Virus record (IMG/VR): IMGVR_UViG_3300010220_000006
Coordinates: 1 to 26,444 of that record
DNA length: 26,444 nt
Source: a virus
Taxonomy: Duplodnaviria > Caudoviricetes
Direction: 5' to 3' (one strand)
Shown here: positions 1 through 26,444 of the stretch, one piece after another
Layout: every line of letters begins with the position of its first letter
Position numbering within the stretch: position 1 is the stretch's first letter
Program-made: the position numbers and the translations under genes
The notes under the pieces: generated by a model
What the model was told of the DNA's origin: nothing
The model's database searches: none
The model's input: the letters and a program-made list of their open reading frames with translations, nothing else

Positions 1-3
1 AGC

Positions 4-59
4 TTCTAACTTGTCGTTCAAGCCGACGCCTACGGCGCGGCTTAATTCAGGTGTTGGGC
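4..59 (+). repeat. attC site 1
   Basis: TTCTAAC-TTGTC-GTTCAAGC-CGACGCC-TAC-GGCGCG-GCTTAAT-TCAGGT-GTTGGGC. Extra C and A on the top strand correspond to the canonical extrahelical G and T on the bottom strand. Resembles the aadA-type attC as I recall it. Confidence 0.92.
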
Positions 60-343
60 CGCAGGGATGGGCAATCATGGTTATCGCACGCCCGGAGATA
101 ATGGTCGCGGCACGCCGAGCGATCGCAGTCCGGCATGTCGTTCGCCATCCGCGTGTTTTCCAGCCGATCAAGCACGCCAAAATAATTCCGGTTCCTCAAC
201 TCAGCTTCTCCGTAGCGCTCCAGCAGTTCCCAATCGCCGTCGGTTGCGAGCGGCTTGTAAATCCCGGCTGGTATTCGCCGCGCCAATGCGCCGCCTTGCT
301 GTGCGCGCTTGATTTCATCCCATGTGTATCCAAAGATAGTCAT
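47..343 (-). CDS. Hypothetical protein (cassette 1), 98 aa, Cys/His-rich C-terminus
   Basis: ORF track 47..382 starts at a TTG inside attC2. ATG at 343 has a GGAGA Shine-Dalgarno 7 nt upstream and is preferred. Stop TGA lies inside attC1. Confidence 0.7.
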   Translation of the reverse strand: MTIFGYTWDEIKRAQQGGALARRIPAGIYKPLATDGDWELLERYGEAELRNRNYFGVLDRLENTRMANDMPDCDRSACRDHYLRACDNHDCPSLRPNT

Positions 344-364
344 CTGCAAATCTCCGGGCCAGCG

Positions 365-422
365 GCCCAACAATTCATTCAAGCCGACGCCGTTCCGGCG
401 CGGCTTAATTCAGGCGTTGGCC
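365..422 (+). repeat. attC site 2
   Basis: GCCCAAC-AATTC-ATTCAAGC-CGACGCCG-TTC-CGGCGCG-GCTTAAT-TCAGGC-GTTGGCC; textbook R''/L''/L'/R' boxes with both extrahelical bases. Confidence 0.95.
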
Positions 423-1219
423 GTCTCAAACAGCCCTTGCGCAGGGCATCGCGGGGAAAGCCAAAGGCACTCCACGCGGTCCCGCGCTCCATCGGCGTGA
501 GCGTGACGTTCCACGCACCGCCAGTCCTTGTAGAGCGCGTCGTACAGCGCGCTCCGGTAGCCGCTCAACACCACCGGCCCGCGCAGCTTGTGCAACGTCT
601 CGGCCAGCGCCTCATGGTCGGCGTCCGTCATTTCGTGGCGGTAGTCGCCGCCCTTGTCCCTCGTGGCCGCAACGTAGGGCGGGTCAACGTAGTGCACCGT
701 TTCTTCCCCGTCGTGCGCCGACATCACGGCCGCAGCTTCCCGGTTCTCGATCACTACACCCCGCAGGCGCTCTATCACGTCGCCAAACGCACCGGGGTAG
801 TTCCTCCAGTCGTGCGCGGGCGACGTGCCGCTGCGGTTGCTGTTCGCCCGAAAGCCGGTAGCCTTGTTGTGGGCGTTCGAGCCAAATCCCATAAAGGCCC
901 GTGCAACGGTGCGCCGCGCCTGCTCCAGCGGATCCGTGGTTTCGTGGTAGCTATCGAAAAACTCGTCCCGCGCAAACGGTGTCAGTTCCAGCGCCCTCCG
1001 CAGCTCGTCGCCGCGATCCCGCGCCACGCGAAACAGATTCACCACCTCACCGTCAAGGTCGTTGTACACCTCGCAGTAGCTGCGGGGTTTCTTCAACAGC
1101 ACGCTTGCCGCGCCGCCGAACGGCTCGACATAAACGCGGTGCCGGGGAAGGTGCGAAATAATCCAGTCCGCCAGCTTCCACTTGCCGCCGTGCCATCTGA
1201 GTATCGGTCGTTTGCACAT
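410..1219 (-). CDS. dam: DNA adenine methyltransferase, Dam/D12 family (cassette 2)
   Basis: LRWHGGKWKLA N-terminus, SAM-binding YVEPFGGAASV, EVYNDLD, catalytic YVDPPY. Stop inside attC2. Target sequence cannot be read from the protein. Confidence 0.92.
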   Translation of the reverse strand: MCKRPILRWHGGKWKLADWIISHLPRHRVYVEPFGGAASVLLKKPRSYCEVYNDLDGEVVNLFRVARDRGDELRRALELTPFARDEFFDSYHETTDPLEQARRTVARAFMGFGSNAHNKATGFRANSNRSGTSPAHDWRNYPGAFGDVIERLRGVVIENREAAAVMSAHDGEETVHYVDPPYVAATRDKGGDYRHEMTDADHEALAETLHKLRGPVVLSGYRSALYDALYKDWRCVERHAHADGARDRVECLWLSPRCPAQGLFETANA

Positions 1220-1232
1220 AGTCTCAGTCGCC

Positions 1233-1295
1233 GGCCAACCCGGCGCTCAAGCGGGACCGTCCGCAAGCGGCCGGCCCCTTAGCTCTGCGTTAGAG
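1233..1295 (+). repeat. attC site 3
   Basis: GGCCAAC-CCGGC-GCTCAAG-CGGGACCGTCCGC-AA-GCGGCCGGCCC-CTTAGC-TCTGC-GTTAGAG. Confidence 0.92.
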
Positions 1296-1966
1296 GGCTT
1301 CTTACCGCCACGCTCCAGCACCAGAAAATAGCTGTGGAAAATCCGCGCATGTTTCTGTGTACCTGCTCTGTTCGGTGAAGGTAGCCTGTGCTTTGCTGGC
1401 AGCACAAACAAATCCATCAGCCTGAATCCTTCAATCTCTGCCCAAAAAATCACATTGGCATGTGTGCAGTGCATCTTGTGGTTGTGGATAATGTCTTGGC
1501 ACTTGAACACCATCACCCCGCCCGGCTTCAAAACCCGATAGGCTTCGCTTATCGTGTGGCGGTAGTGTTCTTCCAGTTCATCGTAGCGCCAATATCCGGC
1601 AAACCGCTTCGCCATAATCATCGAGCCATTGCCCTCGCGTCCAGCGCGAACGTAGGTCAAAAACGGCGGGTCAAAAACCACGCTTCCTAGTGTCTGTGAC
1701 GCAAGCGGAAGCATGGTGCTGCAAGCCTGCTCCACCCCATCGAGTTGCGGGTCAATATCAAACTTGTGCTTTGGCTGCGGCAGGTTATGCCAAAACTTCC
1801 CGTTGCCATAGGTCATGTCGCAGTCAAACCCGTCAGGGCAGTGCAGCTTCATAATTCCGCGCAAAATCTCGTCCTGCTCAAAATACACAGAGCGCACCAC
1901 TTCGGCTTTCTCTTTTGTGGCGCTGGCTTCCGCTGGCTCCGTCACTGCTAAACACTGGTAGTCCAT
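1247..1966 (-). CDS. Putative amino (N6A/N4C) DNA methyltransferase, phage type (cassette 3)
   Basis: Motif I-like DMTYGNGKFW, catalytic-like VVFDPPF, EAYRVLKPGGVMVFKCQD; SD AAGGA upstream. The C-terminal 14 aa are translated from attC3. Confidence 0.8.
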   Translation of the reverse strand: MDYQCLAVTEPAEASATKEKAEVVRSVYFEQDEILRGIMKLHCPDGFDCDMTYGNGKFWHNLPQPKHKFDIDPQLDGVEQACSTMLPLASQTLGSVVFDPPFLTYVRAGREGNGSMIMAKRFAGYWRYDELEEHYRHTISEAYRVLKPGGVMVFKCQDIIHNHKMHCTHANVIFWAEIEGFRLMDLFVLPAKHRLPSPNRAGTQKHARIFHSYFLVLERGGKKPSNAELRGRPLADGPA

Positions 1967-1987
1967 AGTTTTCCTTTAGTTCCCGCC

Positions 1988-2051
1988 CTCTAACATTGCG
2001 TTCAAGGCCCGACCGCGCTAAAGCGCGTCGGCCTTAACTTCACCGTTGGCA
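1988..2051 (+). repeat. attC site 4
   Basis: CTCTAAC-ATTGC-GTTCAAG-GCCCGACCGCGCT-AA-AGCGCGTCGGC-CTTAAC-TTCACC-GTTGGCA. Confidence 0.9.
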
Positions 2052-2782
2052 GGCAAAAGCATGTCGCCCTGCACCGCCGTATCGCCAGCGCCGACTTTTG
2101 CGTCCTCGAACAGCCTGCCCTGCCGCTGCGCGTCCTCTATGCGGCGGCGGGCGATGTCGAAATACTTGGGTTCGCGCTCGATGCCGATGAACTCGCGGCC
2201 AAGGTTCGCGCAGGCCACGCCGGTAGTGCCGCTGCCCATGAAGGGGTCGAGGACCGCACCACCTGATCTCACGCTGGCGAGAACTTGGCGCTCCATCAGC
2301 CAAACCGGCTTTGGCGTCGGGTGATCTTCTTTCTCTGCTGTCGGCCCTCGCCACACTGGCGACTTGCAGAACTCGGCGAAATGGGCGCCCGCCCGCTTCC
2401 CGTACACGCAAGCCTCAATGGCCGACAGCCAAATATGCTGGCCGTTCATTGGGCTGGGGTTGGACTTCTCCCAAATGCACAGCCGGGTCGAATATCCTGC
2501 TGCGACCATTCCGGCGCGAAGTTGGCTAACCTGCTCGATGCCGCACCAGACATAGACGGACTCACCAAGCAGCAGAACCTTCAAGACTTCGGACAACTCG
2601 CAGGTTTCAATGTCGGCCGCCCCCTTATCGAGATTCCGAAGGCCGCCCGATGCTCGATTTACTTCGCCGTAGGGAATGTCCGTAATCACCGCGTCCACCT
2701 TCGGCAGCGTCGGCAGTATCTCGCGGCAGTCGCCCAGGTAAAGCGTGCAATTCCCGATTGTCACTTTCTCAGCCATCATCAC
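2018..2782 (-). CDS. N6A/N4C DNA methyltransferase, beta class (cassette 4)
   Basis: LYLGDC, DAVITDIPY (DPPY variant), HPTPKPV, VLDPFMGSGTTG, FIGIERE. True start may be ATG 2776 or 2779 (GGAG upstream). Stop TAG inside attC4. Confidence 0.9.
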   Translation of the reverse strand: MMMAEKVTIGNCTLYLGDCREILPTLPKVDAVITDIPYGEVNRASGGLRNLDKGAADIETCELSEVLKVLLLGESVYVWCGIEQVSQLRAGMVAAGYSTRLCIWEKSNPSPMNGQHIWLSAIEACVYGKRAGAHFAEFCKSPVWRGPTAEKEDHPTPKPVWLMERQVLASVRSGGAVLDPFMGSGTTGVACANLGREFIGIEREPKYFDIARRRIEDAQRQGRLFEDAKVGAGDTAVQGDMLLPANGEVKADAL

Positions 2783-2801
2783 TCCGTAGTTACGTTTTGC
2801 C

Positions 2802-2864
2802 TGCCAACACGTCGGTCAAGCGGACGGCGGAAAAGCACCGCCGCCGCTTACCTTGGCGTTAGTC
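2802..2864 (+). repeat. attC site 5
   Basis: TGCCAAC-ACGTC-GGTCAAG-CGGACGGCGG-AAAAGCA-CCGCCGCCG-CTTACC-TTGGC-GTTAGTC. Confidence 0.92.
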
Positions 2865-3026
2865 GTCATCCAGTTCATCGTTTTCCAGCAGCGCCATCCG
2901 CTCGTCAACAATGTCCCGAATCCGATCAACCGCCATCCGCGTCCGTTCATTGTCGATCCCGTAATATCGCAAAAGCTGGCGGCATTCCTCAAACAAGTCC
3001 TGGCACATCTCGCGCTCTGTTGCCAC
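2859..3026 (-). CDS. Small acidic hypothetical protein (cassette 5), about 55 aa
   Basis: ORF track 2859..3044. GTG at 3026 is preceded by GAGGAG (6 nt spacing) located in attC6. Stop TAA overlaps the GTTAG core of attC5. Confidence 0.6.
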   Translation of the reverse strand: MATEREMCQDLFEECRQLLRYYGIDNERTRMAVDRIRDIVDERMALLENDELDDD

Positions 3027-3086
3027 GTCTAACTCCTCATTCAAGCGGGACGCGCTAAAGCGCGCCCCTTAATTCATGCGTTAGGC
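3027..3086 (+). repeat. attC site 6
   Basis: GTCTAAC-TCCTC-ATTCAAG-CGGGACGCGCT-AA-AGCGCGCCC-CTTAAT-TCATGC-GTTAGGC. Confidence 0.94.
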
Positions 3087-3346
3087 CACACGGGGCGACC
3101 GCCGCGCACTTCACCGGCCCACTGATCTGGCGTCGTGATGTCGTCTCCGTAGTCGAGGATGTTGGGCTCTGTGTCGCGCTCACCGATCAAGAGCTTCGTG
3201 CGCTCTGCCTCGTAGGCCACTCTGTTCCAGTATTCTCCGCGATCCATCTCACCGGCTTTCCAACCGCCTGCACTTGTTTTTCTTGTAAATAGACCAGTAT
3301 GTTGATCGTAATCAAGTCTTTGTTTTAATTCAGACTGAGTAATCAT
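3074..3346 (-). CDS. Chimeric ORF: HNH homing-endonuclease-like N-terminus fused to an unrelated C-terminus
   Basis: MITQSELKQRLDYDQHTGLFTRK resembles phage HNH endonuclease N-termini, but no HNH motif follows. AT-rich 5' part, GC-rich 3' part; SD AGGAG; stop in attC6. Confidence 0.6.
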   Translation of the reverse strand: MITQSELKQRLDYDQHTGLFTRKTSAGGWKAGEMDRGEYWNRVAYEAERTKLLIGERDTEPNILDYGDDITTPDQWAGEVRGGRPVWPNA

Positions 3347-3358
3347 CTTGTCTCCTTT

Positions 3359-3634
3359 TTACAAATAATCCCAACTATGCGCCTTCGCCCATAACATCGG
3401 CTCGTCATTCAGCCGGTGCCATTTCTCGCCGCGCTCATGCTTGCCGTCAATGTCGTAGTACGCTTCGTCAATCCGTGTGTATACATGCCCCATGATCGGG
3501 TCATACCAGGCTTCGGCCAGCGGGAAAAGTTCTTTCAGCACACGGTATAGCTGGAAGCATCCGCCGTTGCTGAAACGATTCTCTGCGTTGACGATGCCGA
3601 TTCTTACGGCTGCGATTATCTCTATGGGGGTCAT
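3359..3634 (-). CDS. Phage hypothetical protein, 91 aa
   Basis: ATGA overlap with the upstream methylase; NGGC...GHVY...YYDIDG pattern. Confidence 0.75.
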   Translation of the reverse strand: MTPIEIIAAVRIGIVNAENRFSNGGCFQLYRVLKELFPLAEAWYDPIMGHVYTRIDEAYYDIDGKHERGEKWHRLNDEPMLWAKAHSWDYL

Positions 3635-5058
3635 GCCGCTATCCTCTCGGATTGCACCTCACGAACCATCTGGATGCGTTGGCCTATCCAGCGCATAACC
3701 GGAACGGCCATCGAATTACCTAACGCCTTATACATTGCGCTGTCGCTTGCTCCTGGCACTTTAGATAGGTAATCGTCCGGGAATCCTTGAAGTCTGGCGC
3801 ATTCAGTTGGAGTAAGGCGGCGGACCTGCATGCTTTGCATCAAATATGTTTGTTGTTTCATTCCTGGCTCTGCGGCCAGCGCACCAACTACATCCATAGT
3901 CCTCACCTCGTCACGCTGATTTTGCGCAAACGCTACAGCAGGGCTTTTAGACTTATCCAGCGTAGGGCATACCGTGTCAGGATTCATGCTTTGTGTGGTG
4001 CTGGCTTGATGGTGGAAGGCGACTGCATGCTGATCTGTTTTTGTCAGGCAATGCGATACATCGTGCATAGGCTCGACAGCATTGCCGCCGTTCTCTGGTG
4101 ATCGACCAATCCAGTTGCCTGGTATGCCGTAGCTAATCAAGTCAGTCGCGTCTTTGTAGTCGCGTTGTTTCAATGATCCTGCGAGATCGTCATCAACGTA
4201 CTCACCGAAAGCAACCATGCGATTGGTGGTGATACAAAAATCTAACTCGTTGGCGTTTCCTGCTGGCCTTGTTGTTCCGCCACCATTTGCAGCGAGTGTT
4301 CCAGCAACGACAGGAACAGGCACTATCAACTCATCCTTGCTATCTCCGCTTCTGGCTCCATGCCCTTTGCCACCGTTTGCAGCGCCTGCTCTAATTGTTG
4401 GGGCAACTTCTTGCCCCTTTTCTCGGCTCGGCGCAGGATGCCCCTGCAAGCTGTGGCGCTCAAAAAGTACCGGCAGTCTATCAATCCAGTTTCCAAAATC
4501 TGCGAGAGCGAACATACGTCTGCGTCTTTGTGGAACTCCAAAGTATTGCGCGTCCAAAGTGCGCCATTCGAGAACCCCTGTTTCGCTGGCAGCAACTCCG
4601 CTGTTTTGCCATCCGTTTTTTGGTACAGCAAATTCGGTGTCAAGGATTTCTCCAACCATTGAAGCAAAATCGCGTCCATTGTTTGATGAATAGATGCCTG
4701 GCACATTTTCAAGGAGCAACCATCTTGCATTTGTCCATCTTGCGATTTGCAAGGCTGTGTAAAAAAGTCCAGACCTAGTTGCGCTTCCATCTGCATTTTT
4801 TAACCCTTTTCTTAATCCAGCCACACTCAAATCTTGGCAAGGAAATCCGCCTACAACCAAATCAATATGCCCCAATGATTTAATCTGCTCTTGCGTGATT
4901 TTTGTGATGTCGCCAAGATTTGGAACATCAGGATAGTGGTGTGCCAATACCCTGCAAGGAAACGGATCGATCTCAGCAACGGCAGCGCATTCCCAACCCA
5001 AAGGCAACCACGCAACACTTGCTGCCTCGATTCCACTAAATAAAGATAAGAACTTCAT
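3631..5058 (-). CDS. dcm: DNA (cytosine-5) methyltransferase
   Basis: Motifs I (LSLFSGIE), IV (GGFPCQDLS), VI (ENVPG), VIII (PQRRRR), IX (RRLTPTECARLQGFP), X (YKALGNSMAV); long variable region. Confidence 0.95.
   Translation of the reverse strand: MKFLSLFSGIEAASVAWLPLGWECAAVAEIDPFPCRVLAHHYPDVPNLGDITKITQEQIKSLGHIDLVVGGFPCQDLSVAGLRKGLKNADGSATRSGLFYTALQIARWTNARWLLLENVPGIYSSNNGRDFASMVGEILDTEFAVPKNGWQNSGVAASETGVLEWRTLDAQYFGVPQRRRRMFALADFGNWIDRLPVLFERHSLQGHPAPSREKGQEVAPTIRAGAANGGKGHGARSGDSKDELIVPVPVVAGTLAANGGGTTRPAGNANELDFCITTNRMVAFGEYVDDDLAGSLKQRDYKDATDLISYGIPGNWIGRSPENGGNAVEPMHDVSHCLTKTDQHAVAFHHQASTTQSMNPDTVCPTLDKSKSPAVAFAQNQRDEVRTMDVVGALAAEPGMKQQTYLMQSMQVRRLTPTECARLQGFPDDYLSKVPGASDSAMYKALGNSMAVPVMRWIGQRIQMVREVQSERIAA
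4326..4796 (-). CDS. Overprinted ORF inside dcm, similar to the M.EcoHK31I beta polypeptide
   Basis: 156-aa alternative-frame ORF on the same strand, AAGGG upstream of the ATG. SLKM...WTRNTLE...CSLSQILET...FLS...GILRRAEKRGKKLP resembles the beta subunit as I recall it. Confidence 0.6.
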   Translation of the reverse strand: MQMEAQLGLDFFTQPCKSQDGQMQDGCSLKMCQASIHQTMDAILLQWLEKSLTPNLLYQKTDGKTAELLPAKQGFSNGALWTRNTLEFHKDADVCSLSQILETGLIDCRYFLSATACRGILRRAEKRGKKLPQQLEQALQTVAKGMEPEAEIARMS

Positions 5059-5534
5059 TTGCCAGCCTCGTGTTCAATTCGATGACAATTAGGGCAAATA
5101 ACCTCACCATTAGAAATGGTGTTAAGTCCACCTTTGCATCTAGGTAAAATATGATGAACATCGCACGTTGCTTTATTCCATCCACAACGTGAGCATGAAT
5201 TGCCTTTTGCTTTTCTAACTGCCTCAGCCCATGACTTTCGGTTTTTATAATTTTTATTGTCGGAATGAATTTGATATGTTTTTCCTGAATTCCAAGATGA
5301 TTTTGGCTTTCTTGAAACTTCTGATCTCAAACATCCACAAGATTGAGTTCCTTTTTTATTGCCTGAACGAAAATTATTGCTTTGAACTAGGCATTTATTT
5401 CCGCATTCGCACAAGTACTCCCATAAAACATGTCCATCAGACGACCTTCCAGATTCCTTAACTACAGTGAGGCGACCATATTTAATGCCAGTTCTATTCA
5501 CGGCGTTTCCACGCTTTATGACTTCGTTAATCAT
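5055..5534 (-). CDS. HNH homing endonuclease
   Basis: N-terminal YGRLTV...W.YLCECG...SCGCL module and C-terminal CSRC...DVHHILP...GGLN...N...CPNCH; AT-rich; ATGA overlaps at both ends. Confidence 0.88.
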   Translation of the reverse strand: MINEVIKRGNAVNRTGIKYGRLTVVKESGRSSDGHVLWEYLCECGNKCLVQSNNFRSGNKKGTQSCGCLRSEVSRKPKSSWNSGKTYQIHSDNKNYKNRKSWAEAVRKAKGNSCSRCGWNKATCDVHHILPRCKGGLNTISNGEVICPNCHRIEHEAGK

Positions 5535-5758
5535 GCTTTCACTCTCCATGTCGCCCATTTCTTTCCCGCCTTCATCGCAATCTTTCGCGATCGGGTTCCG
5601 CCCATACTTGCGTTTTGTTTCAGAGGCAGCTTTACACCTTTCTTCTCAAGTTTGTTCAGTGTGTAAGAGCTGATTCCCAAGTCCTTCATCATTTGATTCC
5701 TGCTGTTGTACGGATTCGCCTGCATGTAGGATTCGATTCTCTGGATCAGGTCGTTCAT
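5531..5758 (-). CDS. Small basic HTH-like protein
   Basis: SD GAGGTG; SRNQMMKDLGISSYTLNKL is HTH-like. Confidence 0.65.
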   Translation of the reverse strand: MNDLIQRIESYMQANPYNSRNQMMKDLGISSYTLNKLEKKGVKLPLKQNASMGGTRSRKIAMKAGKKWATWRVKA

Positions 5759-5933
5759 TTTTCACCTCTGCTATCAATTCCAGCATGGCGGCTTCCCCAT
5801 GCTCTGCCTTGTACGCTTTCAGCCATTGCCTTGCTGCCGGTTTGTATGCGGCTCGAAGCCACTTGACCTGGCAGCAGCGGTTGTTCATGTTGAACGTCCA
5901 CTTCAGCCCCTTTGCACAGAATTCGCATGTCAT
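5646..5933 (-). CDS. Hypothetical protein (CxxC...CC)
   Basis: ATGA-coupled to the P-like gene; 3' end overlaps the next gene by 113 nt. Confidence 0.55.
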   Translation of the reverse strand: MTCEFCAKGLKWTFNMNNRCCQVKWLRAAYKPAARQWLKAYKAEHGEAAMLELIAEVKNERPDPENRILHAGESVQQQESNDEGLGNQLLHTEQT

Positions 5934-6418
5934 GCGGCCTCGATGGCTTGTTTTGCAAACCGAGCAGCAATGTCAGAAACAGTCCTGTCACCGTCCTTGA
6001 CGCGCTGGATAATGGCGTGCGCCCAGTCTTTCATGCCGCGCTCCTGCTTCTTCTGCAACTTCTCGGCCTCGGCTTGCAAACGCTCGTGGTTACGCTCGAT
6101 TTCCTCGGCGGTGAAGTGCCTTGGCAGCGCCTTGGTTATTTCACCTGGTTTCATGGCGGCACAAATCCGCTTGAACTCAGGCAGCGTTGGCGGGAACTGC
6201 AGGTTGTCAGCGCAGTGATTGATTGCCTTGCCAATCTCCATCAGCGAGAACTTCGCAAGTCCTGCAGCCCATTCGTCCTTGACCGAATCCATCGGAATAT
6301 CCGCCCACATATCCAGCCAGTGCTTGCCGTACAGACTAGCCATTCGAAGAAAGAGCCGGTCTATCGCCTGTGGCGGAATCACTTGATACGTCGATGATTC
6401 TTGGCTTGTGGTTTCCAT
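5930..6418 (-). CDS. Replication protein P-like (helicase loader)
   Basis: Directly downstream of the initiator; LFLRMASLYG..W and FPPTLPEF motifs typical of lambda P-like proteins. Confidence 0.7.
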   Translation of the reverse strand: METTSQESSTYQVIPPQAIDRLFLRMASLYGKHWLDMWADIPMDSVKDEWAAGLAKFSLMEIGKAINHCADNLQFPPTLPEFKRICAAMKPGEITKALPRHFTAEEIERNHERLQAEAEKLQKKQERGMKDWAHAIIQRVKDGDRTVSDIAARFAKQAIEAA

Positions 6419-7286
6419 CGGTTAAATCTCCAAACATGGCTTTTGCGGTTGCGGTTCGTTTGTCGTGTACGGTTTGATTTTTTGGCGGCGCCGTCTTGTT
6501 CTCGTATCTGCCCTCGATGATCTTCACGAAGTTTTCAGACTTCGTAATCCACTCAAGGTCTGCCTGAAAGCTTGAAGTCTTGCCAGTAAGGAAATCTGAT
6601 TGCGCAACGTAAGCAAAAAGCCTTTCCCAATACTCAAGGTTTTGTCGTTTTGGATCTTCTCTCCAGCGTGATCGAAGTTGATTCGCCCTTTTCTCCGTCC
6701 AAGACTTAACCCTAGTCAGCATAGGCAAATGCTTGTGATAGAGATTGATGATTTGTTGATGAGGGCAAGCGTCACCGACTTGTTCGGGGACAATAGGTTT
6801 TTTACTGTTACTGTTACTGTTACTGTTACTGTTACTGTTACTGGTTAAGGAAGGGTTGTCTAACGGTTCGCCAACTGTTCCAGTTTTCGTGTAATCTAAT
6901 CCTAAAAAGTAAGCGTTGAGCCGCATGTACTCTTGTTTCCAGCTACATTCATCTGGTATTGACTCAGCGATTCTCTTGGCGCTTTTGAGTTGATTTGGGT
7001 TCTCAGGCTTGTTCCAATTGAAGTACTTGCAAATCCATACCCATTTGGTGGTTTCGCAACGTTTAGCGAAGCCCTTATCTAACAGTTCTTTAAGGGTTGA
7101 TTTAACCCTTTCTAAAGCCCATTGAAGGTCGTCGCAAACATAACCATCTGGCAGTCTAAAAACGCCTGATATAGTTCCGTGAGGGCACGTTAGTAAATAC
7201 ATAGCCATTGCCCTGGCATCCTCGCTCATGGTGCGAGTTGTTTGGCTTGTCCAGAATGATGTATAGACTTTCCCGTAATCACGCAT
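6336..7286 (-). CDS. Phage replication initiator (O-like)
   Basis: MRDYGKV..SFW N-terminus, low-complexity linker, C-terminal ADLEWI...NFVKIIEGRY; canonical position after cro/cII. Confidence 0.85.
   Translation of the reverse strand: MRDYGKVYTSFWTSQTTRTMSEDARAMAMYLLTCPHGTISGVFRLPDGYVCDDLQWALERVKSTLKELLDKGFAKRCETTKWVWICKYFNWNKPENPNQLKSAKRIAESIPDECSWKQEYMRLNAYFLGLDYTKTGTVGEPLDNPSLTSNSNSNSNSNSNSKKPIVPEQVGDACPHQQIINLYHKHLPMLTRVKSWTEKRANQLRSRWREDPKRQNLEYWERLFAYVAQSDFLTGKTSSFQADLEWITKSENFVKIIEGRYENKTAPPKNQTVHDKRTATAKAMFGDLTDGNHKPRIIDVSSDSATGDRPALSSNG
6802..6843. repeat. (TTACTG)x7 perfect tandem repeat in the initiator linker
   Basis: 42 bp read directly from the sequence; encodes an SN dipeptide run. 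Confidence 0.95.
6851..7110. promoter_or_regulatory. Putative replication origin iterons
   Basis: Heptamers at 11-12 bp period: AAGGGTT 6851, AACGGTT 6862, AACTGTT 6873; second cluster AACGTTT 7058, AGCCCTT 7070, AACAGTT 7081, AAGGGTT 7092, AACCCTT 7104. Confidence 0.5.
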
Positions 7287-7288
7287 GT

Positions 7289-7408
7289 TTATTCCAAACT
7301 TTCTCTCAGGTAGGAGTTGTGTATCTGGCTTGCAATTACATCTAAATCAAATCCTTTTTTCTGCCAGCGCGGATCTTTTAGTTTTTCTGAATATGTTTTA
7401 TTAGCCAT
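7289..7408 (-). pseudogene. 39-aa ORF, probable internally deleted HNH endonuclease
   Basis: MANKTYSEKLKDPRWQKKGFDLDVIASQIHNSYLRESLE with SD AAAGG; YSEKLKDPRWQKK is a typical HNH-protein leader. Not in the ORF track. Confidence 0.55.
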
Positions 7409-7421
7409 CACAAGCCTTTCA

Positions 7422-7736
7422 TCACGCCGCCACCTTCTGCTCTCTGAACTCAAACAGGTTGGAGTAACGTGGATGCCGAAGTGCGAACAGCCTTGCTAGA
7501 TATGGCACAAAGTTCCCGTTGATCTTGTATTCACCCTTCAACTCACCAATAGCGGTGTCGTGACGGATGACCTCAACGATCGTCCTGGCCGAGTAGTGCT
7601 CACGCTTCGATGCGACCTTTAATGCTCGACGCTCGAACTCTTCCCAGATGTGGAAGTTCTCCATCAGCCATTCAGGGAAGTCGTCACGGAACATGTCTTT
7701 GTTGGAAAGAATTGTGTTGAGGATAATGAGCTTCAT
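7422..7736 (-). CDS. Phage hypothetical protein
   Basis: 104 aa, strong SD AAGGAGG, in operon order. Confidence 0.8.
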   Translation of the reverse strand: MKLIILNTILSNKDMFRDDFPEWLMENFHIWEEFERRALKVASKREHYSARTIVEVIRHDTAIGELKGEYKINGNFVPYLARLFALRHPRYSNLFEFREQKVAA

Positions 7737-7766
7737 ACGCCCTCCTTGAATCGACCTTTTCTAGCC

Positions 7767-8003
7767 CTATTCCTGCACTTCAGGTCTAGCACCGGTTGCC
7801 TTCATCCTTAAGACGTGAAATTGCCCATAAAGGTGAGCTGTGATGACATCTCTTAGATACTCGGATGATGACTGCCCGGAAAGCTGCGCAAGTGCGACAA
7901 ACTTCTCTTTCACATCCTCTGGCACCACTGTCTTAAGTTCCTCGGTGCATTTGCCCAGAGGATGCGATGTGCCAGACCGTGAGAAAACTGAATCTGTACC
8001 CAT
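7767..8003 (-). CDS. Ribbon-helix-helix-like regulator in the cII position
   Basis: ELKTVVPEDVKEKFVALAQLSGQSSSEYLRDVI fits an RHH pattern; SD GGAG. Confidence 0.7.
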   Translation of the reverse strand: MGTDSVFSRSGTSHPLGKCTEELKTVVPEDVKEKFVALAQLSGQSSSEYLRDVITAHLYGQFHVLRMKATGARPEVQE

Positions 8004-8122
8004 AAAGTTTCTCCAATTAGAGTTATTTGACGACTTCCCTTTTTAATGAACCCGATGGCAGATCCATTAAAAAGCGCCCTGCTAACAAGGCGAAATGCAC
8101 CAATTAGGGGGCAATTGGTGTC

Positions 8123-8353
8123 CTATGCGGCGTTGCTTAATTCAGGCCAGATATCCATCCAATCATCTGGCCTAAGTTCCTTCCGGGTGACAGCGCCGTC
8201 AGTGATCTTCTCGATGGCCACGCACTGCATGATCGGCACAGGCCGGATTCCTGATATCCATTGGTTGACGGCAGGCGTAGTGACTTTGAGCGATCGTGCG
8301 AGCGCTGCCTGCCCACCCATAAGGGCGCATGCTTTTTCAATTGCAAAACTCAT
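8123..8353 (-). CDS. cro: Cro-like repressor (YdaS family HTH)
   Basis: GGQAALARSLKVTTPAVNQW...IEKITDGAVTRKELRPD; divergent from cI; ATG 8353 follows the PR -10 box. Confidence 0.9.
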   Translation of the reverse strand: MSFAIEKACALMGGQAALARSLKVTTPAVNQWISGIRPVPIMQCVAIEKITDGAVTRKELRPDDWMDIWPELSNAA

Positions 8354-8360
8354 GCTGGTA

Positions 8361-8389
8361 AATTTAGCACGGCTAAAGGAACGAATCAA
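8361..8389 (-). promoter_or_regulatory. PR promoter
   Basis: TTGATT (8389-8384) - 17 bp - TAAATT (8366-8361); cro ATG 7 nt further on. Confidence 0.75.
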
Positions 8390-8425
8390 GCCATGCTAAA
8401 TAATTTTGCTATTAGCATCGCTTTA
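8363..8425. promoter_or_regulatory. OR operators (three 15-bp sites)
   Basis: TTTAGCacgGCTAAA 8363-8377, TCAAGCcatGCTAAA 8386-8400, ATTAGCatcGCTTTA 8411-8425; the same motif recurs at OL. Confidence 0.85.
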
Positions 8426-9150
8426 TGAAGAGTGACGACAGTAAAAGACTAGAGGATCTGTTCCGACGGGTGCGGATGACTAAGGCGGAATTCGCTCGCA
8501 CATATAAGATTCCGGGCGGCGCTTCTATGGTTAGTCAGCATCTGAGTGGCAATAGACCGATCAGTATGGACGCTGCGATTGCTTATGCACGCGGCTTCGG
8601 GTGCAGTATTGCTGATATAAGTCCAAGGTTAGCGGCTGAAGCAAAGGCGCTAGCCCAAATGGTGAACGACGACCTGATCACCAATCCAACCGCTTCGCAT
8701 GAGCACGAGGAAGACGACAGCGACAGCATCTCTATCGACCTTATGAATGCATATGGATCGATGGGTGGCGGCGTGGATATTGAATCTGAAGACTTGGCAA
8801 TCGAGAGATTAAGGATAAACAGAGCATGGGCTGCGGAGAACCTGAAGCCTATAACCTCACTCAATAATCTGTATTTCATTCACGCTCTTGGCGACTCAAT
8901 GACGCCAACTCTTGATCACGGCGACATCGTCCTGGTTGACGTCGGCATTAAGAATGCTATGGTTGATGGCATCTATGTATTACGCGCATGCCAGCGCCTA
9001 TTCATTAAGCGGGTTCGCACTCGTCTAGACGGTGCGCATGAGATCAGTAGTGACAACCCGAACGTGAAGACGGTTGATATCTTAAACGGTGACTATGATG
9101 TCGAGATCGTGGGGAAGGTGGTGTGGGTATGGAATGGAAAGAAGGTCTAA
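8425..9150 (+). CDS. cI: CI repressor (HTH + S24 autopeptidase)
   Basis: N-terminal HTH; GSMGGG cleavage-site region, GDSMTPTL (Ser), LFIKR (Lys), IVGKVVW. Confidence 0.93.
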   Translation: MKSDDSKRLEDLFRRVRMTKAEFARTYKIPGGASMVSQHLSGNRPISMDAAIAYARGFGCSIADISPRLAAEAKALAQMVNDDLITNPTASHEHEEDDSDSISIDLMNAYGSMGGGVDIESEDLAIERLRINRAWAAENLKPITSLNNLYFIHALGDSMTPTLDHGDIVLVDVGIKNAMVDGIYVLRACQRLFIKRVRTRLDGAHEISSDNPNVKTVDILNGDYDVEIVGKVVWVWNGKKV

Positions 9151-9608
9151 GGTCATTCATCTGTATATGGATATGCGCTCTCGCCCTCACTGGCTGCGCA
9201 TCCAGCGTGGAACTTGGTTACAGGGCGTACAACAATCATCAATACAGGGAAGCCGCAAAGCATTTCTATACCTGCGCCAAGGCTGGAAATGCCGCATGCG
9301 CTACACAATTAGGAGTCATCCATCACAAGTACGGCAACGAGCAGAAAGCCGTTGAGCTATTCACACTAGCTGCCCGTATGGGTGAGCCGACCGCAGCTGA
9401 GAACCTGCAGATCCTTGGGTACCCTGTGCCAAATTCAGACCTGGCTCAAAACAGCGCGCAGAATAGCGGAGTTATCCTGCCATTACTGAATGCGATCATA
9501 AGCGGCTACAACGATTCTGCAAGGCGAAACAACAACCAGCAGCAGCGCAGAATGGTTTACTGCGACACTGTCGTCAATGGCAGATATGCCGACACAATGT
9601 GTTTCTGA
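9129..9608 (+). CDS. Lipoprotein with a Sel1-like repeat
   Basis: Lipobox LALTGC; AKAGNAACATQLG and AARMGEPTAAENL helical repeats; exact start uncertain. Confidence 0.7.
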   Translation: MEWKEGLRSFICIWICALALTGCASSVELGYRAYNNHQYREAAKHFYTCAKAGNAACATQLGVIHHKYGNEQKAVELFTLAARMGEPTAAENLQILGYPVPNSDLAQNSAQNSGVILPLLNAIISGYNDSARRNNNQQQRRMVYCDTVVNGRYADTMCF

Positions 9609-9610
9609 CC

Positions 9611-9799
9611 ATGAAAAAGATCGCATATAAGATTTTAGCTGGCATCGCTGTTGCCTTCGCGATTGCATGGTGGTTCAGGTACGACACGCACTGCCACACA
9701 AACTCATACGGCACGTGTGTTGCTTACGACAGATTCACTGGGAGGTGGATTTTCCCCTCTATCGAGGCTCAGGATTACTATGATGCAAAAGGCCAATAA
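9611..9799 (+). CDS. Small membrane-anchored protein
   Basis: MKK followed by the hydrophobic helix ILAGIAVAFAIAWWF. Confidence 0.65.
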   Translation: MKKIAYKILAGIAVAFAIAWWFRYDTHCHTNSYGTCVAYDRFTGRWIFPSIEAQDYYDAKGQ

Positions 9800-9810
9800 C
9801 CTTTATTGAC

Positions 9811-9856
9811 ATCCTTCCCCGCCCTGAACGGCGGGGCTTGTCGCGCACCGGGTCAA
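9811..9856 (+). mobile_element. Minimal IS200/IS605-family end remnant (PATE-like)
   Basis: Preceded by TTGAC (9806-9810); hairpin CCCCGCC-ctgaac-GGCGGGG; ends GCGCACCGGGTCAA. Confidence 0.6.
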
Positions 9857-9868
9857 CGGAGAAGAAGA

Positions 9869-10201
9869 ATGAGAAAACTCAGGGAGTGGGTCTCAATATT
9901 ATTTTGCGGAATCAGCGGCTTCATTTTTGCCACTGTATGGTTTGCTGGCCTTGCTTTGCATGTATATACGATTCTAGTCGCCTTTAAGTTCTCTGGATTT
10001 TTAGCGGCGATTCTTTCTTTCATTTTTCCTATAATCGCTCAGATATATTGGTTTGTTGCCACATGGGTGAAAACAGAGTCGCTCATCAATCCGTATACAT
10101 TTTACGTTCTTGTCTATCTTGGATGGCTTACTGTAGGGATAGCGCTCTCTGCAATAGGCGTAATCATGGATCCGCAAAAGAAAAAGGCCGATAACCTTTA
10201 G
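9869..10201 (+). CDS. Integral membrane protein (3-4 TM)
   Basis: Hydrophobic stretches, AT-rich, ATG 9869; followed by a terminator. Confidence 0.75.
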   Translation: MRKLREWVSILFCGISGFIFATVWFAGLALHVYTILVAFKFSGFLAAILSFIFPIIAQIYWFVATWVKTESLINPYTFYVLVYLGWLTVGIALSAIGVIMDPQKKKADNL

Positions 10202-10218
10202 CCAACCTCGTTCAACAC

Positions 10219-10240
10219 AACCCGCTTCGGCGGGTTTTTT
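10219..10240 (+). terminator. Intrinsic terminator of the cI operon
   Basis: AACCCGC-TTCG-GCGGGTT followed by a T run. Confidence 0.9.
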
Positions 10241-10253
10241 ATTGCTAAATAAA

Positions 10254-10295
10254 TTTAGCAATGCTATTGACATATAAATTTAGCCCTGCTAAAGT
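10254..10295 (+). promoter_or_regulatory. PL promoter with OL operators
   Basis: TTGACA (10267-10272) - 17 bp - TAAAGT (10290-10295); operators TTTAGCaatGCTATT 10254-10268 and TTTAGCcctGCTAAA 10279-10293. Confidence 0.88.
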
Positions 10296-10481
10296 CTGAA
10301 TCGTCAACACAGCAATCCTACGAGTTGGGACTTGCTCCGAGTAGCTGGAATCCCGCAGCAGCAACGCGGGGCGCGGAACGGCCAATAGGCACGCAGCACG
10401 CGGCGAAAGGGAAAGCATACCGTTGTGTTTTTTCGAATCGGCTGGCATCCGTAACTGCCCATTGATACTTCTCCTCCCTCA

Positions 10482-10518
10482 ACCGGGGAAAGCGAAAGTA
10501 AGTACCCGGTACTTTTTT
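10482..10518 (+). terminator. Hairpin plus T-run in the PL leader (possible attenuator)
   Basis: ACCGGG...CCCGGT stem followed by ACTTTTTT just before the first RBS. Confidence 0.45.
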
Positions 10519-10527
10519 GGAGCTGAC

Positions 10528-10818
10528 ATGTTCAATTTGATGGAAATGGGCTTAAAGGCTCAGGAAGTAACGGTCAAAGATCGTGATGCCGAAGTATTCC
10601 GCATAGTTAGATCGGACGAAACCCTGCATGCCGTCATGCTTGAGGCTATCAGCAAGGGTGCATTCGTATGGGTGAATGACGATCTGCAGAAAACCGTTAT
10701 CAGCAAGCGCAGTCCGAGCGGAAATTGGCACAAGGTTCATGGCACCTACTCCATGCCAGTGATTCAAGGGTTTGTTGAATTTTCTGACGACGACACATTC
10801 CCGGACGACGCAGCATGA
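10528..10818 (+). CDS. Hypothetical protein (first PL gene)
   Basis: ATG 10528 with GGAG SD; ATGA-coupled to the next gene. Confidence 0.75.
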   Translation: MFNLMEMGLKAQEVTVKDRDAEVFRIVRSDETLHAVMLEAISKGAFVWVNDDLQKTVISKRSPSGNWHKVHGTYSMPVIQGFVEFSDDDTFPDDAA

Positions 10819-11009
10819 ACATCCGACAACGCATGAAGAAGCGTGAAAAGTCACGATCAGAAATGTGCAAGTGTTCGGCATATCCGTTTGGTCATCGCAT
10901 GGGTGGCGGGAAATGCCACAAAGAAAAATTGATGAAAATCGTGCCAGTGCCTTATTACATGACGCAACAAGCCATGTATGACGCAGGGCATAAACCGGAG
11001 GACTTCTAA
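10815..11009 (+). CDS. Small Cys/His-containing protein
   Basis: CKCSAYPFGHRMGGGKC; coupled start/stop overlaps. Confidence 0.7.
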   Translation: MNIRQRMKKREKSRSEMCKCSAYPFGHRMGGGKCHKEKLMKIVPVPYYMTQQAMYDAGHKPEDF

Positions 11010-11113
11010 TGAGAACCGCATACGTTTTCCTTCTGTTATTGATTGTTCTTCTAGCAGTTTCGGCAGTTGCCGGTGCGGTTATTACTGTGAACTTTGATGG
11101 GGTGGCGATATGA
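11009..11113 (+). CDS. 34-aa hydrophobic peptide
   Basis: MRTAYVFLLLLIVLLAVSAVAGAVITVNFDGVAI; SD GGAGG; TAATG and ATGA overlaps. Confidence 0.65.
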   Translation: MRTAYVFLLLLIVLLAVSAVAGAVITVNFDGVAI

Positions 11114-11433
11114 GGGCAGGAACAAAAGCCGATGTCATGCGCGGCCTATTGTGCCAGCAGGATTACACGGTCAGCGAGCTGGCTGATGAAGCTAGGTGCA
11201 ACTACACGCACGCGATGCGCTGGATTAAACGATGGGAACGGCAAGGAAAGGTGCGAAAAATAGGCGAGCGCATCAACCAGTCGCATCGAGAATCGCCTGC
11301 TTACATCTGGTGCGACGATGACGACATGGCTGCACTGGCAGCTAGAGCCGCAGATTACATCACCGAGGGCATAGGCAACGGCAGAGAAATCGCAAGCCGG
11401 ATTTATGAAAAGCTGAATGGGGGGGCGATATGA
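11110..11433 (+). CDS. Winged-HTH domain protein
   Basis: YTVSELADEARCNYTHAMRWIKRWERQGKV. Confidence 0.7.
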   Translation: MRAGTKADVMRGLLCQQDYTVSELADEARCNYTHAMRWIKRWERQGKVRKIGERINQSHRESPAYIWCDDDDMAALAARAADYITEGIGNGREIASRIYEKLNGGAI

Positions 11434-11621
11434 AACAACACGAAACCGCCGAACAAATGCGCCAGAGGCTTGAGCGTGAATCATTCTGGCGCTTCGTGTT
11501 CTGGCAGGGCGAGAACGGCGGAAAGCCAGCATTAGAAGGCGCGGATTCCAGGATCGTGCAGCACATCGAAGACGCCGAACTACAGAAGATTAAAAACTGC
11601 GGTTCGCATAATTTCAACTGA
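11430..11621 (+). CDS. Hypothetical protein
   Basis: 63 aa, ATGA-coupled. Confidence 0.55.
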   Translation: MKQHETAEQMRQRLERESFWRFVFWQGENGGKPALEGADSRIVQHIEDAELQKIKNCGSHNFN

Positions 11622-11633
11622 AAGGAAAGACAA

Positions 11634-12449
11634 ATGAGTAACTCAGTCGCCGAGGTCAAGCAGCAATTTTCACTCGCACCAAAGAGCATAGACGAAGCTT
11701 TGCGCTTCGCTGATATGTTAAGCAAATCAAACCTTGTGCCTAAAGAGTTCAACGGCAACCCTGGCAACATCCTTGTTGCGATTCAATGGGGGATGGAGCT
11801 TGGACTGCAACCAATGCAAGCCATGCAGAACATCGCCGTGATCAGTGGCCGTCCATCGTTATGGGGAGACGCTGTTATCGGAATCGTCAAGGCTTCGCCG
11901 TTGTGCGAATACGTCGTTGAGGAAACGACCGACACTCAAGCCGTTTGCAAGGTGAAGCGCCGTGGAGAGCCAGAACAAGTGCGCATCTTTACTTCGGAAG
12001 ATGCAAAGAAGGCGGGGTTGCTTGGAAAACAAGGCCCGTGGACGCAATACCCGAAGCGCATGATGCAGATGCGTGCGCGTTCGTGGGCGCTTCGTGACGT
12101 GTTTCCTGATGTTCTGCGAGGCATGCCGATCGCCGAAGAACTTATGGACATCGCTGAAAAGGATGTGACGCCTCAAAGCAATCCAGCGCCAAAGCCGGAA
12201 CCAAAACCGCTTGATGATGCTGCATTCAAGGCGCTGGAAACTAAATTCAAAATCCATATCGAGAACGGCAAGAGGTCGGCAGACGACATGATTGCTTGGG
12301 TCGAAGGCAAAGGATCCGTCATGAGCGAAGCACAAAAGTCCGAGGTGCGCTCATGGGCCAAGAGGCCGGAAGTGATCGATGGCGAAGCAAAGCAAGTTGA
12401 CGATCCGTTCGTAGCTGACATGAACAATGCAGAAGGAGAAGAGCAATGA
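11634..12449 (+). CDS. recT: RecT-like single-strand annealing recombinase
   Basis: GMELGLQPMQAMQNIAVISGRPSLWGD, W..YPKRMMQMRARSWALRDVFPDVLRG. Confidence 0.85.
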   Translation: MSNSVAEVKQQFSLAPKSIDEALRFADMLSKSNLVPKEFNGNPGNILVAIQWGMELGLQPMQAMQNIAVISGRPSLWGDAVIGIVKASPLCEYVVEETTDTQAVCKVKRRGEPEQVRIFTSEDAKKAGLLGKQGPWTQYPKRMMQMRARSWALRDVFPDVLRGMPIAEELMDIAEKDVTPQSNPAPKPEPKPLDDAAFKALETKFKIHIENGKRSADDMIAWVEGKGSVMSEAQKSEVRSWAKRPEVIDGEAKQVDDPFVADMNNAEGEEQ

Positions 12450-14146
12450 TTACGCATAATCTGATTCAAGGTTCAAAGGAATGGCACGCGCACCGCGCAA
12501 CGCACTTCAACGCCAGCGACGCGCCTGCAATGCTTGGCCTGTCGCCGTACAAGTCGCGGTCGCAACTTCTTCATGAACTCAAGACCGGCATCACGCCGGA
12601 AGTGGACGAGTTTACACAGCGCCGCTTCAACGATGGACACAGAGCCGAGGCGCTTGCTCGCCCGATTGCAGAAAAAATCATCGGTGAAGAACTCTCGCCT
12701 GTCGTCGGCACGGAAGGAAACTTGAGCGCCAGCTTCGACGGCATGACATTTATTGGCGACGTGATTTTTGAGCATAAGCTGCTTGCTCGCAGGCTGGAAG
12801 AAGTGGTTTGGGTTTCTGACAATGCCGAGGACTTCCTGCCGGAGGATTACCTGGTACAGATGGAGCAGCAACTGCATGTATCGGGCGCTGAAAAATGTTT
12901 GTTTATGGCTTCAAAGTGGACAGACGAAGGCACGCTAATCGAAGAACGCCATTGCTGGTATTACCCGAACATGTCGCGCCGCCAGCGCATCAGCGACGGC
13001 TGGGCGCTGTTTAAAAAAGATCTGGACGCCTATGTGCCGGAGCCTGTCGCTGAAAAAGCGGTCGCCGCAGAAGTAGAGGCATTCCCTGTTCCTTCGATCC
13101 AGGTCAAGGGTGAACTGGTTGCCTGCAACCTGTCCGAGATTACTCCGAAGTTCGACAAGTTTCTGGCAGAAACCAAGACCGAACTGGTCACGGATCAGGA
13201 CTTTGCTGACGGCGAAGTCAATGCCAAGGCAAGCCGGGAAGCGGCGAAGAACCTTAAACTGACAGCAAAGGCCGTGATTGACCAGATTACACCGATCAGC
13301 GAAGCCGTGCGCACGCTGGAAGGCTATGCAGCAAAGTTCGACGCGCTCGGCTTGAAGTTGGAAAAGGCCGTGAAGGAACAGAAAGAAGCCATCAAGACAG
13401 CGGCAATCCTCAAGGCTCGCAACGACTTTAACGCGCACATCGAGCAGCTTGAGGCTGAAACAAAGCCGATTCGCCTTAATCTTGCACAGCCTGACTTCGC
13501 CGGTGCGGTCAAGGGCGTCAAGACCATCAAGAGCCTGCACGGCAATATCGCGGACGAACTGGCACGGTGTAAGGCAGCAGCGGAAGGCGCTGCGCGGGAC
13601 ATACGAGCAAAGCTGGCGTGGTGCAAGGAAAACGCAGAAGGCTACGGCATGCTGTTCCCTGACCTGCAACAGATCATCGGCAAGGAAATGGACGACTTCC
13701 AGCTTGTAATTAAAACGCGCATTGATGAACACAAGCAACTTGAGGCCGAAAAAGAAGCCAAGATCAAGGCAGAAGCCGAAGAAGCGGCGCGTTTGAAGAT
13801 TGAGGCAGAGGCGAAGGCAGGGCACGAAAAGACAATCGAGCAAGCTGTTGTTTCTGGTACTGGATTTATGAAGGTTGACGTTGATGGAAATTCTGTAAAG
13901 GCAACGAACATTCCGGCGCAAGACATAATCGACACCGGAAACCGCATCAAGCTGGGCGACATTAACTCTGCACTTGGCTTCACGGTTTCAGGCGACTTCC
14001 TGGCATCGATTGGTTGGCCGGCAGTTGCTAAGGACAAGAGTGCCCTGCTCTACCGTGAAAGCGACTTCCCAGCGATATGCGGCAGTATCGTTGAGCATAT
14101 CGTCGAAGTATCCAGTAAACGTCAATTTAAGAAAGAGGCAGCGTAA
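12446..14146 (+). CDS. YqaJ/lambda-exonuclease family protein with a long coiled-coil extension
   Basis: [37 protein letters not shown] motifs; adjacent to recT. Confidence 0.88.
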
Positions 14147-14577
14147 TGGCTTCGGTGAATAAAGCAATCGTTCTAGGGAACGTCGGGCAAGATCCGGAGA
14201 TTCGATATACGGCCAATGGTGATGCCGTGTGCAGTTTCAGCATTGCGACGACAGACCGTTGGAAGGACAAGGACGGTCAGCAGCAGAATCGCACCGAATG
14301 GCACAACATCGTCATGTATCGAAAGTTAGCTGAAATCGCTGGCGAGTATGTCCGCAAAGGTTCATCTATCTACATAGAAGGCCGCATCCAGACACGTAAG
14401 TGGCAGACCAAGGATGGTCAGGACAGATACACCACCGAGATCATCGCAGACACAATGCAGATGCTTGGAAATCGACAAAATGGTGAGAGGTCACAAAGCC
14501 AGGATAGGAAACCACATGGTGCCGAAACTCAAGGCGGCGACGTTTTCGATGATTTTGGTGAGGACGTGCCGTTCTGA
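14146..14577 (+). CDS. ssb: Single-stranded DNA-binding protein
   Basis: [21 protein letters not shown]...TEWH...acidic DVPF tail. Confidence 0.96.
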
Positions 14578-14750
14578 ATGCTTTCCCGTCAATTTAGGTT
14601 AAAGGAGACGACTTAATCATGGCAAAAAAAGGCAATCGACGGCGCGCCTGGCGTGATCGGGCAAACGAAAAGAGGACGCCAAGGGCATGAGCGAATCAGC
14701 AATAGAAGAAGAACCAGAGTATCAGTAACCAACCAACGAAAGGAAACACC

Positions 14751-15107
14751 ATGAAAGACGACAGCGCGATCGAGCAGGAAATACAAGCCAAAGGGCTGAC
14801 AGCGCCGCGCATCACGCCGGAGGACATCGAGGCGAACATTGCTAGTGAACACTATTTCACCGCGGCGGATGGCTGCTCCGGGCGCTGCAACATGAACGTC
14901 TACCAAGACAAATGGGTTGAGCCGCTGCGACTCCTGACCTTCTGCGTCCTCGTCCTGCGAAACGGCTTCACCGTCACCGGTGAAAGCGCCTGCGCCAGCC
15001 CAGAGAACTTCGATGCAGAACTTGGCCGCAAGATCGCCCGCCAGAATGCTGTCAGCAAGGTGTGGCCGCTGATGGGCTACGAGCTGCGCAGCAAGTTGGT
15101 CAAATGA
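14751..15107 (+). CDS. Phage Gp49/Gp66 family protein
   Basis: APRITP...LLTFCVLVLRNGFTVTGESACASPENFDAELGRKIA...WPLMGY. Confidence 0.88.
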   Translation: MKDDSAIEQEIQAKGLTAPRITPEDIEANIASEHYFTAADGCSGRCNMNVYQDKWVEPLRLLTFCVLVLRNGFTVTGESACASPENFDAELGRKIARQNAVSKVWPLMGYELRSKLVK

Positions 15108-15379
15108 GTACAGAAATCAAGTCTCTTGTTCTGGATACTTGGGCAGGCCGCCGCTATTACGCCGTTGAGTTGGTTAGCGAGACTCCCAAGAAAGCGCGAG
15201 TTCGTGTTCTCACGCCTGGAGGCATCATGCTGCCGAATCGGCGTTACGTCCAGTTCGGCGAGATTGCGTTGGTGCCCAAGCACGCGATTTACGACATGCC
15301 TGCCGATTCTCACAAGATCGAGCAGGGGTTCTACGACGGCCATTTAAATGGCTATGGAGGCGTGGTTGATGTCCGCTAA
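15104..15379 (+). CDS. Hypothetical protein
   Basis: ATGA overlap at 15104; 91 aa. Confidence 0.7.
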   Translation: MSTEIKSLVLDTWAGRRYYAVELVSETPKKARVRVLTPGGIMLPNRRYVQFGEIALVPKHAIYDMPADSHKIEQGFYDGHLNGYGGVVDVR

Positions 15380-15599
15380 AACGAGAGGTGTTGAGTTGGC
15401 AGAGCAAGACTGTTATTGGCGCGCTCAAGACATAGCAGACTATCTAAATGTCTGCAAAAGGCAGGTGGCTGAACGTTACGCGATGCTGCCTGATTTTCCA
15501 AAACCGATCAGGCTTCCGTCGCAAAAAGGACGTGGATTATATCGCTGGAAGAAGTCGGAGATCATCGAGTGGGTTGAGTCTTTGCGTCAGGCTGCTTGA
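15369..15599 (+). CDS. xis: Excisionase / AlpA-like recombination directionality factor
   Basis: DIADYLNV...PDFPKPIRL...RWKKSEIIEW; SD GGAGG; next to attP and int. Confidence 0.8.
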   Translation: MSAKTRGVELAEQDCYWRAQDIADYLNVCKRQVAERYAMLPDFPKPIRLPSQKGRGLYRWKKSEIIEWVESLRQAA

Positions 15600-15815
15600 A
15601 CATAAATTGAACACATCGCCCTGAAACCAGCATTTAAACAAGGAACCCGAGTCCTCTTCTGGGCACCATATTAAACACTCCAAAACCAGCATCCACAAAG
15701 GCTTTCGAGACGTTTTGCCTAATTATTAATCATTCCGTCATACCCACAAATCTACACACTTTTGCACATACTTACACTATCATGTGAACACAAATTGTAC
15801 ATAAAAATGAACACA
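15597..15815 (+). other. attP: tRNA-Leu 3'-end core (15648-15668) flanked by arm-type repeats
   Basis: Core CGAGTCCTCTTCTGGGCACCA is a T-loop/acceptor/CCA end of a tRNA-Leu type. TGNACAYA repeats at 15597 and 15608 (left) and 15763, 15785, 15796, 15808 (right). Confidence 0.85.
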
Positions 15816-15827
15816 TGATAGGGGGCA

Positions 15828-16799
15828 ATGGTGGCATCTATCCAGAAGCATGGTGATGGATGGCGTGCGCTCGTTCGTAGAAAGGGTATCACTAAAACAA
15901 GAAAATTCCCAACGAAAGCGCAGGCTGTGGCATGGGCGGCAAAGGAAGAGACCGAGATCCTTGAATCAATGTCTGGGTCTATACCGAAAAAGACGTTCGG
16001 TGAGTTACTTGACCGATACGCAGATACCGTCTCGGTGAAGAAAGCCGGGGAGCGGTGGGAGCGCGTTCGCATCAATTTAATCAAACAGGATAAGATCGCC
16101 AACGTCATGCTGGCTGATCTTAACCAATCAGACTTTGCCGCATGGCGCGACCGGCGATTGAAAGAAGTTAGCGCAGCGAGCGTAAGACGCGAATGGAACC
16201 TTCTGTCTAACGCATGCACGATTGCGCTATATGAGTGGAAATGGCTGCGCGAGCATCCAATGAAAGGCGTGTCCAAGCCTGCGCCTCCGCCGCCGCGTGA
16301 CAGGTTGGTGAGCCAGGAAGAGATCGAAGCGATACAGTTCGCACTTGGCTATGTTGGCGGTCAGGCAGAAACCAAAAGTCATCGCGTTGCGCTCGCGTTT
16401 GAGTTTGCATGCGAAACAGCGATGCGCGCTCAGGAGATATGCAATCTTCGACTTGATGACATCAATGGTCAGACAGCTACCATACGCAAGTCAAAAACTC
16501 GCGCTGGCGTCCGCGTCGCTCCGTTGACGCAGCGAGCCGTCGAGATATTGAAATTGCTGCCAGATGAAAACCTGTTCGACCTGACAACGGCGTCGCTTGA
16601 AGCGATGTTCAGGAAGGCCAAAGCAAAAGCCATGATCGATGACTTGCATTTCCACGATTCACGGCACGAAGGGATAACCAGACTGTCAAAGAAACTGAAC
16701 GTGCTAGAGTTGGCAAGAGCGGTCGGTCATCAGGATCTGAGGCAATTGCTCATCTACTACAACGAGAGCGCTGAGGATATAGCCAAGAAGTTGCGTTGA
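15828..16799 (+). CDS. int: Phage integrase (tyrosine recombinase)
   Basis: Catalytic R (AMRAQE), K (KSKT), HxxR (FHDSRH), H (VGH), Y (IYYN); no IntI-specific insertion evident. Confidence 0.95.
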   Translation: MVASIQKHGDGWRALVRRKGITKTRKFPTKAQAVAWAAKEETEILESMSGSIPKKTFGELLDRYADTVSVKKAGERWERVRINLIKQDKIANVMLADLNQSDFAAWRDRRLKEVSAASVRREWNLLSNACTIALYEWKWLREHPMKGVSKPAPPPPRDRLVSQEEIEAIQFALGYVGGQAETKSHRVALAFEFACETAMRAQEICNLRLDDINGQTATIRKSKTRAGVRVAPLTQRAVEILKLLPDENLFDLTTASLEAMFRKAKAKAMIDDLHFHDSRHEGITRLSKKLNVLELARAVGHQDLRQLLIYYNESAEDIAKKLR

Positions 16800-16854
16800 C
16801 CATATGCCCTATTCTCGCCATACGAGAACAGTTGGGATCGGTTAAGATTGCTTC

Positions 16855-16959
16855 ATGGGCAAACTCTTTATGGTCTTCTGGTGGGTGGTGCTTGGCGCGT
16901 CCGCACTTTATGCGGTCATACGCGCCATTTGGTATTTCACCTCTCGTTTAATTTTCTGA
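16855..16959 (+). CDS. Possible 34-aa membrane peptide
   Basis: MGKLFMVFWWVVLGASALYAVIRAIWYFTSRLIF; TAAGAT -10-like box 6 nt before the ATG; converges on the giant ORF. Confidence 0.35.
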   Translation: MGKLFMVFWWVVLGASALYAVIRAIWYFTSRLIF

Positions 16960-19900
16960 CCTCTTCGTTGAATGAAGCCATCAACTCTGTGATCTCGCTC
17001 TCTATCTGAGCGATCTCAGCCCGTGATGCCCCTGCAGCCTGCATCATTCTCTTGTGTTTGCGCATCTTCTGGACTGCGCCGTACACGCGATCGGCATGCT
17101 GGAACAACTCTGCCTCTGGATTGTCCTTCAGGTACTTCTCGATATCCTCACCAGCCTGTAGCCTGCCCATGATTTCACGTTGATGCGTGTTCATCCTGGT
17201 GATGTTGTTGTAGAACTTGCCGCCCTGAGCGCCGCTGCTTCTTGCGTCACCATAGAACCGGCCAACGATAGGAATCTTGTATGTCGGCAACGCCTCACCC
17301 GTGACAAGTGCCGTCGCTGTCTGCTCCGTCTTCAGATATTCACGACCGACGCCGCCACTGAGTTGGCCAATCAGGTAATCGATCTGATCAGGTGTCGGGC
17401 TAATCACGCCAGGAGCGAACTCGCTTCCGCCACTGAGCTTGTTCAATCCATATGACAAGCCACGAGCGAATGCGCTTGCGGTGTCCTTCGCTCTCGTGTG
17501 CCCTGGAGACGGGTCAAGTGAACTAAAGTCTTTTCTCGCGATAGGCTGGCCAGTCCAATCCTTATTCTCTGTCAGCGCAGCGACCGGATCCAATGCAGTG
17601 GGTGTCAACGTCTGCATGGACAAACCGGAGTAACCGATCGGGTTGAACATATCCATGTACACCTCAAGCAGGTGCGCGATTCGTTCCGGTGTGTCCTCGA
17701 ATCCATCCAAAGCCCACTCGGTCAGTATGCGACCTGTCGCAGGGATAGCGTTATAACCTAGCGGCATTGGAATAGAGATGTACTTCTTTTCCACCCCGAA
17801 GAAGTCCAGCGGAATGATAAGGTTTCGATCCCGAACAAACTCTGGCGGCTCGTCATCATCATATCCGGCCGCAGCCAGCGCAAGCGCCTGCATGGAGCCT
17901 AGCAGCAATCCACCATAGACGATCGCGCGACCTGCCGGCGTCATCCTGTAGTTGCCGTCCGCATCACGCTTGAGGATAGTCTCGGCGATTCTCGCAGTGC
18001 CTTGTATAGATGCGTTGTAAAAGGCGTACAGTGCGCCTATCTCTCTTCCCCACGCACCCTTGCGGTTGAAGTTGACGGTGAGGTTTTTGGCGATGCTGGC
18101 AGCCCTTTGTTTGCTAAGCCCAAGTTCAAGTCCTTTCTTGTACGCTGCCAATCGAACAGCATTCTCAAGTGTCTCGTTGTAATCGGACAGCCAGTTGAAT
18201 AGCGCCTTGCCTGGCTTGCTCACAAGGAACTGCTGAGGCGCGGCAAGCAGTCCGCCAGCGGATATCACCTTGCCCCACGTCTTTTTCTGCCACCATTCAG
18301 GATCGAGTGCTCGCTGCATATTCTCGGAGCGCACCTTCGCATTCCTATACAAATCACGATAGCCAGTCTTGGCGCCCTGACTCTCGAACTCTTCCCACAG
18401 TTCAGACCACTCGCCACTTACCTTCTCGCCAGACCGGCGCGCACGAACCTCCTGATATATTCCCTTCAATGCAGAGCCGGTGTAGGCAAGCACCTCACGC
18501 TGCATACCCTTCAGCGGAGTGGACTCAAGATTGAGCACTGCGCCCTGAACGTCACGGATGATGTTGATTATGCCAAAGACAGGGTTGTACTGAGTGTTGA
18601 TGCTGGCGAAGTAACGGGTGATAGGCGCGAACCATCCAGCCAATGTAGACAGGTCATCGACATCAAGATTCTTGATAGACGCAGCCATGCGCATTGCGCG
18701 TTCGTTGAACTCGTTGAATACAACCGCATGCTCCACGATCTCGCCGCGCTTGTTCACGACCTTGGCGACGACGACGTTCGGACGATTCTTGTAGTTTGGA
18801 TCCGGACGCTCCTCAACCTGATTCGTGCGCTCGTTCACATAGCGGATAGTCGGGATCTTGTTCACTTGCCAGAATTCAGAGAGCGGGTTGAGTGTCGCCA
18901 TCCCGACCAGTGCGGTTGCGACACGATTCTTTTCTCCACGGATGATGGCGCGCTCGCGTTGCTGCGCGATATTCGCAAGGATGTCCACGACACCGAGACG
19001 GGAACCCATCGCCCGCTTACTCTCTTTTCCGCGAACAGAATAGCCCTGCCCCGTTCCAGCAAACCCTGTGTCCATCTCTTCCCGCATCAATGGCACATAG
19101 TTCTTATACGCCTTGTTCCATGTAGCAATGGTGCTGGCGGATTCCAAGCCATAGTCAACCAGAGTCTGGCGGGTCTTGTGTGTGATCGCATCTACGCGTT
19201 TCGCGAGCGCCTCGTAATGTTTACGTTTCTGCGGGTCGAGACTGCTCAGGTAATCACGCGCTTCTTGCGTGGTTATGCCGGAGCCGCCGTCAGGCATATC
19301 AGGATTGATCTTGGCGATCTGTTCATTGCGCTCTTCTGCATGACGTGCCCACAGATAATGCTCAAAGTCCTGCATTGTGACGCCACGCATGCGCATTTCT
19401 TCGATAAGAGGTTCTAGTTCATTCTTGATGAACTCCTGCGTGCGCTTGGCGCTGCGACCGTGGAACAGCTCTTCCTGTAGATAGGCATCCCATCTGTCAT
19501 CGATCTCAGCGCCAGTTTCATTTATCGCCTGGGTGACTCGTTTCAGGTCGATATTCTTGTCCTGAAGGGCGTAGATGACATCATCGATCTTGGATGTTTC
19601 CGGACTATCCCAGGATGGCATGAGCCGTTGCTGACGGCTGAAACGGATGTCAGGATTGGCAGAGTCGAAGGTGCCTTGGTTGCCAGTAGCGGACTTGATC
19701 TGCTCGGGGCGGAAGGCGACGTAGACGGTGGCGGGGTACTCAGATACAGGGGATGCGTGGTCGATCACGTTCCGAACGATCAACCCGTCGCGGCCCTGCT
19801 CGAACGCCTGCTTCACGGCGTCTGGCATGACTTGCATGAACCGCTGCCCGCCTCCGTCCACCACCAGCGGGTCTTGAATCGACATGTATAGCGGCATGAC

Positions 19901-22900
19901 GTTCGCCCCTACACCGAGATTCCAGCCTTCTTTCCTGCCGGCGGCGCGGTAAGCCTGGAACAACCTTTCGTATTCCTCGCCGTAGTCGCCTGGGTTTTCG
20001 TTCTTATACCGCTGCCACGCCCTGCCGGCGTCGGCGATGTTGCGGTTACGCTTGTTGAGTGCGTAGTCAGACGCCACGCGAGCATCGTCCGTTGCAAAGA
20101 TCGCCGGCCTGTCATACGCAACACCATCGGCGCCAGAAAACGCAAGGTCGAAGGCTGACAAGTCTCCGGTGGTCCCGTGGTACACCACCAGCGGCTTGCC
20201 ATCGGCATCGACCACTTTGGAGTCTCCGAACCACTTCCGGAAGGCCGGAGTTTCTGTCACGCCACTCGGCCCCCGCGAGAACGAAGCCCCGTCAAGCGCC
20301 GCCTTGCCGCCGCCGCGCATCACCCACTGTCGCGCCGGGATGATGAACTGCGCGATGATGTCGTTGTCCGACATCCTCAGATTCACGCCAATCCCACGCA
20401 GCCACGACCGGATCGCCGCGATCGCGCGCTTCACGAACCCGATCTGCGGATTGGTCTGTGCCATTTCCGCCAGCACCTCTTCTGCAGCGATCAGTCTGTC
20501 GCGCTCGTTCTTGATATCCAATCCATAGGATTTCGCCTTGGCCAGCACATCCTTGCGACGCGCAATACTGACTTGGTTCAGGATAGGCTTGAGTTGATCA
20601 CCGAACACACCGCGTAATCCGTAGTGTCCAAGCGTTTCATGTAGAACCACGCGTACAACATCTCGCTCACTGTTCAGAGCGCTTGCAACGACATACACCT
20701 TGCCAGCATCGAAGAAACCTTCCGGCTCACCTTCCGCGCCCTGCGACATTTGGCGCTCGTTCTCCTCGCGCACCGCCTTGCGGATACGGCTGTCGCTCAT
20801 ATTGTCCACGACGATGATTTCAGGCGCATTCTTCCAGCCTGCGCGGATACGGTTTACAGTGCGTTCAACATCAGCAACGGCCATGCCTGAGCCGGAGAAT
20901 TGGCGACCGAACAATGGCAAGCCTGACATGATTTTCTCGCGCATGTCGGGGGTGATGGTGAAGCCGGGTTGCTTACCACCATTATTCCTTCTATCAACAT
21001 CGGCTTGTGCCTGTTCTCTTGTTGCGTATTGCCCGTACTCTGAATCAGGATCACTTTTTTCGACTACATAGAACGTGCCATTTTCCTCAATAACAGAATA
21101 ATTATTTCCAGATTTTTCTATTCCAATACTCTCAACCTTCCCGCCGCCCACCTTTTTCAACACATCATTGACCACTTGCGGCACGATTTGGTCATAGAAG
21201 GTGCGCATACCTTCGCCGCCTACTTTAAGGTCAACTCCTGAAAGACTGCCGCGCTCTGTCATTCGCATAATCTTTTCTGCGATTTCCTTACCAACAACTT
21301 CGTCAAGCGGCTTTCCTTCGCCTTGACCATTGGTAACAATGCCTTCATTGTTAATCGTTGATGGGAAGCTGCCGCCAGAGTGATTAACCGTTATCTCTCT
21401 GTATGTTTTGTAAGGTCTGACCTCTATGCTATCAACCTGCTTACTCAAGTCATACAAATCCGCAGCCTGCTGGCCGTTGATGAATGAAACCTTGTCGAAG
21501 CCGTTCTCAGCCGCATAGCGCATCATGCGTTTAACCGCTAGAGCCACCCACGCTTTTGTGTCGCCGTATGGTGTTTTTACGCCAGTTTTTCCTTTGCGCA
21601 AGTCTTGTGACCAGTCACTTTGCACCTCTTGGATGAACAGCACGCGGTTCCCATCAGCATCAGTACGCTCGTCAAAACGGACGTGGGCGAGGATGTTTGG
21701 CTGGTCGAAGTGGGATGAACGGAAATTAGCTCTCTCATCAGCACGCGGGGTTGTTTTGCGTAACTCTAGGAGTTCCTTAAATTCAGACTTGCTTATCTCG
21801 CCGCGATTGTTTTTCCCCTCAAGCTCTTGTCTCCTAGCTTCCTGTGCTGAGGGAATAGGGACTACTTCCGGCAACGTCAGCAACAGCTCTTTGTAGTTCT
21901 CGCCGCCTGGTACTGTGTATTGGGCGTATTTTGGCTTGCCGGCACTTTCGCGTCGATCTTCCAGTTCATCAGGATCAATGCCGTTCTCGATAGCATCGCG
22001 CTCAGTGTCGCCTTCGCTTACCACTTCGCCTTCATCATCCAGCAAGTAATACTCACCATTTGGCTGACGCTCAACTTGCCAACCATCAGGCAATGCAGGC
22101 AAGTTATCTTCTGACAACATAACATCAGTAACCTGCACGCCATTACCATCCAGATACGCTTGAATATCAGCCTTGCTTACCTTGCCGGTTTGCAGGTCAA
22201 GCCAGTCAGTAATGCCAGTCCATTGGATTTCATCTTTCTTGACGCCGAGTTTGCCGGCATTACCTTGAATCCATAACTTCCATTGCGCAGCAGGCGCAGA
22301 TTCAAACTTGGCAGAATCAATGCCGCGCGCAAGCTGGCTGTAGAAGATGGGGGCGGATGTACCGGAACGGCTGAACAGCGCAACACCAGTGTCGGTTTCT
22401 TTGGTTTCAATCGTACTGAAAAGATTATCGAAAGCATCAGCGACCGGCTGAATCTCACCTTCTATCAGGTAAGGATAGCGGTCTGCATCGCGCGGGAAGT
22501 CTTCTGGCGAAACCACGTTTGCCAGATAGTCGTTGTCATAACCATTCAAGCGCATCTTGTGGATTACGTAGTTCTCAAATGAACGTGCAGCACGCTCGAT
22601 AATGCGTGACCAATAGCCGTCGGAAGCAGATCCATCAATCGCTCTGGCTCGGCCAGTCATTGGCGACTCATTCAAGGCTTTGACCAAATCAGCAAATGCT
22701 TCTGCAACAACAGGCCGCACGCCCTCGATCAATGTCCAGTCGTCGGGATTGAACTTCCCAACGAACCTTTGGCCTCTACGCCCTTTTTCACCTGCCGCCA
22801 TCAGCTTGTAATCCGCTTCTGGTAGGCGTGTATTGCCGTCCTTGTAAACGTAGTAGTTTTCAGGGGCGTATGTGATATATCCAAGGTGCCGACCAGCAAG

Positions 22901-25900
22901 GCTAAAGTCCGGGCGCATTCTCTGGAAGTAGTTATCCAGTCCGTGGAACCACTCATGCGCAAGGTTTCCTGCACCTCTTGTCTTGGTCAGATTGATGACA
23001 AGATTGCCTGGCTCATAGTGCGCAGAAGCCCATCCATGACCACGCGAACCAAAAGCAAGGCCGAGCGTGCCATTCAGTGAAATGGCTTTGGGCGGAATCT
23101 TCACAATATCTGCCAGATCCATCAGCGCGTCATAAGCCTGATTCAGCATGCCTTGACGTTCTTTTGCGCCCTTGCCCTGATTAACCCAATTACCCCATTC
23201 AATCCCACGGAATCCGAACTGTTCGGCAAACTGTTCCGGCGTGACATCCTTGCCCTTGCGCCAGTCCTGACCTGTTCTTGGCTTGTTATCCTTGCTGCGA
23301 ACATCGGTCTTTTTGACATTCTCGCGCTCTTTGACTGATTCCCATGCAGCAACAAGATCGGCGTAATTGTTCTTGATGAAAGCGAAAGCATCCTTGCTAT
23401 CTGAAAAACTATCGCTCAGTTTGTGATAAGCACTGTCTCCAGCTTTGTAAACATGCCAGTTACCTTGACGACCGCGAACCTGAAACTCCATTTTCTTTTC
23501 AGGGGCAGCTACGCCAAGAAGTTCATTGACCTCGTTGACGGCATCTTCGACGGTAGAAACAGGGAAAGACTTATGGCGACCGTCAATATCAACGCTGACT
23601 TGCGGCTTCGGAATCTTTTTGCCGTCTGCATCGTAGGTATAAGCATTCGGCCACTCGGCAACATTGCCAATGCGCTTCCACTGGTCACGCGGCAACTGCT
23701 CAAGCAGCCGAACCTTGGCCTCGAACTTTTCAAGCCCAGGGAAACTCTTGAGCCTGTCCTTGATAAGCTCTTTCGTAATCAGGCCATCCAGCGCCATCTT
23801 GTTGATGGAGCGAAGGGATTTAACGCTCTCAACCCACCGAGAAACCTTGTACGACTTGCGCGGCTTGGATGGAATTTCAGCGCGAGCGGCAAATGACCAT
23901 GCGGCCATGTACGGATCTTCAATCGCATTGATGTCGCCAATCGGCCATATCTTGCTTAAAGGTTGTGTGGCTAGATCTTCGTCGCTCCATTCCTTGCGTG
24001 CAGCAGCGACCATATCCTTGCGAGCACCCGCCATCTTCTCGCCGAAATCTTCAATCTTCTGACCATGTGCCTCTGCCACTTCATCGGCGGTCAGGTTGCC
24101 TTGGCGAACATCCTTGATGGTATCCAGGTATTCCTTGCCTTTCACACCGGCGGCTTGCAGGGCTTCCTTGGCTTTATCCAGTTCGGATGCTGACTGATCA
24201 ACAGCTTCATCAGATTGAGCTTGTTCCGGCGCCTTAACGTCAGTGGGTTGAGCTTGCTTTGCAGGCTCGCTAAACAAATCCCGCGCACCACGAGCCGCTG
24301 CTTGATCGGCAGGACGGTCTGAACCTGTCAGGACAAAATCGGTTGTATCGGATTCGCCGGAATTGCGGCGTTCATCTTTGGCGCGTTCAGCGTCGGCTAA
24401 TGCTTGACGCGAAGCGGTGTTGTCACCGAGAAGGTCGGTTACTTCTTGGTCTTGAGTTTGGCGCGTTCCTGCATCATCTTCTTGGCTCTGTTTGCCAGAA
24501 CTTCTTTGGCTATCTTCATTGCCTGCTCGCGCTGTTCCGGTGTCGCCTTGGCTAAAGCCTGCTTCGTTTTCTCGCTCAAGTTCAGCATAGTATTCTCCTA
24601 ATTCCTGCTCAAATTCCTCGATTCGATTCTGAACCCTTGCGCTGATGGACGCAAGGACTTCATCCTCGGCGGCAATACTCTCTAACAGCATGTGCCAGTT
24701 CATATCATCCAGTATCGAACTGGACAGATCCTGCACCTCTTCACTTGCTTGCGCCCAGGTTGTTGCTTCCTCAAGTTCTGGTTGCGTCACTTCACCTGTA
24801 ATCTGCTCAATTGCTTCAGCATACTCTGGCACATAGGCGTATGAATGATTCTCGCCACGATATTCTGCAAGAGATTCCTCAAGTGAGGCTTCATCAGGCG
24901 CGTCAATATAGCCGTATTCGTGCATGCGCTCGGCCATCTGACTGATGCTCAGGCCATCCTTGGTGAACAACCATGCGAATCCACCGCCGATATTGACGCG
25001 CAGATTCTGGTTCTTTTCAATCCCAAGGGATGCCTTGATGTCAGTTTCATTTGGCATACCCTTGCGGAAACCGCCGACCTTGGCCATTGCGACCAGCATG
25101 GTGTCTTTCGCCGGATCGACGATACGCAGACGGCGCTGACGCTCTTTCATGCGCTCAGATGCCTTTCTCCTGTTCTCGGCCTTCCTGTCTTCCGCAGACT
25201 CTTTACCAACCCCCTTCGATGCTTTGGCTTCACCCGGCGCGGCAGAGGCGACATTCGCCGTCTCGCTGCCAGCCTGCGCGACTTCTGCGAATACCTCATG
25301 CAGCTTGCGCGGATAAACGATCGGGTACTTCGTGCCACTGTCGCTGGTCACGGTGCCGGCGGCTTTGCCAAGCGACGCGCGGATCTTGTGGCGCGGCACA
25401 CCCATGTACTCGACCAGGAACCAGCCGACGGCCGGCTGCTTTACATAGGTCCATCCATCCTCAAGGCCAAACAGCAGCTTGAGTTCGGCATCTGTCGGCT
25501 GCTCACCCCTGCGCAGCTTTTCGGCAACGGTCTGCGCGGTTTCGCGCTTCTTGGCTTCGGCGTCTTCGGCGCGCCGGTTCTGATCAAGCCATTTTTTCAG
25601 ATCGGCAGCGGCTGCATCGATTGACTCATTCGGGTTGGAACTCGCCTCGCCGGATTGCGCGATCCACTTGCCTGCGGCCAGCCCTTTGCCTTCCTTGAAC
25701 GTGGTGTCGGCCGGTAAGCCATAGCGCTCAATGGCGACCTGCTGCTCAGCCGCAGTACCATCTCCAGCTTGGCTTACTTGCGTTTGCCGCCGCCCTTCTT
25801 GCAACCCATCGTTTGCCTCCTTCTGTTGTTGCTCGCCCGACAACTGCTCGACCTGTGTATCAATGCTGTCCATAGCGGACATTGCTCGGTCGTCGAGTTC

Positions 25901-26444
25901 CTCTATCTGCTTGTCGGTAAGAATGGTGTCTTTAGCGATCTCGCCGGATATGGTTTGCAACTCATCCTGTGTACGCGCGGACTGGATACGCTGCATGTAG
26001 CTTTCGTAAGCACCCCTTCTTGCGTCTCTCGCATCCTTTCCTGGCGCCGTCGCAAGTTGTATCAACTGCTGCCCAGCCTCATACAGGCGCTGGTCGCCCT
26101 TTAGTCTCGAAACGTCTAACTTCAGGCGACTTACATTCACACTCTCGCCGGCCATCAACTTCTTTCCAGCCTCGACGACGCGATCATAATTGGCGAGTCG
26201 ATTCATCTCCTGAGCCGCTGAGCGGCGTTTCACGATGCCCTCCAATACAGAGCGTGCCTGATAGTTCGTTCTCTTCTCTAACGATTCAGCATGAGTTTCT
26301 GAAACCTGTTTCCCATCGCCCATCGCCTGCACTATCTCTTCGACGGACGGGAGTTGATCGGCTATTGGAGTGTCAGGTCGTCCATCGGGTATTCCAGCAT
26401 CCAGATCAATTCCATCGCTTGGTTCAAGTGTTCCGGCACTATCA
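16937..26444 (-). CDS. Giant polyvalent (probably virion-injected) protein, 5'-truncated; LPD5/LPD1-like, EVQSDW domain, metallopeptidase, ADP-ribosyltransferase-like and LPD38-like modules
   Basis: The frame stays open from 26332 to the window edge (>3160 aa). Motifs KIEDFGEK, FGFRGIEWGNW...LAHEWFH, FYSQL...EVQSDW, LHETLGHYG, FRKWFGDSKVVD...VVYHGT, NLTVNFNRKG...IPMPLGY. Domain names are from motif recognition, not a search. Confidence 0.88.
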   Translation of the reverse strand, partial: DSAGTLEPSDGIDLDAGIPDGRPDTPIADQLPSVEEIVQAMGDGKQVSETHAESLEKRTNYQARSVLEGIVKRRSAAQEMNRLANYDRVVEAGKKLMAGESVNVSRLKLDVSRLKGDQRLYEAGQQLIQLATAPGKDARDARRGAYESYMQRIQSARTQDELQTISGEIAKDTILTDKQIEELDDRAMSAMDSIDTQVEQLSGEQQQKEANDGLQEGRRQTQVSQAGDGTAAEQQVAIERYGLPADTTFKEGKGLAAGKWIAQSGEASSNPNESIDAAAADLKKWLDQNRRAEDAEAKKRETAQTVAEKLRRGEQPTDAELKLLFGLEDGWTYVKQPAVGWFLVEYMGVPRHKIRASLGKAAGTVTSDSGTKYPIVYPRKLHEVFAEVAQAGSETANVASAAPGEAKASKGVGKESAEDRKAENRRKASERMKERQRRLRIVDPAKDTMLVAMAKVGGFRKGMPNETDIKASLGIEKNQNLRVNIGGGFAWLFTKDGLSISQMAERMHEYGYIDAPDEASLEESLAEYRGENHSYAYVPEYAEAIEQITGEVTQPELEEATTWAQASEEVQDLSSSILDDMNWHMLLESIAAEDEVLASISARVQNRIEEFEQELGEYYAELERENEAGFSQGDTGTARAGNEDSQRSSGKQSQEDDAGTRQTQDQEVTDLLGDNTASRQALADAERAKDERRNSGESDTTDFVLTGSDRPADQAAARGARDLFSEPAKQAQPTDVKAPEQAQSDEAVDQSASELDKAKEALQAAGVKGKEYLDTIKDVRQGNLTADEVAEAHGQKIEDFGEKMAGARKDMVAAARKEWSDEDLATQPLSKIWPIGDINAIEDPYMAAWSFAARAEIPSKPRKSYKVSRWVESVKSLRSINKMALDGLITKELIKDRLKSFPGLEKFEAKVRLLEQLPRDQWKRIGNVAEWPNAYTYDADGKKIPKPQVSVDIDGRHKSFPVSTVEDAVNEVNELLGVAAPEKKMEFQVRGRQGNWHVYKAGDSAYHKLSDSFSDSKDAFAFIKNNYADLVAAWESVKERENVKKTDVRSKDNKPRTGQDWRKGKDVTPEQFAEQFGFRGIEWGNWVNQGKGAKERQGMLNQAYDALMDLADIVKIPPKAISLNGTLGLAFGSRGHGWASAHYEPGNLVINLTKTRGAGNLAHEWFHGLDNYFQRMRPDFSLAGRHLGYITYAPENYYVYKDGNTRLPEADYKLMAAGEKGRRGQRFVGKFNPDDWTLIEGVRPVVAEAFADLVKALNESPMTGRARAIDGSASDGYWSRIIERAARSFENYVIHKMRLNGYDNDYLANVVSPEDFPRDADRYPYLIEGEIQPVADAFDNLFSTIETKETDTGVALFSRSGTSAPIFYSQLARGIDSAKFESAPAAQWKLWIQGNAGKLGVKKDEIQWTGITDWLDLQTGKVSKADIQAYLDGNGVQVTDVMLSEDNLPALPDGWQVERQPNGEYYLLDDEGEVVSEGDTERDAIENGIDPDELEDRRESAGKPKYAQYTVPGGENYKELLLTLPEVVPIPSAQEARRQELEGKNNRGEISKSEFKELLELRKTTPRADERANFRSSHFDQPNILAHVRFDERTDADGNRVLFIQEVQSDWSQDLRKGKTGVKTPYGDTKAWVALAVKRMMRYAAENGFDKVSFINGQQAADLYDLSKQVDSIEVRPYKTYREITVNHSGGSFPSTINNEGIVTNGQGEGKPLDEVVGKEIAEKIMRMTERGSLSGVDLKVGGEGMRTFYDQIVPQVVNDVLKKVGGGKVESIGIEKSGNNYSVIEENGTFYVVEKSDPDSEYGQYATREQAQADVDRRNNGGKQPGFTITPDMREKIMSGLPLFGRQFSGSGMAVADVERTVNRIRAGWKNAPEIIVVDNMSDSRIRKAVREENERQMSQGAEGEPEGFFDAGKVYVVASALNSERDVVRVVLHETLGHYGLRGVFGDQLKPILNQVSIARRKDVLAKAKSYGLDIKNERDRLIAAEEVLAEMAQTNPQIGFVKRAIAAIRSWLRGIGVNLRMSDNDIIAQFIIPARQWVMRGGGKAALDGASFSRGPSGVTETPAFRKWFGDSKVVDADGKPLVVYHGTTGDLSAFDLAFSGADGVAYDRPAIFATDDARVASDYALNKRNRNIADAGRAWQRYKNENPGDYGEEYERLFQAYRAAGRKEGWNLGVGANVMPLYMSIQDPLVVDGGGQRFMQVMPDAVKQAFEQGRDGLIVRNVIDHASPVSEYPATVYVAFRPEQIKSATGNQGTFDSANPDIRFSRQQRLMPSWDSPETSKIDDVIYALQDKNIDLKRVTQAINETGAEIDDRWDAYLQEELFHGRSAKRTQEFIKNELEPLIEEMRMRGVTMQDFEHYLWARHAEERNEQIAKINPDMPDGGSGITTQEARDYLSSLDPQKRKHYEALAKRVDAITHKTRQTLVDYGLESASTIATWNKAYKNYVPLMREEMDTGFAGTGQGYSVRGKESKRAMGSRLGVVDILANIAQQRERAIIRGEKNRVATALVGMATLNPLSEFWQVNKIPTIRYVNERTNQVEERPDPNYKNRPNVVVAKVVNKRGEIVEHAVVFNEFNERAMRMAASIKNLDVDDLSTLAGWFAPITRYFASINTQYNPVFGIINIIRDVQGAVLNLESTPLKGMQREVLAYTGSALKGIYQEVRARRSGEKVSGEWSELWEEFESQGAKTGYRDLYRNAKVRSENMQRALDPEWWQKKTWGKVISAGGLLAAPQQFLVSKPGKALFNWLSDYNETLENAVRLAAYKKGLELGLSKQRAASIAKNLTVNFNRKGAWGREIGALYAFYNASIQGTARIAETILKRDADGNYRMTPAGRAIVYGGLLLGSMQALALAAAGYDDDEPPEFVRDRNLIIPLDFFGVEKKYISIPMPLGYNAIPATGRILTEWALDGFEDTPERIAHLLEVYMDMFNPIGYSGLSMQTLTPTALDPVAALTENKDWTGQPIARKDFSSLDPSPGHTRAKDTASAFARGLSYGLNKLSGGSEFAPGVISPTPDQIDYLIGQLSGGVGREYLKTEQTATALVTGEALPTYKIPIVGRFYGDARSSGAQGGKFYNNITRMNTHQREIMGRLQAGEDIEKYLKDNPEAELFQHADRVYGAVQKMRKHKRMMQAAGASRAEIAQIESEITELMASFNEEVRKLNER

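Follow-up and report, generated by a model that had tools for sequence, protein, structure and literature searches.

Can an array of gene cassettes bounded by attC sites belong to a temperate phage, and if so, how was it assembled? Integrons are usually regarded as bacterial devices, and lately as stores of anti-phage genes. The window analyzed here (the whole stretch of viral DNA, 26,444 bases) has such elements between consecutive genes at one of its ends. We judge it likely that they bound an integron-type cassette array, with six attC sites and inverted genes, lying in a phage early operon, put together by IntI at G|TT and predicted to be read from the early promoter. The reading draws on sequence comparison.

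The phage and its early operon

The window carries a lambdoid temperate phage, in which cI/cro, O-like and P-like genes, RecT/RecE, SSB, a xis-like gene, and a phage integrase are all present. The features that matter for the argument are:

3359..8389, minus: PR-type early operon running into the array, with cro-like, O-like, P-like, HNH, C5 methyltransferase (3631-5058), and YunG-like genes
8425..9150, plus: cI-like repressor with an S24 peptidase domain
11634..14146, plus: RecT-like and RecE-like genes, which bear on the homologous-recombination alternative
15648..15668, plus: attP core candidate, 21 nt identical to the 3′ end of tRNA-Leu(CAG)
15828..16799, plus: phage tyrosine integrase, not IntI

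The attP candidate sits between xis and int, and a search of the window for tRNA genes found none. The array (4-3086) occupies the distal PR operon, 12 kb from the intact attP, and the genes just listed together with the tRNA-Leu copy bear out the phage early-operon setting that the first-pass annotation had proposed. The phage integrase at 15828..16799 was ruled out as the cassette enzyme, since it is without the IntI insertion; it has no TIGR02249 match. A promoter scan was uninformative, with 3 sites versus 6.5 expected, no terminator-like site was found on the minus strand below 5105, and an Rfam search of positions 1-4000 returned 0 matches.

Six attC sites

All six sites have their top strand on the plus strand and their recombining bottom strand on the minus strand:

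attC1, 4..59, plus: crossover after G53, 35.2 bits; the cassette it belongs to extends off the contig
attC2, 365..422, plus: crossover after G416, 54.6 bits; near class 1 integron attC sites
attC3, 1233..1295, plus: crossover after G1289, 48.8 bits
attC4, 1988..2051, plus: crossover after G2045, 31.7 bits
attC5, 2802..2864, plus: crossover after G2858, 46.7 bits
attC6, 3027..3086, plus: crossover after G3080, 53.1 bits

These elements are 56-64 bp long, and 6/6 have the order AAC, a 5-nt spacer, a 7-nt L″, a variable stem, a 6-nt L′, a spacer of 5 or 6 nt, and GTT. The extrahelical base of the L box, which fixes the recombining strand, is an unpaired C on the plus strand and a G on the minus strand in all six. 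We trained a covariance model on the bottom strands of 24 attC sites, all from bacterial integrons and none from the window. Where the first-pass annotation had counted six attC sites between phage genes, the model, run on all 26,444 bases with E up to 1, returns exactly the same six and none else (31.7-54.6 bits, E 4e-11 to 1e-5), with the bottom strand on the window minus strand. When 300 Markov-randomised versions of positions 1-3200 were searched with a strict grammar that retains 5/6 of the sites, there were 0 hits. Sites attC1 and attC2 match those of plasmid-borne class 1 integron cassettes. Six sites on one strand within 3.1 kb form a cluster of the size that a CALIN calls for (at least two co-oriented attC sites within 4 kb), a name reserved for clusters with no intI nearby. 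By sequence and by model, these six elements are confirmed as genuine attC sites.

Folding of the bottom strand gives a mixed picture. The circular form of sites 2-5 is fully paired; in the minimum-energy fold of the array form, the R box of sites 1, 3, and 5 is not paired as in the recombinogenic form, and the fold of site 3 is as stable as that of its shuffles (z -0.5).

Cassettes with inverted genes

The sites delimit five complete units, followed at the promoter-proximal end of the array by a sixth gene:

54..416, cassette A: inverted gene, function not assigned (47-343, minus, ~98 aa), stop codon within attC1; own site attC2
417..1289, cassette B: inverted Dam/D12-class adenine methyltransferase (410-1219, minus), stop within attC2; own site attC3
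1290..2045, cassette C: inverted DNA methyltransferase (1247-1966, minus), traversing half of attC3; own site attC4
2046..2858, cassette D: inverted N6/N4 DNA methyltransferase (2018-2776, minus), stop in the attC4 stem; own site attC5
2859..3080, cassette E: inverted small acidic gene, function not assigned (2859-3026, minus), stop codon formed by the first three bases of the cassette; own site attC6
3074..3346, minus, ORF F: last 57 residues equal to the C-terminal half of a common cassette gene

Each unit extends between two G|TT crossovers, with its attC on the R″ side. To decide which box a given R″ belongs with, one can count agreements over the four variable bases: for the five units of the window, R″ agrees with the GTT box at the unit's own start at 4, 4, 4, 4, and 3 bases, versus 3, 1, 1, 1, and 3 for the following box. 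Among 110 inverted cassettes, agreement is better with the own-start box in 81 and with the following box in 8, with 21 ties.

In all five complete units the gene lies on the bottom strand of attC, the reverse of the arrangement in bacterial cassettes; none of the five has a top-strand gene upstream of attC and read from Pc, as a canonical cassette does. A class 1 integron serves as the polarity control: there the gene of a near-identical site is on the top strand. Five of the six genes take their stop codon from the adjoining site, and in a wider count 117 of 291 genes terminate within the site that follows. In the viral loci first examined, inverted genes flank 126 of 180 distinct strong sites on both sides, and forward genes flank 15 (gene strands in related loci were taken from an in-house gene caller). 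A plus-strand ORF of 423-426 aa at 2-1282 was discarded as an antisense shadow of cassette B, because family matches fall on the minus strand.

Three of the five cassette genes are DNA methyltransferases, and with the upstream C5 enzyme all are of common phage families. In ORF F, the front half and the attC of the common cassette gene have been replaced by a 33-residue stub, which may resemble HNH endonuclease N-termini. The inversion of the genes relative to the attC top strand is the defining oddity of this array, and was overlooked in the first-pass annotation.

Module borders at G|TT in other contigs

If these units are cassettes, similarity to other loci should start and stop at the crossover base. 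For cassette B, identity is kept from the G at 416 in all 7 homologues displayed, and all 6 homologues with sufficient flank have an unrelated attC on the left. A 98.8% copy in run X2 begins at 416 and is preceded by a simple attI-like site; copies with different neighbours, at 98.7-98.8% identity, come from three runs of three studies. Around the 80 viral loci with homologues of cassette B, one strong attC site was found nearby. For cassette D, locus L445 is identical at 57/57 bases from G2045 and L501 at 56/57, and the sites in front differ. The protein of cassette A has 23 homologues with the terminal motif, which show 22 different tails, every tail starting from the crossover codon. As a direct example of gain or loss, L469 and L472 are 96-100% identical outside the array and differ by one whole cassette at the attI G|TT. 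These comparisons agree with the expectation in the first-pass annotation that related phages would vary at G|TT: homologous units are gained, lost, and reordered there.

The hairpin tends to follow the gene on its R″ side, with a mean identity of 0.74 and values of at least 0.85 in 5/18 pairs; relative to the R′-side gene the mean is 0.50, with at least 0.85 in 0/12, and the background is 0.42. At lower identity the hairpin is often exchanged and the gene ends are retained, and the ends of cassette D flank different genes in different loci. Exchange at G|TT alone does not explain this replacement of hairpins, nor the varied genes between the D ends. Contigs of five runs contain separate modules and cross-matching repeats; none spans the array or gives a clean whole-cassette excision of this phage, and the joints in those contigs were left out of the evidence.

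Complete phage integrons and the source of the integrase

Judging by sequence, IMG/VR contains complete phage integrons. These have inverted cassettes and an attI, and their true IntI is oriented like the early operon. Their integrases form an almost purely viral clade. The nine viral IntI tested all pass TIGR02249 and have lysis, tail, terminase, or portal genes as neighbours, and the IntI-specific insertion is present in related phages. Many related arrays finish in attI and intI; the attI-like site is conserved, and intI follows it on the same strand. In the 3 kb or less upstream of intI, 58/63 viral cassettes are inverted and 62/79 bacterial cassettes are forward. A LexA box upstream of intI was found in 7/55 bacterial cases, 1/31 of the clade, and 3/39 other viral ones. 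Among cultured phages, 9 of 50,697 records match an IntI of the clade, at best with 56% identity.

By their homology, cassettes B and D are shared with IntI-encoding phages. Homologues of B are carried by L303, which has a full intI, and by L292, which has attI and a C-terminally truncated intI; both ends of D are shared with cassettes of L445 and L501. Some similarity to host integrons is also seen. Of 13 inverted cassettes in chromosomal integrons, some of them doubtful gene calls, 1 has a homologue in the viral loci; the first cassette of one chromosomal integron is 84% identical to its homologue in a phage array; and site 3 is nearly equal to a site in the chromosomal integron of L548.

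Where would the enzyme for this phage come from? The 26,444-base window has no intI and no attI. Only 3 bases separate attC1 from the contig end, and it is beyond this end of the array that related phages have attI and intI. A second assembly of this phage, L391, stops at window position 4137, short of the array. Among 37 other loci with O-protein relatives, the grammar finds sites in L402 and L410 only, and no intI follows the L410 array (eight sites by the model). An IntI above the cut-off is absent from 39/40 inverted-array records, including 7/7 that are at least 90% complete, and is present in 162/401 sampled genomes of a likely host order. Given how rarely inverted-array records have an IntI, an enzyme borrowed from the host or another phage is somewhat more likely than one encoded just beyond the contig end. 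The first-pass annotation had proposed mobile cassettes moved by IntI in trans. The integron-type cassettes and their gain and loss at G|TT stand; supply in trans is not established, as the contig stops with the array and several carriers of the same cassettes encode IntI at that place.

Proposed mechanism and alternatives

Site anatomy, polarity, borrowed stop codons, and the G|TT position at which modules of other contigs break are read directly from sequence; the steps that would connect them are as follows. IntI would recombine the folded bottom strand of attC. The entry point for new cassettes would be an attI that lies beyond position 1, at the promoter-distal end, and older cassettes would drift promoter-ward. 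Inversion would allow a promoterless cassette to be expressed from an operon directed towards attI, and in related phages intI, on the same strand after attI, would be switched on together with the early operon. Orphan methyltransferases of phages have an established role in protection from host restriction, and the three in the array likely shield the phage DNA in the same way.

The array could have been built by IntI in an ancestor, reshuffling having since ceased in this lineage, with the hairpins surviving only as stop-start linkers. A contig without intI, like nearly all inverted-array records, the truncated intI of L292, and the broken proximal cassette F are consistent with this. We still find it unlikely, in view of the intact L-box pairing and good scores at all six sites, the near-identical copies of cassette B beside other neighbours in three studies, and the frequency of IntI in the likely host order. 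It is less probable still that RecT/RecE swap homologous repeats, the attC-like elements being linkers and not IntI substrates. Such genes are in the window, and hairpins and gene interiors are exchanged inside conserved ends; but the breakpoints fall at a single base, G|TT, though sites share only ~42% identity, the insertion in L469/L472 is at attI, not an attC repeat, and many related arrays end with attI and intI. Such swapping probably operates alongside IntI, not instead of it.

We consider it very improbable that a fragment of a host chromosomal integron was joined to the phage by aberrant excision or mis-assembly. The sites are of host-integron type, site 3 almost matches that of L548, the contig breaks at a repeat, and captures of this kind in Vibrio prophages are described in PMC9892861. 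Against this, host cassettes are mainly forward, every unit here is inverted with phage-type genes, as at most strong viral sites, and attP is intact 12 kb off. With two candidates scored per genome, the cassettes occur in 1/401 bacterial genomes, the centre genome itself, and are absent from the 400 other sampled genomes of the likely host order.

Beyond an IntI-built array in this one phage, we lean towards a broader view, with less assurance: that the integron has a domesticated lineage of its own in temperate phages, with a phage IntI clade, a conserved attI, a shared pool of inverted cassettes drawn from early genes, a repressor-controlled operon, and counter-defence genes reshuffled at induction. 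Integrase-less arrays would use the same pool, inverted cassettes would leak into host integrons, and phage operons would be a birthplace of cassettes. If true, there is a phage-side integron, and both sides of the arms race share one shuffling chemistry and can trade cassettes. Part of the mosaicism of phage early regions would then have a site-specific mechanism, and the variable tails of proteins in phage annotations would be accounted for. Since a given gene family can be found with attC borders and also without them, the question of cassette origin would have a testable setting.

Comparison with known systems

The first-pass annotation regarded attC arrays as no standard phage feature, which is superseded: attC clusters (CALINs) and integrons in phage genomes, with orphan DNA methyltransferases as cargo, have been published (Qi et al. 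2023, PMC9892861), and IntI1 recombined 5/6 phage sites tested there. The main text and supplement part 1 of that paper present arrays typically bacterial in structure and host-captured integrons, and mention neither inverted genes nor a phage IntI lineage; on re-examining its arrays, we find TJE1 forward and ctTUS972 inverted. Thus clusters of attC with methyltransferases in phages are already known; new, from sequence comparison, are phage integrons with their own IntI clade, the pair that differs by an attI insertion, and the sharing of cassettes B and D.

With canonical integrons (class 1, and chromosomal ones of Pseudomonadota) the phage type has in common the attC anatomy, the polarity to attI and intI, the G|TT crossover, a hairpin that moves with the R″-side gene, and, in related phages, an IntI that passes TIGR02249. 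It differs in that the genes share a strand with intI and with the attC bottom strand, a phage operon directed towards attI would drive expression so that the newest cassette is promoter-distal, and genes often run into the next site before they stop. Integrons of Treponema and others with an inverted integrase (PMC4889954) likewise have intI and cassette genes on one strand; there intI is flipped relative to attC, whereas in the phage type the intI-attC relation is canonical and the genes are flipped relative to their own attC. Orphan DNA methyltransferases of phages belong to the same common families, with no attC found nearby in most of the 80 viral loci that have a homologue of B; in this array they come packaged in cassette form.

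attC sites and cassette units

The first-pass annotation had placed six attC sites in the window, and all are found at those positions, with attC anatomy present in 6/6. A covariance model trained on 24 attC bottom strands from forward cassettes of bacterial integrons, run on the full window with filters off and E-values up to 1, reports six matches, which are the same six sites. Our own strict grammar for attC sites keeps 5/6 of them, and finds none across 300 randomised versions of the array region. Matches to attC sites of plasmid class 1 integrons are explained by attC1 and attC2.

attC sites of the window. Each L'' carries its unpaired C on plus, and the bottom strand of every site is the minus strand; all are identified by anatomy and covariance model.
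attC1, 4-59
attC2, 365-422
attC3, 1233-1295
attC4, 1988-2051
attC5, 2802-2864
attC6, 3027-3086

In a class 1 integron used as control, the gene is on the attC top strand. In the window, all array genes are on the attC bottom strand, where they continue the leftward early operon. This is not a canonical cassette array, because its genes are inverted. The array as first described holds up as a real attC array, which by its sequence would work like an integron cassette array, but the bottom-strand position of all its genes had been overlooked.

Setting the unit borders at the crossover point G|TT results in five complete units.

Cassette units, with genes on the attC bottom strand.
A, 54-416, gene without family assignment
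B, 417-1289, Dam/D12-class methyltransferase
C, 1290-2045, a further DNA methyltransferase
D, 2046-2858, a further DNA methyltransferase
E, 2859-3080, gene without family assignment

The genes of A, B, C and D, and the next open reading frame F (3074-3346, minus strand), all lack their own stop codon and are terminated within the adjacent site; the stop of the E gene is the first three bases of unit E. F is a broken sixth unit. Of its residues, the last 57 match 97 other proteins, most of them about 130 residues long and ending in site-derived sequence, and the first 33 are unrelated.

Movement of units at G|TT

If a unit was once circular, its R'' is expected to match the GTT box with which that unit begins. 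For A to E, 4, 4, 4, 4 and 3 of the four variable bases are identical to their own box, versus 3, 1, 1, 1 and 3 for the next box in the present array. Across 110 inverted cassettes in the compared loci, the own box is better in 81, worse in 8, and tied in 21.

The proposal that these genes are gained and lost as cassettes is borne out in relatives, where breakpoints fall at G|TT. In the seven displayed homologues of cassette B, identity is retained starting at G416, and 6/6 with enough flank carry an unrelated attC to the left. B also occurs at 98.7-98.8% identity as a separate module in contigs of three sequencing runs; in one of these it begins at 416, preceded by a simple attI-like site. 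Cassette D is shared from G2045 with two viral loci (57/57 bases in L445, 56/57 in L501), as is its far end. Cassette E is common to L189 and the window between both its sites, and the border of C at 1289 is common to L214, L376 and the window. The loci L469 and L472 share 99.98% identity upstream and 96% downstream. Two additional units set L472 apart: a cassette inserted exactly at the attI G|TT, and another unit at the far G|TT. For protein A, 23 of 45 homologues keep the terminal motif, with 22 different tails, all starting at the crossover codon.

We also compared hairpins among 400 sites. When the R''-side flank is shared, mean hairpin identity is 0.74 (at least 0.85 in 5/18 pairs); when the R'-side flank is shared, it is 0.50 (0/12 pairs), against a background of 0.42. 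A hairpin that stays with the R''-side flank is the pattern predicted by bottom-strand recombination. More distant homologues have a different hairpin in its place, and the ends of D enclose different genes; therefore, homologous exchange probably also acts. These D ends (2046-2070, 2770-2808) recur around different genes in L445, L501, L472 (5569-6108, the hairpin between R'' and R' shrunk to six bases), L376 (7480-7505) and L292 (8437-8463). Separately, copies of cassette C at ~95% identity in runs X1, X5 and X6 keep attC4 (1988-2051) up to L'' and continue with a different stem, which suggests exchange inside the site.

Inverted arrays in other phages and in bacteria

An IMG/VR survey using one exact pattern, blind to gene strand, produced 127 stretches from 23/64 parts of the database. 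Together with a further set of 80 loci and the window, these hold 180 distinct strong sites: 126 with inverted genes on both sides, 15 forward, and 39 mixed or uncalled, using our own gene caller, which gives most bacterial cassettes as forward. An IntI over the score cut-off is found in 1/40 inverted-array records (0/7 among those at least 90% complete), and in 2/10 records with forward or mixed sites. L092, L123 and L138 are single phages in which each of the divergent early operons contains an inverted array, and near-complete phages without IntI have arrays still ending in attI-like simple sites (L106/L107 about 2280-2330, L116 about 10830-10900).

Some bacterial integrons have inverted phage-type first cassettes (L535 2599-3788, L548 808-1346, L528 447-683). 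In the chromosomal integron L548, this cassette shares 84% identity with a phage-array gene, and one site is nearly identical to attC3. The L535 integron adjoins what we take to be a recO-like gene; that of L548, presumably an sdhB-like gene.

Complete phage integrons

Complete phage integrons, as judged from gene and site order, exist. In L131/L209, the sole IntI-positive of the 40, intI belongs to a Mu-like early operon, comes directly after the array and has the same orientation as the cassette genes. Searching with an alignment of four IntI sequences gave 272 relatives. Many of the best 80 of these 272 have attC upstream of intI, in canonical polarity to it, cassette genes co-oriented with intI and, some 30-210 bases ahead of the IntI match, a conserved attI-like site. 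All viral IntI tested (9/9) pass the family model TIGR02249, and the six viral loci annotated contain lysis, tail, terminase, portal or other phage genes.

In a tree with 59 bacterial IntI (129 rows), one group unites 35 viral sequences, with SH-aLRT 97 from a quick search. With 96 bacterial rows (166 in total) the group is kept, with FastTree support 0.949, and gains one bacterial-genome member, L599, with four inverted cassettes and phage-like neighbours. Bacterial rows were the best 30 of 165 and best 30 of 84 matching genomes, 40 hand-picked lower-ranking matches, and one plasmid. The tree is midpoint-rooted, and we read the viral grouping from support values. In the 3 kb preceding intI, cassettes in viral loci number 58 inverted and 5 forward; in bacterial loci 62 are forward and 17 inverted, four of the latter in L599. 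Only 9/50,697 deposited phage records match an IntI of this viral group, at 56% identity or less, which may be why it has been overlooked.

A second all-viral group (25 rows, support 0.936) includes L437, L438, L441-L443, L446, L451, L454, L456, L459-L461, L464, L467, L470, L475, L476 and others, mostly co-oriented with upstream genes and with few sites caught by our grammar. L450 (9000-9573) and L441 (about 8100) have attC sites downstream of intI too. The deposited virus KX853513 (L577, 4680-5678) has an IntI-like gene annotated xerD, co-oriented in an operon with methyltransferases; our grammar finds no attC in it.

Phage surroundings

The window is a lambdoid phage with cI, cro, O- and P-like genes, RecT, RecE, SSB, an xis-like gene and an integrase. 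Between xis and int, 21 bases are identical to the 3' end of tRNA-Leu(CAG), and a tRNA search of the window finds no tRNA gene; therefore, the arrangement is that of an attP, in agreement with the first-pass annotation. With at most one mismatch, the pattern occurs in 133/201 genomes of one order, and the 4/4 exact matches examined fall in tRNA-Leu(CAG); this tally and the 401-genome IntI tally include the genomes G349 and G081, marked unpublished, on which no other claim depends.

A fourth methyltransferase (C5; 3631-5058, minus) sits just outside the array and overlaps the next gene; a relative, L394, has the O gene and a C5 enzyme, and no attC sites. The gene at 16937-26444 (minus), which runs off the contig, encodes over 3,100 residues with LPD1, LPD5, LPD38 and polyvalent ADP-ribosyltransferase domains; its product is likely an injected counter-defence protein. 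A Ser-Asn repeat within the O-like protein (about 6800-6870, minus) is possibly the origin iterons.

Mechanism and source of the integrase

Sequence comparison establishes the attC anatomy, polarity, unit borders, and a shared cassette pool. We propose that IntI would cut the folded attC bottom strand, and that cassettes would enter at an attI placed at the distal end of the array. The phage promoter would read through the array towards attI, so that only inverted genes would be expressed; where intI follows the array, it would be under the phage repressor. For a fork that moves with transcription, the bottom strand would be the lagging-strand template, an orientation that favours folding and excision according to PMC5371416.

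On this contig the array fits a CALIN as well as the truncated end of a complete integron, and the enzyme may be borrowed or the phage's own: only 3 bases separate attC1 from the window's attI-side end, and a second assembly of the phage breaks off at 4137. Base rates favour a borrowed enzyme: IntI is rare in the inverted-array records, and 162/401 genomes of a likely host order carry one. The closest cassette-sharing phages favour an intI of its own: intI stands at the end of the nearest B-carrying loci with enough flank, full length in L303, and truncated behind the same attI in L292.

Comparison with known integrons

In our literature search, thin for subscription journals, neither inverted phage arrays nor a phage IntI clade turned up in any paper; nor does either appear in the portions available of PMC8876359, PMC8618304, PMC8946536, PMC13323075 and 10.64898/2026.09.14.751636. 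The available text of PMC9892861 reports 17 CALINs and 3 complete integrons among 10,705 phage genomes, methyltransferase cargo, and IntI1 recombination of 5/6 phage sites. That text has no mention of inverted genes or a phage IntI lineage, although its figures may show gene orientation. Rechecking its phages, we find the TJE1 array forward and that of ctTUS972 inverted. Inverted-integrase integrons are described in PMC4889954 and, from the part available, differ in geometry from the window's array.

Follow-up and report, generated by a model that had tools for sequence, protein, structure and literature searches.

How did an array of attC sites arise among the early genes of a temperate phage, and how would the genes between them, all of which point the opposite way, be moved and read? 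We analysed a whole contig of 26,444 nucleotides (26.4 kb; the window) from a phage that is lambdoid and temperate by its gene content and has the array downstream of its replication genes. Sequence comparisons make it highly probable that this is an integron cassette array with ordinary attC sites and opposite genes, likely built stepwise by an integron integrase that inserted circular cassettes singly at G|TT.

Six attC sites and five whole cassettes

The array contains six attC sites, five whole cassettes and one truncated cassette, and the contig ends inside it (Table 1). DNA methyltransferases are carried by three of the five whole cassettes. A structure-based scan of the window found exactly six attC, all on the + strand and within positions 4-3086, compared to 5 hits in total in 20 Markov-shuffled windows. 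At all six sites R'' ends in AAC, R' starts with GTT, the spacers to L'' and L' are 5 and 5-6 nt, and the C at position 4 of the top-strand L'' (a G on the bottom strand) is unpaired. The R''-L''...L'-R' layout and the unpaired G in the bottom-strand L'' are those of the attC of integron cassettes (PMC2727003). By eye, attC2 is nearly identical to the aadA7 attC given in the supplementary material of PMC9892861; this match identifies the + strand as the top strand. We estimate that stored sequences with attC of the attC3 type number about 140 viral and about 1100 bacterial stretches.

Table 1. Positions of the array and of context genes in the window.
Feature	Position	Strand	Remarks
attC1	4..59	+	R'' 4-10, L'' 16-23, L' 40-46, R' 53-59; its cassette is cut by the contig end
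Cassette 1	54..416	+	363 bp from G|TT to G, with the attC2 body inside; boundaries set by homologues at 90-99%
Cassette 1 gene	47..343	-	98 aa; stop codon within spacer of neighbouring attC1
attC2	365..422	+	structure-based scan
Cassette 2	417..1289	+	873 bp; end pairing
Dam-like (D12 class) adenine DNA methyltransferase, cassette 2	410..1219	-	269 aa; PF02086 1e-24, phrog_56 3e-68; stop codon in attC2 spacer
attC3	1233..1295	+	structure-based scan
Cassette 3	1290..2045	+	756 bp; end pairing
N6/N4-type DNA methyltransferase, cassette 3	1247..1966	-	239 aa; phrog_24333 2e-78, PF01555 at cut-off; frame crosses most of attC3, stop in its L'' box
attC4	1988..2051	+	structure-based scan
Cassette 4	2046..2858	+	813 bp; 14-bp end complementarity
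N6/N4 DNA methyltransferase, cassette 4	2018..2782	-	254 aa; PF01555 6e-25, phrog_67 2e-61; stop codon inside attC4 loop
attC5	2802..2864	+	structure-based scan
Cassette 5	2859..3080	+	222 bp; end pairing
Cassette 5 gene, no family assigned	2859..3026	-	55 aa; stop is TAA of the cassette's own GTTA end
attC6	3027..3086	+	structure-based scan
Hybrid gene	3074..3346	-	HNH-like N-terminus (phrog_99 E 3.5e-4, residues 1-39) fused to 3' half of another gene
C5-cytosine DNA methyltransferase	3631..5058	-	context gene, without bounding attC
P-like and O-like replication genes, CI-like repressor	5930..9150	-, -, +	context
Phage integrase	15828..16799	+	phrog_1 2e-56; context

The hybrid gene marks the truncated sixth cassette (about 3081-3247), which has lost its own attC; the gene whose 3' half it contains is bounded by attC in L541 and L543. 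As this truncation shows, the array also decays. We rejected a whole sixth cassette with an R'' near 3716; that site falls within the C5 methyltransferase gene and lacks an attC body.

The cassette 1 protein had no family in profile searches and no Atlas match. At the cassette 5 gene, the attC6 spacer contains GAGGAG (GGAGGG in the L079 homologue), a putative ribosome site. A promoter scan gave 3 sites, compared to 6.7 in shuffles, and did not locate a promoter of the array. No GenBank phage record covered the array.

The two ends of each cassette pair

The first-pass annotation had claimed that the two ends of each cassette are complementary. We found all five pairs where it had placed them, with the matches that it gave (10/10, 8/8, 10/10, 14/14 and 8/9); that is, five of five cassettes have the end complementarity expected of a circular cassette. 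At positions 4-10, beyond the shared GTT/AAC, the attC ends matched their own cassette end at 32/35 positions and the end physically adjoining the attC at 18/35. When the five R'' ends were assigned to the six GTT ends, one assignment in 720 scored as high (permutation p=1/720); by run length, 2/720 did.

Folding of circularised cassettes, which the annotation had suggested, gave the same picture. The bottom strands folded better circularised than integrated in all five cases (-28.2 and -19.7, -24.3 and -21.6, -26.6 and -20.0, -33.5 and -19.7, and -15.2 and -13.0 kcal/mol for cassettes 1 to 5). Given six possible ends, the own end was best in 4/5 rows; the exception was the attC of cassette 2, which folds 0.4 better with the end of cassette 1. 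Cassette 5 was the weakest pairing case, with an unbroken run of only 5. Across 193 cassette intervals in 55 viral loci (the window counted in, five duplicate loci removed), the own end beat the neighbour end 157 to 20, with 16 ties.

Pairing of cassette ends over 9-11 nt is a long-known signature of circular cassettes at integron attC sites, which likewise cross over at G|TT (Bouvier 2009, PMC2727003). It is a property of all cassettes, unsurprising in itself, and adds nothing to knowledge.

Cassettes occur separately and break at G|TT

The annotation had also read the genes as integron cassettes that arrived separately and opened at G|TT, and the homology breaks and varied neighbours bear this out. 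Cassettes 1 and 5 and the family of cassette 4 were all found beside other neighbours. Cassette 1 is present in other contigs at 90-99% identity, with homology ending at G|TT on both sides. In the 24 metagenome and 2 viral loci examined it was never followed by cassette 2, and its left junction, visible in 15 loci, had 11 flanks that differed by eye, the window's attC1 not among them. Cassette 5 has different neighbours in L079, and members of the cassette-4 family keep their ends and change their neighbours in 8 other phage loci. Cassettes 2 and 3 are on different public contigs, with matches of about 99% and about 95%, respectively; those on cassette 2 span 414-1264, 416-1279 and 426-1279. 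No pair of adjacent window cassettes was found together in public contigs, cassette-4 family loci or cassette 1 loci. Compensatory end changes were seen in L001 (cassette 3) and L163 (cassette 4).

These breaks also refute the notion that the elements punctuate an operon as terminators or REP-like palindromes and that their ends pair by chance; in its favor, they are hairpins, rich in GC and situated between genes. The annotation had excluded such elements, and we consider the chance that they explain the array close to nil. The spacing of R'', L'', L' and R' and the unpaired C are fixed in 6/6 sites, the end assignment is as improbable as given above, no attC overlaps any of the 9 terminator-like sites of 1-8500, and the genes read through the elements. 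The elements thus fit neither the terminator pattern of a hairpin and a T run nor that of conserved palindromes dispersed outside genes.

It is also conceivable that these are former integron cassettes, now shuffled mainly by RecET homologous recombination of the phage at look-alike attC, with no integrase. The phage encodes RecT and RecE, and its contig has no intI. In addition, one cassette can have different attC bodies in different phages, swapped behind a constant cassette end, which recombination at G|TT alone does not explain, and genes of the cassette-4 family are only about 47% identical in their interiors but 78-91% identical at their ends (DNA). However, cassette 1 joins at G|TT to flanks unlike any attC in L550, L551, L558 and L572, in L552 and L561 its end is at G|AT, and two near-identical phages, G007 and G020 (below), differ exactly at attI. 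Three shared bases are insufficient for homologous recombination. We regard RecET shuffling as improbable, and favor an integron integrase.

Of the 78 viral loci with a homologue of the cassette 3 gene, only L001 has it in a cassette; in the other 77 the gene is free. Among the best 80 of 145 homologues of the cassette 2 gene, no cassette was found. Scattered single attC hits at these homologue loci were at chance level or inside genes.

The left end of the window had 0 exact matches in metagenome contigs, and no run contained half of the words of the array region. A cassette left of base 1, beyond the contig end, is predicted to start GTTAGAAG.

Cassette genes are inverted relative to attC

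All five cassette genes in the window are antisense to the attC top strand; none is forward. The polarity of the attC is canonical, and each attC is at the 5' end of its gene. A gene on the attC top strand with the attC 3' of it is usual, but not obligatory, for cassettes.

The antisense orientation of all genes is an unusual feature that the first-pass annotation did not contain.

We compared orientation in viral and bacterial arrays by family matches, using PHROG for the viral and Pfam for the bacterial arrays, so that the libraries differ. In viral arrays, 35/120 antisense ORFs had PHROG family matches, compared to 1/119 sense ORFs (cassettes with an end run under 7 were dropped, 124/188 kept, and ORFs of at least 30 aa then counted). 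Arrays next to viral intI genes gave 24/69 antisense and 2/65 sense (L441-443, L455, L458 and L473 left out). In contrast, bacterial arrays with the same attC type gave Pfam matches for 1/60 antisense and 11/69 sense ORFs (a random 70 of 126 rows). ORF calls in bacteria (n=161) were 107 forward, 10 inverted and 44 unclear. Judged by ORF length alone, the 193 viral cassettes divide into 67 clearly inverted, 21 apparently forward and 105 unclear; the orientation claim rests on family matches and base skew. Base skew supports inversion in 132/134 viral cases but marks the strand poorly in bacteria (n=126; 70 below and 55 above 0.5). Within this sample, gene inversion is a phage-wide rule, seen in dozens of other phages. 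We did not find an inverted cassette layout in phages in the literature searched.

The orientation bears on whether the phage acquired the array all at once from an integron of a bacterial chromosome and has kept it unchanged. Types attC2 and attC3 are common in bacterial genomes, and captures of this kind are described in Vibrio prophages (PMC9892861). However, genes in bacterial arrays of that attC type mostly run forward and the cargo differs, the window cargo matches phage families, and comparison of neighbours largely refutes acquisition in one block, as no adjacent pair recurs. We consider it very unlikely, and favor insertion of single cassettes.

Integron integrases and attI in other phages

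The 26.4-kb contig has no intI, but the contig end cuts the array on the side expected for intI. There is no attI-like motif in the window, and the head end of the array is missing from the contig. The assembled part is thus a CALIN (attC cluster without integrase), with six attC, lambdoid genes and no IntI. Of 38 viral records with such arrays, three encode a full IntI (476-479 bits, cut-off 265); 35 have none above the cut-off, including 7/7 that are at least 90% complete.

Relatives of IntI are encoded in 71 viral loci. Quick trees placed the integrases serving such arrays in a group of 43 members (42 viral and one prophage) with a conserved attI. All six catalytic residues are retained in 43/43 (eight long-branch rows left out), and the phage IntI matches VchIntIA over its full length (PDB 2a3v, E 2e-89). 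No GenBank phage had an IntI more than 60% identical to this group. The Thiobacillus denitrificans RG prophage (L544) is a cultured candidate for a lysogen of this group. Two viral records are outside the phage group: L477, with a forward array, and L488, with an IntI that groups with bacterial ones. In the phages intI has the canonical divergent position relative to attC. An attI-like motif is upstream in 50/52 loci examined, and in 22/31 the cassette that directly follows attI pairs with the subsequent attC over at least 7 nt. G007 and G020 are 99.7% identical as far as the attI G|TT and diverge beyond it; an additional cassette of G007 is located precisely between two GTT. A member of the cassette-4 family is present in the IntI-bearing array L450. 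Based on these sequences, the integron integrase of other phages likely swaps these cassettes.

A different recombinase, for example the phage's own integrase, could also work the sites; it is the only tyrosine recombinase in the contig. However, the sites are of the canonical IntI type, the same site and cassette types adjoin true IntI genes in other phages, and the phage integrase, which adjoins an excisionase-like gene at a distance of 12.7 kb, has no TIGR02249 match, that is, it is not an integron integrase. We give this explanation hardly any weight, and retain IntI as the likely enzyme.

Comparison with known systems

Phage CALINs, several with DNA methyltransferases, have been published (Qi 2023, PMC9892861). 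As far as the accessible portion of that paper goes, they resemble the array here in having phage attC, no intI in view, methyltransferase cargo and a proposed anti-restriction role. In contrast to the window, TJE1 and PH101 are described there with the typical bacterial layout; our scan detected two attC beside the TJE1 methyltransferase, both forward. The complete phage integrons of that portion are host or class 1 captures, and it describes neither arrays inverted throughout nor an IntI group specific to phages.

IntI can target 5'-GWT-3' (attG) in genomes (SALINs, bioRxiv 10.1101/2022.09.11.507474). Similarly, in L001, L552 and L561 the boundary of single or outermost cassettes is G|TT or G|AT, and no att site follows. 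Unlike those insertions, which have no obvious orientation bias in E. coli, the arrays here are long, uniform and built of phage genes. In inverted-integrase integrons such as those of Treponema (Cury 2016, PMC4889954), intI and cassette genes are co-directed, as in the IntI-encoding phages, but there intI is flipped relative to attC, whereas in the phages it is the cassette genes.

A possible life cycle of phage cassettes

The paired ends, and the homologues that break at G|TT beside different neighbours, would be left by insertion of circular cassettes. With canonical attC polarity and antisense genes, each attC heads its gene and does not follow it as in other integron cassettes. Pc could not read the cassettes from attI because the genes point toward the attI side. 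The - strand early operon (P-like and O-like genes) is directed into the array; as the rightward early operon of the phage, through cro-O-P, it would read the cassette genes from the far end. As four of the five stop codons lie in the neighbour's attC, protein tails depend on the neighbour. IntI could be encoded in the missing part of the genome, or a host integron or an IntI-encoding phage could supply it in trans. The methyltransferases may shield phage DNA from host restriction, and swapping of cassettes may change the set of protected sites.

More tentatively, it is possible that betaproteobacterial temperate phages run an integron economy of their own, with phage-specific IntI and attI, integrase-less phages, and shared, mirror-image cassettes of ordinary phage genes. 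Early operons may even make cassettes, with attC at the 5' end; we draw this from the methyltransferase family of cassette 3, which is free in all but one of the viral loci above and a cassette in that one and here. There are models of cassette origin in which attC is added as the terminator-like 3' end of a copied mRNA. If true, attachment of attC at the 5' end of a gene would not fit such models.

Integrons are familiar as bacterial systems whose cassettes are expressed from a promoter at attI. In the inverted arrays, phages appear to use the same recombination chemistry for the reshuffling of early genes, those for anti-restriction among them, and the order of expression is reversed. Free and cassette-bound copies of one gene family, and near-identical phages one cassette apart, are material for testing how cassettes originate.

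Cassette genes are inverted relative to their attC sites

We found that all genes of the array lie on the - strand, opposite to the attC top strand, an inversion absent from the first-pass annotation. A scan of the window for attC anatomy gave six sites, all within 4-3086 and on the + strand; 20 shuffled windows gave 5 hits in total. The polarity of the sites is secure, because in 6/6 the unpaired C of L'' falls on the + strand and attC2 is, by eye, almost like the aadA7 attC printed in the supplement of Qi et al. 2023 (PMC9892861). Thus, attC stands at the head of each gene. In the window array, four of the five genes stop within the adjacent attC, and the fifth ends at the TAA in its cassette's own GTTA. 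Over a set of 39 such genes, made up of 34 with family hits and the window's five, 15 stops were in the neighbour's site, 9 were the TAA of their own GTTA and 15 were internal.

Searching with a single one of the window's attC types gave matches at 127 viral loci (estimated total about 140) and at 147 in bacteria (estimated total about 1100), and flanking sequence was obtained for 80 of each. Over 193 viral cassette intervals, the cassette's own end was better than the neighbour's end (157 vs 20). In viral arrays, 35/120 antisense ORFs had family hits vs 1/119 sense ORFs (Fisher p=7e-11). In bacterial arrays this was reversed (sense 11/69, antisense 1/60), with a library that differs from that of the viral test. 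The window array belongs, with good support, to a variant form of integron cassette arrays. Most bacteria with this attC type are betaproteobacteria, a hint but no proof that the window phage infects such a host.

We found no printed description of this inverted variant, of uniformly inverted phage arrays or of a phage IntI group in the literature searched, which included few subscription journals or bioRxiv supplements. Qi et al. 2023 describe phage CALINs (attC clusters without an integrase) with methyltransferases, and show that the attC of these CALINs are functional with IntI1. The attC sites of their phage TJE1 are forward by our attC scan. Cury et al. 2016 (PMC4889954) discuss inverted integrase genes, an arrangement other than inverted cassette genes. 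Inverted cassettes were not found under the terms searched in the accessible text of Fonseca and Vicente 2022 (PMC8876359).

Paired ends and independent movement of cassettes

The first-pass annotation had claimed that the sequence at each GTT pairs with the R'' box of the next attC. All five pairings are present as described. When all 720 ways of assigning cassette ends were compared, the true one ranked first by matches and was among the two best by run length, and the in-silico circles folded better than the integrated sites in 5/5 cases. Pairing is reported to reach 9-11 nt in most cassettes (Bouvier et al. 2009, PMC2727003), so paired ends are an expected feature; as the annotation states it, the finding is genuine and of an ordinary kind.

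The view that cassettes are independent units also held. In the relatives of cassette 1 (24 metagenome and 2 viral loci), homology spans the stretch between the two GTT, window base 53 to about 418, and at no locus does it continue into cassette 2. Eleven different left flanks occurred among the 15 loci showing one. At some loci (L558, L572) the left flank is not an attC and looks like the attI motif; phage genes come next, without an intI. A relative of cassette 5 (87% protein identity) sits in another array, and at 8 other loci the ends of the cassette-4 family were preserved, in one case with a compensatory change. At locus L001, cassette 3 stands alone; its ends show a compensatory change and its attC ends at G|AT, the target given for IntI insertion into genomes in 10.1101/2022.09.11.507474.

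Public contigs contained cassette 2 (about 99%, at least three studies) and cassette 3 (about 95%, at least two studies), and no piece spanning two window cassettes was among the matches listed. For the cassette 3 gene, 77/78 viral relatives lack attC flanks (the exception being L001), as do the best 80 of 145 relatives of the cassette 2 gene; these families are ordinary phage genes, packaged as cassettes on occasion. We also found attC bodies exchanged behind a constant cassette end. This lies outside the proposed explanation and may reflect RecET.

Phage context

The window, which is a complete viral contig of 26.4 kb, has genes for a CI-like repressor, O- and P-like replication proteins, RecET, SSB, an excisionase-like protein and an integrase, and is therefore from a lambdoid temperate phage. 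The array is downstream of the replication genes. The hybrid gene next to it indicates a truncated sixth cassette, because half of it comes from an attC-bounded gene.

Features of the window and of compared loci
Locus	Position	Gene strand	Feature
Window	54-416	-	Cassette 1; small protein, no known family
Window	417-1289	-	Cassette 2; DNA methyltransferase
Window	1290-2045	-	Cassette 3; DNA methyltransferase
Window	2046-2858	-	Cassette 4; DNA methyltransferase
Window	2859-3080	-	Cassette 5; small protein, no known family
Window	3074-3346		Hybrid gene; HNH-like start, second half of a gene attC-bounded in L541 and L543
Window	3631-5058		C5-cytosine methyltransferase, the fourth; immediately upstream of array, outside any cassette; relatives in cassettes in IntI phages
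Window	6802-6843		6-bp tandem repeat within O-like gene; perhaps part of origin region
Window	8128-8147		Near end of cro-like gene; 18/20 match to right half of attC1/attC2; no left half beside it by attC scan
Window	8359-8378, 10250-10294		20-bp near-palindrome, three copies, at both ends of repressor region; likely operators
Window	16937-26444	-	Giant frame, >3100 aa; LPD5, LPD1, ART-PolyVal, LPD38 domains; large polyvalent protein, carried by a temperate phage
L079	5163-5285		123-bp attC; loop holds start of next methyltransferase gene, so attC arm encodes the protein's N-terminus
L438 (G007), IntI-bearing phage	5912-7615		Avd-like and reverse-transcriptase-like frames; presumably a diversity-generating retroelement, judged by motifs
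L544 (G047), Thiobacillus denitrificans RG assembly	10781-15520		Prophage; consecutive inverted cassettes, intI and phage integrase
L545, virus Rctr41k	4680-5678		IntI-like protein, 47% identity, annotated xerD; no attC by scan within about 5-6 kb

IntI and attI in related phages

The window's phage integrase is not an IntI. True IntI was present in 3/38 array-bearing viral records and absent in 7/7 near-complete ones; a search with one of these enzymes gave 71 viral relatives. The attC sites upstream of viral intI are always on the strand divergent from it. Of 86 intervals near viral intI, that strand was rich in pyrimidines in 76, neutral in 10 and purine-rich in none, with family hits for 24/69 antisense vs 2/65 sense ORFs. 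In 50/52 loci, intI is preceded by an attI-like motif whose last bases are G|TT. Two near-identical phages, G007 and G020, share 99.7% identity as far as the attI G|TT and differ in the cassettes behind it, one of which is inserted exactly between two GTT.

The integrases are catalytically intact: six catalytic residues were conserved in 43/43 of the phage group, one of which aligned over its full length to VchIntIA. In two quick trees a single branch (support 97 and 99) separated these 43 from the rest. The phage lineage is provisional because sampling was biased, the viral set having been found with a group member and compared to 27 bacterial enzymes.

We infer that an IntI acts on the window array, and it would be supplied either in trans or by the part of the phage genome that is missing here. 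The cassettes would be transcribed by the phage early operon, and their cargo could have an anti-restriction role. The sole bacterial-genome member among the 43 is in a prophage whose methyltransferase cassettes are inverted. The Thiobacillus denitrificans RG prophage is a cultured example, usable for experiments.

What the first reader, a model, noticed from the sequence alone, without database searches (positions are those of the whole stretch)
47..3346. All cassette genes are inverted relative to attC and borrow stop codons and an RBS from the attC bottom strand
Seen: the extrahelical-base asymmetry fixes + as the attC top strand, yet all six genes are on -, co-directional with PR. Five run into the attC with the core AAC in frame as Asn (PNT*, ANA*, SNAELRGRPLADGPA*, ANGEVKADAL*, PNA*), so their stops lie beyond the crossover, in the neighbour's attC. 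attC6 also provides GAGGAG for the cassette-5 gene. Established: ordinary cassettes are mostly sense to attC and expressed from Pc. Inference: this is a phage-adapted cassette class expressed from PR, silent if captured in a host integron under Pc, with C-terminal tails that change on reshuffling.
Basis: partly seen in the sequence, partly recalled or inferred. Interest (0 to 1): 0.85.

Follow-up and report, generated by a model that had tools for sequence, protein, structure and literature searches.

The report
Backwards integron cassettes in a phage
This phage carries a row of swappable integron-type gene cassettes whose genes face the opposite way from those in bacterial integrons, so they are likely read by the phage's own transcription, and the same gene ends in a different protein tail depending on which cassette sits next to it.

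Summary
Confirmed, with two corrections. Six attC sites lie at 4-3086, all with + as top strand; all six genes are on the minus strand. Five cross the G/TT point with AAC as Asn and stop in the neighbouring attC. Breakpoints among relatives fall in that GTT. One methyltransferase cassette shows 14 different tails in 20 copies. The layout is general: with one attC motif, 123 of 143 assignable viral sites are inverted, against 15 of 216 in bacterial genomes. Three related viral contigs carry a real IntI downstream, and some arrays end in an attI-like site. Corrections: gene 6 is an HNH fusion with half a cassette gene and has no attC of its own; the GAGGAG lies in gene 5's own attC and is atypical. 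Sense-oriented phage cassettes also exist (TJE1). Expression from PR, silence under Pc and IntI catalysis here are inferred; this truncated contig has no intI. Phage attC arrays are published (Qi 2023); nine paper searches found no description of the inverted class. This scan has reported it before on other phages.

The parts
4..59 (+). attC1 (top strand +; crossover G53/T54); its own cassette is cut off by the contig end; supplies the TGA (47-49) of gene 1
47..343 (-). gene 1, 98 aa, no Pfam or PHROG family, ends PNT*; cassette 54-416
   Evidence: homologs L001, L002
365..422 (+). attC2 (crossover G416), own site of gene 1, close to class 1 integron attC sites; supplies the TGA (410-412) of gene 2
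410..1219 (-). gene 2, Dam-like D12 adenine methyltransferase, 269 aa, ends ANA*; cassette 417-1289
   Evidence: PF02086, phrog_56; tails of homologs; contig piece 414-1264
1233..1295 (+). attC3 (crossover G1289), own site of gene 2; encodes the 13-codon tail and TGA of gene 3
   Evidence: same tail on another protein in L147
1247..1966 (-). gene 3, N6/N4 DNA methyltransferase, 239 aa; cassette 1290-2045
   Evidence: PF01555, phrog_24333; L003 homology ends at 1289
1988..2051 (+). attC4 (crossover G2045), own site of gene 3; encodes the 8-codon tail and TAG of gene 4
2018..2776 (-). gene 4, N6/N4 DNA methyltransferase, about 252 aa (start 2776 or 2779); cassette 2046-2858
   Evidence: PF01555, phrog_67; homolog alignments end at 2044/2045 and run through attC5; 14 tails in 20 rows
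2802..2864 (+). attC5 (crossover G2858), own site of gene 4; TAA of gene 5 lies at 2859-2861 on gene 5's own side
2859..3026 (-). gene 5, 55 aa, no family, GTG start; cassette 2859-3080
   Evidence: 7 of 11 homologs are 55 aa and start at the same residue
3027..3086 (+). attC6 (crossover G3080), own site of gene 5; bottom strand holds GAGGAG 6 nt before gene 5's GTG and the TGA (3074-3076) of gene 6
3074..3346 (-). gene 6, chimera: HNH endonuclease N-terminus fused to the 3' half of an inverted-cassette gene; no attC of its own
   Evidence: phrog_99 on residues 1-39; residues 36-86 are 84% identical to L329, whose full form has its own attC
3359..8353 (-). lambdoid early operon upstream of the array: cro, O-like, P-like, HNH, C5 methyltransferase, YunG-like gene, all on minus
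8361..8389 (-). candidate PR (hexamers 8389-8384 and 8366-8361, 17-nt spacer, 8 of 12 consensus matches) between cI and cro; read by eye, below the scan's threshold
   Evidence: not listed; operator-like repeats D7
8425..9150 (+). cI-like repressor
   Evidence: phrog_4, PF00717

Best explanation
This is an integron-type cassette array in a phage operon whose genes lie on the attC bottom strand; cassettes exchange at the G/TT of R', likely through an integron integrase supplied by the host or by a missing part of the phage, and are likely read by the phage's leftward early transcript. Each cassette is one gene with its own attC in front of the start codon (shown). The crossover lies at or just inside the gene's 3' end, so a gene reaching the core in the AAC frame takes its last residues and stop from whatever attC or attI follows (shown in relatives). 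The cargo is phage-type, here three DNA methyltransferases, presumably anti-restriction (inferred). Under a host Pc such a gene would be antisense and silent (inferred). The bottom strand would be the lagging-strand template for a fork leaving an origin in the O-like gene, which would favour folding and excision (inferred from PMC5371416).
For: Six sites, all top = +; annotated class 1 control. Identity profile: pairs sharing the next gene (36 pairs, 7 clusters) are 0.94-1.00 identical at G+3..+6 and at background (0.50 vs 0.51) at G-5..-1; pairs sharing the own gene (41 pairs, 11 clusters) stay above background inside attC (0.84, 0.72) and drop after GTT (0.36 vs 0.33); no pair shares both flanks. 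Gene 4: 14 tails in 20 rows. The four closest gene 2 homologs have four other tails after ETAN. Orientation, inverted/sense: viral 123/20, genomes 15/201; second motif viral 84/5, metagenome contigs 41/113. 101 of 105 crossing genes use the AAC frame. IntI above the TIGR02249 cut-off downstream of inverted arrays in L096, L373, L450. AAC-N6-TAG at 18 of 120 terminal gene ends against 28 of 2666 control ends; the motif (N6-7) lies upstream of intI in 12 of 25 IntI loci. Contig pieces in public runs start at or near the crossovers: 53, 414, 1286, 2045.
Against: No intI in this contig (42% complete, cut at attC1) and no attI visible. No strand-resolved RNA. PR is not found at the scan threshold, and a terminator-like site follows cro. 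Own attC does not always follow its gene: 3 of 18 pairs had attC identity of 0.67 or less, and two contigs of cassette 3 diverge inside attC4 after 2005. TJE1 has sense cassettes with a methyltransferase 51% identical to an inverted one. The samples were picked by two attC motifs taken from this window, and the pairs are not independent.
Confidence: 0.8

Rival explanations
1. The attC-derived hairpins act as short homology linkers for phage RecT/RecE recombination or replication slippage, and no integron integrase is involved.
For: The window encodes RecT-like and RecE-like proteins and no IntI. Some relatives keep the gene but differ within its own attC (3 of 18 pairs; loose ends after 2005). 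PMC5371416 describes integrase-independent slippage between attC sites.
Against: Breakpoints concentrate in the GTT triplet, not across the hairpin. Cassettes also join non-attC sites exactly at AAC (L002, L003). IntI and attI-like sites accompany related arrays.
Confidence: 0.1
2. The architecture is real but this array is a frozen relic: cassettes entered long ago and are no longer moved in this phage.
For: Gene 6 is a deletion chimera without its attC. attC1 has poor R''/R' pairing and no bottom-strand advantage. No intI in the contig.
Against: Close copies of single cassettes occur elsewhere without this phage's backbone: 11 differences over 414-1264 in run X1. All six AAC/GTT cores and L boxes are intact.
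Confidence: 0.2
3. These are ordinary host cassettes that were captured or inverted as a block, or inserted by top-strand recombination.
For: Top-strand recombination does occur at low rate for aadA7-type sites (PMC5027507). attC2 is close to class 1 sites. Viral array L443 holds one sense cassette.
Against: Either route turns gene and attC together and cannot invert a gene relative to its own attC. 167 viral inverted proteins against 224 genome cassette proteins gave 5 blastp hits, all to inverted calls, none to sense cassettes (low power). Named cargo is phage-type.
Confidence: 0.04
4. The + strand is the coding strand and the minus-strand frames are shadows.
For: A 423-codon open frame runs on + at 11-1282.
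Against: Three minus-strand genes match methyltransferase families, gene 5 and gene 1 have conserved homologs, and minus outscores plus in 6 of 6 segments.
Confidence: 0.01

Closest known systems
[quoted passage not shown] 2023, PMC9892861
   Same: attC arrays without intI in phage genomes, often with DNA methyltransferases; their tested sites recombined with IntI1, bottom strand better than top. One of their phages, MW202573, has four sites with top strand opposite to its annotated genes, so it is of this class.
   Different: The text I read calls the TJE1 and PH101 arrays typical and does not remark on genes antisense to attC, in-frame crossover tails or attI-like ends. TJE1 is indeed sense. 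Figures and the Dryad annotation file were not seen.
Class 1 mobile integron cassettes (attC of aadA7/qacF type, IntI1, attI1, Pc)
   Same: R''-L''-L'-R' anatomy, extrahelical G on the bottom strand, crossover in AAC/GTT of R' (PMC5027507).
   Different: Genes are antisense to the top strand, own attC precedes the start, the crossover falls in the gene's 3' end, cargo is phage genes, and no Pc or intI is seen here.
Sedentary chromosomal integrons of Lysobacteraceae and Betaproteobacteria with the same attC family
   Same: Same attC motif and an AAC-N6-TAG junction upstream of intI; phage IntIs fall among these integrases.
   Different: 201 sense against 15 inverted calls. Single antisense cassettes are known, for example symE with sRNA-Xcc1, not under Pc (10.1101/2025.06.18.660453), but not whole arrays co-directional with intI.
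attG insertion and SALINs (10.1101/2022.09.11.507474)
   Same: IntI acting in trans at GWT sites outside an integron, and loss of attC after insertion; could explain non-attC, non-attI junctions such as L003.
   Different: Single cassettes with no strand or transcription bias reported, so attG insertion alone does not give the polarity seen here.
ORF-11 across attI1 (review PMC8876359)
   Same: A reading frame that crosses a recombination point and takes its stop from the incoming partner.
   Different: A short top-strand leader peptide; here it is the C-terminus of the cargo protein on the bottom strand.

Membership tests
Integron gene cassette / attC site | R'' (..AAC) and R' (GTT..) cores with L''/L' boxes forming a hairpin | tested here: met
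   6 of 6 sites, above shuffled null
Integron gene cassette / attC site | Extrahelical bases and folding bias that mark one strand as bottom strand | tested here: met
   Extra C in L'' on + in 6 of 6; bottom fold more stable in 5 of 6, equal in attC1; class 1 control
Integron gene cassette / attC site | Crossover at G/TT of R'; gene plus own attC move as a unit | tested here: met
   Breakpoint profile, alignment ends, contig pieces; 3 of 18 pairs had a different own attC
Integron gene cassette / attC site | Recombined by IntI as a folded bottom strand | not testable with these tools
   Needs an attC x attI assay; shown for other phage attC sites in PMC9892861
Canonical promoterless cassette under Pc | Gene is sense to the attC top strand, with attC after the gene | tested here: not met
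   All genes on minus, top strand +
Complete integron | intI gene | tested here: not met
   No TIGR02249 match in the contig; the integrase at 15828-16799 is a phage integrase. The contig is 42% complete and cut on the side where intI sits in L096, L373 and L450
Complete integron | attI site heading the array | tested here: inconclusive
   Would lie beyond position 1; attI-like ends in 18 of 120 terminal gene ends of related arrays
Complete integron | Pc promoter driving the top strand | not tested
   Region missing; genes are on the other strand
CALIN (phage) | Two or more clustered attC sites with no intI nearby | tested here: inconclusive
   Six sites and no intI in the contig, but the array runs off the contig end

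The most novel reading that the evidence does not exclude
Phages run a mirror-image integron system: their own pool of cassettes built from phage genes, docked at attI sites inside phage operons, shuffled by host or phage IntI, read from phage promoters, and largely unreadable to the host under Pc. Phage operons would be a place where new cassettes are made, since the same methyltransferase families occur with no detected attC, as inverted cassettes and as sense cassettes, and each reshuffle rewrites protein C-termini.
Probability: 0.45. Interest if true: 0.88.

Novelty: new variant of a known kind. Interest (0 to 1): 0.72.

Why it matters
Integrons are treated as bacterial devices, lately as stores of anti-phage genes. 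A common phage class with reversed polarity would mean phages use the same recombination chemistry to swap counter-defence genes such as methyltransferases, and that polarity keeps two cassette pools apart although they share sites. It also makes the open question of how cassettes arise testable: gene families seen without attC, in inverted cassettes and in sense cassettes can be ordered on a tree. In practice, annotators should treat tails after a terminal Asn in these phage proteins as context, not as conserved domain.

Tried and rejected
Rfam found nothing in the window. The promoter scan gave no minus-strand promoter and no excess over shuffles. Unconstrained folding did not separate the strands well in attC1, 2 and 5, so polarity rests on extrahelical bases, the class 1 control and breakpoints. 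Run search: 20 holders, all with small shares and contigs only, so no habitat or strand claim; the RNA-run contig at 35-398 may be DNA, and the joints 418-2075 and 55-369 have sides of only 23 letters. Uncovered backbone bins are not used as evidence of absence. No attC was detected in the 78 gene 3 homolog loci, but the detector is tuned to this attC family and found none of the published P12002L sites, so these blanks are weak. A scan with L096 IntI returned 13 loci and, besides the query's own contig, no further inverted array. A replication bias at attG insertion as the cause of polarity was rejected: none was reported. The TTG starts at 382 and 3044 were rejected in favour of 343 and 3026. 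No cultured phage in the annotated collection covered 80% of the array; matches were to single genes or short stretches. PH101 was not fetched. No earlier notes exist on this genome. No structure or complex prediction was run, since it would not bear on the claim.
Full report
1. Setting. The window is a whole 26,444-base virus contig, linear and 42% complete. It is a lambdoid arm: cI 8425-9150 (+), then on minus cro, O-like, P-like, HNH, a C5 methyltransferase and a YunG-like gene, then the array down to the contig end. RecT-like, RecE-like, SSB and a phage integrase lie on the other arm. There is no integron integrase.

2. The observation. A structural detector of my own found six attC sites, all with + as top strand, and no others (scores 16.8-20.8; one null hit of 13.4 in 310,288 bases shuffled in 2-base blocks). 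A relaxed version found the same six plus one weak hit of 12.8, with 2 null hits in 597,621 bases. Every L'' has the unpaired C on +, and with R boxes paired the minus strand folds better in 5 of 6 sites. As an outside control, a class 1 integron aligned to the window has qacF and aadB on the window's + strand and intI1 on minus. All six genes are on minus; three are methyltransferases. A 423-codon plus-strand frame exists but scores lower, as does the best plus frame in all 6 segments. Genes 1-4 and 6 cross GTT as Asn and stop 1, 1, 13, 8 and 1 codons later; gene 5 stops at TAA on its own side.

3. Corrections. Gene 6 is a chimera: residues 1-39 match an HNH family, residues 36-86 are 84% identical to the 3' half of a gene that is a full inverted cassette in L329-L331, and no attC follows it. 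So there are five whole cassettes' worth of gene plus own attC (genes 1-5), one remnant, and attC1 whose gene is cut off. The GAGGAG is real and 7 of 11 homologs start at the matching residue, but attC6 is gene 5's own site. Among 167 inverted genes the ribosome-binding core is in the cassette body in 119, overlaps attC in 2, is absent in 17, and 29 genes start inside attC. GAGGAG occurs at that place in 1 of 231 viral sites.

4. Where the crossover is. Among 238 sites from viral loci and the window, 36 pairs share the next gene and 41 share the own gene; none shares both. Next-gene pairs are 0.94-1.00 identical at G+3..+6 and at background at G-5..-1 (0.50 vs 0.51). Own-gene pairs stay high inside attC (0.84 and 0.72 vs 0.54 and 0.51) and fall to background after GTT (0.36 vs 0.33). 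The pairs form only 7 and 11 clusters, so they are not independent counts. Alignments of gene 4 relatives end at 2044/2045 in 14 loci and many run through attC5; the L003 gene 3 relative ends at 1289. Contig pieces from four public runs begin at 53, 414, 1286 and 2045. This is the R' crossover expected for bottom-strand recombination (PMC5027507, passages). Against a clean picture, 3 of 18 own-gene pairs had attC identity of 0.67 or less, and two copies of cassette 3 diverge inside attC4, so attC arms are also exchanged.

5. Tails. The gene 4 family shows 14 different tails after the same PAN/TAN in 20 rows. The four closest gene 2 relatives have four other tails after ETAN. L147 puts the window's attC3 tail on an unrelated protein. 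Pooled over viral loci, 239 inverted genes end toward an attC: 105 cross it (101 in the AAC frame), 82 stop at TAA in their own core, 52 stop earlier. In the AAC frame 18 of 313 sites lack an internal stop, against 75 of 313 in the avoided frame; selection against run-on fusions is my inference.

6. Generality and control. Strict detector, inverted/sense/unassigned: viral 129/21/29, genomes 26/219/87. Relaxed detector with a gene-score filter: 123/20/45 and 15/201/150; gene 4 homolog loci 33/0/5. A second motif gave 84/5/15 in viral contigs and 41/113/92 in metagenome contigs. The clearest inverted calls in genomes (L190, L211) look like prophages by their gene content. 167 viral inverted proteins against 224 genome cassette proteins gave 5 hits, all to inverted calls; power is low because the genome set has 206 clusters. 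I scanned 70 of 126 cluster representatives with PHROGs: the named ones were mostly DNA methyltransferases, with a Mom-like protein, a DHH phosphoesterase and others, and most had no family. Counter-example: TJE1 has sense cassettes, and its methyltransferase is 51% identical to an inverted one. Both motifs came from this window, so the proportions apply to this attC family only.

7. Platform. L096, L373 and L450 carry IntI above the TIGR02249 cut-off, downstream of and co-directional with inverted cassettes; L373 includes a gene 4 relative. L373 and L450 group together (95/94), while L096 groups with a Burkholderiales integrase at lower support. An AAC-N6-7-TAG junction lies upstream of intI in 12 of 25 IntI loci, and the N6 form lies at 18 of 120 terminal gene ends of viral arrays against 28 of 2666 other gene ends (a few of the 18 are repeats of one junction). 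In L002 the gene 1 cassette ends in such a site. I read this as attI, whose TAG is in frame with AAC; the attI label is inferred from position. Most arrays show no intI within the fetched flanks, so supply in trans is likely. In this window that side is missing.

8. Mechanism. Shown: anatomy, polarity, crossover position, mobility as units, variable tails. Inferred: IntI catalysis; reading from PR (all genes from cro to the array are on minus; a weak candidate promoter is visible, but one search lists none and shows a terminator-like site after cro); silence under Pc (follows from PMC5027507); anti-restriction role of the methyltransferases (discussion in PMC9892861); lagging-strand exposure of the bottom strand (PMC5371416, abstract and passages; placing the origin in the O-like gene is recalled from lambda). 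Related arrays sit in other operons, for example L190 and L211, so the rule is reading by the local phage transcript, not PR as such. attG insertion shows no strand bias, so the polarity needs selection or a biased origin; this is unexplained.

9. What is known. Phage attC arrays and their recombination by IntI1 are published (PMC9892861: I read the abstract, introduction, start of methods, part 1 of 3 of results, section 3.4, term passages and part 1 of 2 of the supplement; figures and the Dryad file not seen, and they may show the orientation). One of its phages, MW202573, is inverted by my detector, unremarked in the text I read. For 10.1101/2022.09.11.507474 I read passages and two sections; for PMC5027507, PMC8876359, 10.1101/2025.06.18.660453 and 10.1101/2024.07.02.601686 passages only. 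Nine searches listed no paper describing an inverted phage class; subscription journals are largely missing from that library. Earlier notes of this scan report the same layout, the Asn rule, phage IntI and integrase-less attI on other phages; I saw them after making the orientation, L096 and attI-like observations, except that the tail, frame and breakpoint tests followed.

10. Verdict. It works like an integron cassette array and its sites qualify as attC; it is not a complete integron on the sequence available and not a canonical Pc-type array. New variant of a known kind, interest 0.72.

Noticed in passing
L096:4987-7476 (also L412): Viral contig that looks Mu-like by its early genes (label from recall), with three inverted cassettes, an attI-like junction and an intact IntI, all co-directional in one operon.
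   Followed up: partly
L373:6400-6522 and L450:3621-3711: These two phage integrons share a junction upstream of intI that differs from the AAC-N6-TAG type, and their integrases group together.
   Followed up: partly
L003:5940-6000 and 6690-6735: Gene 3 cassette whose own attC looks degenerate (core ATC in place of AAC, read by eye) and whose 3' end joins a non-attC, non-attI site: a possibly fixed cassette.
   Followed up: partly
L211:6344-8651 (same cassettes as L121): In a Pseudothauera rhizosphaerae prophage-like region two inverted cassettes follow a large gene that looks like a portal and itself ends PNA* in the attC, so arrays may also sit among head genes.
   Followed up: no
L443:2074-2274: One sense-oriented gene inside an otherwise inverted viral array, a possible host-type cassette captured by a phage.
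   Followed up: no
L427:2069-3738 (MW202573): A published phage CALIN has four attC sites with top strand opposite to the annotated genes.
   Followed up: yes
window:16937-26443: Polyvalent protein of over 3100 aa with LPD5, LPD1, ART-PolyVal and LPD38 domains, open at the contig end.
   Followed up: no
window:8128-8147: The end of cro carries a 20-nt match to the L'-spacer part of attC1/2 (repeat D5) and cro ends SNAA; it may be an attC remnant or chance.
   Followed up: no
window:8359-8378 and 10250-10294: Three related 20-nt repeats on either side of cI, operator-like (repeat D7).
   Followed up: no
window:410-5058: Four DNA methyltransferases in 4.6 kb: three in cassettes and one C5 enzyme in the backbone.
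   Followed up: partly
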